The position numbers and the translations under genes were made by a program. A stretch of DNA of 64,000 bases from Alphaproteobacteria bacterium (lineage in GTDB: Bacteria; Pseudomonadota; Alphaproteobacteria; GCA-2731375), in assembly GCA_965232515.1 (NCBI GenBank), contig CBDDPY010000002.1:352001-416000 (forward strand), in the 5' to 3' direction. This document shows positions 1 through 64,000 of the stretch, piece after piece. The notes under the pieces were generated by a model that was given only the letters and a program-made list of their open reading frames with translations, did no database searches and had not been told where the DNA came from. How positions within the stretch are numbered: position 1 is the stretch's first letter; each line of letters begins with the position of its first letter.

Positions 1-219
1 CAGCAGGGCCGGCGCGAAGGTGCTGCCAAGCCCGTCCGGGCCGTGACAGACATGGCACTCCGAGTGATAGCGGCGAAAGCCGCTGAAGGTGTACCAGTCG
101 ACGACGCCGTCCTCGATCACATAGGGCTTTTCGTCATCAGCCGCCGCCGCGCCGCCGCTGCAAAGGGCGACCGCGGCGGCGGCGAGGAGCAAGGTCGCTC
201 CCCGCCGTCGCCCCGTCAT
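1..219 (-). CDS. Periplasmic c-type cytochrome associated with methanol dehydrogenase (XoxG/cytochrome c553i-like), truncated by the window edge
   Basis: Not in the ORF track. Manual translation from ATG at 219 (GGAGG upstream): MTGRRRGATLLLAAAAVALCSGGAAAADDEKPYVIEDGVVDWYTFSGFRRYHSECHVCHGPDGLGSTFAPALL. Signal peptide, CHVCH haem motif, directly downstream of xoxF. Confidence 0.85.
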   Translation of the reverse strand, partial: MTGRRRGATLLLAAAAVALCSGGAAAADDEKPYVIEDGVVDWYTFSGFRRYHSECHVCHGPDGLGSTFAPALL

Positions 220-258
220 GACACATACCTCCGGCTTACAGGTTCTGCGAAGCGCCCA

Positions 259-2052
259 TCAGTCCGGCAGGCTGAACACGGTCAGCACGCCGCCGAGCTG
301 GGTGTAGTTGCTCAGCGCCTTGTAGGCGCCGACCGCGCCCAGACCGGCCGTGTCCTCGGTCAGCCCGGCCGCGAGGCCGATGCCGGCCCAGCCGCCGACA
401 CCCGACAGCACGGCGACATATTGCTTGCCGTTGTGCTCGTAGGTGTTGACGTTGCCGATGATCCCGGACGGGGTCTTGAACTTGAACAGCTCCTCGCCGG
501 TCTTGGCGTCGACCGCTTTCAGAAAACCTTCCAGCGTGCCGTAAAACACGACGTCGCCGGCTGTCGCCAGCGCGCCGCTCCAGACCGAGAACGGCTCTTC
601 GTTCGACCAGACGATCTCGCCCTTGTTGGCATCCCAGGCGATAAAGTTGCCGAGATGCGTGCCGCCCGGCGCCGGATACATGCTCAGCGTCGCGCCGACA
701 TAGGGTTGACCGGCCGTGTACGACACCCGGAACGGCTCGTAGTCCATGCAGACATGGTTCGTCGGCACGTAGAACAGACCGGTGCGCGGCGAATAGGCCG
801 CCGGCTGCTGGTCCTTGGTGCCGAGCGCCGCCGGGCAGATGCCCTTGGTGTTGACGTCTTCGCCGCCCTGGGCGGTCGAGTATTTCGCCACGACCTGCGG
901 CCGTCCGGTCTCCATGTCCACATGCGTCGCCCAGTTCACCGCCGGATCGAACTTCTCGGCCACCAGCAGTTCGCCGGTTTCCCGGTCCATGGTGTAGCCG
1001 AAGCCGTTGCGGTCGAAGTGCACGAGCGCCTTGCGAGTTTCGCCCTTGACCTCCATGTCGACCAGGATCATCTCGTTGACGCCGTCGTAGTCCCACTCGT
1101 CGTGCGGCGTCATCTGATAGACCCACTTGGCCATGCCGGTGTCCGGGTCGCGGGCGAAGATGGTCATCGACCAGGCGTTGTCGCCGGGCCGCTGCGCCGG
1201 GTTCCAGGTGCTCGGGTTGCCGGTGCCGTAATAAATCAGGTTCAGATCCGGATCGTAGGCATACCAGCCCCACGTGGTGCCGCCGCCGATCTGCCACTGA
1301 TCGCCTTCCCAGGTTGCGGTGCCGGAATCCTTGCCCACCGGCTCGCCCAGATGCGTGGTCTTCTCGGGATCCATCAGGGTGTCGGAATCCGGCCCCATGG
1401 AATAGGCCCGCCAGACCTGCTCGCCCGTGTTCAGGTCATAGGCAGTCATGCTGCCGCGTACGCCGAACTCGCCGCCGCTGATGCCGATAAAGACCTTGTC
1501 CTTGACGATCATCGGCGCGCTGGTGCCGGTCTCGCCCTTCTTCGGATCGCCGTTCACGGCCTTCCACAGCACCTTGCCGGTCTTGGCGTCCAGCGCCACC
1601 ACCGTGGTGTCGGCCTGATGCAGGATGATCTTGTCCTCGGCATAGGCGACGCCGCGGTTCACGGTATCGCAGCACATCACCGGAATGGTGTCGGGATCCT
1701 GCTTCGGCTCGTACTTCCAGATCACGCGGCCGTTGTCGTTCAGGTCCAGCGCGAACACCGGATTGGGAAACGGCCCATGGATGTACATCGTGTCGCCCAT
1801 GACCAGCGGGCCGCCCTCATGCCCGCGCAGCACGCCGGTCGAGAAGGTCCAGGAGACCTGCAGGTCGCCGACATTGTCGCGATTGATCTGATCCAGCTTG
1901 CTGAACCGTGTATTGGCGTAGTCGCCGGTCGGCATGATCCAGTTCGCTGGATCCTCCTGCAGCGACAGCAACTCCTTGTTGGCCGACGCCGATGCCGGCA
2001 GCAGCAGGGCCGCCGCCGCGACGGGGAATAGGTTTCGGAATAAGGCACGCAT
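259..2052 (-). CDS. xoxF: Lanthanide-dependent PQQ methanol dehydrogenase XoxF
   Basis: Signal peptide, vicinal CC ([10 protein letters not shown]), PQQ propeller, active-site [11 protein letters not shown] with the extra Asp characteristic of Ln-binding enzymes (MxaF has DYAG). Confidence 0.93.
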
Positions 2053-2463
2053 CGCTTTCCTCCCGCGTTATGGTTATGCGCCGCACGCGGACAGGGGTCA
2101 GCCCGTGGCCCCCCGGTCACCGCACGACGCGTCGCTACAAAAACGATGGCTACGAGCAAACATGCCGCTGCACGGCGTTTTAACGCCTCCGCGGCTTAGC
2201 CCTCTTCCAGACCGGATCAGAACCGGCCCGCCCTCGACTATCCGCCTGACCGACCGCTTTCGGGCTGACTTGCTCGTTATCGTCACGCCGGTCGGCTGGA
2301 CGCGACCAAAATCGCCGCGTCCCGGCAGACATGCCATAGGAAAACTCTAGGCCGCGCTGCGGGGGCCGACAAGTCACATTTCGCCGGTGGCGCTTGACAG
2401 CGGCGCGGCATCGCGCGTTGATGGTGGCGACGGGCGCAATCTGGACAACGGAGGTTGTCTGCC

Positions 2464-3255
2464 ATGATAGCGCGTCTAGTCGTTCCTCTGTTTGCGATAT
2501 CGATTGGCATCGGTGCGGCCACGGCCGCCGACCTGACTGTGGCGGAACTCCGGTCGTTGTTGGCGGACGCCGACCGCGCCGCGCCGATCGATCTGACGTC
2601 GAGGGACCTGTCCGGCCTCGGTTTGTCGGGTCTCGACTTCAAGGCGGCCAATCTGACGGGCGCCGATCTCAGCGGCGCCGATCTGACGGCGGCGGATCTC
2701 AGAGGCGCCGTGCTCAAGGGCGCGACGCTTAGCGATGCGCGGCTGACGCGGGCCAATCTCGATCTGGCGATCCTGCGCGACGCCGATCTGCGCCGCGCCG
2801 ACTTGAGTTTCGTCAGCGCCTTCTCGACTGTCTTCGCCGGCGCGGATCTGCGGGCGGCCGATCTTGCCGGCGCGCGTCTGGTCGGCAATTTCGAGCGGGC
2901 CGATCTGTCGGAGGCAAAGCTGGTGGGCGCCATGATGGCGGCCGATATGCGCAATCAGCCGATGGGCCTGATGCGGGTATCGCTGCGCAAGGCGCGTCTG
3001 GTCGGGGCCGATTTGTCAGGCGCCGATCTGTCCCGCGGCATGCTGGAGTTCGCCGACTTCACCGGCGCCAGGCTCAGGCGGACCAAGCTGATGCGCGTCG
3101 ACGCCGCCGCCGCCAGCTTCGTCGACGCCGACCTGACCGGTGCGGATTTCGAATTGGCGGACGTACAGGACGCGCGCTTCGCCGGCGCCATCGGCACCGA
3201 GAAAATGCGCGGGTTCGAGACGGCGAAGAACCGCGAGACGGCCAGCTTCGACTAG
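2464..3255 (+). CDS. Secreted pentapeptide-repeat protein
   Basis: A(D/N)LxG pentapeptide repeats, signal peptide, GGAGG at 2451-2455 before ATG 2464; such genes occur in PQQ-ADH clusters. Confidence 0.85.
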   Translation: MIARLVVPLFAISIGIGAATAADLTVAELRSLLADADRAAPIDLTSRDLSGLGLSGLDFKAANLTGADLSGADLTAADLRGAVLKGATLSDARLTRANLDLAILRDADLRRADLSFVSAFSTVFAGADLRAADLAGARLVGNFERADLSEAKLVGAMMAADMRNQPMGLMRVSLRKARLVGADLSGADLSRGMLEFADFTGARLRRTKLMRVDAAAASFVDADLTGADFELADVQDARFAGAIGTEKMRGFETAKNRETASFD

Positions 3256-3587
3256 AAGCAGCGTTTCGAGGACTCGGCCTGGGCCCGCGTCAGGTCGTCG
3301 ATGACAACCTGCACATGCGGCGGGTCCCGGAAGATCGCCGTCTTCTCGCCGCCGACGCGCCGCATGCGCAGTGTCGTCTCGGCCTGCAGATACCGCTCGT
3401 AGGACACCCTTGCCGCGATTACGTCGATGCTGCAGGAACAGCGGCGCAGCATGTCCTGCGTCTGGCCGTTGCGCGCCATGCACTGGATGACATAGTCGGC
3501 GCGCGCTTCCGTCGGATAATCGTTGGCGGCGGTGCCGCCGGCCGGCAGTGCACAAAACGCGAGAACGGCTAGCCATGGCTTGCGCAT
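3252..3587 (-). CDS. Small secreted Cys-containing hypothetical protein of PQQ dehydrogenase neighbourhoods
   Basis: Signal peptide; DYPTEARADYVIQCM...RRCSCSID...KRCF; GGAGG RBS; GC3-rich codons. Confidence 0.7.
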   Translation of the reverse strand: MRKPWLAVLAFCALPAGGTAANDYPTEARADYVIQCMARNGQTQDMLRRCSCSIDVIAARVSYERYLQAETTLRMRRVGGEKTAIFRDPPHVQVVIDDLTRAQAESSKRCF

Positions 3588-3649
3588 GACATCCCTCCGT
3601 TCCCCCCAACTCGGACACAGTGTAGCACACCCCGACGTGCCAGATTTTC

Positions 3650-4324
3650 TTATCGGGGATCGGTATCCGTCGACGCCTTGAACCGGTCGGCATCGCTCAG
3701 TTGGGAAACCAGCGTCTCCTGAAGAATTTTCCGCTTCAGCGCGGCGTGGAAGTCCGCGACATCGTCAATCTCGATGACAAAGCCATTGACGACCTTCTGC
3801 TTGTAGTAGCGTTTCAGGTCGTATTGCGTTCGCCCGCTAATGACCAGGCCGTTGATCTCGATGCCCGATGCCGTCGCCGCCGCGCGTCGTCGTTCAAGAA
3901 GCACCGAGTCGCGGTTTTCCTGCCCGTCGCCCGAGACATCGATGACACGCCGACCCTGTTTTTCGTCCAGCAGCGCCAGCGCCGCGCCCAGGCCGTGGCC
4001 GATGCCGGTGCCGCCGCGCGTGCCGGGCGCGGTCATAGCGGCCGCATACCGCGCCGCGGCGTCCGGCGCGGTCGTCCATGGCACGATGATCGTCGCCGTG
4101 CTGTCGAATTCGACGATGGCGACAGCCGTGTCTTTCAGCGCACGCACGATCTTGCCGTCGTTCAAAACGTCGACATAGGCCTGTCGCTGCAGATGCAATT
4201 CGTCCGCGTCGATCGAATTCGAACGATCGACGACCAGCACCAGCCAGTCGACCGCCTGAACCGGCGCCGGCAGGGATACAAGCGCGAGCGCGCCGCAAAG
4301 CATGAGCACGAAGCGGCTCGACAT
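3650..4324 (-). CDS. Secreted vWA-domain protein (DUF1194-like)
   Basis: MIDAS-like LVVDRSNSID, T-x-IG, IDVSGDGxEN and INGL motifs; start uncertain (4324 or 4336). Confidence 0.8.
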   Translation of the reverse strand: MSSRFVLMLCGALALVSLPAPVQAVDWLVLVVDRSNSIDADELHLQRQAYVDVLNDGKIVRALKDTAVAIVEFDSTATIIVPWTTAPDAAARYAAAMTAPGTRGGTGIGHGLGAALALLDEKQGRRVIDVSGDGQENRDSVLLERRRAAATASGIEINGLVISGRTQYDLKRYYKQKVVNGFVIEIDDVADFHAALKRKILQETLVSQLSDADRFKASTDTDPR

Positions 4325-4430
4325 GAGGACGCGCATCCGACGGAGGCGCCTGCCGAAGCCGGCCTGATTGATGGTGCCGACAGTCATTTGACCAAAGACA
4401 CAAGACCGCATGATCGATAGACCGTCCAGG

Positions 4431-4462
4431 AAAAGGGCGGGGACCTTTACCGGTCCCCGCCC
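4431..4462 (-). terminator. Rho-independent terminator after the quinohaemoprotein ADH gene
   Basis: 11-bp stem GGGCGGGGACC/GGTCCCCGCCC followed by TTTT on the minus strand. Confidence 0.75.
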
Positions 4463-4487
4463 GAAGCGTCTTGCGCCTTCGGCGCCC

Positions 4488-6599
4488 TTATTGCGGCTGG
4501 CGGACCGCGTCGGCGGTCGCCTGGATGAAGGCGCGGATCTGTATCACCTCATCCGACGTCAGTCTGCCGTCGAAGTTGGGCATACCGCCGTCGACCCAGG
4601 CGCCCGACAGGACAAGGTCGGGCAGGCTGCGCAGCGTGTCGGCGGTGGTGAAGCCCAGATTCGGCACATTGCCGCCGTTGTTGACGCCGGGAACGCCGTG
4701 GCACTGGGCGCAGCTCGAGACGTAGAGGCCGGTGCCCGGCGCAACGTGATCAGGGTTGAACTCGACGCCCGCGACCAGCTCGCCCTTCGGCGCGATCACG
4801 TCCTCCGGCATCGTCGCGTCGCCGCCGACCACGAAGGTGTAGATGCGGCCGGGACCGACACGGTCTGTCGCCCGCTGGGCGATGCCATAGACGCCGCCCC
4901 AGCCGACGGCAATCGACACATACTGCTTGCCGTCGACCTCGTAGGTCGAGGGGCCGGCCACGACGCCGGAGCCGACCGGCACCTGCCATAGCGCGACACC
5001 GGTCGTCGCGTCATAGGCCACGAAACGGCCGTCGGCGGTACCCTGGAACACCAGATTGCCGGCTGTCGCCAGCGTGCCGCCGTTCCACGGCGACAGGTAT
5101 TCCTGCCGCCAGACCTCGCGTTGGGCGACCGGATCCCAGGCGATCAGCGAGCCGAAAGGCTTCGCCTCGGGCGCCACCGCGTTAAGCGCGAAACCCAGGT
5201 TCCAGCCGGAATTGCTACCGAACTTCAACGGCTGATGCCGGCCCTGTTCGAAGTCCTTCTCCGGCGTGTGTGTCAGCGGAATGCCCTGCGCCGGGATATA
5301 GACCAGCCCGGTCTGCGGGCTGTATGACATCGGGTGCCAGTTGTGCGCACCATAGGCGCTGGGGATGGTTTCCCAGGTCTTGTCCTTGTCGCGCGCTTCC
5401 GGCACTTCGATGGGACGGCCGTTCGCGTCGAAGCCCTCGGCCCAATTCACCTCGACGAAGTTCTCGGCCGAGATGAATTCGCCGTCGGTCCGGTCGACGA
5501 CGAAGAAGAAGCCGTTCTTCGGCGCGTGCATGATGACCTTGCGTTCCCGGCCGTCGATCATCAGATCCGCCAGCATCAGCGGCTGCGTCGAGGTGTAGTC
5601 CCAGTGATCGCCCGGCGTTTCCTGATAGTGCCAGACATATTCGCCGGTATCGGGATTGAGCGCGACGATCGAGGCGAGATACAGATTGTCGCCGCCGCCA
5701 GGGCTTCTGATATCGCGGTTCCAGGGATTGCCGTTGCCCGTGCCGACATACATCAGGTTCAGCTCGGGATCGAACACCATGCTGTCCCACATGGTGCCGC
5801 CGCCACCGGCTTCCCAATACTTGCCGGACGGATCCCAGGTCAGCGCGGCGCGCGCCATGGACTCGTCCTCGAACGGCTTCGACGGGTCGCCCGGCACGGC
5901 GAACCAGCGCCAGGCCTGATTGCCGGTCGCGGCGTCATAGGCGGTGATATAACCGCGCACGCCGTACTCGGCGCCGCCGTTGCCGATAATGACCTTGCCG
6001 TTGAAGACACGCGGCGCGCCGGTGATCGTGTAGGCCTTCGAGCGGTCGATGATGGTGTCGACTTCCCATACCGGTGTGCCGGACACGGCGTCGAGCGCGA
6101 CCAGACGGCCGTCATAGGTGCCGACGAAAATCTTGCCTTCGTAGAGCGCGACGCCGCGGTTGACGATGTCGCAGCAGCCTTTCTCGGCATAGTCCCGTGG
6201 GACCTGCGGATCGTAGGTCCAGATCTCCTCGCCGGCGCGCACGTCGATCGCGTGCACGATGCTCCACGACGAGGTCACGTACATGATGCCGTCGACCACC
6301 AGCGGCGTCGCCTCGACACCACGCCGGGAGTTCAAATCGTAGTGCCAGGCCAGGCCCAGGTCGCGGACGGTTGCGGTGTTGATTTCGGTGAGCTTGCTGA
6401 ACCGGGTCTCGGCATAGTCGAGCCCGTAGTTGAGCCAATCCTTGGTGTCGGCGGCGTTGGCTATGATCGCCGCTTTGTTCACCGCGCCGGTGGCAGCCTT
6501 GATCTTGTCGGCCGACACGGTTTGTGAAACCGCGGATGATGACGCCAGCATCACAGCCGTCGCCAAAACCGCGGCCGCGCAACTCTTACTTGAATGCAT
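4488..6599 (-). CDS. Type II quinohaemoprotein alcohol dehydrogenase (PQQ + C-terminal cytochrome c)
   Basis: GCCDIVNRG, PGDHWDYTSTQ (no Ln-type Asp), C-terminal CAQCH haem motif; GGGAGG RBS before ATG 6599. Confidence 0.92.
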   Translation of the reverse strand: MHSSKSCAAAVLATAVMLASSSAVSQTVSADKIKAATGAVNKAAIIANAADTKDWLNYGLDYAETRFSKLTEINTATVRDLGLAWHYDLNSRRGVEATPLVVDGIMYVTSSWSIVHAIDVRAGEEIWTYDPQVPRDYAEKGCCDIVNRGVALYEGKIFVGTYDGRLVALDAVSGTPVWEVDTIIDRSKAYTITGAPRVFNGKVIIGNGGAEYGVRGYITAYDAATGNQAWRWFAVPGDPSKPFEDESMARAALTWDPSGKYWEAGGGGTMWDSMVFDPELNLMYVGTGNGNPWNRDIRSPGGGDNLYLASIVALNPDTGEYVWHYQETPGDHWDYTSTQPLMLADLMIDGRERKVIMHAPKNGFFFVVDRTDGEFISAENFVEVNWAEGFDANGRPIEVPEARDKDKTWETIPSAYGAHNWHPMSYSPQTGLVYIPAQGIPLTHTPEKDFEQGRHQPLKFGSNSGWNLGFALNAVAPEAKPFGSLIAWDPVAQREVWRQEYLSPWNGGTLATAGNLVFQGTADGRFVAYDATTGVALWQVPVGSGVVAGPSTYEVDGKQYVSIAVGWGGVYGIAQRATDRVGPGRIYTFVVGGDATMPEDVIAPKGELVAGVEFNPDHVAPGTGLYVSSCAQCHGVPGVNNGGNVPNLGFTTADTLRSLPDLVLSGAWVDGGMPNFDGRLTSDEVIQIRAFIQATADAVRQPQ

Positions 6600-6823
6600 G
6601 AATTCTGACCCTCCCGTTGTCGTGTCTTGTATTAGGTATTTCTTTTGCAAGACCTGGGAGTATTTCAGCATCGCGCCGAGCGCAGGTCAACGCATGGTGG
6701 TTTCGCTTCGCCAGTATCGGCCTGCCAACCGGATGCACGCTGAGAGACGTTCACGCAGTCGTCTGAACTCTAGGGAGCCGATCGTCACTACGCACAAAGC
6801 TGGAAATCGGGTTCAGACGATCG

Positions 6824-7918
6824 TTAGGCCGTAGCTGGCCCATCTGACTGACGCGCGACCAGCTTGGGCGTCAGCATGTGCTGTTTGGGCGCTGCCGCGC
6901 GGCCGTCGACCTGTGGCAGGATCAGGTCGGCAAGCAGCCGGCCGATCTCGGCCACCGGCATGGCGAAGGTGGTCAGCGGCGGCGTCAGGTGCGCGGCGCC
7001 CGGAATATCCTGGCTGCCGATTACCGCGACGTCGCGGCCCGGCGTCAGGCCGGCCTCCGCCAGCGCCCGATAGACGCCGAACGCCATCATGTCGGCGACG
7101 CAGACGATGGCCGTCGGCCGTCTGTCGCCGGCGGCCAGCAGATCGCGGGCGGCGGCATATCCCTCGGCCTCGGTCGGTTCCACCGTTCGCATCAGGCCCG
7201 GATCCGGTCGTAGGCCGGCCTGCGCCAGACCAGCCTCGAAACCGGCCCGGCAACTGGCGGCGTACATCATGTTCTCGGGCGCGTTCAGCAGGGCAATCCG
7301 CCGATGGCCGCCCGCCGTCAGCCGCTCTGCGGCGATGCGGCCGATCTCGCTGTGGTCGACATCGACCCAATTGTAGGGCCTGGATGTCTCACTGCGTCCG
7401 ATGGTGGCAAACGGCAGGCCCGTTTCCATGAGAAAATCCACGCGTTCGTCCGCGATCCGCGTACGGCCCAGCACCAGCGCGTCGACATGGTTCTCGGCCA
7501 CCAGTTCGCGGATCGTGTCGAGCTCGCTCTCGCGGCTTTCGGCCGCCGTCACCAGCAGCAGTTTGCCGGCCCGGCGCAGTTCCGTGTTCAGGCTGCCGAG
7601 CACGCCCAGAAAGAACGGCGTCGCGTAATCCATCTGCGGCGGCGACAGCAGAAAGCCGATTGTGTCGTTGGTCTGCCGGCGCAACCGCCGGCCGGCGCTG
7701 TTCAGCTTGAAGCCGCTGGCCCTGGCCGCGCTCAGCACCCGTTCGCGGGTCTCGGCGTTGACGTTCGGATGGTCGTTCAGCGCCCGCGACACGGTCGAGA
7801 TCGACAGGCCCAGCCGCTGGGCGAAATCGCGGATGTTGGACGGGCGGTCGCGGTCGTCGCCAGAGGTCGGCTCTGCCGCGGTGGTTTCACCATTCGTTGT
7901 CCCGTCGTAATCGGTCAT
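6824..7918 (-). CDS. LacI-family transcriptional regulator
   Basis: HTH NIRDFAQRLGLSISTVSRALN, sugar-binding domain, PPLTT motif; start moved to the ATG at 7918. Confidence 0.92.
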   Translation of the reverse strand: MTDYDGTTNGETTAAEPTSGDDRDRPSNIRDFAQRLGLSISTVSRALNDHPNVNAETRERVLSAARASGFKLNSAGRRLRRQTNDTIGFLLSPPQMDYATPFFLGVLGSLNTELRRAGKLLLVTAAESRESELDTIRELVAENHVDALVLGRTRIADERVDFLMETGLPFATIGRSETSRPYNWVDVDHSEIGRIAAERLTAGGHRRIALLNAPENMMYAASCRAGFEAGLAQAGLRPDPGLMRTVEPTEAEGYAAARDLLAAGDRRPTAIVCVADMMAFGVYRALAEAGLTPGRDVAVIGSQDIPGAAHLTPPLTTFAMPVAEIGRLLADLILPQVDGRAAAPKQHMLTPKLVARQSDGPATA

Positions 7919-7984
7919 TCGCAGTGCTGTCGCGTTTCCCTCTAGCGTCTCAACGAGAGCGACATTGCCACAGGAATCGTGTTT

Positions 7985-8021
7985 TGCAAACGTTTGCATT
8001 GACGTTGAAAACGTTTTCAAC
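7985..8021. promoter_or_regulatory. Two LacI-type palindromic operators flanking a putative -35 (TTGACG)
   Basis: TGCAAACGTTTGCA (7985-7998) and perfect 18-bp GTTGAAAACGTTTTCAAC (8004-8021), both with the central CG typical of LacI operators, between the divergent lacI-like and SBP genes. Confidence 0.8.
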
Positions 8022-8077
8022 AATCATTTGGAAGATCAAAACAGGCCGCTGGCGGCGGCCGTCAAGGGAGGGGTGTC

Positions 8078-9307
8078 ATGAAATTCAGGACCAGTATCGC
8101 CACGTTGGCCGGGCTGACGCTCGGTGCCGGCGTCGCGCTGGCCGAGACCACCAAGGTCGACGTCTGGCACGTGTTCAATATCGAAACCGACATGATCCAT
8201 GCCGGCATCGCGGCCTTCAACGCCGCCCATGCCGATATCGAGGTGGCGCCGCGCGTGCTGCCGTTCGCACAGCTCCGGGCCGAGCTGGTCAAGGCGGTCG
8301 CCACCGGCGACGTGCCCGACGTCGTGGTCATGGACAATCCCGTCACCGCCAGCTTCGCGCACCAGGGCGCGCTCGAGGACATCACCGACCTCGTCGCCGC
8401 CTCCCAGGTCATCGACGACAAGGCCTATTTCGCCGGCCCCTGGGCGTCGGTCACCTGGGACGGCCGCATCTACGGCGTGCCACGGGCCAGCAACACCATC
8501 GCGCTCTACTACAACGCCGACATGTTCAAGGCGAAGGGCCTCGATCCCGACCGGCCGCCCCGGACCTGGTCGGCGCTGATGGACACGGCCGCCAAGCTCA
8601 CCGACAAGGCGAACGGCGTCTACGGCATCGCCTTTTCCGCCGTGCAGTCCGAGGAGGCGACCTTTCAGTGGCTGCCCTGGCTCTATCAGGCCGGCGGCGC
8701 GCTCGACCGGCTCGACGGGCCCGAGGCGGCCGAAGCGCTCGGCTATTGGGTCAGCCTCGTGAAGCAGGGCTATGCCTCGCGCGACGTCGTCAACATGCGC
8801 CAGTACGAGGGCACCAACACCATGATCGCCGGCAACGCCGCCATGGCGATCAGCGGGCCGTGGGAGCTGCCGCGCATCGACAAGGAAGCCAAGTTCGATT
8901 GGCGCGTCGCCACGCTACCGCTTCACGACGACCGCCAGACCGGCGCGTCGGCGCTGGGCGGCTTTAACTGGGCCATCCCCAAGGGCGCCCAGGACAGGGA
9001 CGCGGCCTTCAAGTTCATCGAGTTCATGTCCAGCCAGCCGGTGCTGGAGAACGCCTGGAACACCGGCCGGCTGCCCAGTCGCGACGGCATCGCCATCAAG
9101 GACCCGAACTGGCCGGCCGCGCTCGCCGTGTTTCAGGAGCAGATGAAGTCCGCCCGGGCGCGCGGGCCGCATCCGGAATGGCCGGAGATTTCGAAGGCGC
9201 TGCAGGTCGCGATCCAAGAGGCGCTGGTCGGCGCCAAGACGCCGGAAGCAGCGCTCAGCGACGCCGCGGTCAAGGTCAAGCCGATCCTGGCCCGCATTCC
9301 GCTTTAG
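8078..9307 (+). CDS. Carbohydrate ABC transporter substrate-binding protein
   Basis: Signal peptide; GDVPDV, GRIYGVP, ALYYNADMF, GNAAMAISGPW motifs. Confidence 0.92.
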   Translation: MKFRTSIATLAGLTLGAGVALAETTKVDVWHVFNIETDMIHAGIAAFNAAHADIEVAPRVLPFAQLRAELVKAVATGDVPDVVVMDNPVTASFAHQGALEDITDLVAASQVIDDKAYFAGPWASVTWDGRIYGVPRASNTIALYYNADMFKAKGLDPDRPPRTWSALMDTAAKLTDKANGVYGIAFSAVQSEEATFQWLPWLYQAGGALDRLDGPEAAEALGYWVSLVKQGYASRDVVNMRQYEGTNTMIAGNAAMAISGPWELPRIDKEAKFDWRVATLPLHDDRQTGASALGGFNWAIPKGAQDRDAAFKFIEFMSSQPVLENAWNTGRLPSRDGIAIKDPNWPAALAVFQEQMKSARARGPHPEWPEISKALQVAIQEALVGAKTPEAALSDAAVKVKPILARIPL

Positions 9308-9329
9308 TATTGGAAGCATTGGGCCAGAA

Positions 9330-9363
9330 GAAGGACGTGGCGCGGGTCGGCGCCACGTCCTTC
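9330..9363 (+). other. Intercistronic stem-loop after the SBP gene (probable mRNA stabiliser)
   Basis: Perfect 14-bp stem GAAGGACGTGGCGC/GCGCCACGTCCTTC with no U-tract. Confidence 0.6.
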
Positions 9364-9388
9364 GCCAACCTCAGTTAATGGCGTAGCC

Positions 9389-10273
9389 ATGCCGCACGGG
9401 CGACATCCGGTTCTCTGGCTGATGCTGGCGCTGCCGGTGGCCTATCTCATGTTCTTCGTCGGCTATCCGGTGCTCTACAACTTCGCGATGAGCTTCCAGC
9501 AGGTGACGCTGGGCAACATCGCGACGGTCTGGCGGCCGTTTGTCGGGCTCGAGAATTACCGTTACCTGTTCGCCGACCCCGTCTTCACGAAGGTGCTGAC
9601 CAACAGCGCGCTCTTCGTCGCCGGCAACGTCGTCATGCAGCTGATGCTCGGCCTGGCGCTGGCGCTGCTGTTCTCGCTCCGCTTTCCCGGCGCCGGCTAC
9701 TTCCGCGGCCTGGTGCTGGCCGGCTGGATGCTGCCGCCGCTGGTTATCGGCGCGCTCTGGAAGTGGATGTTCGCCACCGAGTTCGGCGTCGTGAACTATC
9801 TTCTCGCCGCCCTCGGCATCGCCGCCGAGCCGGTCTACTGGCTCGCCGATCCGGCGACCGCGCTCTTCGCCGTCACGGCCGCCAACATCTGGTTCGGCCT
9901 GCCGTTCAACATGATCCTGATCGCCGCCGGCCTGAACAACATTCCCGATGAGCTTTACGAGGCAGCCTCCCTCGACGGTGCCGGCCGCATCCGGCGCTTC
10001 TGGTTCGTGACGCTGCCACTCCTGCGCGCGACGCTTTTGGCCGTGGTCTGCCTCTCGACGATCTACACCATGCGCGCCTTCGACCTGATCTGGGCCATGA
10101 CCAAGGGCGGGCCGGTCGACAGCACCAATGTCTTTCCACTCTGGTCCTATCAGCTCTCGTTCGACTTCTTCCGCTTCGGGCCGGGCTCGGCCGTGGCCAC
10201 GCTCAGCTTCGTCGTCGTGTTCTGCGTCAGCCTGCTCTACATCCGCAGCCTCAAACGGGAGGAGAACGCGTGA
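9389..10273 (+). CDS. Carbohydrate ABC transporter permease
   Basis: FVGLENY, EAA loop (LYEAASLDGAG), six hydrophobic segments. Confidence 0.92.
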   Translation: MPHGRHPVLWLMLALPVAYLMFFVGYPVLYNFAMSFQQVTLGNIATVWRPFVGLENYRYLFADPVFTKVLTNSALFVAGNVVMQLMLGLALALLFSLRFPGAGYFRGLVLAGWMLPPLVIGALWKWMFATEFGVVNYLLAALGIAAEPVYWLADPATALFAVTAANIWFGLPFNMILIAAGLNNIPDELYEAASLDGAGRIRRFWFVTLPLLRATLLAVVCLSTIYTMRAFDLIWAMTKGGPVDSTNVFPLWSYQLSFDFFRFGPGSAVATLSFVVVFCVSLLYIRSLKREENA

Positions 10274-11148
10274 CCGTGCAGCAGACCGCCGTTCACCGCG
10301 GCCTCCGAGTCGAGTGGCGCGCCCGCTGGGTCGAATGGCAGCCCTACATGCTGTCGGCCGTCGCCGTCGCCATCGTCGTCGCCTACCTGTTCCCGATCTA
10401 CTGGATGTACATCTCGGGCCTGAAGCTCAGCAGCGAGATCTTCGCCCGCCCGCCCACCTTCGTGCCGGCCGAGCCGACGCTCGAGTCCTACCGCTGGATC
10501 TTCGAGCGCGAGAACGTGCTGGTCTACCTACGCAACAGCTTGATCATCGCCACCGCGACCACCGCGCTGACGCTGGTGCTGGGCTGCCTCGGCGCCTATG
10601 CCTTGAGCCGCCTGCGCAGCCGGCTGGTCGATGTCGCCATCGTCTTCATCCTGATCATGCAGACGTTTCCGGAGTCGCTGCTGGCGACGCCGATGTTCGT
10701 GATCTTCCGCGGCCTCGACCTGCTCAACACGCTGACGGCCGTGGTGCTGGCGACGACGAGCAAAACACTGGCGTTCGCGCTCATCATCCTGCGGCCGATC
10801 TTCCGCCAGGTGCCGTTCGAGCTGGAGGAGGCGGCCATGGTCGACGGCTGCAACCGCATCACCGCGTTCCTGTTCATCGTGCTGCCGGTCGCCCGCTCCG
10901 GGATCATCGTCGTCGGCGCGCTCGCCTTTCTGATGGCCTACGGCGAGTTCGTCTATCCCGCCTCGCTGCTGACCCGGCAGGAGCTGCAGCCCGCCACCGT
11001 CGGGCTCTACAGCTTCGTCGGCGCCGAATACGCCGACTGGCATCACGTGATGGCCTTCGCCTCCGTGTTCGTCACGCCGGCCGTCATCCTGTTCCTGCTG
11101 CTGCAACGCAAGATCGTCGCCGGGCTCACCGCCGGCGCTCTCAAATAG
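10270..11148 (+). CDS. Carbohydrate ABC transporter permease
   Basis: EAA loop (LEEAAMVDGC), C-terminal GLTAGALK; GTGA overlap with the previous gene. Confidence 0.92.
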   Translation: MTVQQTAVHRGLRVEWRARWVEWQPYMLSAVAVAIVVAYLFPIYWMYISGLKLSSEIFARPPTFVPAEPTLESYRWIFERENVLVYLRNSLIIATATTALTLVLGCLGAYALSRLRSRLVDVAIVFILIMQTFPESLLATPMFVIFRGLDLLNTLTAVVLATTSKTLAFALIILRPIFRQVPFELEEAAMVDGCNRITAFLFIVLPVARSGIIVVGALAFLMAYGEFVYPASLLTRQELQPATVGLYSFVGAEYADWHHVMAFASVFVTPAVILFLLLQRKIVAGLTAGALK

Positions 11149-11157
11149 GACGCATCC

Positions 11158-13545
11158 ATGACCCTCGTGCTGGCTTCCGACGCCTTCGACCGTTTCGCCC
11201 GCGCCGTCACCACCCGCGACATCGCCGGCGCGCCCGACGGCCTGACCGCGACGATCGATCTCGACGACGGCCGCGCGCTGCCGCTGGTCATGCGGCTGAG
11301 CGAGGGCGGTGTCGTGCGCGTCTCGATCGGCGACCGGCGGGCCGCGATGACCCTGCCGGACGTGGATGTCGACGCGCCCGTCGGCATTGCCGTTGACGTG
11401 CGTTCGGATGACGAGACGGTCACGGTCACGGGCGACCGACTCGGCGTATGCCTGCACCGCGACGGCTTCGCCATCACGATCTTCCGTGTCGCCAACAACG
11501 AAACGCTCTGGCGCACCAGCCTCGACGATCAGGACCAGAAGGGCCGCTTGCGCGTCCTGCCGCTCGGCCTCGCGCGCGACGGCGAGCCCCGGCTGACGGC
11601 GGCCTTCGAGGCCGACGCCCACGACCACTATCTCGGCTTCGGCGAGAAGTTCTGCGCCGTCGACAAGCGCGGCCTGACCATCGAGTCCGTCAACCGCAAC
11701 GCCTACGGCGCCACTTCGGAGCGCGCCTACAAGAACGTGCCCTTCTTCCTGTCGCCGCGCGGCTACGGCCTGTTCATCAACACGTCGGCGCATTTACGGC
11801 ACGATGTCGTGAACCCGGTGATCTCCTCGCAATCCTACGTGCTCGCGGCCGAAGCGGGCGGCCTTGAATTCTTCCTCATCGACGGTCCCGAGCCGAAAAC
11901 CGTGCTCAAGCGTTACAGCGAGCTCACTGGCTTCGCTCCCGTGCCGCCGCTCTGGAGCTTCGGCGTCTGGATCTCGCGCTTCTACTTCGAAAACTGGGAG
12001 AGCCTCGAGGCCGCCTGCGACGGCATGCGCACCCGCGACCTGCCGGCCGACGTCGTCAATGTCGACACCTACTGGATGGCCGGCGATCGCCTGTCGGACC
12101 TGCAGTGGGACGAGGACCGTTTCCCCGACCCGGCGGCGCATCTGAGCGCGCTGCGCGACATGGGCTATCGGTTCTGCGTCTGGGAATACCCCTATCTCTC
12201 GCACGCATCGCCCCTCTGGCAGGACGCCTGGGACAACGGCTATCTCGTCCGCACCCGCGACGGCGAGCCGGCCGATGTGCAGACCACGCTGCCGGTGCCG
12301 ACGCATCATCTGCCGGGCTTCCGCGGCGTCGGCTCGCTGCAGAACATCTACGAGCAGAAGCTGGTCGAACCCGGCACGCTTATCGATTTCACCAACCCCG
12401 CCGCGGTCGCCTGGTGGCAGGACCTGCACCGCGCGCGCCTCGCCGACGGCGTCGCCGTGTTCAAGACCGACTTCGGCGAGGACGTGCCGGCCGATGCCGT
12501 GTTCCACGACGGCCGCACCGCCGCCGAGGTGCACAACATCTATCCGCTCATGTTCCAGAAGGCGGCCTACGACGTGACGCTCGAGGTGACCGGCGAGCAC
12601 ATGATCTGGGGCCGCTCGGGCTGGGCCGGCGGCCAGAAATACCCGGTGCACTGGGGTGGCGATCCGACCACGACGTTTCTCTCCATGGCCGGCACGCTGC
12701 GCGGCGCGCTCAGCTACGGCCTCTCGGGCGTGCCGTTCTGGAGCCACGACGTCGGCGGCTTCGCCGGCACCCCAGACCCGACGCTCTACGCGCGCTGGGC
12801 CCAGTTCGGCCTGTTTTCCTCGCACGTGCGCTGCCACGGCTGCACGCCGCGCGAGCCCTGGGAGTTCGGCGGGGAGGCCGAGGCGATCTTCCGGCGCTAC
12901 GCCAAGCTGCGTTACCGCATGCTGCCCTACTATCTGAAGCTCGCGCACGAAGCCGCGGCCGACGGTCTGCCGCTCATGCGGCACATGGCTCTGGAGTTCC
13001 CCGACGATCCCTCGACCACCGGCATCGAGAGCCAGTACATGCTGGGCGCCGACCTGCTGGTGGCGCCGGTCTTCAACGACCGCGGCGACGCCGACGTCTA
13101 TCTGCCTGCCGGCCGCTGGGCCGACTGGTGGACGGGCGAACTGCACGACGGCGGCCGCTGGCTGCGCCACCGCGGCCTGCCGCTCGATGTCATGCCGCTC
13201 TATCTGCGCGAGGGCGGCGTCATCCCGCTGCTACCGGATATGCCACATTCCGACGCCGCCGACTGGTCCGACTGGACCTTCGTGATCCATGCGGCGGACA
13301 CGCTGTCACACAGCTTTGCCATGCCGGCTGGCGGTACGCTCGCCATCACCGGCGCGCGCGACGGCGCCATGCGGCGCTTGACCATCGAGGGCGACACCAA
13401 GCGCGTCGGTTTGCGCATCCTCGGCGAAACCGTCGCAGGGGCCGACATCGAATTCGGCACCGGCAGCCTCGCCATCGAAGACGGCGCCGTGACGATCGCC
13501 GATCCGTCGTCCCGCCTTACCGTGGCGCTGTCGCTCACCGCCTGA
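11158..13545 (+). CDS. GH31 glycoside hydrolase, alpha-xylosidase (YicI)-like
   Basis: GFGEKF, YKNVPF, nucleophile motif FKTDFGE, HWGGD, WSHDVGGF, QYMLGADLLVAPV. Confidence 0.88.
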   Translation: MTLVLASDAFDRFARAVTTRDIAGAPDGLTATIDLDDGRALPLVMRLSEGGVVRVSIGDRRAAMTLPDVDVDAPVGIAVDVRSDDETVTVTGDRLGVCLHRDGFAITIFRVANNETLWRTSLDDQDQKGRLRVLPLGLARDGEPRLTAAFEADAHDHYLGFGEKFCAVDKRGLTIESVNRNAYGATSERAYKNVPFFLSPRGYGLFINTSAHLRHDVVNPVISSQSYVLAAEAGGLEFFLIDGPEPKTVLKRYSELTGFAPVPPLWSFGVWISRFYFENWESLEAACDGMRTRDLPADVVNVDTYWMAGDRLSDLQWDEDRFPDPAAHLSALRDMGYRFCVWEYPYLSHASPLWQDAWDNGYLVRTRDGEPADVQTTLPVPTHHLPGFRGVGSLQNIYEQKLVEPGTLIDFTNPAAVAWWQDLHRARLADGVAVFKTDFGEDVPADAVFHDGRTAAEVHNIYPLMFQKAAYDVTLEVTGEHMIWGRSGWAGGQKYPVHWGGDPTTTFLSMAGTLRGALSYGLSGVPFWSHDVGGFAGTPDPTLYARWAQFGLFSSHVRCHGCTPREPWEFGGEAEAIFRRYAKLRYRMLPYYLKLAHEAAADGLPLMRHMALEFPDDPSTTGIESQYMLGADLLVAPVFNDRGDADVYLPAGRWADWWTGELHDGGRWLRHRGLPLDVMPLYLREGGVIPLLPDMPHSDAADWSDWTFVIHAADTLSHSFAMPAGGTLAITGARDGAMRRLTIEGDTKRVGLRILGETVAGADIEFGTGSLAIEDGAVTIADPSSRLTVALSLTA

Positions 13546-13576
13546 CGGACACCGGCGGAGCACTGCGCAATCCGGG

Positions 13577-14359
13577 CTATGCCGGTTTGATGCCCAGGTT
13601 GCGGCGCGCGCCGATGACGCCGAAGAAAATCAGGAAGGCGTAGAGGCCGAGAAAAAGAAACGCCCGTCCCCATGTCTCCAGCTCAGGGATCGTGGTTTCC
13701 GACGTGTCGTCCGGCGCATAGAGAATGTCGATACGGTCGCCGCGCGAGACTTTCGCCATGAACGATCGCGGCACCTGGATTTCCCCGCGAATGGTCTGGC
13801 CATCGGGGGTCTTGAAGCGATAGGCCAGGAAGGACTGGTATTGCCGGCTGTCGGACGGATCCTGTGCGCGCCAGGTCTTCTCCACGACCGCCGTCGCCTG
13901 TTGGCCGGAAATCCGAAGCGGCAGATGGTCGGCGATGTCGAGAAGCGACATGAACATCGCATAACCGGCCCACAGTGCGGCGATGCCAAAGCCCAGGCCG
14001 GCGACGAGGCGGCCGCCGCTGGTTTCCGCGTCGACGATCTCGTCCTGCGGCAGGCCGTTGCGGATCCGTCGATACAGGCCGCGCAAACCCAGGATCACCA
14101 GAACCAGACCGCCGAGAAAAAACAGAATGCCGATCGCGAAAACGTCCCAAGCCGCGAGATAGTCGAGGTCGCGTGTTGGGTTGAATCCTTCCGCGTTCGA
14201 GAACAGGGATTCCTGGCGTTTGATAGTAGAGTCGATGATGTAGAGATAGATGAATGGGCCGACCCCGCGGACGATCAGAACCGCCCCGATGGCCGTGCAG
14301 GCCAGGTTCACGAAGATCGTGATCAGATAGCGCAAAACAGGCATCAGCGACCGCCCCAA
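13577..14359 (-). CDS. Membrane protein with a C-terminal DUF3592-like domain
   Basis: Several TM segments, then ATAVV...YRFKTPDG...GDRIDILYAPDD and a final TM. Confidence 0.65.
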   Translation of the reverse strand: MGRSLMPVLRYLITIFVNLACTAIGAVLIVRGVGPFIYLYIIDSTIKRQESLFSNAEGFNPTRDLDYLAAWDVFAIGILFFLGGLVLVILGLRGLYRRIRNGLPQDEIVDAETSGGRLVAGLGFGIAALWAGYAMFMSLLDIADHLPLRISGQQATAVVEKTWRAQDPSDSRQYQSFLAYRFKTPDGQTIRGEIQVPRSFMAKVSRGDRIDILYAPDDTSETTIPELETWGRAFLFLGLYAFLIFFGVIGARRNLGIKPA

Positions 14360-14443
14360 TCAATTTATGCTAGGGGACTATCGCGGCTATTCGTAAAGAA
14401 CCTGTTTCGCGAAAGAGCTGGCCGTCCTCTGCCGGCGGGGATG

Positions 14444-16123
14444 CTATTCGGCGGCGTCGCCCACGCCAGCGGCCTTCGGCCCGCTCTCGGCCGTTGCGGC
14501 CGGCGCCAGGTCGATCCCGGCATAGCCGTCCGCCACGACCTGGTTGATGATGGAGACGTATTTCGGGGCGCCGCCGTTGTAGACGAAATAGCGGATCCGG
14601 CCCTGCTCGTGGCCGGGGACGTTCGAGTTGTAGCCGGTGAACCAGGACTTGGCCTTCCGCATCAGCATGGTGGCGTACATCTTGGTCACATGCCCGGTCC
14701 AACGTTCCTCGGCCACCTGCGTCGCTTCGGCCCTAACGCGGCCCTCCGCCCATAGGTATTGCAGTAAATCGGTGCACCAGTTGACGCCGGTCTCGATGCC
14801 GCGCGGATAGTTCGACGACGCCGAGCCGCTCTGCGGACCGGCCGGCATGAACATGTTCGGGAAGCCGTGGACCATCATGCCGAGATATGTCGACGGGCCG
14901 TCGCGCCACCTGTCGCGCAATCGCGCCCCGCCGACGCCCTGGATGTCGATATGATCGAACGCGCCGGTCATCGCGTCGAAGCCGGTCGCATAGACGATGA
15001 TGTCGAAATCGTAGTCGCGTTCGCTGGTCCGCAGGCCGGTTTCGGTCACCCGCTCGATCGGCGTTTCGCCGATATCGACGAGGTGCACGTTGTCGCGGTT
15101 GTAGGCCTCCAGGTAATGGGTCTCCAGGGGCACCCGCTGCACGCCGAACCCGTGGTCGCGGGGGATCAGCTTCTCCGCTGTGCCTGCGTCCTTGACGCGC
15201 TGGCGGATGCGGTCGGCGACATAGGCGGAGAACTCGGCGTTGGCGTCCTCGTCGGTGAAGATCTCGCGGAAGTTCTGCAGCCAGATGCCGAATCCGGGCT
15301 CGTCGTAGAGCCGGTCCCACATCGCCACACGTTCCTCGCGCGGGACCTCCCAGAAGCCGCGCCGGTCCGGCTCGTGCTCGAAGCCGCCCGGCGTGCGGGC
15401 GCAGGCGGCGAAGATCTCGTCATAGCGCGCCCGGATGTCGCTCATCTCCGCCTCGGAGATCGGGCTGTTGTTCAGCGGCGCGCACCAGTTCGGCCGGCGC
15501 TGGAACACGGTCAGCTCGGCGGCCTCGCGCGCGACCTCGGGGATGAGCTGGATCGCCGTGGCGCCGGTGCCGATGACCGCGACCTTCTTGCCGGCCAGCT
15601 CGACCGGCTCGTGCGGCCAATAAAAGGTATGGAACGAGCGGCCTTTGAAGCTGTCCATGCCGTCGTAGCGCGGGAGCGTCGGCGTCGACAGCAGACCGAG
15701 CGCCATGATCACGAACCGGCAGGTCAGCTCCCGGCCGTCACTGACGGTCAGCCGCCACCGGCATTCGGCCTCGTCGAAGTGTGCCGCCTCGACCCGGCAA
15801 TTGAACTGCATGTGCCGGCGCAGATCGAACTTGTCGGCAACGAAATTCAGATAGCGCAGGTTCTCGGGCTGACCGGAGAAGCGCTCCTTCCAGTGCCACT
15901 CGTTCAGCACCTCCTTCGAAAAGGAATAGCCATAGGTGTAGCTCTCGGAATCGAATCGGGCGCCCGGATACCGGTTCCAATACCAGGTCCCGCCCAGATC
16001 GCCGCCGGCCTCGAGCACCGTGGCATCCACGCCGAGGTCGACCAGCCGCTTGATCTGATAGATCCCCGCCACCCCGGCGCCGATGACGATCACCTCATAA
16101 TCAGAACCGGTCGTGCCACTCAT
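14444..16123 (-). CDS. Type I Baeyer-Villiger monooxygenase
   Basis: GAGVAG, GGTWYWNRYPGARFDSES, fingerprint FKGRSFHTFYWP, GTGATA, ATGF; GAGGAG RBS before ATG 16123. Confidence 0.92.
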   Translation of the reverse strand: MSGTTGSDYEVIVIGAGVAGIYQIKRLVDLGVDATVLEAGGDLGGTWYWNRYPGARFDSESYTYGYSFSKEVLNEWHWKERFSGQPENLRYLNFVADKFDLRRHMQFNCRVEAAHFDEAECRWRLTVSDGRELTCRFVIMALGLLSTPTLPRYDGMDSFKGRSFHTFYWPHEPVELAGKKVAVIGTGATAIQLIPEVAREAAELTVFQRRPNWCAPLNNSPISEAEMSDIRARYDEIFAACARTPGGFEHEPDRRGFWEVPREERVAMWDRLYDEPGFGIWLQNFREIFTDEDANAEFSAYVADRIRQRVKDAGTAEKLIPRDHGFGVQRVPLETHYLEAYNRDNVHLVDIGETPIERVTETGLRTSERDYDFDIIVYATGFDAMTGAFDHIDIQGVGGARLRDRWRDGPSTYLGMMVHGFPNMFMPAGPQSGSASSNYPRGIETGVNWCTDLLQYLWAEGRVRAEATQVAEERWTGHVTKMYATMLMRKAKSWFTGYNSNVPGHEQGRIRYFVYNGGAPKYVSIINQVVADGYAGIDLAPAATAESGPKAAGVGDAAE

Positions 16124-16411
16124 ATCCGCTCCTCGCCCGCTCGCCACTACCTAACGCACGTTAGTTTAAGGCAAATGCGACCCGAATGGTCGAGAAGAGA
16201 TTGCCGTCAGCGATATCGTGTCACAATGATGCCGGAATTGTCGACGCGATGTTAGCGGAACAGAAGGGCCACTTTGGTCTGGTAAGCCTGCTAAGGACTC
16301 CTTTGAATACGTTCCTAGTTCACTGGCGGTCTGCCGGAGCCACCAAAATTGCACGATCTATCAATTCGTGTAAATGTGGCGTGAAATTCGCCAAATGAAA
16401 GCTGTGGTAAC

Positions 16412-19400
16412 GTGCCGGATTCCGATGTGGTGGTCGCCGCTGACAGTGACGAACAGCTAAGCATCAAAGAGCTTCCTCTTGCTGACCTACCGCACCTTGC
16501 GGAGCATCACTGGTCTCAAGCCGAAGAAGCGACGGCCCGCGATCAGTTCAATGCTGCGGCAGGCTCTCTGCCATATGGACAGCTTTCCGACACCGGCTTC
16601 GAGCGCCTCTGTTTTCACCTCCTCCTTGCAGAGGGCCACGCACCGCGGTTCTGGGGACGGCGCGGAGACGCTCAGCAAGGTATCGACCTGATCATCTCAA
16701 ATGGAAGCGCTGCCACCGTTTACCAATGCAAGAACCACGCAAGCTTTGACGTGCCGAAGTTACAAAAGGCCCTCAACAAGTTCCGAACCGATTGGCTAGA
16801 GGCAAGGCCGGAACTCGGGCGGCCAGAGAACTTCGTCCTTTGTACCTCGGCGGAGCTCAAGGAAACGGCCAAGTGGGAGGAGTGCAAACGCGCATTCAGA
16901 GCGGAGACCCGTGTGGGCGTCGTGGAATGGCCTCGCGATAGGCTTGACGCCAAGCTTCGAGATCAGCCCGGCATCGTGGCTGATCTGTTCGGCGAACGGG
17001 TCGCGGAGCAGTTCTGCGGGCCAGGGCGAGGCTCGGCCTGGGACCTGGGGTTGTTTCGCCGGCTGGCGCCTGGTTCAGGCGAGAAACGCGTCGACCGCTT
17101 TCTTGAGCTGCGCGACGCCGGCCAGATCGTGCGCCTTGATCGTGAGGCACAGCGATTTGAGGCCATTCTTGGCGGACACCGCCGCATCCTTATCTGTGGC
17201 CTGGCCGGCACCGGCAAGACGATGTCTGCTCTCGAACTTTCCTCGTTTTTTGATGGTGGTTCTTGGCGTGTGTTTTACCTGTGCCCAGACGATACGCACA
17301 ACATCGATCATCTGGTCGAGGGCATCCGGAGCCGAGCGTTTCGCAAGGGCGTCTTTGTGCTGGACGATTGTCATCTGGACTTTGGTAGGGTCGAGCGGCT
17401 TGCCGGACGGATCGCTGCTATCGACAACCCGAATATAAAGCTCGTCCTGACCGCCCGGACACCGCCCAAAGGCCTGGATTTCCTCGACCCTGAAGCAGGT
17501 CACTTCGTGCACGAGCTGCGCGAAGCCGAACAAGCTGTCGAGGTCGCGGCTGATGTCGAGCGTTATCGTGCGATCATGAACCTTCGTCGTCCTAATTGGC
17601 GCGACCCGCCGATCGACCGCTTGATGGCGTGGACGGGCCACGACTTGGCAATACTCGATTTGATCCTCGACGTCACCGAGCAGGACGACATCCGTGAGGT
17701 CGAAAAGATCGACGATCTCTTCGATCAGATCTTGCGCGAAATCTTCAAGGCTCACTCGGCGCAGGCATTCAACCTAAAGCGGCTCGCGGCCGTCGCGCAG
17801 TTCGACCTTGACTTGCCGAGAAACATCTTTCCCGAGCCGTTCGAGCCGAAACCCAATGAAAACGGAGCGGCACAGCGGTTCGTTGTCGTCGGCGGCCGCC
17901 CGCCCGCCGCAAAATTCGGTCATGCCTCGGCGGCAGAGCTGATCTATCGGTTACTGGCATGGGCGCATGGCGAAGAGGATATGCATTTCGCTGCTGCCCG
18001 CGATTGCGCCGACGTCCTCGAATTGTGTCAGCCGGAGCATGCCCTGGGCGAGCTCCTGCCACGCCTGCTTCGCGCCCGCCTGAAGCTCGCCGACGATGGG
18101 GCTATCAAGCGAGAGCTCCTGACTGAGGGACGCGTTTTAGCTCTCCTAGGCGCTGAGCCCGAGTGGGTTCCGACCGCGGTCCTATTCATCTCTGCATTAC
18201 TCTGCCGCAGCCTGCCGACACCGCCTCCTTTCGCGATATGGCTCGCAGAGCGCTTGGAAAGCTGGGCGGAGAACCCTGAGACCGCGGACGATTTTTCGGT
18301 CATCGGCGGTTGCCTCAGAGCGCTCGCCCTGGCCAACGCCTCCGCGCAGCGCGATGTCGAGCTTCGGATCGGCCCGGACCGCTTCGCGGAACTCATCGCC
18401 GCCCGCGGCACGCTTGTCGAGCTGCTGAACGTTTTGCAGCACAGCACGTCGGGATTCGCCGCCGAGCTGTCGCGTGGGTTCAACCGGGAAGGGGTGGCGG
18501 AGCTGCTCGAGCGAACGATCCGCGAAGAGAGGTCGATCGGCACGCTCCACTTCGCGCTGCGAGGCCTCGGCAAACGTCCCTTGCCGGGCGAAGCGGGCCG
18601 CACGCAGCTCCATCTCTTCGAGGAAACGCTCGGTGGGACAGCGATGGCGCGGCTCATCGTCGCCCGCGGCACGCTTGTCGAGCTGCTGAAAGTTTTGGAG
18701 CACAGCACGTCGGGATTCGCCGCCGAGCTGTCGCGTGGGTTCAACCGGGAAGGGGTGGCGGAGCTGCTCGAGCGAACGATCCGCGAAGAGAGGTCGATCG
18801 GCACGCTCCACTTCGCGCTGCGAGGCCTCGGCAAACGTCCCTTGCCGGGCGAAGCGGGCCGCACGCAGCTCCATCTCTTCGAGGAAACGCTCGGTGGGAC
18901 AGCGATGGCGCGGCTCATCGTCGCCCGCGGCACGCTTGTCGAGCTGCTGAAAGTTTTGGAGCACAGCACGTCGGGATTCGCCGCCGAGCTGTTGCGTGGG
19001 TTCAACCGGGAAGGGGTGGCGGAGCTGCTCGAGCGAACGATCCGCGAAGAGAGGTCGATCGGCACGCTCAGCTTCGCGCTGCGAGACCTCGGCAAACGTC
19101 CCTTGCCGGGCGAAGCGGACCGCACGCAGCTCCATCTCTTCGAGGAAACGCTCGGTGGGACAGCGATGGCGCGGCTCATCGCCGCCCGCGGCACGCTTGT
19201 CGAGCTGCTGAAAGTTTTGGAGCACAGCACGTCGGGATTCGCCGCCGAGCTGTTGCGTGGGTTCAACCGGGAAGGGGTGGCGGAGCTGCTCGAGCGAACG
19301 ATCCGCGAAGAGAGGTCGATCGGCACGCTCCACTTGGCGCTGCGAGACCTCGGCAAACGTCCCTTGCCGGGCGAAGCGGACCGCACGCAGCTCCATCTCT

Positions 19401-20788
19401 TCGAGGAAACGCTCGGTGGGACAGCGATGGCGCGGCTCATCGCCGCCCGCGGCACCCTTTTCGAGCTGCTGAAGGTCTTGCAGTACAGCACGTCGGATTT
19501 TGCCGCCGAGCTGTTGCGTGCGTTCAACCGGGAAGGGGTGGCGGAGCTGCTCGAGCGAACGATCCGCGAAGAGAGGTCGATCGGCACGCTCGACTTCGCG
19601 CTGCGAGACCTCGGCAAACGTCAGTTGCCTGGCGAAGCGGACCGCACGCAGCTCCAACTCTTCGAGGAAACGCTCGGCGTCGCCGGCTTTTGGCGGCTCG
19701 TCCTCGGCACCGGCAATCTAAATCATCTTGCCTTCATTCTAGACGCGCTCAGCCCCGCCTTCCGGATTCGCTTACTTTCGGCTGAGCATGCGCCTTCGTC
19801 CGACGGTTGGAAGACGCTGGCTAGCGCAGGCAGCATCTACGACCAAGCCCGCTTTGCGCACGATAGCTTGGCTTTGCTGCCCAACGAGACGGCCAGGCGG
19901 TTTCAGAAAGCGATCGAAGCCACCGCGGCAACTATCGCGGAGACGAGCAGCTGGGACGCACTCGGCGCCGGTCTGGCGATGGCGGAGCTGATCTCGGATG
20001 AACGCGTGCGTTCGGTGCTTCTAGACGGGGTCAACCGGCGCATCGATGCCACCCACCTCGCCACGCTCCGACCGGACGACTACGAATCGGCGACGGGGGC
20101 GCTTTCGTTGCTCTGGCGAGAACGCCCGGGTCTGCGCGCTCAGCTTGGCGCGGCGCTTTGGCGGCTGCTGCCGGACCAAGTGCATTGGCCGCGCACACAC
20201 CGTCTGATCGTTAAGGCCCGTTTCGTCCTCACGGTCGCTCGATCCGAACACGTAAACCAAGACGACGCGCTGCGCACGCTTCGGGCATTCGCACCGCTTG
20301 GCCTCGACATCGCCATTGATCCGAAATCCGCACGCTATCATGCGTTGTTCCTTTGGAATCTATATGCGCTGTGGTTCGAGCGCGGCCTCGATTTGTCCGG
20401 AGACTTCCGACGCTTGCAGCATGACAAAACCTGGGTGCGGTTCGTCGACGTGGTGAAGCGGCGGCTGAGCCTCCGCTGGAATAATGACAAGCTGGATACG
20501 CTGCAACTCGCCGGTGCCCTGGTGTTCCTCGTTCCCGAAATGCGGCCGCGACTGGCTGAGTTGATCAAAGGAAATATCAAAGGTATCAAATATCTAGCCG
20601 ACTTTTCTGACAATGAGTTGAAATTCATCCCTGCGTTTCTCGCATTCAAAGGCATGGCGCTGAGCGCGCCGGAGAGCGCGATTTTCTCGCCAGAGCGTGT
20701 GCGCCTTCTGCTCGATAAATCGGCGGCCTACGATGACCGCGGTCCTGCGATCGAGCATGTCTGCGAATGGTTGAAGGAGCGCCTGTAA
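16412..20788 (+). CDS. Putative Avs/NLR-like defence protein: Mrr-like endonuclease + STAND-type NTPase + tandem helical repeats
   Basis: N-terminal FERLC...QQGIDL...YQCK (PD-(D/E/Q)xK nuclease), Walker A GLAGTGKT, Walker B VFVLDD, LVLTAR, then 87-aa repeats; atypical codon usage. Confidence 0.75.
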   Translation: MPDSDVVVAADSDEQLSIKELPLADLPHLAEHHWSQAEEATARDQFNAAAGSLPYGQLSDTGFERLCFHLLLAEGHAPRFWGRRGDAQQGIDLIISNGSAATVYQCKNHASFDVPKLQKALNKFRTDWLEARPELGRPENFVLCTSAELKETAKWEECKRAFRAETRVGVVEWPRDRLDAKLRDQPGIVADLFGERVAEQFCGPGRGSAWDLGLFRRLAPGSGEKRVDRFLELRDAGQIVRLDREAQRFEAILGGHRRILICGLAGTGKTMSALELSSFFDGGSWRVFYLCPDDTHNIDHLVEGIRSRAFRKGVFVLDDCHLDFGRVERLAGRIAAIDNPNIKLVLTARTPPKGLDFLDPEAGHFVHELREAEQAVEVAADVERYRAIMNLRRPNWRDPPIDRLMAWTGHDLAILDLILDVTEQDDIREVEKIDDLFDQILREIFKAHSAQAFNLKRLAAVAQFDLDLPRNIFPEPFEPKPNENGAAQRFVVVGGRPPAAKFGHASAAELIYRLLAWAHGEEDMHFAAARDCADVLELCQPEHALGELLPRLLRARLKLADDGAIKRELLTEGRVLALLGAEPEWVPTAVLFISALLCRSLPTPPPFAIWLAERLESWAENPETADDFSVIGGCLRALALANASAQRDVELRIGPDRFAELIAARGTLVELLNVLQHSTSGFAAELSRGFNREGVAELLERTIREERSIGTLHFALRGLGKRPLPGEAGRTQLHLFEETLGGTAMARLIVARGTLVELLKVLEHSTSGFAAELSRGFNREGVAELLERTIREERSIGTLHFALRGLGKRPLPGEAGRTQLHLFEETLGGTAMARLIVARGTLVELLKVLEHSTSGFAAELLRGFNREGVAELLERTIREERSIGTLSFALRDLGKRPLPGEADRTQLHLFEETLGGTAMARLIAARGTLVELLKVLEHSTSGFAAELLRGFNREGVAELLERTIREERSIGTLHLALRDLGKRPLPGEADRTQLHLFEETLGGTAMARLIAARGTLFELLKVLQYSTSDFAAELLRAFNREGVAELLERTIREERSIGTLDFALRDLGKRQLPGEADRTQLQLFEETLGVAGFWRLVLGTGNLNHLAFILDALSPAFRIRLLSAEHAPSSDGWKTLASAGSIYDQARFAHDSLALLPNETARRFQKAIEATAATIAETSSWDALGAGLAMAELISDERVRSVLLDGVNRRIDATHLATLRPDDYESATGALSLLWRERPGLRAQLGAALWRLLPDQVHWPRTHRLIVKARFVLTVARSEHVNQDDALRTLRAFAPLGLDIAIDPKSARYHALFLWNLYALWFERGLDLSGDFRRLQHDKTWVRFVDVVKRRLSLRWNNDKLDTLQLAGALVFLVPEMRPRLAELIKGNIKGIKYLADFSDNELKFIPAFLAFKGMALSAPESAIFSPERVRLLLDKSAAYDDRGPAIEHVCEWLKERL
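18392..19677 (+). repeat. In-frame tandem repeat, 261-bp unit (87 aa), about 4.9 copies
   Basis: Units start at 18392, 18653, 18914, 19175 and 19436; adjacent units among 1-4 differ by only 3-5 nt. Confidence 0.97.
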
Positions 20789-21023
20789 TGCCGGAAACGA
20801 CGACGGCGAAACTGTCGCACTGTCATCGGCGTTAGCGCCGCTAAGTTGGTCGTCCGGCTCGACTGCGGCGAAGTCGACTTGCGACCGATTCGGGACATAT
20901 TTGGACTGATCGTTGGCGCTGCCGGAAGTCCCGTTATCGTCGGTCAACGGCCGTTGAAGCGTGTCGGTGCCTCGTCAATGAGGCCACGACCCGACACCCA
21001 GGCTCTCGGTTCTGATCCTGTCG

Positions 21024-21779
21024 TCAGTGCTCCAGCATGTGCCAGAGCTTGCGTTTGACCGCCAGCAGGTCTTCGGAGAGGCGCATCTCGCCGGTGCGGG
21101 GGCGGGGCAGGTCGACGTCCTCGACGTGCCGGACCCGGCCGGGGCGGGCGGACAAGACGACGATCCGGTCGGCCAGGAAGATCGCTTCTTCCAGGTCGTG
21201 GGTCACGAAGACCACGGTCTTGTTCGTAACCTGCCAGAGCTCCTGCAGATCGGCCTGCATGCGTTCCTTGGTCTGGGCGTCCAGCGCGCCGAACGGCTCG
21301 TCCATCAGCAGCACCTCGGGATCGTTGGCGTAGACCCGGCCGATATCGACCCGCTTGCGCATGCCGCCCGAGAGCTCGCGCGGCCAGCGGTCCTCGAAGC
21401 CCTTCAAGCCGACAAGCTCGACCCACTTCTTCTCGATCTCGGCGCAGGCCTTGCGGGATGCGCCATGCAGGCGCGGACCGTAGGAGATGTTCTTCGCCAC
21501 CGTCATCCAGGGAAAGACGGCGTCCTGCTGAAAGACCATGCCGCGCTCGCGGCCAGTGCCCTTGATCTCGTTGCCGTCGAGCGTGATCCGACCGTCGCTC
21601 GGGGCGTAGAGGCCCGCCATCATCTTCAAGAGCGTGGACTTGCCGCAGCCGGACGTGCCGACGATCGCGTTGAAGCTGCCGGAGCGAAACGCGAGATTGA
21701 TGTCGTCCAACACCGTGAGCGCGACGGGCGTGCCCTTGCCAAAGGTGTGGCTGAGCTTGTCGACGATGATCTCGGACAT
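21024..21779 (-). CDS. NitT/TauT-family ABC transporter ATP-binding protein
   Basis: GTSGCGKST, LSGGMRKR, LLMDEPFGALDAQT, VTHDLEEA. Confidence 0.93.
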   Translation of the reverse strand: MSEIIVDKLSHTFGKGTPVALTVLDDINLAFRSGSFNAIVGTSGCGKSTLLKMMAGLYAPSDGRITLDGNEIKGTGRERGMVFQQDAVFPWMTVAKNISYGPRLHGASRKACAEIEKKWVELVGLKGFEDRWPRELSGGMRKRVDIGRVYANDPEVLLMDEPFGALDAQTKERMQADLQELWQVTNKTVVFVTHDLEEAIFLADRIVVLSARPGRVRHVEDVDLPRPRTGEMRLSEDLLAVKRKLWHMLEH

Positions 21780-22555
21780 TATTCGCGGGTCTCCGACCAG
21801 CGGGTCAGGCGGGTCTGTATGGTCCGGAAAATCCGGTCCATCGTAAAGGCGCAGGCGCCGATGATGACGATGATCATCATCACCTGGTCGGTCAGGAAGT
21901 AACGCCGTCCCTCTTGCAGCAGGAAGCCGAGCCCGCTCGGCGCGGCGATCAGTTCGGCCGCGACCAGCGTCGTCCAGGCGGCCGCCAGCGCGATGCGCAG
22001 CCCGGTAAAGATGAATGGCGTGGCCGCGGGAATGGCGACGGTCCGAAAAATCTGAAAGCGCGACGCGCCCATGGTCGACGCGGCGTCCACATAGACCTGC
22101 GGCACGTTCTTCATGCCGGCGATGACGTTGATGATGCAGACCAGGAAACAGGCGATGGTGATCAACAGGACGCGGCTGAACTCCTCGATGCCGAACCAGA
22201 TGATGACGATCGGGATGTAAGCGAGCGGCGGGATCGGGCGGATCGCCTCGATCAGCGGATCGAACAGGTATTCGATCGTCTTGTACCAGCCGATCAGGCA
22301 GCCCAGCACCAGCGCCAGGCTGGTGCCGATCAGGAAGCCCTGCACGATCCGCGACAGGCTGGCGAACAGCGCGTCGAACAGCGTGCCGCTGGTGATGTTG
22401 GTATAGAACGCCGTGCCGATATTGCTGATCGGCGGCAGCAGCGACGGATTGTTGTCCGGCTGGTTCGTCACCAGGACATAGGCGCCGATCACCACGGCAA
22501 TGGAAAGGGCGCCCAGGACCAGGCGCCCTCTCAGTTGCGGACGCAGCCAGCGCAT
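21779..22555 (-). CDS. NitT/TauT-family ABC transporter permease
   Basis: RPIPPLAYIP, WFGI, LVAAELIAAPSGLG. Confidence 0.92.
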   Translation of the reverse strand: MRWLRPQLRGRLVLGALSIAVVIGAYVLVTNQPDNNPSLLPPISNIGTAFYTNITSGTLFDALFASLSRIVQGFLIGTSLALVLGCLIGWYKTIEYLFDPLIEAIRPIPPLAYIPIVIIWFGIEEFSRVLLITIACFLVCIINVIAGMKNVPQVYVDAASTMGASRFQIFRTVAIPAATPFIFTGLRIALAAAWTTLVAAELIAAPSGLGFLLQEGRRYFLTDQVMMIIVIIGACAFTMDRIFRTIQTRLTRWSETRE

Positions 22556-22560
22556 CGGCG

Positions 22561-23589
22561 TCAGATCTGTTTGACGATCTGATCGCTGACCAGCGCCTCG
22601 ACGTCCGGCATCGAATCCAGCTTGCCTTTCGACACCAGGAACTCGGCCTGCGTCCTGGCGGAGTTCAGCAGCAATCCCTTGGCGAACAGGTCTTTGATCT
22701 CGGCGGTGTCGAGATAGCCCCAGTCATTGAAGATCGCCGCCACATCCTCGCGCGTAACCTTGGCGTTGCCGAGCCCCTGCTGCCAGCGCTGCATGGCGTC
22801 GATCGCCTTGTCGTTTTCGTTGCGCTGGAAGGCGACGGTCGGCCCATGGAATGCCGCGACCAGATCGACCAGCATCGCCTCGTTGGCGTCCATGTATGGC
22901 TGCGTCGTCATGATCACGTCCATGATGCTGGGGAAGTCTGCCGGCAGCTTGCCGCCATCGACGGTCAGAACCGCATCCGGCCGGGCCTGGAAGATCAGCG
23001 CGCGCGACGTTGCCAACGGCACGCAGGCGTCGACCGCGCCGGCGACGAACGCGGACTGGCCCTCGATCGGCTCCATGTTCACGCGCTCGAAGGGCATGTC
23101 GGACAGCCCGGCGGCGGCGAGCGCGGAATCCAGGAAGAAGTCGAAGTTCGATCCGGAGGTCACCGCGACCCGTTTGCCCTCGAGGTGTTCGATGGAGTCC
23201 ATGCCGGGCGCGCCGACGACGACGAACAGCGGCGTCGCATCGCCGCAGACCGAGAACTCGCGAAAGTCGGCGACCTTGCGCGCCATCGCCGCCAGCGGCG
23301 GCACGGACCCCACCGTCAGCACGTCGATGCTGCCGCCGACCATCGCCTCGATGCCGGGCGGGCCCGAGGGAAACACGCGCATATCAAGTTCGATGTCGCG
23401 TTCGGCCAGGAACCCCTGGTCCTGCGCCAGCCAGTACATGCCGAAGGAATAGGCCGGAATGATTCCGAGCTTGATCTTCCGGGTCGCCGCCTTCGCCGGC
23501 CGCATGAAGAAATAGGGCGTCGCCAGGGCAGCGGTGGCGCCGGCGGTTCCCTTCAGGACGGTCCGCCGCGTCAGTGACTTGGACGTCAT
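22561..23589 (-). CDS. SsuA/TauA-like substrate-binding protein, Tat-exported
   Basis: Twin-arginine LTRRTVLK; FPSGPPGIEAMVGGSID, LEGKRVAVTSGS. Confidence 0.85.
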   Translation of the reverse strand: MTSKSLTRRTVLKGTAGATAALATPYFFMRPAKAATRKIKLGIIPAYSFGMYWLAQDQGFLAERDIELDMRVFPSGPPGIEAMVGGSIDVLTVGSVPPLAAMARKVADFREFSVCGDATPLFVVVGAPGMDSIEHLEGKRVAVTSGSNFDFFLDSALAAAGLSDMPFERVNMEPIEGQSAFVAGAVDACVPLATSRALIFQARPDAVLTVDGGKLPADFPSIMDVIMTTQPYMDANEAMLVDLVAAFHGPTVAFQRNENDKAIDAMQRWQQGLGNAKVTREDVAAIFNDWGYLDTAEIKDLFAKGLLLNSARTQAEFLVSKGKLDSMPDVEALVSDQIVKQI

Positions 23590-23674
23590 GTCGAATTCCT
23601 CCCCAATTTTTTTCCGCTCGGAATTGGATTCCGGCTTGTCAGGAAACGGTAGGGCCGTAGCTGATGCTTGTCAA

Positions 23675-23690
23675 TCTAGTAGTTACTAGA
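23675..23690. promoter_or_regulatory. Putative GntR/HutC-type operator, site 1
   Basis: Near-palindrome TCTAGTAGTTACTAGA in the divergent ABC/sulfatase intergenic region; matches site 2. Confidence 0.7.
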
Positions 23691-23748
23691 ATATACCTTT
23701 TAGAACCGACAGCCGCGGACGGCATGTCGGAACGCGAAGGAGGCCGGC

Positions 23749-25248
23749 ATGAACATCATCCTCATCCTCGTCGACAGCCTGAACAAACACCGCCTGGCGG
23801 CCTACAACGCCGACACGCCGTGCAAGACGCCCGTGCTCGACGCCTTCGCCGCGCGCGCGCAGGTCTTCGAGAACCATTATGTCGGCAGCCTGCCCTGCAT
23901 GCCGGCAAGGCGGGAGATCTTCGCCGGGCGCAAGGAGTTCATGTGGCGCCCCTGGGGACCGCTCGAGGTCTTCGATCCGCGCCTGCCCGTAATCGTCCGG
24001 CAGGCGGGCTACAACACCGGGATCGTCACCGACCACTATCACTACTGGGAGGAGATGGCGAACGGCTACATGCAGGGCTTCTCGTCGGCCGAGTTCATCC
24101 GCGGGCACGAGACGGATTACTGGAAGCTGCCCGAGACCGGGCCGGTGCCGCGCTGGGTCGAAAAGGTCGCCGAATTCCGTTCCGCCGTTCACCCGCGCCA
24201 GTACTACGCCAACGTCAAGGACTTCCAGGGCGAGGAAGACTACTTCCCCGCCAAGGTCTTCACAAAGGCCGCCGAATGGCTGGACGAGAACGCGGCCAAG
24301 GGCCCGTTCTTCCTGCATGTCGAGAACTTTGACGTGCATGAGCCCTACGACGTGCCCGCGCCGTACGACAAGATGTACACCGACGGCTCGAAGGACGATT
24401 TCAACATCTGGCCGCCGTACCAGGTCTATGCCGATCTCGACGCCTTCATGGCCCAGGCGACATCGGCCGATCTGGATTTCCTGAAGGCCCAGTACATGGG
24501 CAAGATCAGCATGGTCGACAAATGGCTGGGCGTGTTCTTCGACAAGCTGTCGGCGCTCGATCTCTGGGACGACACGATGGTGATTTTCACCACCGACCAC
24601 GGCCATGATTTCGCCGAGCGCGGCGTCTTCGGCAAGCAGTTCCCGCACTACGACAGCCACGCCAACATCCCGATGATGATCTGGCATCCCGGGCATGCGC
24701 CGGGGCGGGTGGAGGCGCTGACCCAGACCGTCGATATGTTCGCGACGATTATCGAGACCGCCGGCGGTACGGTCCCGGACGAGAACCGGCATTCCCGCGA
24801 CCTGTCGCCGGTGCTGAGCGGCGGCGCCACGCGCGACGCCGTCCTCTACGGCACGTTCGGGCAGGGTGTCTGCCTGTCGGACGGCGACTGGACGCTGTTC
24901 AAGTCGCCGGTTGCGGGCAAGCCGCTGTTTGCGTATTCAACCATGATCAATCGCCCGCTGATCGTCGACAATCCGGTTGACGGCCGCGTCGGCCGGATGC
25001 CCGATCCGCCCGTCGATCAGGGACAATTCGATCCGACGATCCCACTGCCGCTCTGGAAGATGCCCATCAAGATCGATCCCCGAAAAGACGAAGACTTCCT
25101 GTATCACAGGGCGGAAGATCCCGGCCAGATCCGCAATCTGTGGGATGATGCACCGGACCAGCGCGACCGCCTGCTGAACCTGATGCGGGACATGATTGTC
25201 GAGGAGGGCGCGCCGCCGGAACAGTTGGCCCGGCTGGGCCTCGATTAA
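23749..25248 (+). CDS. Cytoplasmic formylglycine-dependent sulfatase
   Basis: NIILILVDSL, CMPAR (CxPxR), FDVHEPY, FTTDHG; no signal peptide. Confidence 0.9.
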   Translation: MNIILILVDSLNKHRLAAYNADTPCKTPVLDAFAARAQVFENHYVGSLPCMPARREIFAGRKEFMWRPWGPLEVFDPRLPVIVRQAGYNTGIVTDHYHYWEEMANGYMQGFSSAEFIRGHETDYWKLPETGPVPRWVEKVAEFRSAVHPRQYYANVKDFQGEEDYFPAKVFTKAAEWLDENAAKGPFFLHVENFDVHEPYDVPAPYDKMYTDGSKDDFNIWPPYQVYADLDAFMAQATSADLDFLKAQYMGKISMVDKWLGVFFDKLSALDLWDDTMVIFTTDHGHDFAERGVFGKQFPHYDSHANIPMMIWHPGHAPGRVEALTQTVDMFATIIETAGGTVPDENRHSRDLSPVLSGGATRDAVLYGTFGQGVCLSDGDWTLFKSPVAGKPLFAYSTMINRPLIVDNPVDGRVGRMPDPPVDQGQFDPTIPLPLWKMPIKIDPRKDEDFLYHRAEDPGQIRNLWDDAPDQRDRLLNLMRDMIVEEGAPPEQLARLGLD

Positions 25249-25265
25249 CAGTAGAGAAGGCGCAC

Positions 25266-25916
25266 GTGGCCGAAACCGAACTTTCGAAACGCAAGTCGAT
25301 CATCGCGCATTGTCTCGAGATGAATGCGTCGGGGCTCAATCAGGGCACCTCGGGCAATATCAGCATCCGCCACAAGGACGGCCTGCTGATCACGCCGACC
25401 TCGATGCCCTACGACCAGATGAAGCCCAAGGACATCGTCTATCTCGACGCCTCGGGCAAGCCGCAGGGCGAGGGCAGGCCGTCCAGCGAATGGCGCTTTC
25501 ACCACGACATCCTGGCTGCCCGCCCTGAGGTCAACGCCGTCGTTCACACGCACGCCACCTACTGCACGACGCTGTCGATCATGGGGCTGAAGATCCCGCC
25601 GCTGCACTACATGATCGCCGTCGCCGGCGGTCACGACATCCGCCTCGCGCCCTATGCCATCTATGGCTCGCAGGAACTTTCCGACCATGTCGTCAAGGCG
25701 CTGAAGGACCGCAAGGCCTGCCTGATGGACCATCACGGCATGATCGCGGTTGGATCGTCTTTGCCGCAGGCCATGTGGCTCGCCGTCGAGGTCGAGACGC
25801 TGGCGCGCCAGTACCACGGCTGTCTGGCGCTCGGCAGGAAGCCGCCGCTGTTGACGAAGAAGCAGGTTCAGGCCGTGATCGACAAGATCGGCGGCTACGG
25901 CCGGACGGACGATTGA
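25266..25916 (+). CDS. Class II aldolase/epimerase (L-fuculose-phosphate aldolase-like)
   Basis: GTSGNIS, LITPTS, PSSEWRFH, VVHTHA, HHG Zn ligands. Confidence 0.9.
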   Translation: MAETELSKRKSIIAHCLEMNASGLNQGTSGNISIRHKDGLLITPTSMPYDQMKPKDIVYLDASGKPQGEGRPSSEWRFHHDILAARPEVNAVVHTHATYCTTLSIMGLKIPPLHYMIAVAGGHDIRLAPYAIYGSQELSDHVVKALKDRKACLMDHHGMIAVGSSLPQAMWLAVEVETLARQYHGCLALGRKPPLLTKKQVQAVIDKIGGYGRTDD

Positions 25917-26767
25917 TGTCTGAGGCAGTGGGTAATGGCGTGACGAACACCGTCAAGGCGCGCCGGCCGGGCCGGCCGACATACGATCTCGCCGACCGCT
26001 CGGCGGCCGCCCAGTTCGAGGCCATTCGTCGCGACATCCGTCTCGACAAGGCATCGAAGCGTCCGCTCTGGCGGCAGATTTCCGAAGCGCTGGAAGCCGC
26101 CGTGCGCGGCGGCGGCCTGGCGCCGCGCTCGCGCCTGCCGTCGGAGGAGGCGCTGGCCGCGATGTTCGGCGTCTCCCGGCCCGTCGTGCGCAACGCGCTG
26201 CAGGCGCTGGCCGGCCGCGGCCTCGTCGTCAAGTTGCACCGCAAGGGCATCTTTGTGGGCGACCCGCCGCCCGAGACCGGGTTCATCACCACCAACCTCG
26301 CCGCCTATGACGACCTCGTCGCCCGCGGCCACAAGGTCACCACCCAAACGTTCGAGCTGTACAGAAGCGCGCCGGACCCTGACGAGCGCGCCGCGCTGCA
26401 GCTCGACGACGCCGATACCGTGGTCCGCATCGGCCGGGTCTTCTTCATGGACGGCAAGCCGATCACCCATGCCCGCATCTCCTTCCACGGCGCCAAGGTG
26501 CCGGGGTTCGAGCATGAAGACATGGAAGGCCGCCCGATCCTGCGTCATATCCAGGACCGCTACGGCCGCTCGCTGTCGCGCGCCGAGCGCTGGTTCAAGG
26601 CCGTGATGCCGCCCGCGGATGTCGCCGACGCCATGGACCTCGGCCCCGACACGCCGGTGATCTGGATCGAGTCGATCGCCTACGAGGCCGACAACACGCC
26701 GCTCGAATACTACCGAGCGCACTACAATTCCGAGACCGCCCTGGTCCACCTCTCGGTCATCGGCTAG
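25916..26767 (+). CDS. GntR-family (HutC/UTRA) transcriptional regulator
   Basis: LPSEEALAAMFGVSRPVVRNAL...GIFV HTH plus UTRA domain; ATG overlaps the aldolase TGA. Confidence 0.88.
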   Translation: MSEAVGNGVTNTVKARRPGRPTYDLADRSAAAQFEAIRRDIRLDKASKRPLWRQISEALEAAVRGGGLAPRSRLPSEEALAAMFGVSRPVVRNALQALAGRGLVVKLHRKGIFVGDPPPETGFITTNLAAYDDLVARGHKVTTQTFELYRSAPDPDERAALQLDDADTVVRIGRVFFMDGKPITHARISFHGAKVPGFEHEDMEGRPILRHIQDRYGRSLSRAERWFKAVMPPADVADAMDLGPDTPVIWIESIAYEADNTPLEYYRAHYNSETALVHLSVIG

Positions 26768-27055
26768 CCGGCTGGCGAAATAGTTTGATAGCGCGGCTGA
26801 CCATCCCTCGAGACAGCCGCTGACGGGACGTCCTAAGGCTTCCCCATGTCGTCATTGCCGGACTTGATCCGGCAATCCAGGCAGCTCTTGTCCCAGGCAC
26901 GGTTCTGGATCACCGGGTCAAGCCCGGTGATGACAAAGCGGTAGCTAACACATTGAATGCAAGGGATTGATTTCGAGTCAGACTCTGATGAGACGCGAAG
27001 CGTCGTCTCGAAGCATGCTGGTACCGAATTCGCGGTATTTTCAACGGCCTGCTAG
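26764..27055. mobile_element. Putative MITE with CTAG ends containing nested palindromic repeats
   Basis: Imperfect terminal inverted repeats (CTAGCCGGCTGGCGAAATA versus reverse complement CTAGCAGGCCGTTGAAAATA), CTAG at both ends, no ORF. Confidence 0.5.
26851..26934. repeat. Alphaproteobacterial REP-like palindromic element
   Basis: GTCATTGCCGGACTTGATCCGGCAATCCAG ... CTGGATCACCGGGTCAAGCCCGGTGATGAC: two self-palindromic, mutually inverted arms. Confidence 0.8.
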
Positions 27056-27068
27056 CCGGGCTTGAGCG

Positions 27069-28109
27069 TCAGCACGGGTTCAGCGGCGGCTCGCCGGCGA
27101 GATAACGGCGCACGTCCTCGGTCGCCTGTTCTGCGGCGTACGCGACGGTGCGCACCGAAGCGCCGGCGATATGCGGGGTGAGCGTCACGTTGGGCAACTT
27201 GAGCAGCGGCGTGTCAGCCGGGACGGGCTCGGTCGTGAACGTGTCGATCGCGGCGGCGGCGAGAGGGCCTTCGGTCAATGCGCGATACATGGCATCGTCG
27301 TCGCAGAGTGAACCGCGCGTGGTGTTGATCAGCACCGCGCCGTCGCGCATTCGTGCGAACGCCGCCGCGTCCATCATGCCGATCGTCTCTGGCGTCACCT
27401 TGGGGTGCAGCGTGACGACATCCGATTGCGCCAGCAGCGTGTCCATGTCGACGGTGTCGACGCCGGCCGCCATGTCTTCGTCGACAAGTTCGGCATAGGG
27501 GTCGTGGACGACGATGCGGCAGCCGAAGGCGCGCAGCAGCTGGACGACGCGGCGGCCGATGGCGCCATAGCCGACAACGCCCACCGTCATCTCGGACAGC
27601 TCGCGCCCCGTGGTGTCCGCGCGATAGAGGTCGTCGCGCCAGATCCCCTGCCGGAGCGCTTCATGCCCCTCGCGGATCTTCCGCGTCTCCGCCAGGATCG
27701 CGCCGATGGTGAACTCGGCCACGGCTGAGGCGTTTCGCGCCGGCGTGTTCGTCACCAGAATGCTCCGCTCGCGGCAGGCCTCGACGTTGATGTTTACAGG
27801 GCCGCCCCGCGACACCGCGATCATGCGCAAGTGAGGCAGGTCGTCCAGCATCGCTCGCGACACCGGCGCCAGGTGCGTGACCAGGATTTCCGCATCGCCG
27901 ATGATGCCGAGGACCGCGTCTGCGGTGCCGAAATATTCCTTCAGCCCGTCCATGCCCGCCGTCGTGTGGCCGTGCACCAGCGGCTCGCCCGGCCAGTTGT
28001 TCCGGTGCAGCCGAATGTCCAGACCGTCGCCGACCGCCGCGATCAGCCGGTCGCGAAACATCTCCGGCAGCATGAAATTGTCGCCGATGATGATGATCTT
28101 GCGGGACAT
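27069..28109 (-). CDS. D-isomer 2-hydroxyacid dehydrogenase family protein (possible polyol/sugar-phosphate dehydrogenase)
   Basis: VSRGGPVN, NASAVAEF, VGYGAIG, INTTRG, TPHIAGAS. Confidence 0.88.
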   Translation of the reverse strand: MSRKIIIIGDNFMLPEMFRDRLIAAVGDGLDIRLHRNNWPGEPLVHGHTTAGMDGLKEYFGTADAVLGIIGDAEILVTHLAPVSRAMLDDLPHLRMIAVSRGGPVNINVEACRERSILVTNTPARNASAVAEFTIGAILAETRKIREGHEALRQGIWRDDLYRADTTGRELSEMTVGVVGYGAIGRRVVQLLRAFGCRIVVHDPYAELVDEDMAAGVDTVDMDTLLAQSDVVTLHPKVTPETIGMMDAAAFARMRDGAVLINTTRGSLCDDDAMYRALTEGPLAAAAIDTFTTEPVPADTPLLKLPNVTLTPHIAGASVRTVAYAAEQATEDVRRYLAGEPPLNPC

Positions 28110-28215
28110 CTACTGTTCCTTATCCAAGTCAGGCAGCGCATTCTCAATCCCGATGACGGGGTCATGTTGCCTGCTTGCGGCGTCGACCGGTAGTCATTGG
28201 CATTGAATGGATATA

Positions 28216-28233
28216 TTCTAGTAATTACAAGAA
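28216..28233. promoter_or_regulatory. Putative GntR/HutC-type operator, site 2
   Basis: Near-palindrome TTCTAGTAATTACAAGAA between the divergent dehydrogenase and kinase; matches site 1. Confidence 0.7.
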
Positions 28234-28272
28234 TTATGCGATCCGCGACAAGAACATTGCGAAGGCCAATCC

Positions 28273-29742
28273 ATGCTGCATCTCGGGATTGACGTCGGCA
28301 CCACCTCGGTCAAGGCCGCCGTCTACGACCGGTCCGGCGAAAAGCACGCCATGGCCAGGGTCGCGGCCGAGACCCTCATGCCGCATCCCGGCTGGTCGGA
28401 ACAGGACATGGCGGCCGCCTGGTCGAATGTCGTCGCCGTCATCCGCGAGATCGCTGGTTCGGTAAACGGCAGCGACATCGCCTCGATCGGCGTGTCGGGG
28501 CAGGGCGATGGCCTCTGGGCGCTCGACGCCGATCGCCGGCCCGTGCGCAACGCCATCCTCTGGAACGATCAGCGGGCAAGCGACATCGTCTCGCGATGGT
28601 CGGACGACGGCGTCGTCGACGCGATCGCAAAATCGTGCCGAACGGCCCTGTGGCCGGGCACCAATGCGGCCATCTATGCCTGGCTCAGGGCGAACGATCC
28701 CGACGCGGCGGGCCGCATCGATGTGATCGTCAATGCGAAGGACTGGATCGGCCATTTGCTGACGGGCGAGCTCGCAACGGACTACGCCGATGCCAGCATC
28801 GCCTTTCTGGATCTGCAATCGAAAACCTATTCGGACAGCGCGTTTGAGCGTTGCGGCGTGTCCGAGCTCGCCGGCAAGCTCCTGCCGCCCCGCCCGTCCG
28901 CCGAGCCCTTGGGCCGGCTCCGGGATGCCGTCGCCGGCGACCTCGGCCTGAAGGCCGGCACGCCCGTCGCGGTCGGCGCCCTCGACATCGCCGCCATGCA
29001 TGTCGGGGCCGGCCTGAACGATGTCGGCGATGCCCTGTTGATTCTGGGCACAACGGCTGTGGTCAGCACGGTGACGTCGCCGTCGCCGCCGCGTGACCGG
29101 ATCGTCGGCGCGACGGTGGTCCACGCCACCGGCGACCGCTGGCTCAACGTCCAGGCGCCGCAATCGGGCACCTCGGCGCTCGACTGGTTCTGCGAACGGT
29201 TCCACGACCTGTTCCCCGGGGGCGCGCCGGATCTCGTCGCGCTGGCCGAGACCGCGCCGCCGGGCGCGAACGGCGTGTTATTCCTGCCCTATCTCACGGG
29301 CGAACGCGCGCCCTTCGTGGCGCCGGACGCCACCGGATCGTTCCTGGGCCTTCGCGCCACCAGCACATCAGCCGACATGGCCCGTGCCGTCCTGGAAGGC
29401 GTCGCCTTCAGCCTGCGCCATTGCCTGGACGAAACCGGCATCGCCGAAAGGGCCGGCTTCGTCGTCACCGGCGGCGGCGCCCGCAGCGACCTCTGGCGCC
29501 AGATCCTCGCCGATGTGATGGGCGTGACGATCCGCAGTCCCGCCGAAGATGAACTCGGCCTCCTCGGCGCCGCCCGCCTCGGCGCCCACGCCGCCGGCGT
29601 GCTGGACGCCTTCACCGCCCATGCGCCAACGAACACGGCAGTCGCCGCGCGCGAACCGGACCCGGATGCGGTCACCTGCATGGAGTCGCACTACGCCGGA
29701 TACCGCGCCGCCATCGACGCGCTGGCGCCAGGCTGGTCATGA
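28273..29742 (+). CDS. FGGY-family carbohydrate kinase
   Basis: GIDVGTTSVKA, ILWNDQR, LGTT, PYLTGERAP, TGGGARS. Confidence 0.92.
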   Translation: MLHLGIDVGTTSVKAAVYDRSGEKHAMARVAAETLMPHPGWSEQDMAAAWSNVVAVIREIAGSVNGSDIASIGVSGQGDGLWALDADRRPVRNAILWNDQRASDIVSRWSDDGVVDAIAKSCRTALWPGTNAAIYAWLRANDPDAAGRIDVIVNAKDWIGHLLTGELATDYADASIAFLDLQSKTYSDSAFERCGVSELAGKLLPPRPSAEPLGRLRDAVAGDLGLKAGTPVAVGALDIAAMHVGAGLNDVGDALLILGTTAVVSTVTSPSPPRDRIVGATVVHATGDRWLNVQAPQSGTSALDWFCERFHDLFPGGAPDLVALAETAPPGANGVLFLPYLTGERAPFVAPDATGSFLGLRATSTSADMARAVLEGVAFSLRHCLDETGIAERAGFVVTGGGARSDLWRQILADVMGVTIRSPAEDELGLLGAARLGAHAAGVLDAFTAHAPTNTAVAAREPDPDAVTCMESHYAGYRAAIDALAPGWS

Positions 29743-29934
29743 TCGACACGCGGGACCAGGGATCGGTGTCCTAAATCACCTCACGCCTCGCGACAGCCGT
29801 CACGTCACTGCCGTGCGTCCGCTGTCGCTTGGTCGGAAATTTGGGCCTGCCGCGTCAGTTCGTGTTTGCCGCGATACGTGGAAGGCGATCGACCATCTGG
29901 CTAAGACGCCGCCGGCTTCGATGTGCCGGCAAAA

Positions 29935-30245
29935 TTGCGCCGGGCCGGGCCGCCCTACGGCCTTTCGCCGGGCGATCTGATGGCATCGACCATGGTGACA
30001 TCCGGCACCATGACGAACCGCATCGACCAGCTCGAGAAGGCGGGCCTGGCGGCCCGGCAGCCAAGCCCCGACGACCGCCGCAGCTTCCGCATCTCGCTCA
30101 CCAAAAAAGGCTTCCGCGTCATCGACGCCGCCGTCACCGCCCACATCCAGGCCCAACAAAACTGGTATCGGGCCTGTCCAAAGACGAACGCCGCCAACTC
30201 GACGCGCTGCTGAAGAGGTTCTTGGAAGACTTCAAAACCGACTGA
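29935..30245 (+). pseudogene. MarR-family regulator remnant (PecS/TamR-like), 5'-truncated and frameshifted
   Basis: LRRAGPPYGLSPGDL...TSGTMTNRIDQLEKAGL...DDRRS...LTKKG continues in another frame as KLVSGLSKDERRQLDALLKRFL after the A-rich tract near 30155-30161; the N-terminal helix is absent. Confidence 0.75.
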
Positions 30246-30755
30246 GCGCCGAGCCTATCAACCCGTCAACGCGTGCCGCGCGACCACGAAGGTTCACATC
30301 GTGAGCGATGCCAAAGACGTTTCGATCGCGTCGTCTACGAGGCGTAATCCCACTGTTTGCAGGTCCGGCAGTGCAACGCGCATGTGCGAGTGCCGTATCT
30401 CTAGGCATTCGATAGGTTGTCGAGGCCGACGTTCCGCTGCCTTCGCATCTGGGTCCGCAACACAAACAACCCACAATGCCAGTTCCGCATTGTTGTCTGC
30501 TGTCGGCGCACTAGCAGCCGCATTGCGTTGAGAGACTTAACAGCCGAGATTAACAAGGAGCGGTGTAGTATCGATTTTGCCACAACCAGCAACTAGGCGG
30601 ACCAATTCGACTTTCGCAGGGCGGCAGAATTCTGTTGGGGACGTCGGAATCCAATCATTTGTTGCGGAGTGATGGAGTGTTCACTCCAACACATCCAGCA
30701 GCGCTCGGCTACGCCACTAGAAAAACTTTTCAGCCTGATCCGGGTGGTATTCGCT

Positions 30756-32717
30756 CTAGCCAAGCATCTCGTTGTAGATCTCGAACACCCGCTCGGCGCA
30801 ATCCAGAGTTTCCACAATATCCGCTTCGTCACCTTCCAAGACTTGTGGGTTGCGGATCAACCAATCGGCGGGTCGGTAATGGTTATACTCGGGTATATTA
30901 TTCGGCAAGAGCCGGAAGTATGCTTCTGCTTGTTTAACTTGCCTTGGCGCCCCCTCTGCCTCAACCAACTTGTCTGCCGAGAGGGCGTGTTCTTCCTGGA
31001 GCGAATACGCTCCGTTGATGATCCGACAAAAGAGCTGTGGGTGCATTATGTCCTCAACGTCGGCCTCGTCCTGATTGAGTAGTTCAGCAATGGTGTGCAG
31101 TCTCTCAGCTGCCAAGATCTCGCTCCGGCGGATACGTTCTATCTTGCCCTTATCACCCTGACCTTGATCAGACAGAACAGCCACATTTAAGTGGTTCCCG
31201 TGAAACAACGATACAAACGGGCGAATATTGTCAATGCCCCCGGCGGGGCACATGGTCCACCTCGCGTCTAAGCCCTTCCGCCCCCGACATTCGAGCTCAT
31301 TGGACAGCGCTTGCAAATACAAAATGTCCGAAGGTCCCTCGACAAGAAGGCTGTTTTCGCCAACGAACAATGACTGCGTGACGGAGTAGCCGAGCGCACC
31401 CTGTAGAGGAAAGAGGGTGTCTTTGTCGGTGCTCATCACGTCTTGTGTGATCTTCGTGCCCTCTGACTGTGGACGCGCAGGTTTCTCGTAAGTGATCACG
31501 TCTTCGACCACCCGGCAATCGGCCAGCCGTTTTGGAGGAACCATAAACGGCGAATGAGTTGAGTAGATCACCTGGTGCGACGGCAGCAATTGCTCCTCAA
31601 TGTATCGCAACAGGTCCTCTTGAGCTTTGCCGTGGAGCGTCAGGCCTGGCTCGTCAAGCAAGATAATCACATTGTCCGTTTCGCGTCGCATCATCGCGAA
31701 TTGTACGAGAAACGAAAAGAACCAAACAAAGCCAGCACTTCTCTCGGAGAATGGAACGCTTGCGCGATGGAGCTGATTGTAAACGCGCGCACGTGCGACT
31801 GCGCCCACGTTGAAAGGTGCTGGATCTTCTGATCGTCCTTCGTTCAGTTCCACCTTCACCTCAAGGTGCTTGTTCTGTGACCAATACTCAAAGATTTGAT
31901 CAGTAATGTCCGCAGATGCGGCTTCACACTTCGCATTCAACTCTTCATAGCGCGGCGATCCTTTCAGGTCCTCAAGATCGGTGCCGGAAAGTCGAAGAAA
32001 GTTGAGAAAAATCTCGTCTCCAGGATCAACGGTTTCCGCAGCTTGGTCTTCGGCAATCTTCTGCGCCGACAACTGACCGCTCATACGGTCATAGTGAGAG
32101 GTGTAAAAGAATGTCGGTACCAAATCCGAGATAAGATCGATTCCTCGGCAGAAGATGGACTGTTTCCTGTAGTCCGAGAATTGCTTCGATAACGCGGTGA
32201 GTTTTTCGGTAGGCGCATCCTGGGCCGCAATCGCGTCAATTAGCTGCTTTGATGAGTTTGCCTTTTCGACAACCTTCTTTTCAGCAGCATTGAGACGCTT
32301 TGTTGCGATAGCGTTCGCAATCGCCTTTGTTTCGTCGATAGAAAGTGTCCAAGTTGTTCGGTCAGTATTGTATTGCTTAAGGATCTTGAGTTCCCGAGAA
32401 GTAACCGCGTCATCGCCAAATTCGTTGCACAGCCGTTCATGGGCCTCATCTGATAGCTCCCACCATGTCTCGACTACTACAGCGTCCTCGTCAGAGTGAC
32501 GTTCCTTGTAGCGAGTCGCGAAACGCCTCGGATAGTCTTCTGTAACATCGAACGAAGTCTGTGCTGCCCCATACGGTCGGATCGACTGAAGGGCCGTTAG
32601 TGTCGCCGTTTTTCCCGCTTCGTTCTTGCCGACGAGGCAACAAAGCTCGCCGACCGAAATCTTGCCGGTATCAAGAATGCATCTGAAGTTCTGGATACGC
32701 ACATGAGTCAGCTTCAT
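30756..32717 (-). CDS. OLD-family ATP-dependent nuclease (ABC ATPase + TOPRIM)
   Basis: IQNFRCI, LVGKNEAGKT, ERSAGF, LLDEPGLTLH, STHSP, TOPRIM LLVEGPSD; visibly lower GC than its flanks. Confidence 0.85.
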   Translation of the reverse strand: MKLTHVRIQNFRCILDTGKISVGELCCLVGKNEAGKTATLTALQSIRPYGAAQTSFDVTEDYPRRFATRYKERHSDEDAVVVETWWELSDEAHERLCNEFGDDAVTSRELKILKQYNTDRTTWTLSIDETKAIANAIATKRLNAAEKKVVEKANSSKQLIDAIAAQDAPTEKLTALSKQFSDYRKQSIFCRGIDLISDLVPTFFYTSHYDRMSGQLSAQKIAEDQAAETVDPGDEIFLNFLRLSGTDLEDLKGSPRYEELNAKCEAASADITDQIFEYWSQNKHLEVKVELNEGRSEDPAPFNVGAVARARVYNQLHRASVPFSERSAGFVWFFSFLVQFAMMRRETDNVIILLDEPGLTLHGKAQEDLLRYIEEQLLPSHQVIYSTHSPFMVPPKRLADCRVVEDVITYEKPARPQSEGTKITQDVMSTDKDTLFPLQGALGYSVTQSLFVGENSLLVEGPSDILYLQALSNELECRGRKGLDARWTMCPAGGIDNIRPFVSLFHGNHLNVAVLSDQGQGDKGKIERIRRSEILAAERLHTIAELLNQDEADVEDIMHPQLFCRIINGAYSLQEEHALSADKLVEAEGAPRQVKQAEAYFRLLPNNIPEYNHYRPADWLIRNPQVLEGDEADIVETLDCAERVFEIYNEMLG

Positions 32718-33284
32718 GGGGTATGTCTCATTACAAAATCTATGAGAAGTAGATTAGAGAAATTGGTCGAACTCAACAAGATGATGTCCGTTTCGCAAGA
32801 CATGAAAGGGCAAGCTAATTACCGCACATCTCAGTCCGCTAGAAACAGAGTAAGACTGCTAGAGTCGTTACGTTGTACGTGCGGCAAGCCGTAAGAAAAG
32901 AAGACGCTCGGGCTATACGTGTGAACGGCGGCGATGGTCCAGCGTCGGCGCAGCAGGCCGTGCGGGCGGCTCCAGATGCGGTCGAGGGGGCTTGGGGGGC
33001 AGGCGGACTGGAAAAGTACGGTGCCGGCTCCAGTCGTCGAACAAGGTGGCGAAGGCTTTGTAGCTTTCGCTGCGCTTCCGCCAGCAGCGACTGGCATAAC
33101 TGCCGAAATAGGCCGTGCCGTCGATCGGCAGCCCCGCATGTCCGACCCCCTCGATCTGTCAGCAATTGCGGTCGGCAGAGAGGGCGGTTCCTTCTCATGA
33201 GGATCTGGCAGGATCGGCATGCCCATTGCACCGTGTGTTTCACACGGTCACGTGATGGGACGCACCTTGATCTGCGTCAGTTAT

Positions 33285-33303
33285 AATAATGAGAATCAAT
33301 TGC
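33285..33303 (+). promoter_or_regulatory. Putative Fur-family box
   Basis: AATAATGAGAATCAATTGC matches 14/19 positions of GATAATGATAATCATTATC; about 45 bp upstream of the phosphatase gene. Confidence 0.55.
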
Positions 33304-33347
33304 AATATGTCTCCCAGCAAATACGTGAAACCCAAGGGAGATGACTG

Positions 33348-34022
33348 ATGCGTTTTTTCGTTAGAAGCGTTTTGCCCCGCCGCGTTCGAGCGCGCGCGAA
33401 GACAGTGACGGTGTTGTCGGCGCTGTCGCTGATGTTGACGGCCGGACTGGCCGCGACGGGCCAGCAAGCGACCGCGTCCGACATGACGAGCGCGCAGCTT
33501 GTCGATGCGCTGCGCGAAGGTGGCCACGTCGTATTCATTCGGCATGTGCGGACCGAGAAGGACTACGCCGATCAGGTGGATGCCGTGATGGGCGATTGCT
33601 CGACACAGCGCACGCTGAGCGAGGCGGGCTGGCGGGATGCCCGCGCCATGGCCGATGCCTTCGCGCGGTTGCGGATCCCGGTCGCCGACGTCACCAGCAG
33701 CGAATACTGCCGTGCCTGGCAGACTGCCGATCTCATCTTCGGCAACTACAACAAAACGCCGGATCTCAACTTCGAGCCCGCCGAGACATATAGCGCGGCG
33801 CAGACCAAGGCCATGCGCGACCGCGTCGTTCCGCATCTCGCGAAGGCGCCGGCGGCGGGCGTCAATACCGTGCTGGTCGGCCATGACGATCCGTTCGAGG
33901 CCGCGACCGGCATTTATCCCGAGCCCATGGGCGTCGTCTTCGTCATCCGCCCGCTCGGAAACAACGATTTCAAGGTGCTCGGCAGCATCGCGCCGGACGA
34001 GTGGTCGGCGCTCACCGACTGA
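33348..34022 (+). CDS. Exported histidine-phosphatase-family protein
   Basis: Signal-like N-terminus; FIRH, SSEYCRAWQTA, LVGH. Confidence 0.85.
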   Translation: MRFFVRSVLPRRVRARAKTVTVLSALSLMLTAGLAATGQQATASDMTSAQLVDALREGGHVVFIRHVRTEKDYADQVDAVMGDCSTQRTLSEAGWRDARAMADAFARLRIPVADVTSSEYCRAWQTADLIFGNYNKTPDLNFEPAETYSAAQTKAMRDRVVPHLAKAPAAGVNTVLVGHDDPFEAATGIYPEPMGVVFVIRPLGNNDFKVLGSIAPDEWSALTD

Positions 34023-34056
34023 CACACGATGATGAATGGCATCGAGGAGGTGAGGC

Positions 34057-34266
34057 GTGGAAGACGATCCCGACAACGATCGCCTTTCGCATGACCTCCT
34101 CGATATCGTTCGGCAAGCCATGGGCGGCGGCGAATGTAGCGATGCCGCCGCCGCGCTGTGGGCGCTCGATATCTGCTGCGCCGACCGCGATTTGCGACGC
34201 ACGACGAAACGCCCGGATCAGCGTCCGTCCACCGTCGCCCACAAGCCGGCATTTCGACACTTTTAG
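34057..34266 (+). CDS. Small hypothetical protein
   Basis: GAGGAGGTGAGG upstream of a GTG start; no recognisable motif. Confidence 0.3.
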   Translation: MEDDPDNDRLSHDLLDIVRQAMGGGECSDAAAALWALDICCADRDLRRTTKRPDQRPSTVAHKPAFRHF

Positions 34267-34362
34267 AACAATCGAAGCGGCCCGGAATTCAGCCGATTAT
34301 TCTGCTTGACCGTTCCTGTGCATGGGGTTGTTCCGCGATCTCCGCCGCGCGACCCCCCCCCT

Positions 34363-35412
34363 TTAGGGCGTCAGCACCATGCGGCCGACGATTTTGCCGT
34401 CGCGCAGGTCGCGCAGCGTCTGGTCGGCCTCGGCGAGCGGGCGGGTGGCGACGGGCAGCGGCTTGACCTTGCCGGCGACGACCAGGTCCATGAGCTCGCG
34501 CATCTCCTCGGGACTGCCCACGTAGGAGCCGCCGAGCATGATGTTCTTCAGCGGCAAGAGCGGCACCGACAGCTTCATCGAGCCGCCGAACAGGCCGACG
34601 ACGATCAGCATGCCGCCGTTCGCCAGCGCCTGCATGCCGAAGCCGGCTGACTTGTCCGAGCCGACGAAATCGACCGCGCCATTGGCGCCGCCGCTTGTCA
34701 GGCCGATCAGCTCCTTGCGCGCGCCGTCCGCCGTCGGGTTGATGACATGGTGGGCGCCGGCCGCCTTGGCGGTTTCCAGCTTGGCGTCGTCGATGTCGGC
34801 GACGATGATCGTCGTGTCCATCATCGCCTGCGCGATCATCAGGCCGGCAAGCCCGACGCCGCCGGCGCCGATGATCAGCAGGCTGCGGCCCTCGGCCCGG
34901 CTCTGCACCTTCTTCAGCGCGCCGTAGGCGGTGATGCCCGAGCAGGCGTAGGTGCAGGCGAGCGGCGTGTCGACGTCGCCATAGGCGTAGAGGAAGCGGG
35001 CGTTGGGCACCATGACATGGTCGGCGTAGCCGCCGTCGGCGTTGACGCCGAGCGCGCGGGGGCGAGGGCAGAGATGGTCGCCGCCGGAGTTGCAGGCCGG
35101 GCAGTCGCCGCAGCCGATCCAGGGATAGACCACGGCCTTGTCGCCGACATTGGCGCCCGTGGCCTGGTCGCCCATCGCCTCGACCACGCCGACGATCTCG
35201 TGACCCAGCGTCAGCGGCAGGCTGTGGCTGCGCGACAGATCGGCCTTGCGGTCGTCGCCGAGGTCGAAGTAGCCGTCCCACAGATGGATGTCGCTGTGGC
35301 AGACGCCGCAGGCCTCGACCCGCACCAGCACTTCCGTGCCCGTCGGCGCCGGCGTCTCGCCCTCCACGGCCCGCAAGGGCTCGCCATACTTGTCGAACTG
35401 ATAGCTGCGCAT
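34363..35412 (-). CDS. Zinc-dependent alcohol dehydrogenase
   Basis: CGVCHSD, GHEIVG, CGDCPAC...C structural Zn site, GAGGVG. Confidence 0.92.
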   Translation of the reverse strand: MRSYQFDKYGEPLRAVEGETPAPTGTEVLVRVEACGVCHSDIHLWDGYFDLGDDRKADLSRSHSLPLTLGHEIVGVVEAMGDQATGANVGDKAVVYPWIGCGDCPACNSGGDHLCPRPRALGVNADGGYADHVMVPNARFLYAYGDVDTPLACTYACSGITAYGALKKVQSRAEGRSLLIIGAGGVGLAGLMIAQAMMDTTIIVADIDDAKLETAKAAGAHHVINPTADGARKELIGLTSGGANGAVDFVGSDKSAGFGMQALANGGMLIVVGLFGGSMKLSVPLLPLKNIMLGGSYVGSPEEMRELMDLVVAGKVKPLPVATRPLAEADQTLRDLRDGKIVGRMVLTP

Positions 35413-35801
35413 GTCCCGCTGTCCCTGGTTGTCCGTTCGCGCCATTCATAGCCGTCCGACGGTTCGCTGGCCAGCCCGCCGTGCGGGGTTTTGGCCGCGT
35501 TCACGCGAATGAAGGTTGCCCTGCCGGCATGCACAACGTTAAATATGCCCCAGCCAATAACAAACGTCTGTACGTCAGGGAGCGCATCTATGACGGGTTG
35601 CCGTGCCTGCTAGCCGTCGGAACCGGCCACCGCCGCTTGGCCCGGCTTGAGTACGAAGCCGCAATGCCATCCGCCAACCATTGAAACCGTTGCAAGCGCA
35701 TGCCGTCATGGCCGTGATCCGGCTGCTTGGCCGCGCGGGGAAGCTCTGATCTTGATTCACCACCATTGCGAACGGCCGCCGGCGGCCGCGGGGGCGCGCC
35801 G

Positions 35802-36574
35802 ATGACTGTCATGCCGCTGCTCCGCGTCGAGGACGTGTCGGTGCATTTCGGCGGCATCGTCGCCCTCGACGGCGTCAGCTTTGATCTCGACGAAGGCTTG
35901 ATCGTCGGCCTGATCGGGCCGAACGGCGCCGGCAAGACCACGCTCTTCAATTGCCTCAGCCGGCTTTACACGCCGAGCACCGGCGAGATCGCCTTCCGCG
36001 GCCAGTCGATCCTGCAATCGCCGCCGCACGGCATCGCCACCATGGGCATCGGCCGGACGTTCCAGAACCTGGCGCTGTTCCCGACGCTGTCGGTGCTCGA
36101 CAACGTGATGATCGGCGGCCATTGCCGCACCCGCAGCGATTTCTTCTCGAACGCGCTGCGGCTGCCCTGGGTCAGCCGCGAGGAAGCGGCGCTGCGCGCC
36201 CGGGCCATGGACCTGATCGCCTATCTCGATCTCGAAGACCTGGCCGAGGTCGCGGTCAGCGAACTGCCGTTCGGCACCCAGAAGCGGGTCGAGTTGGGCC
36301 GGGCACTGGCGGCCGAACCGAAACTGCTGCTGCTGGACGAGCCGGCCGGCGGCCTGAATCACGACGAGGTCGATCACTTGAAGTCCCAGATCCGCGCCAT
36401 CCGCGACGACCGCGACATCTCGGTGCTGCTGGTCGAGCACCACATGAACCTGGTGATGGACGTCTCGGACAAGGTCGTGGCGCTCGATTTCGGCCGCAAG
36501 ATCGGCGACGGCACGCCGGACGAAGTACGCGCCAACCCGGAAGTGATCCGGGCCTATCTCGGGACCGACGAATA

Positions 36575-36575
<1 letters not shown>
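35802..36575 (+). CDS. LIV-type (HAAT) ABC transporter ATP-binding protein, LivG-like
   Basis: GPNGAGKTT, RTFQN, LLLDEPAGG, VEH, VIRAYLG. Confidence 0.9.
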
Positions 36576-37288
<713 letters not shown>

Positions 37289-37303
37289 CGGCGGGCCCGA
37301 GCA

Positions 37304-38182
37304 ATGGATCTGTTTCTGCAACAAACACTTGCCGGTCTTGCGATCGGCGGCGTCTATGCCAGCGTCGCGCTGGCCGTGGTGATGATTTACCAGGCCACGG
37401 ACCACTTCAATTTCGCGCAAGGCGAGATGGCCATGTTCAGCACCTTCGTGGCCTGGTCGCTGATCACGTACGGCCTGCCCTACTGGCTGGCCTTCTTCGT
37501 GACGGTCGCTCTCTCGTTCGCCGGCGGTCTCGCTATCGAACGCATTATCGTGCGGCCGGTCGAGAAGGCGCCGGTGCTGAACCAGATCATCGTCTTCATC
37601 GGCCTGCTGGTGATCTTCAACTCGGTCGCAGGCTGGATCTTCGAGCATACGATCAAGCCGTTCCCCAGCCCGTTCCCGGAACAACCGCTGTTCGGCAACA
37701 ACTATATCGGCATGCACGATACCGGCGTGATCGGCGTTACCATGATCATGCTGGCGCTGGTCTTCGTGTTCGTGCGGCACACGCCATTGGGCCTCGCCAT
37801 GCGGGCGGCGGCGCAGAACCCCGACTCGGCCAAGCTGGTCGGCGTCCGCGTCGGCTGGATGCTGGCGATCGGCTGGGGGCTGGCCGCCGCGATCGGCAGC
37901 GTCGCCGGCATGATGATCGCGCCGGTCGTGTTCCTCGAACCCAACATGATGGTCGGCATTCTGCTCTACGGCTTCGCCGGCGCCCTGCTGGGCGGCGTTA
38001 CCAGCCCGGGCGGCGCCGTGATCGGCGGCTTTATGGTCGGCGTGCTGGAGAATCTCGTCGGCACCTACGTACCGTTCGTCGGCAACGAGTTGAAGCTCAC
38101 CGTGGCGTTGGTGCTGATCGTCGCCGTCCTGTTGTTCAAGCCGGCCGGCCTGTTCGGCATCGTCACCGTGAAGAGGGTCTGA
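37304..38182 (+). CDS. LIV-type ABC transporter permease, LivH-like
   Basis: NFAQGE, GLAMRAAAQN, KPAGLFG. Confidence 0.9.
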   Translation: MDLFLQQTLAGLAIGGVYASVALAVVMIYQATDHFNFAQGEMAMFSTFVAWSLITYGLPYWLAFFVTVALSFAGGLAIERIIVRPVEKAPVLNQIIVFIGLLVIFNSVAGWIFEHTIKPFPSPFPEQPLFGNNYIGMHDTGVIGVTMIMLALVFVFVRHTPLGLAMRAAAQNPDSAKLVGVRVGWMLAIGWGLAAAIGSVAGMMIAPVVFLEPNMMVGILLYGFAGALLGGVTSPGGAVIGGFMVGVLENLVGTYVPFVGNELKLTVALVLIVAVLLFKPAGLFGIVTVKRV

Positions 38183-38185
38183 GCC

Positions 38186-39196
38186 ATGGCGATCGCCCGC
38201 GAAACCGAAGCCGCCGCGATCAAGGTCGGCGGCGCCAGCGTCAGCCGCACCAGGCTGCTGGTGCTGATCGCCGTCGCCGTGGTGGCCTGCGTGCTGCCGT
38301 TCCTGGTCAGCGACTACCGCACCTTCCAGTTCACGCTGGCGCTGATCTACGCCATCGCGCTCCTGGGCCTGAACATCCTCACCGGCTACAACGGCCAGTT
38401 TTCGCTCGGCCACGGCGCCTTCTATGCGGTCGGCGCCTATACCGCGGCCGTGCTGATGGACCATTGGGAGGTCGCCTACTACTGGACCATTCCGGCCGCA
38501 GGTCTCGCCTGCTTCATCGCCGGCTTCCTGTTCGGCTTCCCGGCCCTGCGGCTAGAAGGATTATACCTGGCGCTGGCGACATTCGCGCTGGCCATCGCGA
38601 CGCCGCAGATCCTGAAATACGATGCGCTCGAGAAATGGACCGGCGGCGTGCAGGGCATCGTCATTATCAAGCCGGACCCGCCGTTCGGCTTGCCGTTGTC
38701 GCAGGATCAGTGGCTCTACTTTTTTACGCTCGGCGTTCTGGCGATCCTGTTCTTGTGCGGTTGGAACCTGCTGCGCGGCCGCACCGGTCGGGCCATGATG
38801 GCGATCCGAGACAACCCGATCGCGGCCTCGGCGCTGGGCGTAAATACGGGCATGTACAAGACGCTCACCTTCGGCGTCAGCGCGCTTTACACCGGCGTCG
38901 CCGGCGCGCTGGGCGCCATCGTCATCCAGTTCGTCGCGCCCGACAGCTTCAACCTGTTCCTGTCGGTGACGCTGCTGGTCGGTCTCGTGGTCGGTGGTAT
39001 CGCCTCGATTCCGGGCGCGATCTTCGGCGGGGTCTTCATCGTCTTCATTCCGAACGTCGCGGAGGAGATCTCGAAAGCCGCGCCCTGGGCCATCTACGGC
39101 GTCTTTCTGATCCTGTTCATGTATGTCATGCCGACCGGTATCTGGGGCGCGATCCGGCGAGCCTATGCCTGGCTTGTCCGGCAGCGGCCGGCTTAA
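38186..39196 (+). CDS. LIV-type ABC transporter permease, LivM-like
   Basis: GYNGQFSLGHGAFYAVGAY, LRLEGLYLALAT, AIRDNPIAA. Confidence 0.9.
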   Translation: MAIARETEAAAIKVGGASVSRTRLLVLIAVAVVACVLPFLVSDYRTFQFTLALIYAIALLGLNILTGYNGQFSLGHGAFYAVGAYTAAVLMDHWEVAYYWTIPAAGLACFIAGFLFGFPALRLEGLYLALATFALAIATPQILKYDALEKWTGGVQGIVIIKPDPPFGLPLSQDQWLYFFTLGVLAILFLCGWNLLRGRTGRAMMAIRDNPIAASALGVNTGMYKTLTFGVSALYTGVAGALGAIVIQFVAPDSFNLFLSVTLLVGLVVGGIASIPGAIFGGVFIVFIPNVAEEISKAAPWAIYGVFLILFMYVMPTGIWGAIRRAYAWLVRQRPA

Positions 39197-39272
39197 CTCT
39201 ACAAGATGCGCCCGACACGCTAAGATCGTTTTCTGAGAGGCCCGGCTTCGGGCACCAAGGGAGGATTAAAGT

Positions 39273-40499
39273 ATGATGTTAACCAAACGTGCACTCATGG
39301 CCGCTGTCGCGACCGTCGCCGTCGCCGGACTGGCGGGAACGGCGTCGGCCGACAAAATGTACGGTCCCGGCGTCAGCGACACCGAGATCAAGATCGGCAA
39401 TACCAACCCCTACAGCGGCCCGGCGTCGGCTTACGGCACCATTGGCAAGGCTATCCAGGCCTATTTTGACAAAATCAACGCCGAGGGCGGCATCAACGGC
39501 CGCAAGCTCAACTTCGTGACCCTCGACGATGGCTACAGCCCGCCGAAGACGGTCGAGCAGGTCCGCAAGCTGGTCGAGAAGGAACAGGTGGCGATGCTGT
39601 TCCAGACGCTCGGCACGCCGACCAACACGGCGATCCACAAGTACATCAACGCCAAGAAGGTGCCGCACCTCTTCGTCGCCACGGGCGCGACCAAGTGGGG
39701 CCAGCCGAAGAAGTTCCCCTGGACCATGGGCTGGCAGCCGAACTACCAGGCCGAAGCCAAGGTTTATGCGAAATACATTCTGGACAACCAGCCGGGCGCC
39801 AAGGTCGCCGTGCTCTATCAGAACGACGACTACGGCAAGGACTATCTCGAAGGCTTCAAGGCCGGCCTTGGCGACAAGGCGGATTCGATGATCGTTTCCG
39901 CACTGCCCTACGAGGTCACCGACCCGACGGTCGACTCACAGATCGTCAGCATGAAGAACAGCGGCGCCACCGTGTTCTTCAACATCACCACGCCGAAGTT
40001 CGCGGCTCAGGCGATCCGCAAGGCCCACGACATCGGCTGGAAGCCGCTGCACTTCCTGAACAACGTGTCGTCGTCGGTCGGTTCGGTGCTGACACCGGCC
40101 GGTCTCGACAAGTCCGTCGGCATTATCACCGCCCAGTACCAGAAGGATCCGACCGATCCGCAATGGCAGGACAGCCAGGCCTACAAGGACTGGAACGCCT
40201 GGATGGACCAGTACTATCCGGGTGGCGACAAGAACGACGTGTCGAACGCCTACGGCTACAGTGTCGCCCAGACGCTGGAGCATGTCCTGCGCGCCGCCGG
40301 TGACAATCTGACCCGCGAAAACCTGATGAAGGAAGCCGCGAACATCCAGAACCTGGAGCTGCCGATGCTGCTGCCGGGCGTCACCATCAACACCAGCCCG
40401 AGCGATTTCTATCCCATCGAGGGCATGATGCTGTCGAAGTTCGACGGCCAGAAGTGGGAGCTGTTCGGCGACGTGATCGATCCGAGCAAGGGCAGCTAA
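39273..40499 (+). CDS. LIV-type periplasmic binding protein
   Basis: Signal peptide; SGPASAYG, GGINGRK, DDGYSPPKT, YQNDDYG. Confidence 0.9.
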   Translation: MMLTKRALMAAVATVAVAGLAGTASADKMYGPGVSDTEIKIGNTNPYSGPASAYGTIGKAIQAYFDKINAEGGINGRKLNFVTLDDGYSPPKTVEQVRKLVEKEQVAMLFQTLGTPTNTAIHKYINAKKVPHLFVATGATKWGQPKKFPWTMGWQPNYQAEAKVYAKYILDNQPGAKVAVLYQNDDYGKDYLEGFKAGLGDKADSMIVSALPYEVTDPTVDSQIVSMKNSGATVFFNITTPKFAAQAIRKAHDIGWKPLHFLNNVSSSVGSVLTPAGLDKSVGIITAQYQKDPTDPQWQDSQAYKDWNAWMDQYYPGGDKNDVSNAYGYSVAQTLEHVLRAAGDNLTRENLMKEAANIQNLELPMLLPGVTINTSPSDFYPIEGMMLSKFDGQKWELFGDVIDPSKGS

Positions 40500-40528
40500 C
40501 ACCCGAGGCCTATCGGTCCGAAAAATTG

Positions 40529-40559
40529 GAAGCCGCCGGGAAACCGGCGGCTTCTTTTT
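40529..40559 (+). terminator. Rho-independent terminator
   Basis: GAAGCCGCCGG-GAAA-CCGGCGGCTTC followed by TTTTT. Confidence 0.85.
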
Positions 40560-40644
40560 ATTGGCGAATTCGCGGTAACGCATCGCAGTTCGCCGGTCAT
40601 GGTATAACGCGGTCCAGCACGTGGCATGGGGAGGAACTGTAGGC

Positions 40645-42273
40645 ATGGTTTGGCCGACGGCGGGGCGCTGGCGCATGCGGCACGAGCTGCACTATGGCGA
40701 TCGCTTGGTGCGCTGCTTCGCCGAGCGTGCGCCGAACCTCGACACGCTTCTGCGCCGGACCGTGGCCGCCTATCCGGACAATGATGCCCTGGTCAGCGGC
40801 GAACAGCGGATTAGCTATGCCGAGCTCGACGATGCTGTCGAACAGGTCGCCGGCAACCTCGCCGGCATGGGCGTGGGCAAGGGCGACCGTGTGGCCATCC
40901 TGTTGGGCAACCGGCCGGAGTTCCTGTACGTCAATCTGGCGTGCGCTCGCCTGGGCGCCATCGCCGTGCCGATGAACGTTCGGCAGCGACGTCCCGAGAA
41001 TGAATATGCTTTGGCCCATTGCGGCGCGGTCGCGCTGATCTTCGAAGCGGATTTGGTGGCCGAGCTGCCGTCCCCCGAGAGCGTTCCTGTGCTGCGGCAT
41101 CGCTTTGTCGTCGGCGGTCGGGCGGCAGGCGCGGCGCCGTTCGAGACGCTGATGCAACCCGCCGCCGCGCCGGCCGTCGAAATCGACGAGGATGACGCCT
41201 GCACGATTCTCTACACGTCCGGCACGACGGGGCGGCCGAAGGGCGCCATGCTGACCCATTTCGGCCAAATCCAGTCGCTCAAACATTTCGAGATGGGCAT
41301 GAGGCTACAGCCGGGCGTGGAGCGCACTATCCTCTGCGTGCCCGGCAGTCACGTTACCGGGCTAACGGCCGTGCTTTTGACGATGATCGCCGTCGGTGGC
41401 TGCACCGTGCTGATGCCTGCCTTCAAGGCCGACGCGTTCGTGGCGCTGGCGGCGCGCGAGCGCATTACCGTCTCGATCCTGGTACCGGCCATGTACAACC
41501 TCTGCCTGCTGCAGCCGCGGTTCCGTGAATTCGACCTGTCGGCTTGGCGGGTCGGCGGCTTCGGCGGCGCGCCTATGCCGACGGCGACCATCGCGGCCCT
41601 GGCCGAAGAGCTGCCGAACCTGCAACTGATGAATGCTTACGGCGCCACCGAGGCGACCTCGCCGGCGACCCTGATGCCGCTCGGCCAAACCGCTGGGCGC
41701 GAAGACAGCGTCGGCCGGGTGCTGCCGTGTTCCGATATTCTTGTGATGGACGACGACGGCCGCGAGGTGGCGGCCGGCGAGAGTGGCGAGATCTGGATCG
41801 GCGGCGCGAACGTGGTGCCGGGCTACTGGAACAACGGGACGGCGAATGCGGAGACGTTCGTCGGCGGCTATTGGCGGTCCGGCGACATCGGATCGATCGA
41901 TGCCGACGGCTATGTACGCGTGTTCGACCGCAAGAAGGACATGATCAACCGGGCCGGCTTCAAGGTCTACAGCGCGGAGGTCGAGAACGTGCTGAGCCAT
42001 CATCCCGATATCGTCGAGGCCGCCGTCGTCGCGCGTCCCGACCCGGTGCTGGGCGAGAAGGTCCAGGCCTTTGTCGTCGCGAACGGCGATGCCCGCAATC
42101 CCGAGCGGGTGCGCGCCTTCTGCGCCGAACGCATGTCCGACTACAAGGTGCCGGATTTCGTCACCTATCTGGACGACGCCCTGCCGCGCAACGCCAACGG
42201 CAAAATTCTGAAACCGGTGCTGCGGGAGATGGTCGACGCCGAGATCGGGTCCGAAACGGAGGCGGCCGAATGA
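40645..42273 (+). CDS. Acyl-CoA synthetase (AMP-forming)
   Basis: YTSGTTGRPKG, NAYGATE, SGDIG, DRKKDMI, LPRNANGKI. Confidence 0.92.
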   Translation: MVWPTAGRWRMRHELHYGDRLVRCFAERAPNLDTLLRRTVAAYPDNDALVSGEQRISYAELDDAVEQVAGNLAGMGVGKGDRVAILLGNRPEFLYVNLACARLGAIAVPMNVRQRRPENEYALAHCGAVALIFEADLVAELPSPESVPVLRHRFVVGGRAAGAAPFETLMQPAAAPAVEIDEDDACTILYTSGTTGRPKGAMLTHFGQIQSLKHFEMGMRLQPGVERTILCVPGSHVTGLTAVLLTMIAVGGCTVLMPAFKADAFVALAARERITVSILVPAMYNLCLLQPRFREFDLSAWRVGGFGGAPMPTATIAALAEELPNLQLMNAYGATEATSPATLMPLGQTAGREDSVGRVLPCSDILVMDDDGREVAAGESGEIWIGGANVVPGYWNNGTANAETFVGGYWRSGDIGSIDADGYVRVFDRKKDMINRAGFKVYSAEVENVLSHHPDIVEAAVVARPDPVLGEKVQAFVVANGDARNPERVRAFCAERMSDYKVPDFVTYLDDALPRNANGKILKPVLREMVDAEIGSETEAAE

Positions 42274-44069
42274 CCTCCTTGTTGATCAATCGGCGCGACC
42301 TCGACTTCATGCTTTACGAGTTGCTCGACGTCGAGGCGCTGACGGCGCGCCCGCGTTTTGCCGAGCACGGCCGCGAGACCTTCGCCGCCGCGCTCGACAC
42401 CGCGCACGAGATCGCCGAGAAGCAGTTCGCGCCGCATAACGCCAGGGCGGATGCGAACGAGCCGACATTCGACGGCAAGACCGTCAGCCTGATCCCGGAA
42501 GTCGGTGAGGCCGTGCGCGCGTTTTCGTCGGCCGGCCTGATGGCGGCGCATCAGGACTTCGATCTCGGCGGCATGCAGTTGCCCTGGGTCGTGACGCAGG
42601 CCTGTATGGCCATGTTCCAGTCAGCCAATGTCTCGACGGCCGCCTATCCGTTCCTGACCATGGCCGCGGCCAACATGCTGCAGGCCCATGGCAGTCAGGA
42701 GCAGGTCGGCCTGTTCCTGCGGCCGATGCTGGAAGGCCGGTTCCTCGGCACCATGTGCCTGTCCGAGCCGCAGGCCGGCTCGTCGCTCGCCGACATCCGC
42801 ACCAAGGCGACCCCGACGGCCGAGGGACATTACTTGCTGTCCGGCAACAAGATGTGGATCTCGGGCGGCGACAACGAGCTGACCGAGAACATCGTGCACA
42901 TGGTGCTGGCGCGGATCGAGGGCGCTCCGCCCGGCGTCAAGGGCATCTCGTTGTTCATCGTGCCGAAGTTCCTGGTCGACGCCGACGGCGGCCTGGGCGC
43001 TCGCAACGATGTCCGTCTCGCCGGCCTGAACCACAAGATGGGTTATCGCGGCACGGTGAACACGGCGCTGAATTTCGGTGAGCAGGGCGATTGCGTCGGC
43101 TACCTGATGGGCGAACCCCATCAGGGCCTGGCGCAGATGTTCCACATGATGAACGAGGCCCGTATCGGCGTCGGCCTCGGCGCGGTGATGTTGGGCTATG
43201 CCGGCTATCTCTATTCGCTCGATTATGCCCGCAACCGGCCGCAGGGCCGGCCGCTGGCGGCTAAGGACCCGACGGCCGCGCCCATCCCGATCGTCGGGCA
43301 TACCGACGTGCGGCGCATGCTGCTGGCGCAGAAGGCCTATTGCGAGGGCGCGCTGGCGCTGTGTCTGACGGCGGCGCAAATGATCGACGATCAGCACACG
43401 GCGCCGGACCCGGAAACGCGGCGCCGCGCCGGTCTGCTGCTCGACGTGCTGACGCCGGTGGTCAAGGCCTGGCCGTCGGAATGGTGTCTGGAGGCCAACA
43501 AGCTGGCGATCCAGATCCTCGGCGGCTACGGCTATACCCGCGACTACCCTGTGGAGCAGCTCTACCGCGACAACCGGCTGAACATGATCCACGAGGGTAC
43601 GAACGGCATCCAGGCGCTCGACCTGCTGGGCCGGAAGGCCGGCATGGCGGGTGGCGAGGGGCTGACGCTGCTGCTCGAAGACATGCGGGCCTGCGCGGCC
43701 CAAGCGGCGGATGTCGATACGCTCGCCGAGTTTGCCGCGGCACTGTCGGCGGCCGCCGACCGGCTGCAAACGACGACGGCTACGCTGCTGGCGGCCGGCC
43801 GGGACGATCCCGAACGGTCGCTCGCCAACGCGCATGTCTATCTCGAGATGGCCGGAACAACGGTCATCGCCTGGATTTGGCTACGCCAGGCGCTGGTCGC
43901 CGCACGCCGTCGGGGCGATGCGCAGGCGGACGATGTTGCGTTCTACGCCGGCAAGATCCAGGCCTGCCGATACTTCTTCCGGTTCGAGCTGCCGAAGACC
44001 GAGGCGCAGGCCCGGCTGCTGTCGGAGCTCGACGACACGACGCTGGCCATGAAGGACGCCTGGTTCTGA
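42270..44069 (+). CDS. Acyl-CoA dehydrogenase (long, ~600-aa type)
   Basis: TMCLSEPQAGS, GNKMWISGG, HKMG, QILGGYGY, IHEGTNGIQALDL; ATGA overlap with the ligase. Confidence 0.92.
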   Translation: MTSLLINRRDLDFMLYELLDVEALTARPRFAEHGRETFAAALDTAHEIAEKQFAPHNARADANEPTFDGKTVSLIPEVGEAVRAFSSAGLMAAHQDFDLGGMQLPWVVTQACMAMFQSANVSTAAYPFLTMAAANMLQAHGSQEQVGLFLRPMLEGRFLGTMCLSEPQAGSSLADIRTKATPTAEGHYLLSGNKMWISGGDNELTENIVHMVLARIEGAPPGVKGISLFIVPKFLVDADGGLGARNDVRLAGLNHKMGYRGTVNTALNFGEQGDCVGYLMGEPHQGLAQMFHMMNEARIGVGLGAVMLGYAGYLYSLDYARNRPQGRPLAAKDPTAAPIPIVGHTDVRRMLLAQKAYCEGALALCLTAAQMIDDQHTAPDPETRRRAGLLLDVLTPVVKAWPSEWCLEANKLAIQILGGYGYTRDYPVEQLYRDNRLNMIHEGTNGIQALDLLGRKAGMAGGEGLTLLLEDMRACAAQAADVDTLAEFAAALSAAADRLQTTTATLLAAGRDDPERSLANAHVYLEMAGTTVIAWIWLRQALVAARRRGDAQADDVAFYAGKIQACRYFFRFELPKTEAQARLLSELDDTTLAMKDAWF

Positions 44070-44848
44070 TGTACGAGACGCTGCTGATCGTCGATGTGGA
44101 CCATGTCCGCACGGTCACCATCAACCGGCCGAAGGCGCTGAACGCGCTCAATCGCAAGGTGTTCGAAGAGTTGACGGAGATCTTCGAACGGACCGCCGAG
44201 GACGCCGAAATCCGGGTCGTCGTGCTCAAGGGCACCGGCGGCCGGGCCTTCGTCGCCGGCGCCGATATCAAGGAGTTCAACGCCATGACGCCGGCCGAGG
44301 CCGAGGCCAAGTCGTGGCAGGGCATGCGCCTCTACGACCTGATGCGCCGCCTGCCGAAGCCGGTCGTGGCGTCGATCGACGGCTATGCGCTTGGCGGCGG
44401 CATGCTGCTGGCGATGGCCTGCGACGTCCGTGTCGCAGCCGAGACCGCGACGTTCGGCTATCCGGAAATCCGGCTCGGCATCTTTCCCGGCACCGGCGGC
44501 ACCGTCTTGCTGGACCGGCTGATCGGCCCGGCGGCCGCGCGCAGCATCTGTCTGCTGGGCGATCAGTTCCCGGCCGAGCGCGCCTATCAGCTTGGCTTGG
44601 TCAACCGGCTGGTGCCGGCGGGCGAGTTGGCTGCTGCCACGGACAAAGTGGCCGCGACACTCGCGAACTATAGTCCGATCGCAATTCGCGAGCTGAAGTC
44701 GGTCTTGAATGCATCGCTGGAGCGCGATTTCGAAGCTGCGCGGGTGGCCGAGGTGGCGGCATACGGCCGGTGCTTCGCCAGCGAAGACCGAAAGGAGGGG
44801 GTGCGGGCATTCATCGAGAAACGGGCGCCTCTCTTCACCGGGCGGTGA
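44069..44848 (+). CDS. Enoyl-CoA hydratase/isomerase
   Basis: INRPKALNAL, AFVAGADI, GYALGGG, PEIRLGIFPG, AFIEKRAP; start at ATG 44069. Confidence 0.9.
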   Translation: MYETLLIVDVDHVRTVTINRPKALNALNRKVFEELTEIFERTAEDAEIRVVVLKGTGGRAFVAGADIKEFNAMTPAEAEAKSWQGMRLYDLMRRLPKPVVASIDGYALGGGMLLAMACDVRVAAETATFGYPEIRLGIFPGTGGTVLLDRLIGPAAARSICLLGDQFPAERAYQLGLVNRLVPAGELAAATDKVAATLANYSPIAIRELKSVLNASLERDFEAARVAEVAAYGRCFASEDRKEGVRAFIEKRAPLFTGR

Positions 44849-44906
44849 TAATTTCTGTCGACATGGCTATCCGACGGCCAATATGCGAACATCCTGATGC
44901 TCTGAT

Positions 44907-47900
44907 TTGGGCTTGAGACAGGTCGTCATCTTGCGGGGCAACGAATCTCTGTCACTGACCTGGCGGGTGCTGATCGGCATTGTTGCGGTCGCGACCCTGA
45001 GCGCATTGGTGGGGTTGGGGTTAATCCAACTCACCGGCCTCGAAGAAATCTACGCTCAACAACGGCCGTTCGGCGCCTTGCTCTGGGCGGCCGCCGCCTG
45101 CGCGATGGCCGTGACGATGATGATGATCGTCTGGTTGAGCGTCGTCCGGCCACTGCGGGTTCTGCGGCGGCGGCTGAACGACTTGGCCAACGGCCGGTTT
45201 GAGGACGATGCGGCGCTGCCGGCAATGGCGTCGGCCGAGCTTGTCGCGCTGAAGTCCGATCTGGAACGCGTCGGCCAGACATTGGCGGTACAGGCCGAGC
45301 GGGATGACGAGCGGCGGTTCCACGACCGGTACATGCGGCTCATTGCCCAGGACGTGCCGGCACTCGTGGCCTATGTCGACCGGGACCTGATTTTCAGATT
45401 TGCCAATCGCGGTTATGCCGAGCTGATGGGGACGACGACGGAGGAAATCGTCGGCAAGTCGCTGAAGGAAACGGCCTGTGAGTCGGCCTACGAGGCACTG
45501 AAGGCGCGGGCCGAGATCGCCCTGAGCGGGCAGTCGATCCAGTTCGAGCGCCAGGTTACCTATCCCGACGGGCGGGATATGTGGGCGCGCATGAACTATC
45601 GGCCGGACTTCGATGAAAATGGCGAGGTCGTCGGCTATATCTCGATGATCGTCGACATCGACGAGCACAAACTGGCCGAGGCCGAGCTCAAGCTGAGCGA
45701 GCAGCGTCTGCGCGACTTCGCCGAAGCGGCATCCGACTGGTTCTGGGAGATGGGGCCGGATCTGCGCTTCACCTATATGTCGGAGCAGGTCGAGCGCATC
45801 ACCGGCGTCCCGGTTGGCTTTCATCTCGGCAAGACCCGCGAGGAGCTCGCGACCGGCATCGATGACCAGGCCAATTGGGCTCGACACCAGAAGGTCCTTG
45901 AGGAACGCAAGCCGTTTCGAAACTTCGCCTACTGGCGTCATACCCATGATGGCCGAACCCTGCATGTGACATCGAGCGGCAAGCCGGTCTTTGATCCCGA
46001 CGGCACCTTTCTCGGTTATCGTGGAGTCGGCGCCGACTTGACCAAGGTTGTCGAGGCGGAGCATCGGGCCGAGTTGGCGCAGCAGCGGCTGGTGGATGCG
46101 GTCGAGGCGTTGTCGCAGGGCTTCGTGTTGTTCGACAGCGATGACCGGGTGGTGATGTGCAACCGCCGCTTTCTCGAATTCTTCGACCTGGGCGAAGACG
46201 TCGTCGACGAGCATTGGCGTTTCATCGACATCTGCCGCTACAAGCTGCGCAAGGGCTCTTATCCCGAGGCGGAAGGCCGGGAAGAGGAATGGCTGGCGGA
46301 GCGGTTGGAAAAGCACCGCGGCGCCCACGCTCCGTTCGAATTGCGGTTGGTGACGGGCGAATGGCTACAGATCAGTGAACGACGCACCAGCGACGGTGGC
46401 CTGGTGATCGTGTATTCCGATATCTCGGCGCTGAAGGCGGCCGAGGTGAGCCAGCGCGACGCGCGCGCTCAGGCGGAAGCGGCCAACAAGGCCAAGTCGG
46501 ACTTCCTCGCCAACATGAGCCATGAGATCCGGACACCCATGAATGCGGTCCTGGGCATGTTGGGCATGGTTGCAGACAGCGGCCTTAACTCGGCGCAGCG
46601 CTCTTACGTACAGGTCGCCCGTGATTCGGCCGAGATGCTGCTCGACATGCTGAACGATCTGCTCGACCTCTCGAAGCTCGAGGCCGGAAAGCTCGACCTC
46701 CAGAATGCGGCGTTCGACCTGACATCCGTCGTCGAGGACGCCGTGCAGCTGATGGCGCCGAGAGCCGAGGCCAAAGGCCTTCAACTAGCCACTTATTTCG
46801 ATCCGACGCTGATAGCCGAGCTCGTGGGAGACGGCGCTCGTCTGCGGCAGATCATCCTCAATCTGGTCGGCAACGCCATCAAATTCACCGACGAGGGCGG
46901 CGTATCGATCGCGGTCAGGGCCGCCATGGTCGGCGAAAGATCAGCCGGTCTGCGCATCGAGGTCGCCGACACCGGCATCGGCATCGCCGTGGCCGGCAGC
47001 GAGCCTGGCGTCGTCTTCGAACGCTTTAGCCAGCTCGACACCGAGGCGAACCGCAGTCGGGGAGGAACCGGGCTCGGTTTGGCGATCTGCCGGCATCTTG
47101 TCGAGGCCATGGGCGGCCGGATCGGCTACCGCGGCAACGGCGACGGCGGCTGCACGTTCTGGTTCGAGCTGGGTCTCGGGAAACAGCCCGGCGCGGCCGC
47201 CGGGCGGCCCTATCCGGGGGGCCGGATCCGGGCGCTCGTCTACGAGACCAACGATGTCGTGCGCGCGACGGTCCGCCGGCAGCTCGAGGCCTGGGGCACC
47301 GAGGTCACGTCCTGCGATCGGATCCAGGCGCTTCTGGAGCAGGCGATGACGGCCGCCGGCCCGGCGCCGTTCAACCTTGTTCTGCTGGATCAGGGGGCAT
47401 TGCGTCAGGGACCGCCCAAGCTGCTCGACTGGCTGGGGGCGGGTCGTTGCACGGCCGGCGCCGTGATCGTGTTGTTGAGCCGACCCGGCCACGGTGGGAT
47501 TGGTCAATCCGACGAGACGGAAGATGCGGCCTTGCGCCTGACGAAACCTCTGCGGCAGGCGGACTTGCGCCTATGCCTGGCGCTCGCGCGTGGCGAGAGC
47601 GTGCCGTCGGCTGCGACGCCTGACCATCGACGCGGTGGCGGCGATGCCGCGTCTGCCGGATTGGCCCGGGTTCTGCTGGTCGAGGACAGCCCCACCAATC
47701 AGCTTGTCGGACGTCTGATGCTCGAGGGCGACCGGTTCGAGGTCGATGTCGCCGCCAATGGCGAGGAAGCCGTTCATCGGGTGCAGGCCACGGCGTATGA
47801 CGTCGTGCTGATGGATGTCGCTATGCCGGTCATGGACGGCCTGACCGCAACCAGGCTGATCCGGCAGCTTGGCGGCGATTTTGCCGAATTGCCGATCATT

Positions 47901-48473
47901 GCAATGACCGCAAACGTCATGTCAGGCGACCGGGAGCGCTGCTTTGCCGCCGGTATGACCGATTACATCACCAAGCCGGTCGAACGGGTCGAAATCCTGG
48001 CCGCGATCGGCCGCTGCCTCGATGGTCGGGCGGCGGTGGCCAGGCCGGCCGTGGTGCAGGCATCGTTGCCGGCGGGTGATCTGCTCGATCTCGACATGCT
48101 GCGGCAACTGGGCGCCGACACCGGACTGGATGTGGTGCCCGACCTGATTGCCAGGTTTGCCGACGAAGTGCGCGAGCGGGCCGACCGCATTGCCGCCGCC
48201 GCCGCGGCGGAAGACGGCGAACAGCTGGCGCATGAAGCGCATGCCCTGAAGAGCGGTTCCCGCACCTTCGGCGCGCTGGCGCTGTTCGAGCGCGCCAAGG
48301 CGATCGAATGGGACTGCCGTGACGGCCGTACCTCACGGGCGATCGGCCATTGCGAAGGGCTTCTCGAGCTGGTCGACGCGACGCTTTCGGCGCTCTCCGC
48401 CGTGCCTCGGGAGGCGTTGCGCGCGCCTGCGCCCGCCGACGGCGGCCAGACGGTCAATACTCCTCCGCCTTGA
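44907..48473 (+). CDS. Hybrid sensor histidine kinase (TM-HAMP-PAS x3-HisKA-HATPase-REC(degenerate)-REC-HPt)
   Basis: FLANMSHEIRTPMN, NLVGNAIKFT, DTGIG, GGTGLGL, LMDVAMPVMDG, HPt AHALKSGS; start uncertain. Confidence 0.9.
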   Translation: MGLRQVVILRGNESLSLTWRVLIGIVAVATLSALVGLGLIQLTGLEEIYAQQRPFGALLWAAAACAMAVTMMMIVWLSVVRPLRVLRRRLNDLANGRFEDDAALPAMASAELVALKSDLERVGQTLAVQAERDDERRFHDRYMRLIAQDVPALVAYVDRDLIFRFANRGYAELMGTTTEEIVGKSLKETACESAYEALKARAEIALSGQSIQFERQVTYPDGRDMWARMNYRPDFDENGEVVGYISMIVDIDEHKLAEAELKLSEQRLRDFAEAASDWFWEMGPDLRFTYMSEQVERITGVPVGFHLGKTREELATGIDDQANWARHQKVLEERKPFRNFAYWRHTHDGRTLHVTSSGKPVFDPDGTFLGYRGVGADLTKVVEAEHRAELAQQRLVDAVEALSQGFVLFDSDDRVVMCNRRFLEFFDLGEDVVDEHWRFIDICRYKLRKGSYPEAEGREEEWLAERLEKHRGAHAPFELRLVTGEWLQISERRTSDGGLVIVYSDISALKAAEVSQRDARAQAEAANKAKSDFLANMSHEIRTPMNAVLGMLGMVADSGLNSAQRSYVQVARDSAEMLLDMLNDLLDLSKLEAGKLDLQNAAFDLTSVVEDAVQLMAPRAEAKGLQLATYFDPTLIAELVGDGARLRQIILNLVGNAIKFTDEGGVSIAVRAAMVGERSAGLRIEVADTGIGIAVAGSEPGVVFERFSQLDTEANRSRGGTGLGLAICRHLVEAMGGRIGYRGNGDGGCTFWFELGLGKQPGAAAGRPYPGGRIRALVYETNDVVRATVRRQLEAWGTEVTSCDRIQALLEQAMTAAGPAPFNLVLLDQGALRQGPPKLLDWLGAGRCTAGAVIVLLSRPGHGGIGQSDETEDAALRLTKPLRQADLRLCLALARGESVPSAATPDHRRGGGDAASAGLARVLLVEDSPTNQLVGRLMLEGDRFEVDVAANGEEAVHRVQATAYDVVLMDVAMPVMDGLTATRLIRQLGGDFAELPIIAMTANVMSGDRERCFAAGMTDYITKPVERVEILAAIGRCLDGRAAVARPAVVQASLPAGDLLDLDMLRQLGADTGLDVVPDLIARFADEVRERADRIAAAAAAEDGEQLAHEAHALKSGSRTFGALALFERAKAIEWDCRDGRTSRAIGHCEGLLELVDATLSALSAVPREALRAPAPADGGQTVNTPPP

Positions 48474-49998
48474 TGGGCGAGGCCGCGGCATCGCCGTCGT
48501 TCTCCGCCCAGGCCTGGCGCTTGCGATAGATCGTCGAAGGGCTGACCTCGAGCAGGGCCGCGGCGCGGGGGATGTTGCCGCCGCAATGCCTGATGGCGGC
48601 CTCGATCGTGTCTCTCTCGATCTGCCAAAGCGGCCGGACCGGGGGCAGGGGCGTCTGCTCGGCTTCCGCCAGTCCGCTCGCTTGGAGCGGTTCCTCGGCC
48701 GTATCGGCGACGTCGGGCGCCGCCAGGATCGGGTCTTCGGGTGGCGTCAAGCCGTCGCTGCGCAACGGTGGCGGCAGCATCTCGCTGCCGACGATCTCGC
48801 CGTCGTTCAGGACCACGACGTTGCGTACGATGTTCTGCAATTGGCGGACGTTGCCGGGCCAGTCGTAGGTCTGCAGCTTGGCTTCCGCTTCGCCCGTGAA
48901 GGTGCGGAACCGGCGGCCTTCCTCGCCGGCATAGGCCGCCAGAAACGCGCGGGCGATTTCCAGCACGTCGTTGCCGCGCTCACGCAGCGGCGGCATGTAG
49001 ATCGGGATTACATGCAGTCGGTAATAGAGGTCTTCCCGGAACTCGCCGGCTTCGACGGCCTTCAGCGGGTCGCGATTGGTGGCGCAGATGAAGCGGACGT
49101 CGACCTTCTCGGTCTTGTTGCCGCCGACCTTCAGGAAACTGCCGGTCTGGATAAAGCGCAGCAGCTTGCTCTGCAGGTTGATGTCCATATCGCAGATCTC
49201 ATCGAGGAACAGCGTGCCGCCGTCGGCCCGCGCGGCCGCGCCCTCACGGTCCTCGAGTGCGCCGGTGAAGGCGCCCTTCACATGGCCGAAGATCTCGCTC
49301 TCGATCAGATCCTTCGGAATGGCGGCGCAGTTGATGGCGACGAATGGCGCGTTCTTGCGCGGGCTGCGCTCGTGCACGGCCTCGGCGCAGATTTCCTTGC
49401 CGGTGCCGCTTTCGCCGGTGATGAACACGGTCGCGCGGCTGCTGGCGGCGCCGTCGATGATCCGGTAGACGGCCTGCATGGCCAGCGACGAACCGATGAA
49501 GCCGCCATATTGCCGGCGGACGATGTCCTCCTCGTAGGTTTCGACGATGCGGGTCAGCCGTTGCCGCTCCAGCGCGTTGCGCAGCGTGAAGACCAGGCGC
49601 TCGGCGTTGAACGGCTTGACCAGGAAGTCGAACGCGCCGCCGCGCATGGCGTCGACGGCGACGTTGATCGAGCCATGCGCCGTAATCACCACGACCGCCG
49701 TCGACAGCCCGTTGTCCCGCACATGGCGCAGGATCTCCATGCCGTCCATGTCCGGCAGTTTCAGGTCCAACAGCACGACCGGCGGCGCCTTTTCGTGCAG
49801 TGCCGTCAAGGCGTCCCTGCCGGTATCGGCGTGCACCACGTCGAACGGCTCGTCGCGAAGGTATTCCAGATAGACCCGGGCCAGAGAAGGGCTGTCTTCG
49901 ACCAGCAAGACCGTGGTCCGGGCACCGCTATCGGCGGCGACCTCCGACATATTTCGGTCGGCTATCTCGTTGCTTGATTGCTCGGCGTTCGGTGGCAC
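48454..49998 (-). CDS. Sigma-54-dependent response regulator, LuxO-like
   Basis: REC (VEDS, LLDLKLPD), linker GFIGSS, GESGTGKE, GAFTGA, HTH GNIPRAAALLEVSPSTIYRK; GGGAGG before GTG 49998. Confidence 0.88.
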   Translation of the reverse strand: MPPNAEQSSNEIADRNMSEVAADSGARTTVLLVEDSPSLARVYLEYLRDEPFDVVHADTGRDALTALHEKAPPVVLLDLKLPDMDGMEILRHVRDNGLSTAVVVITAHGSINVAVDAMRGGAFDFLVKPFNAERLVFTLRNALERQRLTRIVETYEEDIVRRQYGGFIGSSLAMQAVYRIIDGAASSRATVFITGESGTGKEICAEAVHERSPRKNAPFVAINCAAIPKDLIESEIFGHVKGAFTGALEDREGAAARADGGTLFLDEICDMDINLQSKLLRFIQTGSFLKVGGNKTEKVDVRFICATNRDPLKAVEAGEFREDLYYRLHVIPIYMPPLRERGNDVLEIARAFLAAYAGEEGRRFRTFTGEAEAKLQTYDWPGNVRQLQNIVRNVVVLNDGEIVGSEMLPPPLRSDGLTPPEDPILAAPDVADTAEEPLQASGLAEAEQTPLPPVRPLWQIERDTIEAAIRHCGGNIPRAAALLEVSPSTIYRKRQAWAENDGDAAASPIKAEEY

Positions 49999-50305
49999 GA
50001 TTCCTCCCGTCGGCGATGCGTCAAGTTAACATAGGTACGACGTTCGCGTCGTCGATTGGGAATCCGCTTATATGCGAATCTGTCGGCGCACAATCAACCC
50101 CTTGTACAACCGAATTTGTCGTCCGATCGGTCGGACGATTTGCCACCGGCCCTGAGACCGCAACAGACGAAAGCGCCGCTCGCCGATGATCGCCGTCGCG
50201 CCCAAACCTGCGCCGTTCCTGGCTCAACGGCGAATTGCCGGCCCGCGTTGCGGCCTTCTGGCCCGCCGCACGATGGCCGGATGGCCTCGTACAACCGGCC
50301 CGATG

Positions 50306-50334
50306 TTGACAGGCCAAAGGCAAGTTCCTAGCCT
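50306..50334 (+). promoter_or_regulatory. Putative sigma-70 promoter for the cytochrome operon
   Basis: TTGACA-N17-TAGCCT about 125 bp upstream of the first gene. Confidence 0.55.
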
Positions 50335-50457
50335 CGATCAAGGTGTTGGGGCGTCTACTGACAGGTGGGGCTCTTCCAACAGTGTTCGGCGATCCGCGGG
50401 CAAACCGACGGGATCGTGTTTCCGGCCTGCGGGTCGGGATCTGTAAGGAGGGGGGAG

Positions 50458-52845
50458 TTGACCGACCATTTCACGATCGCCGTGATCGGGTCAGGGCCCG
50501 CCGGGTTGAGTACGGCTGGCCGGGCGGCCGAGGTGGGGTTGTCGCACGTCCTGTACGAGCGCACCGACCACGCATCGGACACCATCTACAAGTACCAGAA
50601 GGGCAAGTATGTCATGGCGACGCCGGACATCCTGCCGCTTCGCAGCCCGTTCGATTTCGAGGCCGACGTGCGCGAGACCGTGCTGGGGACCTGGGACCGC
50701 CAGCTCGAGGAGTATGGCGTCAACATCGTCTACAACACCGAAGTAACCGGCATCAGCGGCAGCAAAGGCAATTTCGAAATCTCGCTGGCCAACGGCACCA
50801 AGGCCACGGCCGAGAATGTCGTCCTGTCGATCGGCCTGCAGGGCAACCTGCGACGGCTCGAAGTACCGGGCGCGGCCGAAGCGACCCATGTGCAATACCA
50901 GCTCGATGATCCGGACGAATACGAGGACGAGACCATCGTCGTTATCGGCGCCGGTGACGCGGCGATCGAGAACGCGGTCGCGCTGTCGAAGCAGAACAAC
51001 GTCATCATCGTCAATCGGCGCGACGAGTTCGCTCGGGCCAAGCAGGGCAACCTGATCCTAATCACCCAGGCGATCGAGAACGGCGACATCCAGTGTTACT
51101 ACAGCGCCTCGCCGGTCTCCGTGGCGCCGAAGTCGATCACGCTGCGCACGCCGGACGGCGACGCCGAGGTTGCCTGTGACCGGATCATCGCCCGGCTCGG
51201 CGCGATCCCGCCGCGCAAGTTCGTCGAATCCTGCGGCATCGAGTTTCCGAACGACAACCCGGCGTCGCTGCCGGAAGTGTCGAAGCACTACGAATCGAAC
51301 GTTCCCGGCCTCTACATCATCGGCGCGCTCGGCGGCTTCCCTCTGATCAAGCAGGCGATGAACCAGGGCTACGAGGTCGTTGAATTCATTCAGGGAAATA
51401 CCGACCTCAAGCCGGCCGACGAGCCGCTGCTGGAAGAAAAGCTGACGCACCTGTCGGGCGTCAGCGTCGACGACTTCCTGCAGTCCGTGCGTGAGAATGT
51501 GCCGTTGTTCGCCGAGCTCAACCCGCTGCTGTTGCGCGAGCTCATGCTGGACAGCGAGGTGCACCGGCCAAAGGCGGGCGAGGTCATCTTCGAGCGCAAC
51601 GACTACACCAACAGCTTTTTCACCATCGTTGACGGCGAGGTGGACATCCAGGTCGATCCTGACGATCCCAGCCAGGTGGTGACGCTGAAGCGCGGCGAGT
51701 TCTTCGGCGAGATGGGCCTGATATCCGGCCGCCGGCGCGCGGCCACGGTGGTTGCGCGCAGCGAATGTACGCTGTTCGAAAGCAACCGCCGGACCATGAT
51801 CAAGCTGGTCAACTCGGTCGAGGAAGTGAAGCGGGTACTGGATCAGACCGCGATCGTCCGCCAGATCCAGACCTATCTGGCGCCCGACCTGTCGACCGAG
51901 GACCTGAGCGATGTCGTCGCCTCGGCCTCGCTGCACAGCCTGAAAGAGGGCGAGCAGCTGTTCCAGGAGGGTGAGACCGGTGACGCCGTTCATCTGATCC
52001 GCCGTGGCTCGGTGACGGTGTCCAGGCGCATCGGCGGGCGCGAGATCGTCTTGTCCTATGTCGCCGCCGGCAACTATATCGGTGAGATGGCGCTGCTGTC
52101 GGATGCGCCGAGGTCGGCGACGGTGCGTGCGGCGATCAACGGCACCGAAACCATCCGTATCGAAGGCGAGGCCTTCAAGACGCTGATGGATCGGGCGCCG
52201 GAGCTGCGCCGCGAAATCGATCAAAAGTTCCGCGACCGGATCGCCGACAACGAACGAATGGCGAGCGCGCCCGAAGCCGGCAGCATTATCCAGTTCCTCG
52301 TCGAGCAGGGCGTTGGCGAGGCGACCGACATCCTGCTGATCGATGAAGCGCTGTGCGTGCGTTGCGATAACTGCGAGAAGGCCTGCGCCGAAACCCATGG
52401 CGGCATCTCCCGTCTCGACCGCGAGGCCGGACCGACCTTCGCCAACGTCCACGTCCCGACCTCGTGCCGGCACTGTGAGCATCCGCATTGCATGGCCGAC
52501 TGTCCGCCGGACGCGCTGCATCGCGACAGCAACGGCGAAGTCTGGATCGACGATTCCTGCATCGGCTGTGGCAACTGCGAGCGGAACTGCCCCTACGGCG
52601 TGATCCACCTGGCGGCCAAGCCGCCGAAGAAGCCAGGCCTGCTCAACTGGCTGCTCTGGGGTGCGGGACCGGGGCCTGGCGAAGACAAGACGGCGAAGGG
52701 CGAAGGTTCCAAGCTGGCCGTGAAATGCGACATGTGCAAGGACATCAAGGGCGGTGCGGCCTGCGTGCGGGCCTGTCCGACCGGTGCGGCGATCCGCGTC
52801 AGTCCCGAGGAGTTCCTTGACCTTGCGGCCCTGGCGCAGCGCTAG
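50458..52845 (+). CDS. FAD/NAD(P)H oxidoreductase fused to two cNMP-binding domains and a 4x[4Fe-4S] ferredoxin domain
   Basis: IGSGPAG and IGAGDAA Rossmann motifs; FFGEMGL...RRAATV and YIGEMAL...PRSATV; CVRCDNCEKAC, CRHCEHPHCMADCP, CIGCGNCERNCP, CDMC...CVRACP; TTG start after AGGAGG. Confidence 0.88.
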   Translation: MTDHFTIAVIGSGPAGLSTAGRAAEVGLSHVLYERTDHASDTIYKYQKGKYVMATPDILPLRSPFDFEADVRETVLGTWDRQLEEYGVNIVYNTEVTGISGSKGNFEISLANGTKATAENVVLSIGLQGNLRRLEVPGAAEATHVQYQLDDPDEYEDETIVVIGAGDAAIENAVALSKQNNVIIVNRRDEFARAKQGNLILITQAIENGDIQCYYSASPVSVAPKSITLRTPDGDAEVACDRIIARLGAIPPRKFVESCGIEFPNDNPASLPEVSKHYESNVPGLYIIGALGGFPLIKQAMNQGYEVVEFIQGNTDLKPADEPLLEEKLTHLSGVSVDDFLQSVRENVPLFAELNPLLLRELMLDSEVHRPKAGEVIFERNDYTNSFFTIVDGEVDIQVDPDDPSQVVTLKRGEFFGEMGLISGRRRAATVVARSECTLFESNRRTMIKLVNSVEEVKRVLDQTAIVRQIQTYLAPDLSTEDLSDVVASASLHSLKEGEQLFQEGETGDAVHLIRRGSVTVSRRIGGREIVLSYVAAGNYIGEMALLSDAPRSATVRAAINGTETIRIEGEAFKTLMDRAPELRREIDQKFRDRIADNERMASAPEAGSIIQFLVEQGVGEATDILLIDEALCVRCDNCEKACAETHGGISRLDREAGPTFANVHVPTSCRHCEHPHCMADCPPDALHRDSNGEVWIDDSCIGCGNCERNCPYGVIHLAAKPPKKPGLLNWLLWGAGPGPGEDKTAKGEGSKLAVKCDMCKDIKGGAACVRACPTGAAIRVSPEEFLDLAALAQR

Positions 52846-52909
52846 GCATGTGCAATAGCCCGACAATGTGCCCGCGCGGCAAACGCAGAACCAAGAAGTA
52901 GGCGAGGGT

Positions 52910-53740
52910 ATGCACGAATCCATCCTGGTGTATCGGCGGTTTCGGTTCCTGAAATGGGCGCTGCTTCTCATGGTCGTGGCCGTTGTCGCCTACGCCGTCG
53001 ACCAGCCCCTCGGCGTGCCGAATGGCGGCACCTGGCTAGGCTACACGCTGGGTACGATCGCGGCCCTGCTGATCGTTTGGCTGACCTGGTTCGGCGTCCG
53101 CAAGCGACGCTACAACCTCGGTCCGACGAAACTCGAGGCCTGGCTGTCGGCGCACGTCTATCTCGGCCTGACCCTGATCATCGTCGCGACGCTGCATACC
53201 GGTTTCCAGTTTGGCTGGAACGTCCACACGCTTGCCTACACGCTGATGATGCTCGTCATCCTGAGCGGTATTTTCGGCGTCTACGCCTACATGCGCTATC
53301 CGGCGCTGATGACCGAAAACCGCCGCGGTCAGACGCTGAACGAAATGCTGGCCCAGATCGCAGAGATCGATGCTGAATGCCGAGACGCTGCGCTGGGGCT
53401 TGGCGATGAGATCAGCAGCGCCGTCCTCAATGCCGCGCAAAACACGCGGATCGGCGGCGGCATGCGCCGACAGCTCTCGGGTCACGATCCGGCCTGCGCC
53501 ACGACGGCCGCCCGCCAGACCGTGCAGGGATTGGCCGAGAGCGCGGAAGCCGGCCAGGCTGAAAGCACCCGTCGGCTGATTTCGCTGTTGTTGCGTAAGG
53601 AGGAGTTGCTGCGCCGCGCGCGTCGTGACGTTCAGTTCAAGGCGTTGATGGATATCTGGTTGTATGTACACGTGCCACTGACGATCGCGCTGATCGCGTC
53701 GTTGGTCGCGCACATCCTTTCCGTCTTCTTCTACTGGTAG
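52910..53740 (+). CDS. Polytopic membrane protein with putative haem-b His ligands
   Basis: Multiple TM helices; two His pairs in TM segments (WLSAHVYLG...TLHTG and WLYVHVPL...VAHIL). Confidence 0.75.
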   Translation: MHESILVYRRFRFLKWALLLMVVAVVAYAVDQPLGVPNGGTWLGYTLGTIAALLIVWLTWFGVRKRRYNLGPTKLEAWLSAHVYLGLTLIIVATLHTGFQFGWNVHTLAYTLMMLVILSGIFGVYAYMRYPALMTENRRGQTLNEMLAQIAEIDAECRDAALGLGDEISSAVLNAAQNTRIGGGMRRQLSGHDPACATTAARQTVQGLAESAEAGQAESTRRLISLLLRKEELLRRARRDVQFKALMDIWLYVHVPLTIALIASLVAHILSVFFYW

Positions 53741-53748
53741 GACCGGCC

Positions 53749-55461
53749 GTGCAAAGTCTGGTTTCGCACCTCACCCGAAAGGCCCGCGGCGGCTACGTCC
53801 ACCGCGATCTCGAGGTCACGTCGGAAATCATCCGGCTCGGCCGCGGCGCCGACAGCGAAGTGTATCTTCCCGACCCCCGCGTGCCGCTGCATGCCGCCGA
53901 GATCCACAGCCAGCCGGGCGGCTACTTCATCCAGGTCGTCGGGCCGGCCAGCCTGCGGGTCAACGGCGCCGTGACCAACAGCGCGCAGTTGAAAGCCGGC
54001 GACAAGGTGGCGTTGGGGCCCTACGACATCGAGATCGTGGCGCCGCCCGCGGGCAAGGATTTCGGACTGACGGTCGAACTGGTCCGCCCGCTTGGCGACG
54101 ATCTCGAGCAGCTGCGCAGCCGCAGCCGCCTTGAGCTATCCGAGACCTGGCTGACCCGCCGCCGCATGGCCTGGCTGCTGGCGGTGATCGTGCTGGCGCT
54201 GTTCCTGGCCATGCCGCTCGCCGGCTTCTTCATGACCCCGCCCGAGGCGCGGCAGAATTTCGTCGAGGCCGAGCCCGACACCGGACCGCTGGCCACCGCC
54301 GATCAGGTTTGGCTCAGCGGCGAGATGTCGGGACCCCACAAGTTTTTCGGCGCGGCCTGCGAGGCCTGCCATCAGCAGCCGTTCGTGCAGGTGCGCGACG
54401 ACACTTGCCTGTCCTGCCATACCGACATCGAGCATCATGCCGAGCCGATGCGGTTCGAGAACGCGGCCGGCGGCGACGTGCCGGCCTGCCAGAGCTGCCA
54501 CAAGGAGCACAACGGCAACGAGGCTATCGTGCTCAACGATCAGGCCTTCTGCAGCAGCTGCCACGCGGATCTCGACAAACGCCTGAACGACGCGGCCCTG
54601 CTGAACGTCTCGGACTTCACCGCAAACCATCCGCAGTTCCGGCCGACCGTCGTCGTCGTGCACGAGACCGGCAAGATGCAGCGCATCTCCTTGTCGGAGA
54701 AGGACAAGCTGGTCGAGCAGTCCGGCATCAAGTTCCCGCACGACAAGCACCTGGTGACCGAGAACGGCGGCATCCGCGCGCCAGAGGGCCGGCGGGTTCT
54801 CGGCTGCAACGACTGCCACGTGGTCGAGCCGGGCGGGCAGGGCCTGCTGCCGATTCGCATGCTGGAGCACTGTCAGGAGTGTCACCAGCTCACCTTCGAC
54901 AAGTCGGCGCCGAAGCGTGTGGTGCCGCACGGTAAGCCGAAGGAGGTGCAGGAGATCCTGAAGGACTTCTACGCCAAGGCGGCGCTGCAGGGTGGCTTCG
55001 ACGACCCCTCGGCGCCGGCGGTCGTGCGCCGGCTGCCGGGCACCCCGTTGCCGCCGGCGGCGGCGAATGACGCGCTGGCCTGGGCCGCGCAGCGGGCCGA
55101 TCAGGCGATATCCATGACCTTCGGCAAGCGGATTTGCGGCACCTGTCACAAAGTCCTGCAGGACCCCAATGGTATTTGGGACGTGATCAAACCGCAGATC
55201 GCGGATCGTTGGATGCCGAAGGGGATCTTCCATCACGCCAGCCACGAAACCATGAAATGCGGCGACTGCCACGAGGCGGCGAAGTCCAAGGTCAGCACCG
55301 ACATCCTGCTGCCTGGTATCGAGAGCTGTCAGGAATGCCACGGTAGCGAGATGGCGACGGACAAAGTCCCCTCGACCTGCATCATGTGCCACCAGTTCCA
55401 CATCGAGGGACAGCCGCGCATGGCGGGCGAGCCGGCCACGGCCGCGATGAAGCAGAATTGA
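53749..55461 (+). CDS. FHA-like domain + TM helix + decahaem cytochrome c
   Basis: IRLGRG...LRVNG...LKAGDKVALG FHA-like domain; TM; ten CxxCH (CEACH, CLSCH, CQSCH, CSSCH, CNDCH, CQECH, CGTCH, CGDCH, CQECH, CIMCH). Confidence 0.88.
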   Translation: MQSLVSHLTRKARGGYVHRDLEVTSEIIRLGRGADSEVYLPDPRVPLHAAEIHSQPGGYFIQVVGPASLRVNGAVTNSAQLKAGDKVALGPYDIEIVAPPAGKDFGLTVELVRPLGDDLEQLRSRSRLELSETWLTRRRMAWLLAVIVLALFLAMPLAGFFMTPPEARQNFVEAEPDTGPLATADQVWLSGEMSGPHKFFGAACEACHQQPFVQVRDDTCLSCHTDIEHHAEPMRFENAAGGDVPACQSCHKEHNGNEAIVLNDQAFCSSCHADLDKRLNDAALLNVSDFTANHPQFRPTVVVVHETGKMQRISLSEKDKLVEQSGIKFPHDKHLVTENGGIRAPEGRRVLGCNDCHVVEPGGQGLLPIRMLEHCQECHQLTFDKSAPKRVVPHGKPKEVQEILKDFYAKAALQGGFDDPSAPAVVRRLPGTPLPPAAANDALAWAAQRADQAISMTFGKRICGTCHKVLQDPNGIWDVIKPQIADRWMPKGIFHHASHETMKCGDCHEAAKSKVSTDILLPGIESCQECHGSEMATDKVPSTCIMCHQFHIEGQPRMAGEPATAAMKQN

Positions 55462-55529
55462 AGATTGGTCGCAGCCGGGGTTTATGGTTAATCTTTAAAA
55501 AACAGGGTGGTCCAGGGGGGCTTTGGTTG

Positions 55530-55970
55530 ATGCGTAATTGGGGTGGCAGGCAGGCGTTCCTGACGGCGGTGTTCACACTGTCGTTCGCTGCCGGTGCTGC
55601 CGCGGCCGAGAAGCTGACGGTGGCAGGTGCCGCCCTCGCCGACGTGACCGTCAATCCGGCGACCGTCGCAACCACGGGCATCAGCCGCACCATCGAACTG
55701 TCGGGCGACGCCCCGGCGGCAACCTTCGTGACCGCACACCTGCCGGACGGCAAGCATCTCCAACGCAGTAATCTGGGCTACTGGCTGCCCTGGGACGGCG
55801 ATGTCGACAGCCTGATCGACAACCGGCTGCCGCTGAACGGCGATGGCACCGTCACCTTCAAGGTGGTCAAGGAAGACCTCTCCGACAAGATGTTCCCGAT
55901 CGCCGTCACGCTGGCCTACACCGTCGGCGAGCAGGTCAAGTTCGGCGTATTTCAGATCCTGCCGCAATGA
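55530..55970 (+). CDS. Small secreted beta-rich hypothetical protein
   Basis: Signal peptide (AFLTAVFTLSFAAGAAAA-E), GC3-rich codons, ATGA coupling to the next gene. Confidence 0.7.
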   Translation: MRNWGGRQAFLTAVFTLSFAAGAAAAEKLTVAGAALADVTVNPATVATTGISRTIELSGDAPAATFVTAHLPDGKHLQRSNLGYWLPWDGDVDSLIDNRLPLNGDGTVTFKVVKEDLSDKMFPIAVTLAYTVGEQVKFGVFQILPQ

Positions 55971-57823
55971 CGATGACGATACCCAAAACGATCAAGCTTC
56001 TCGCCGCCACCTCGATTGCCGCCTGTCTGAGCGTCGCCGCGTCGGCGCAGGAGGCGCTGACCACGGACGAGGTTGGCACCATCATCGCGCAGGCGGCCAT
56101 GGAGGCGCAGACGCGCGGCCGGCCGGCGACGATCGCCGTGGTCGACCGCGTCGGCAACGTCCTGGGCGTCTTCACCATGACCGGCGCGCCTGCGACGGCG
56201 CTGGTGTCGACCTTCCGCGGAGTCACCTCGGGGCTCGAGGGCGCCAACGTGCCGTCGACGACGGCGGCCATCGCCAAGGCCGTTACCGGCGCTTATCTGT
56301 CGTCCGGCGGCAATGCCTTCTCGACCCGAACGGCCAACCAGATCGTGCAGGAATCGTTCAACCCGGGCGAGTCGAGCCAGCCCAGCGGCCCGTTGTTCGG
56401 CGTGCAGTTCAGCCAGCTGCCATGCTCGGACTTCAACACCCGCTTCGCGCCGATGACGGCGAACGCGCTGATCGGGCCGAAGCGCTCGCCGCTCGGCATG
56501 TCGGCCGATCCGGGCGGACTGCCGCTCTACAAGAACAACGTGCCCGTCGGCGGCATCGGCGTCCTGTCCGACGGTATCTACGGCATCGACCGCAACATCC
56601 TCGACATCGACAACGATGACGACGAGCTGATCGCGGTGGCCGGCACCTTCGGTTTCGATCCGCCGGCCGATATCCGGGCCGAGCGCATCACGGTCGAGGG
56701 TAAGACCCTGCGGTTCACCGACCTCAGCTTTGAATCGCTGCAGTCGGACCCGAACAGCGCCCCGTCCTTTGCCGCCGTGAACGGCACGCTCGGCAGCCTG
56801 ACGGCGGTTAACGGCTACACCGCGGCGGCGCTGTCGGCCGGCGTCGCCTACGGCACGGCCGCCTCCGGCGTGCGGCCCGACAACGAGGGCGTCTATTCGG
56901 CCATCATGCAGCCGTTCGTGTTCGTCGACGGTACCGATACGAACCGGTTCCCACCGCGCGCCGGCAGCGACGGCATTCTGACCGCCGCCGAGGTCACCGA
57001 TCTCGTCAATCAGGCGCTTAACATCGCCTTCCGCGGCCGTGCGCAGATCCGCCGCCCGTTGAACAGCTTCATCCAGGTAACGATCTCGGTCGTCGATACC
57101 AACGGCGTGATCCTGGCCATGGCCCGGACGCCGGACGGTCCGATGTTCGGCAGCGACGTGTCGCTGCAAAAAGCCCGCACCGCGGCATTTTTCTCCAGCT
57201 TCTTCGCCGCCGCCGATCTGCGCCAGGGAGGCTTCGGCAGCTACGTGGACGCGACCAAGGCCTTCATCGGCCCGACCGCGCTCGAGGACGGCGTCGCCTT
57301 CGCCGACCGTTCCGGCGGCAACCTGTCGCGCCCGTATTATCCGGACGGCAACGTCAACAACCAGAACGGACCGTTAAGCCGGCCGTTCGGCGACTGGAGC
57401 CCGTTCTCGACCGGCCTGCAGCTCGACATGGTCGCCGGCAACATCGTCACCCATCTGGGCTTCGTCCAGAGCCTCAACGCCGATACGCCGGCGCGCTGCA
57501 CGCCGTTGCCGTTGCGGCTGGCCAGCGGCTCGAACGCCATTCCGAACGGTATTCAGATCTTCCCGGGCAGCGTGCCGGTGTTCAAGAACGGTGCTCTGGC
57601 CGGCGGTCTGGGCGTTTCCGGCGACGGCATCGACCAGGACGACATGATTTCGTTTCTCGGCACCCACAATGCCGGCGTGTCGCTGGCTTCCGGTGTCGGC
57701 AACGCGCCACAGGAAGTGCGGGCCGACCGGCTGACGCCGCAGGGGTCGCGGCTGCGCTACGTCAACTGCCCCTTCAAGCCGTTCATCGCGTCGAACGAGC
57801 AAAACGTCTGCAGCGGCAAATGA
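55967..57823 (+). CDS. Secreted protein with two GlcG/HbpS-like haem-binding domains
   Basis: ATIAVVDRVGNVL...AIAKAVTG...PGGLPLYKN...GGIGV and VTISVVDTNG...SLQKARTA...PGSVPVFKNG...GGLGVSGD. Confidence 0.82.
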   Translation: MTMTIPKTIKLLAATSIAACLSVAASAQEALTTDEVGTIIAQAAMEAQTRGRPATIAVVDRVGNVLGVFTMTGAPATALVSTFRGVTSGLEGANVPSTTAAIAKAVTGAYLSSGGNAFSTRTANQIVQESFNPGESSQPSGPLFGVQFSQLPCSDFNTRFAPMTANALIGPKRSPLGMSADPGGLPLYKNNVPVGGIGVLSDGIYGIDRNILDIDNDDDELIAVAGTFGFDPPADIRAERITVEGKTLRFTDLSFESLQSDPNSAPSFAAVNGTLGSLTAVNGYTAAALSAGVAYGTAASGVRPDNEGVYSAIMQPFVFVDGTDTNRFPPRAGSDGILTAAEVTDLVNQALNIAFRGRAQIRRPLNSFIQVTISVVDTNGVILAMARTPDGPMFGSDVSLQKARTAAFFSSFFAAADLRQGGFGSYVDATKAFIGPTALEDGVAFADRSGGNLSRPYYPDGNVNNQNGPLSRPFGDWSPFSTGLQLDMVAGNIVTHLGFVQSLNADTPARCTPLPLRLASGSNAIPNGIQIFPGSVPVFKNGALAGGLGVSGDGIDQDDMISFLGTHNAGVSLASGVGNAPQEVRADRLTPQGSRLRYVNCPFKPFIASNEQNVCSGK

Positions 57824-59670
57824 AAATGCGTATTCGTATCCTGTTGATGGCTTCCGTCCTGGCGTTGACGCCGTTCACCGTACAGGCCGGCAAGGAACGC
57901 ATCCTCGGCGTTTCGCCGCAATCCGGCTCCGGCTTTCAGGTGCGCCCCGGCGGCGGCGCCGGCTTCGCCGTGCCGGGCGACCGCACCCGTGTGGCGCAGC
58001 GCCGCGTGCCGGGCTCGCCGCCGCCCGGCGCGCCCGAGGACCTGCCGCCCATCGATCCGGACGCGGTGCCGCCGCCGGCGCCGAACCTGCCGCGCGAGTT
58101 CATCCCCATTCCGGACCGCTGGCGACTGATCGAGGCCGTCGGCGTTAACGAGAAATGGTGGGATCCCTATAACCAGAACACGCTGAAGGGCGACCGGCCG
58201 GTCTACAAGGACTGGTTCGTGAACCTGCTGGTGATTTCCGACACCGTGTTCGAGCCGCGCTCGTTCCCGACGCCGATCGCGCCGCAGACCAGCGAAGAGG
58301 CCGGCGATCTCGACGTCTTCGGCGACAACGATCAGATCCTGTTCAACGAAAACCTGATCGTCAGCCTGTCGATCATCAAGGGCAACACCGCCTACAAGCC
58401 GCCGGACTACGAGTTCCGCTTCACGCCGATTTTCAACTACAACCGCGTCGAGGCGGAAGAGAACCGGGTCCTGCTGATCGATCCCGATCGCGGCCGTACC
58501 CGTACCGACCGGCAGCTCGCCTGGCAGGAACTGTTCGTCGACTACCACATTCACAACGTCTCGGACCGCTACGACTTCGATTCGATCCGAGGCGGCATCC
58601 AGCCGTTTTCCAGCGACTTCCGCGGCTTCCTGTTCCAGGACAGCCAGCTCGGCGTGCGCCTTTTCGGCAGCCGCGACAACAACATCTTCCAGTACAATCT
58701 GGCCTGGTTCCGGCGGCTGGAGAAGGACACCAACAGCGGTCTGAACGACATCACCACGAGCGTCCGCGACGACGACATCTACGTGGCGAACCTCTACTGG
58801 CAGGACTTCCTGAAGCTGGGCTTCGTCAGTCAGATCACGGTGCTGCACAACCGCAACCGCGAGGACAACGCCACTTTCTTCAATCTCAACGGTTTCCTCG
58901 AGCGACCGGCGCCGATCGGCGAGGAACGGCCGCGCAACTACGACGTCACCTATATCGGCTATAACGGCGACGGCCGGCTGGGCCGCTTCAACCTGACGGC
59001 GTCGGCCTACTACGCCTTCGGCGAGGACAGTCGCAACAACTTCGCCAGCCTCGACGATTCCGACATCCGCGCCTGGTTCTTCGCCGCCGAGCCATCGATC
59101 GACTTCAGCTGGATCCGGCTGCGCGGCTCGTTCCTCTACGCCAGCGGCGACGACGACCCCTTCGACGACCGCGAGGAAGGCTTCGACGCGCCGTTCGAAA
59201 ATCCGCAGTTCGCCGGCGCCGACACCAGCTACTGGATCCGTCAGACCATTCCGCTGGTCGGCGGCGGCGGCCTGGCGCTGTCGCAGCGCAACGCCGTCTT
59301 GCCGTCGCTCAAGTCCTCGAAGGAGCACGGTCAGTCGAACTTCAACAATCCCGGACTCTGGCTGGTCGGCGTTGGCACTGATCTCGACCTGACGCCGGAG
59401 CTGCGGCTGTCGACCAACTTCAACTATCTGAGGTTCGACAACACGTCCAACCTCGAGTTCCTGCGCAATCAGGGCGATATCGACGAGTCGATCGGCTACG
59501 ACCTGTCGGCGGCGCTGATCTGGCGGCCGCTGTTCATCCAGAACATCGTGCTGCGGCTGTCCGGCGCGGTGCTGATCCCGGAGACCGGCTTCGACGATCT
59601 GTTCAAGGCCGAGGACGACAGCGAGGACATCTTCTATTCGGTCCTGGCCAACCTGGTGCTGACCTATTAG
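57820..59670 (+). CDS. Putative outer-membrane beta-barrel protein
   Basis: Signal peptide, Pro-rich N-terminal extension, alternating aromatic/Asn/Asp-rich strands, C-terminal ...NLVLTY. Confidence 0.72.
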   Translation: MKMRIRILLMASVLALTPFTVQAGKERILGVSPQSGSGFQVRPGGGAGFAVPGDRTRVAQRRVPGSPPPGAPEDLPPIDPDAVPPPAPNLPREFIPIPDRWRLIEAVGVNEKWWDPYNQNTLKGDRPVYKDWFVNLLVISDTVFEPRSFPTPIAPQTSEEAGDLDVFGDNDQILFNENLIVSLSIIKGNTAYKPPDYEFRFTPIFNYNRVEAEENRVLLIDPDRGRTRTDRQLAWQELFVDYHIHNVSDRYDFDSIRGGIQPFSSDFRGFLFQDSQLGVRLFGSRDNNIFQYNLAWFRRLEKDTNSGLNDITTSVRDDDIYVANLYWQDFLKLGFVSQITVLHNRNREDNATFFNLNGFLERPAPIGEERPRNYDVTYIGYNGDGRLGRFNLTASAYYAFGEDSRNNFASLDDSDIRAWFFAAEPSIDFSWIRLRGSFLYASGDDDPFDDREEGFDAPFENPQFAGADTSYWIRQTIPLVGGGGLALSQRNAVLPSLKSSKEHGQSNFNNPGLWLVGVGTDLDLTPELRLSTNFNYLRFDNTSNLEFLRNQGDIDESIGYDLSAALIWRPLFIQNIVLRLSGAVLIPETGFDDLFKAEDDSEDIFYSVLANLVLTY

Positions 59671-59679
59671 GGGCGCGAC

Positions 59680-62600
59680 GTGGGCATGAAAGCAGTATTC
59701 GGTACCCTGATCGCGGCAACCCTGTTGTTGACCGGCACGGCGGCGCTGGCTGCCAGCGGCGAAAGCCCGCGCAGCGTCACCTATTCCGTCACCCCGCCGG
59801 CGCCACGCGGACAGGCGCCTTCCGAGGCGGCCAAGAAGAGCCTCGGCTGCATGAGCTGCCACACCGAGACCGACTCGGCCACCATGCACAACAACCCTGC
59901 CGTCGTGCTGGGTTGCACGGACTGCCATGGCGGCGATGCGACCGTCATGCGGCCGCCGGGCACCGTCTATGCCGACGACAGCTATCGCCGGGCGCTCGAC
60001 CAGGCGCATGTCCAGCCGCGGTTCCCCGAGACCTGGGGCTATCCGTCGAGCGCCACGCCGCCGCGCACATATTCGATCCTGAACCGGGAAGCGCCGGAAT
60101 ACATCCGCTTCATCAATCCGGCCGATTACCGGATCGCGCGCGAGGCCTGCGGCGCTTGCCATCTGTCGGATATCCATGCCACCGAACGCAGCCTGATGTC
60201 GACGGGCGCCATGCTGTGGGGCGGCGCCGCCTACAACAACGGCATCCTGCCCTACAAGAACTACATCGTCGGCGAAGCCTATACGCGCGAAGGCGTGCCG
60301 GCCGGCGTCGTCAGCCCGAATGCCGACAAGCTGACGCCATCGATGCTGCGCCGGGGTCTGTTGCCGCAACTCGTGCCACTGCCGGCCTTCGAGGTGACGG
60401 TGCCGGGCGACGTTTTCCGCGTGTTCGAACGCGGCGGCCGCAATATCCTGAATCTGTTCCCGGAGATCGCAAATCCGAACAGTCTGGGTCAGCTGCAGCG
60501 CCTGGAAGAGCCGGGCCGGCCTGACTTGCGGCAATCGAACCGCGGTCCCGCCACGGGCCTCAGGATCTCGGTGCCGATCCTCAACGTCCACAAGACGCGA
60601 CTGAACGATCCGTTCATGTGGTTCATGGGCACCAACGATCAGCCGGGCGACTACCGTTCCTCGGGCTGCGCCGGCTGCCACGTGATCTACGCCAACGACC
60701 GCGACCCGATCCATTCCGGTCCCTATGCGGTCTACGGCAACGAGGGCAAGAGCCACTCCGTCGACCCGACCATTCCGAAGAACCGGTCGGGCCATCCGAT
60801 CAAGCACGAGTTCACGCGCGCCATTCCGACCTCGCAGTGCATGCCCTGCCACATGCACCAGCCGAACATCTTCCTGAACTCCTATCTCGGCTACACCATG
60901 TGGGACTACGAGTCCGACGCGCCGGCGATGTGGCCGGAGCAGCAGAAGTATCCGAGCCATTCCGAGATGTTCGAGACGCTGTCCCGCAATCCCGAGGAAG
61001 CGGCGATCCGCGGCAAGTGGAGCGACGTCGAGTTCACCAAGAAGGTCAGCGAGCTCAACCCGACCCTGAACGCCACCCAGTTCGCCGATTACCACGGTCA
61101 CGGCTGGAATTTCCGCGGCATCTTCAAGAAGGACCGCAAGGGCAACCTGCTGGATGCCGAGGGCAAGATCGTCGAGCCGGACGATCCCGAAAAATTCAAG
61201 AAGGCCGTGCATATGAAGTCGATCCATGCCGAGGTCGGCATGCAATGCGTCGACTGCCATTTCGAGGGCGATACCCACGGCAACGGCTATATCTACGGCG
61301 AGGTCGCGCCGGCCATCGAAATCCGTTGCAAGGATTGCCACGGCACCGTCGATACCGCGCCGCCGCTGACTACCAGCGGCCCGGCCGCGGCGCCGGGTGG
61401 CCGGCCGCTGGGGCTGCTGCGCCAGGCCGATGGCCGCAAGCGCTTCGAGTATCGCGGCACCGAATGCGACAAGCCGCGCAACGAGCCCCGCGACTGCCGC
61501 CTCTATCAGCGTTCGGCCGTCTGGCCGGACCTGGAATGGGAAGTCTCGCTGCTGCGCGACAACGTCGATCCCAGCCATCCGACCTACAACGAGAAGTCGG
61601 CGCGGGCGAAGCTGATGTCAGAGGGCACCTCGATGGAATGGGGCCCGGGCGTCAAGAAGGAAGATCTGGCGCATAAAGACGACGAGATGATGTGCTTCAC
61701 CTGCCATCTCTCCTGGACCACGTCGTGCGCCGGCTGTCACCTGCCGATCCAGGCCAACTGGAAGACCGAACGGCATCGCTACGAGGGCGGCGAGACCCGC
61801 AACTTCGCGACCTATAATCCGCAGGTCGCCCGCGACCAGATGTTCCAGCTCGGCCGTCACAGCCCGGTCAAGGGCAGCGCCATCACGCCGATCCGCTCGA
61901 GCTCCGCGCTGGTGCTCTCGTCGCGCAACATCAACCGCGAGCTGATCTATATCCAGCAGCCGCCGGTGGCCGCCAGCGGCCATTCCAGTCAGGCCTTCGC
62001 GCCGCACTTCCCACACACGGCGCGCAAGACCGAGACCAAGACCTGCTCCGACTGCCATTTGAGCGAAGAGAACGACAACAACGCGATCATGGCGCAGCTC
62101 CTGCTGCACGGGACCAACTTCGTGAACTTCGTCGGCTACAACGCCTGGGTCGGCGGCGAGGGCGGTTTCGAGGCCGTGCGCGTCACCGAGTGGGACGAGC
62201 CGCAGGCCGTGATTGGCAGCTACCTTCACCGCTACGCCTACCCCGATTGGTATGCCGAGCATCAGGCGCGCGATCGCAAGCTCTACGAGAGCTACTCCCA
62301 GGGCGGCGCCATCGCCTCCTGTCTGCAGCTGCGCGGCGAGTACCTCTATGTGGCCGAGGGGCCGGACGGCATGCAGGCCTATGACGTCGCCAGCATCGCC
62401 AACAAGGGCCACTCCGACAAGATTATCAAGGCGCCGTTCAGCCAGATGGGCCACAACACGCGCATTGCCAGCAAGAATGCGACGTGCGTGGTGCTGCCGA
62501 CCAACCAGCCGATCCATCCGGACCGTATCGACTCGGATCCGGAACGGGCCAAGCTGATGTACGAGGACAACCTCGAGCAGCCATTCCATCCGATCTACGA

Positions 62601-63546
62601 CTACGCCTTCATCACCGATTCCGAGGAAGGCCTGATCCTGACCGACGTCAACACGCTGTCGGACGGCCTGCCGCGCAACAACTTTTTCACCCGCGCGCTG
62701 ACCTGGAACGAGGGCGGCGTGCTGAACGGCGCCCGGCACCTGACCATCGCCGGCTATTATTTCTACATCGCCGCCGACGCCGGCGTTGTCGTGCTGAACA
62801 TGAACGATCCGCTGCAGCCCAAGGTCGTCGACGTGCTGCCGATGGATGACGTGCGCGCCACAGCCCTGCAGTTCCGCTATCTGTTCGTGACCGACCGCGA
62901 TGGCCTGAAGGTGGTCGACGTCACCAATCCCGAAGCACCTCGGCTGGTCCAGGGCGCCGTCGTGCCGCTGGCCGATGCGCAACGGATCTACGTGGCCCGC
63001 ACCTACGCTTATGTCGCCGCCAAGCAGGACGGTCTGGTCATCGTCGATGTCGAGAACCCGGAAAAGCCTGTCCTGTTCACCAAGTTCACGGCGGACGGCA
63101 GGATCAATGACGCCTACGACGTCGTGGTTGGCTCGACCAACGCCTCGCTCTATGCCTATGTCGCCGACGGCGCCAATGGCCTCAAGGTCGTGCATCTGAC
63201 CGCGCCCGACAAACAGCCGCGCTTCTACGGTTTCAGCCCCGAGCCGGTGCCGGAGCTGATTGCTTGGTGGCCGACCAAATGGCCGGCGATCGCGCTCTCC
63301 AAGGGCCTGGACCGCGACCGCGGCGTCGACGAGACCGGCGGCCAGATGGCCATCTTCGGCCGGCTCGGCTCGCGTCCGCTCAACCTCGAGGAGCAGCGCC
63401 GCTTCTATCTCGACAAGAACGGCGATCCCTGGACGGTGACGGACGAGATCGACCGCCGCCGCTTCGTGCCGGCCGGCCAGCGCCGCAGTGCCGGTACTGG
63501 CGATGGCCGCCGGGCCGAGGCCGAGCCGTCCGTCACTGCCAACTGA
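59680..63546 (+). CDS. Secreted decahaem cytochrome c with C-terminal LVIVD-repeat beta-propeller
   Basis: Signal peptide; ten CxxCH (CMSCH, CTDCH, CGACH, CAGCH, CMPCH, CVDCH, CKDCH, CFTCH, CAGCH, CSDCH); YAYVAAKQDGLVIVDVENP-type repeats. Confidence 0.88.
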   Translation: MGMKAVFGTLIAATLLLTGTAALAASGESPRSVTYSVTPPAPRGQAPSEAAKKSLGCMSCHTETDSATMHNNPAVVLGCTDCHGGDATVMRPPGTVYADDSYRRALDQAHVQPRFPETWGYPSSATPPRTYSILNREAPEYIRFINPADYRIAREACGACHLSDIHATERSLMSTGAMLWGGAAYNNGILPYKNYIVGEAYTREGVPAGVVSPNADKLTPSMLRRGLLPQLVPLPAFEVTVPGDVFRVFERGGRNILNLFPEIANPNSLGQLQRLEEPGRPDLRQSNRGPATGLRISVPILNVHKTRLNDPFMWFMGTNDQPGDYRSSGCAGCHVIYANDRDPIHSGPYAVYGNEGKSHSVDPTIPKNRSGHPIKHEFTRAIPTSQCMPCHMHQPNIFLNSYLGYTMWDYESDAPAMWPEQQKYPSHSEMFETLSRNPEEAAIRGKWSDVEFTKKVSELNPTLNATQFADYHGHGWNFRGIFKKDRKGNLLDAEGKIVEPDDPEKFKKAVHMKSIHAEVGMQCVDCHFEGDTHGNGYIYGEVAPAIEIRCKDCHGTVDTAPPLTTSGPAAAPGGRPLGLLRQADGRKRFEYRGTECDKPRNEPRDCRLYQRSAVWPDLEWEVSLLRDNVDPSHPTYNEKSARAKLMSEGTSMEWGPGVKKEDLAHKDDEMMCFTCHLSWTTSCAGCHLPIQANWKTERHRYEGGETRNFATYNPQVARDQMFQLGRHSPVKGSAITPIRSSSALVLSSRNINRELIYIQQPPVAASGHSSQAFAPHFPHTARKTETKTCSDCHLSEENDNNAIMAQLLLHGTNFVNFVGYNAWVGGEGGFEAVRVTEWDEPQAVIGSYLHRYAYPDWYAEHQARDRKLYESYSQGGAIASCLQLRGEYLYVAEGPDGMQAYDVASIANKGHSDKIIKAPFSQMGHNTRIASKNATCVVLPTNQPIHPDRIDSDPERAKLMYEDNLEQPFHPIYDYAFITDSEEGLILTDVNTLSDGLPRNNFFTRALTWNEGGVLNGARHLTIAGYYFYIAADAGVVVLNMNDPLQPKVVDVLPMDDVRATALQFRYLFVTDRDGLKVVDVTNPEAPRLVQGAVVPLADAQRIYVARTYAYVAAKQDGLVIVDVENPEKPVLFTKFTADGRINDAYDVVVGSTNASLYAYVADGANGLKVVHLTAPDKQPRFYGFSPEPVPELIAWWPTKWPAIALSKGLDRDRGVDETGGQMAIFGRLGSRPLNLEEQRRFYLDKNGDPWTVTDEIDRRRFVPAGQRRSAGTGDGRRAEAEPSVTAN

Positions 63547-63576
63547 GGCGAAATTCCACCGACTGCTGGTTTGTCG

Positions 63577-63775
63577 TTGACTTGCCGGCCGGATGGCGGG
63601 CATTCTCCGCGCCCGTCGCGGTGACGGCTTGGCGCGCACGCGCTTGAGAAGCGGAGAACGCAGATGACGTTGGCAATCTCATTTTCCCGGAAGGACCGGC
63701 CCGCCGCGCCGTAACGACGCACGCAATCCGCTGTGCCGACGAACGCTCCCGGGCCACCGCCGCGGGAGTTTTTTT
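63577..63775 (+). promoter_or_regulatory. Putative leader/attenuator: promoter, 16-aa uORF (63664-63714) and intrinsic terminator (63746-63775)
   Basis: TTGACT-N18-CATTCT; GGAGA RBS then MTLAISFSRKDRPAAP*; hairpin CTCCCGGGC-CACC-GCCGCGGGAG followed by T7. Confidence 0.5.
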
Positions 63776-64000
63776 GTGCCCGATCCGTCCATTGATGGTT
63801 CGGCGTCCGGCCGTCGGTATGGGCGGCGAATTGGAAAGTACCCGCATGACCTTAACGAACGCGATGACGCAACGACGAAGAGGAATCGGCAGGCGCCCGC
63901 CGCGCCGCCCGTAGGTTAGCGCCCGCATCGGTGCATCGGCCTCCGGGCAGGCGGCAATGGCGCTCGGGAGTGGACCGATGTGGGAACATGATGTGCGGCA

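Follow-up and report, generated by a model that had tools for sequence, protein, structure and literature searches.

A conserved multihaem cytochrome cluster predicted to join NAD(P)H oxidation to a periplasmic station below a narrow outer-membrane channel in an alphaproteobacterium

Seven adjoining genes in the window (the whole 64,000-nucleotide stretch of alphaproteobacterial DNA that was analysed) and an eighth gene beyond it most likely encode a periplasmic redox station lying below a narrow outer-membrane channel, rather than a wire leading outward. As read from the sequences, the chances are about even that the system exports NAD(P)H electrons in a regulated way to this station, which would act on a small solute. 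The system would probably serve to detoxify or activate the solute, or for redox disposal, rather than to respire minerals. The anatomy and conservation of the cluster, its modular swaps, and the homology of its inner module to the published ptd/PCC4 clusters are established; the narrow barrel fold is predicted from a structural model. The direction of electron flow is not fixed by the motifs.

The seven ORFs are coded on the plus strand between positions 50458 and 63546, with successive gaps of 64, 8, 68, -4, -4, and 9 nt. Pfam-type matches are FAD/Pyr_redox, two cNMP domains, and Fer4 in g1, FHA in g3, an HbpS-like domain in g5, and LVIVD in g7. CxxCH motifs number 10 in g3 and 10 in g7, i.e., 20 in the set. 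An earlier note made from the sequence alone had described seven co-directional genes with these domains and 20 CxxCH motifs, all of which ORF, domain, and motif searches confirmed. In 80 GTDB loci picked on g6, the order g1-g2-g3-g5-g6 is kept in 53 of 54 loci with sufficient upstream DNA, and g7 was found in 60 of 60 with sufficient downstream DNA. The clustering is therefore not due to chance, and the genes are conserved together, which the earlier note had named as a check on its reading. The small exported protein g4 (55530..55970, plus strand, 146 aa) was detected in only 21 of the 80 loci and is therefore accessory.

The eighth gene, H8, had been overlooked. It lies on the minus strand 1.5 kb beyond g7, outside the window (G000:C2:417018-418376), and codes for a pentahaem protein of 452 aa with one CX4CH and four CxxCH motifs. 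H8 and the barrel gene g6 occur in the identical nine genomes among 400 sampled, and H8 belongs to the system. Added to the 20 CxxCH motifs, it brings the total to 25 c-haems. Relatives were found in at least 340 species-level GTDB loci, with Alcanivorax, Haliea/Parahaliea, Colwellia, SAR116, and Oceanibacterium records among the carriers, and the barrel family extends to Blastocatellia and Isosphaera. An upstream sensor kinase and a sigma-54 activator were rejected as core parts, being absent from the conserved neighbours. A promoter/terminator scan of the cluster gave results at chance level. Coverage by contigs of RNA run X1 is even across the genes, their flanks, and the intergenic region, and these contigs may therefore be of DNA origin and were not used as evidence of expression; run X2 gave short fragments only, and two raw-read runs contained no matching reads.

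The chain would start at g1 (50458..52845, plus strand), a cytoplasmic protein of 795 aa composed of an FAD domain of TrxR/YpdA fold that carries NADPH-type motifs but lacks CxxC, two cNMP-binding domains, and a DmsB-like 4x[4Fe-4S] domain. The four Fe-S cysteine motifs are present in 60 of 60 full-length homologues, GxGDxA in 59, NR[RSK] in 56, and CxxC in one only. From these motifs we infer that the FAD domain is an NADPH oxidiser. The two cNMP cassettes are canonical in 47/47 and 42/47 homologues, respectively, and altered in one 13-member clade; gating of the chain by a cyclic nucleotide is plausible on this conservation. g1 is fused to g2 in loci L140 and L142, and cNMP-FeS-IMP fusions occur in L146 and L194. 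In none of 80 distant loci was a TrxR-type head found. It is replaced by NuoF+NuoG-like proteins in L208 and L217 and by a PtdC-type FNR-2Fe2S protein in L211 only, a hybrid locus joining ptd inner genes to the outer trio g5-g6-g7. All replacement heads belong to NAD(P)H flavoprotein families. In distant relatives the barrel-decahaem pair persists, whereas the cytoplasmic head may be any of three NAD(P)H flavoproteins that have no relationship to each other. In nine of 12 distant loci with a cNMP-FeS gene, no flavin head was found in the examined DNA, some of these loci being incomplete.

The inner membrane protein g2 (52910..53740, plus strand, 276 aa) has five hydrophobic segments, SGXXG, and two WX3HX13H motifs (H82/H96 and H254/H268), and resembles PtdF and the IMPs of PCC3/PCC4. 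A five-TM protein with these motifs was found in 62 of 64 loci with a g2 ORF. The four His, arranged as two HX13H pairs on TM3 and TM5, are invariant in 35 of 35 aligned sequences, and two b-haems are probable from these ligands. Pfam Ferric_reduct matches one of the 35 members (E 0.0013) and Ni_hydr_CYTB matches 15 (E <= 0.01), and a PDB sequence search with the g2 profile gave no relevant match.

Of the three cytochromes, g3 (53749..55461, plus strand, 570 aa) is a wire-like, PtdG-related periplasmic decahaem behind a TM anchor and a degenerate FHA-like domain. Phosphothreonine-binding positions of this domain are poorly kept, which makes the control of the chain by FHA, proposed previously, doubtful. 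The exported g7 (59680..63546, plus strand, 1288 aa) combines a decahaem part, large haem-free inserts, and an LVIVD beta-propeller. Its core is distantly related to ExtM, with a partial match to the ExtM model (E 1.4e-17) and 63 bits against NCBIfam NF040943 (ExtM), below the cut-off of 800. Invariant spare His equal the haems in number, exactly 10/10 in g7 and 5/5, fully invariant, in H8, and the 10 of g3 (10/10) are near-invariant. This fits pure electron transfer; the counts allow bis-His ligation of all haems, and no catalytic haem is evident from the sequences. The model of the g7 haem domain (pLDDT 63) gave no Foldseek match at E <= 0.001 (best Z 2.6), which is no evidence for a new fold, and no fold matching the catalytic multihaems HAO, NrfA, OTR, or MccSep. 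PDB sequence searches with g7 and its profile gave nothing usable. A PQQ-dependent propeller was rejected as a general reading, as PqqC was found in one of 10 carriers; a five-genome search gave no matches, controls included. Carriers lacking PqqC may scavenge PQQ.

The exported protein g5 (55967..57823, plus strand, 618 aa) has tandem HbpS/GlcG (DUF336) domains. It is a lipoprotein in many relatives and is present in 27 of 37 distant loci, with no g5 nearby in the other 10. Its C-terminal domain keeps K402, S551, and D558, equivalent to the EfgA pocket residues K57, S114, and D121, in 100% of 23 near and 95-97% of 38 distant homologues. These EfgA residues bind formaldehyde derivatives, and the K/S/D triad is common across DUF336 proteins and does not specify aldehydes. 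A PduO/HbpS-type haem binder was rejected for g5, as the haem-ligating His is absent: no His aligns with PduO His18, and none is kept across distant members.

For g6 (57820..59670, plus strand, 616 aa), the model is a beta-barrel of 18 long strands (pLDDT 84), bearing out the barrel predicted in the earlier note. It has no Pfam match, and a PDB sequence search with its profile gave nothing usable. The model is closest to AlgE (E 7.6e-17) and Occ solute channels, and by this likeness g6 is predicted to be a narrow solute channel of AlgE/Occ type rather than a sleeve like MtrB. In three of 150 representatives, the barrel carries a tetrahaem c3 fused to its N-terminus. A complex prediction for g6 with H8 scored 0.00 and was not used as evidence.

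The barrel bears on a less probable reading, in line with the conduit of the earlier note and with the model of the PCC4/ptd authors: the cluster would be a true extracellular conduit, with g6 as the link between the periplasmic haems and a g7 that lies on the cell surface, where type II secretion might have brought it. The 25 c-haems with their possible full bis-His ligation agree with it, and so does the invariable adjacency of g6 and g7 (g7 directly after g6 in 52 of 52 distant loci). Proteins with LVIVD repeats have been described as surface-associated. A full type II secretion cluster adjoins H8 in this genome, type II genes stand next to H8 also in a few alphaproteobacterial loci, and a prepilin peptidase accompanies 16 of 81 loci, so surface export is possible. 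However, no haem motif was found inside the barrel, and g7 has about 80 residues per haem versus about 33 in MtrA-type wires. With an 18-strand solute-channel fold and the secretin GspD above cut-off in only one of five carriers tested, it is improbable that a wire crosses the outer membrane, and Mtr/Pcc-type logic is not supported there.

Under the preferred reading of a periplasmic station, NADPH would be oxidised by the FAD domain of g1, and the four Fe-S clusters would relay the electrons to the two b-haems of g2, in the manner of the NOX/ferric-reductase superfamily, from where they would reach the bis-His decahaem g3; the cofactors are deduced from invariant ligands and the path from gene order and the g1-g2 fusions. 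Co-inheritance suggests that g3 would hand electrons to H8 and g7 in the periplasm. There g5, g6, and g7 would make up the constant terminal unit, seated on the inner side of the outer membrane: g6 would let a small solute in, the DUF336 pocket of g5 would hold it, and the haems would reduce it. Outward flow costs NADPH and membrane potential, by analogy with NOX, which would explain the in-line cNMP domains as a gate. Counting against this reading are the His numbers, with no evident catalytic haem, the distant loci in which no flavin head or no g5 was found, the type II secretion genes beside H8, and the single Ferric_reduct match among g2 members. The NAD(P)H wire of the earlier note thus stands as a conserved chain from flavoprotein through Fe-S and dihaem-b-type proteins to periplasmic multihaems, but not as a crossing of the outer membrane.

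Still less probable is a reverse flow, in which the outer trio would oxidise a low-potential periplasmic solute (e.g., an aldehyde or a reduced sulfur compound in the g5 pocket) and electrons would run inward to form NAD(P)H, bypassing the quinone pool. TrxR-type FNRs and NuoF-type heads are reversible, and the soluble transhydrogenase SthA lies within or adjoining the cluster in three of 80 distant loci. The EfgA-like pocket residues agree with such a substrate, but the triad is not aldehyde-specific, PqqC is rare, and no Mo/W subunit is present, in line with the earlier note, which had seen no molybdopterin subunit. Inward flow against the membrane potential also demands a very low-potential donor. 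For PCC4, He et al. (PMC5566968) depicted inward flow. The least probable alternative is an electron store or sensor, whose haems would buffer or report envelope redox state with the cNMP, FHA, and HbpS-like parts as output rather than control: HbpS and EfgA act as sensors, no open catalytic haem was seen, PP2C and FHA genes are added to the cluster in one clade of 13, and kinase and PP2C genes adjoin some distant loci, but an invariant solute-type barrel with about 11 kb of haem proteins is costly for sensing, the core encodes no output domain, and the NAD(P)H head is repeatedly exchanged for other NAD(P)H enzymes.

If the periplasmic station is the correct reading, the cluster represents an additional, regulated route from NAD(P)H to the periplasm. 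"Porin + multihaem" clusters such as PCC4/ptd, whose presence is often read as evidence of extracellular electron transfer, may then encode enzymes that work in the periplasm behind a solute channel. A need for 25 c-haems in one system is unexpected for aerobic heterotrophs. A wider generalisation is tentative: cNMP-FeS-IMP-decahaem might be a general ligand-gated, quinone-independent transmembrane electron plug with swappable NAD(P)H heads (TrxR-type, NuoF/G-type, FNR-type) and periplasmic terminals (PtdA/B, PCC3, g5-g6-g7), and g5-g6-g7 might be a redox enzyme of an undescribed kind, coupled to a channel and built on a new multihaem fold, that is common among aerobic heterotrophs of the sea and soil and may run inward, making NADPH from a periplasmic substrate. 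The inner part is homologous to the putative ptd/PCC4 module, which is already in print, and no paper was found on the g5-g6-g7 trio in the openly accessible literature searched.

The earlier note could match the cluster to no characterised system; no characterised complex was matched here either, but g1-g3 correspond, by sequence homology, to the published ptdE/F/G (PCC4) module. Both ptdABCDEFG (bioRxiv 10.1101/2023.11.21.568154) and PCC4 subgroup II (He et al. 2017, PMC5566968) are putative modules; they were taken as one cluster type from their descriptions and measured against loci fitting these, e.g., L127. Shared are the cNMP + Fe-S protein (34-40% over the Fe-S domain), the five-TM IMP with the same motifs (20-25%), the decahaem (22-26% over short stretches), the order with the cNMP + Fe-S gene 5' and the decahaem 3' of the IMP, and a porin gene. 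A c554-like cytochrome may be common to both: H8, although a longer pentahaem, is 25-29% identical to the tetrahaem (PtdD) over about 160 aa. In contrast, the fused FAD head of g1 is of Pyr_redox/TrxR type and PtdC is FNR-2Fe2S (FAD_binding_6/NAD_binding_1/Fer2). The alignment of g6 with the PtdB-like porin of L127 has an hhalign probability of 0.1, in a sequence-only test that leaves a common fold possible. The tandem HbpS protein, the decahaem-LVIVD protein, and the FHA-like domain are additions of the present cluster. No cluster for a PtdA counterpart (pentahaem with C-terminal beta-sandwich) was found among conserved neighbours, and H8 was rejected as PtdA (best E 0.018 against the PtdA-like protein of L127). 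In the sister ptd system, the PtdA-like protein has a weak match to ExtKL (E 7e-10). PCC3 (He et al. 2017) shares the IMP motif family, and g2 retrieves the PCC3 loci L128, L130, and L131 directly, but PCC3 has repeat cytochromes of 21-46 haems and very large porins, and no cNMP-FeS partner was seen in these three loci.

Mtr conduits take quinol input. MtrCAB, PioAB, and MtoAB likewise have decahaems beside an outer-membrane barrel gene, but the MtrB sleeve has 26 strands, versus 18 in the modelled g6 channel, and no MtrB_PioB match was found for g6 or in this genome. A precedent for a periplasmic station is the Geobacter ext cluster, in which, according to PMC5877670 and PMC13510729, a solute porin is accompanied by a polysulfide reductase that is a pentahaem of the periplasm; extHIJKLMNOPQS with ExtKL/MccSep is alike in having a substrate-binding lipoprotein, solute porin, small protein, pentahaem, and ExtM-type multihaem. 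It differs in that H8 has no ExtKL match and g7 is far below the ExtM cut-off, and ext has a Rieske/cytochrome b link instead of NAD(P)H-FeS-IMP and rhodanese instead of DUF336. The NOX/ferric reductase (FRD) superfamily shares the HX13H pairs on TM3 and TM5 and the cytoplasmic NAD(P)H flavoprotein, whereas here an Fe-S relay and cNMP domains are interposed and the acceptor is a cytochrome chain.

The seven open reading frames reported in the earlier note lie on the forward strand of the window at 50458-63546, as claimed, and are tightly spaced in the gene calls. Pfam and NCBIfam models recognized Pyr_redox, two cNMP, and Fer4 domains in g1, for which YpdA was the best whole-family model, under cut-off. 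FHA and cytochrome matches were found in g3, an HbpS-like match in g5, and LVIVD with a weak cytochrome match in g7, but the membrane protein g2, the small exported protein g4, and the putative barrel g6 had nothing above cut-off in either collection. A motif scan counted 10 CxxCH each in g3 and g7, which agrees with the two decahaems noticed before. All seven genes are present in one copy in the source genome of 7.4 Mb. Neighbour clustering revealed an eighth gene, H8, convergent after g7 and just past the window end (G000:C2:417018-418376). It encodes a pentahaem protein with CX4CH, four CxxCH, and a c554-like start. The eight-gene system is real and widespread.

GTDB contigs scanned with g6 gave at least 340 relatives from 500 pattern hits, and the best 80 were retained. 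In these loci, which were chosen as the closest to g6 and do not count as independent, g5 is present in 80, g7 in 73, g3 in 68, g2 in 66, the FAD head of g1 in 60, and g4 in 21. The synteny on which the operon reading depended was found: with sufficient flank, the order g1-g2-g3-g5-g6 is kept in 53 of 54 loci (L066 is the exception) and g7 is present in 60 of 60. When 400 other genomes, sampled evenly from the phylum, were searched, g6 matched strongly in nine and weakly in one more. All nine also have a close g2, once 675 kb apart; close g2 occurs in 12 of the 400, three of which have the inner part with the barrel undetected. H8 matches with E <= 1e-20 were found in the same nine genomes. 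Two loci (L140:2980-8009 and L142:3050-8856) encode a g1-g2 fusion of 1120-1135 aa together with an 8-9-haem g3, and g6 was searched for in both genomes and not found.

H8 is present in 61 of 81 loci (42 of 45 when well flanked). Three positions occur: downstream of g7, upstream of g1 in divergent orientation, or, in the source genome and others, downstream of g7 in convergent orientation. Among 40 relatives, all six with full-length g7 have a strong H8 match, as does one further, 77%-complete genome in which g7 was not found. H8 is duplicated in L056, L078, L080, and L088, with one copy at either cluster end. An ORF of 339 aa without Pfam match lies between g7 and H8 (L091:1957-2976), and a small CcmH/CycH-TPR protein (14/81 loci) and a prepilin peptidase (16/81) adjoin H8 (L091:4527-13308). 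In the source genome a type II secretion cluster comes next after these two, with a GspE match elsewhere in the genome.

Judged by its sequence, g3 is a wire, because its haem region holds one haem to about 39 residues and 10 spare His are nearly invariant. H8 has five haems and five fully invariant spare His. In g7, 10 spare His are invariant over 21 near and 40 distant homologues and three more are partly kept; its haem-free inserts contain many invariant charged residues. The g7 core is homologous (probability 99.8) to a stand-alone 12-haem ExtM-like cytochrome of the source genome (G000:C2:3044509-3047046), which also encodes a nine-haem cytochrome fused to TPR repeats (G000:C2:6716575-6719670). 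Spare-His counts across homologues made no open haem evident in g3, H8, or g7, which disfavours a classical haem active site. The predicted model of the g7 haem domain is of low confidence (pLDDT 63), and fold searches with it returned no match. In g5, homologue comparison found the PduO haem ligand absent and the EfgA ligand pocket kept in the second domain, and g5 would be the substrate-binding part. A lipobox opens g5 in many relatives. In the g5 alignment, loci with g4 (g4 and g5 span 55530-57823 in the window) seem to be without it, with one doubtful match, and several g4-less loci are without it as well.

Both cNMP cassettes of g1 are canonical in the source genome and in 47/47 and 42/47 homologues, respectively. 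One clade, which has in addition acquired PP2C and FHA genes, shows altered cassettes in each of its 13 members; on the tree this counts as one event. Phospho-control through the FHA domain of g3 is doubtful, because 20% of the sequences compared retain the conserved His and less than 70% the Arg. At 44907-49998 of the window, a large protein reads from its motifs as a hybrid sensor kinase, and a sigma-54-type response regulator lies divergent from g1; neither is kept beside the cluster in relatives.

A g6 profile search gave 1948 clusters at 50% identity. Tetrahaem c3 is fused in three of the best 150, one of them named Blastocatellia. In the distant branch, sampled as 80 metagenome loci, g7 directly follows g6 in 52/52 with sufficient flank, and g5 is nearby in 27/37. 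A cNMP-FeS gene was detected in 12 of the 80, nine with no head within the fetched DNA. No TrxR-type head was found in the 80 loci, and NuoF- and NuoG-like proteins replace it in two. One locus, L211, combines an orthologue of PtdC (42% identical) with ptd-like inner genes, and g5-g6-g7 come directly after these. As heads are swapped while these parts persist, the constant features are g6-g7, usually g5, plus cNMP-FeS-IMP where the flank reaches. A bacterial globin (four loci), Ser/Thr kinase, and PP2C adjoin the distant form (L149:7014-7523, L147:6388-7512, L146:5366-6634).

The earlier note could not match the system to a characterised one. Its inner module is in print, as putative clusters of a cNMP-FeS protein, five-TM membrane protein, and decahaem (bioRxiv 10.1101/2023.11.21.568154; He et al. 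2017, PMC5566968); the outer parts do differ. Eleven weaker g2 matches comprised seven of ptd/PCC4 type, three of PCC3 type, and one other, with ptd/PCC4 and PCC3 assigned from published descriptions. The complete gene order in L127 is pentahaem-porin-FNR-tetrahaem-cNMP/FeS-IMP-decahaem. The IMP motif definition of He et al. 2017 is satisfied by g2 in 62/64 loci, and four g2 His are invariant in 35 aligned sequences across these types. No homology was found between g6 and the PtdB-like porin or between H8 and the PtdA-like protein, and the ptd/PCC4 flavin family is unlike that of g1. On sequence grounds, only the inner module is in common with ptd/PCC4. The PtdA-like pentahaem (L127:1853-4090) matched the ExtKL/MccSep model at E 7e-10, far under cut-off, and descriptions of both name a pentahaem with a beta-sandwich. 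For this reason ptd/PCC4 may be a sulfur or chalcogen reductase instead of a metal conduit.

The predicted g6 model is confident (pLDDT 84.4, pTM 0.85) and has 18 long strands, in line with the barrel proposed earlier. It is closest to AlgE, then to Occ/OprD-type solute channels; the Atlas lead is an alginate-export cluster, 21% of whose members carry that family. MtrB has 26 strands, so the Mtr-type logic first suggested did not hold for this model, and the system belongs outside Mtr. An extracellular conduit, to which the type II secretion cluster adjoining H8 in the source genome would point, is unlikely, as the g6 model is solute-channel-like and GspD was above cut-off in only one of five other carriers, all of one family. 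On these grounds g7, which seems to start with an ordinary signal peptide, is more likely periplasmic. Barrel relatives with N-terminal SPOR, SH3, or AMIN domains (P0131, P0137, P0139, L157:3381-6239) suggest a peptidoglycan tether.

Regulated electron export to a periplasmic reaction has about an even chance of being the function. Inward flow, making NAD(P)H, is improbable, and an electron store or sensor is very improbable. Under regulated export, the system would work as an outward electron chain of NOX type, coupled to an ext-like terminal of solute porin plus periplasmic multihaem.
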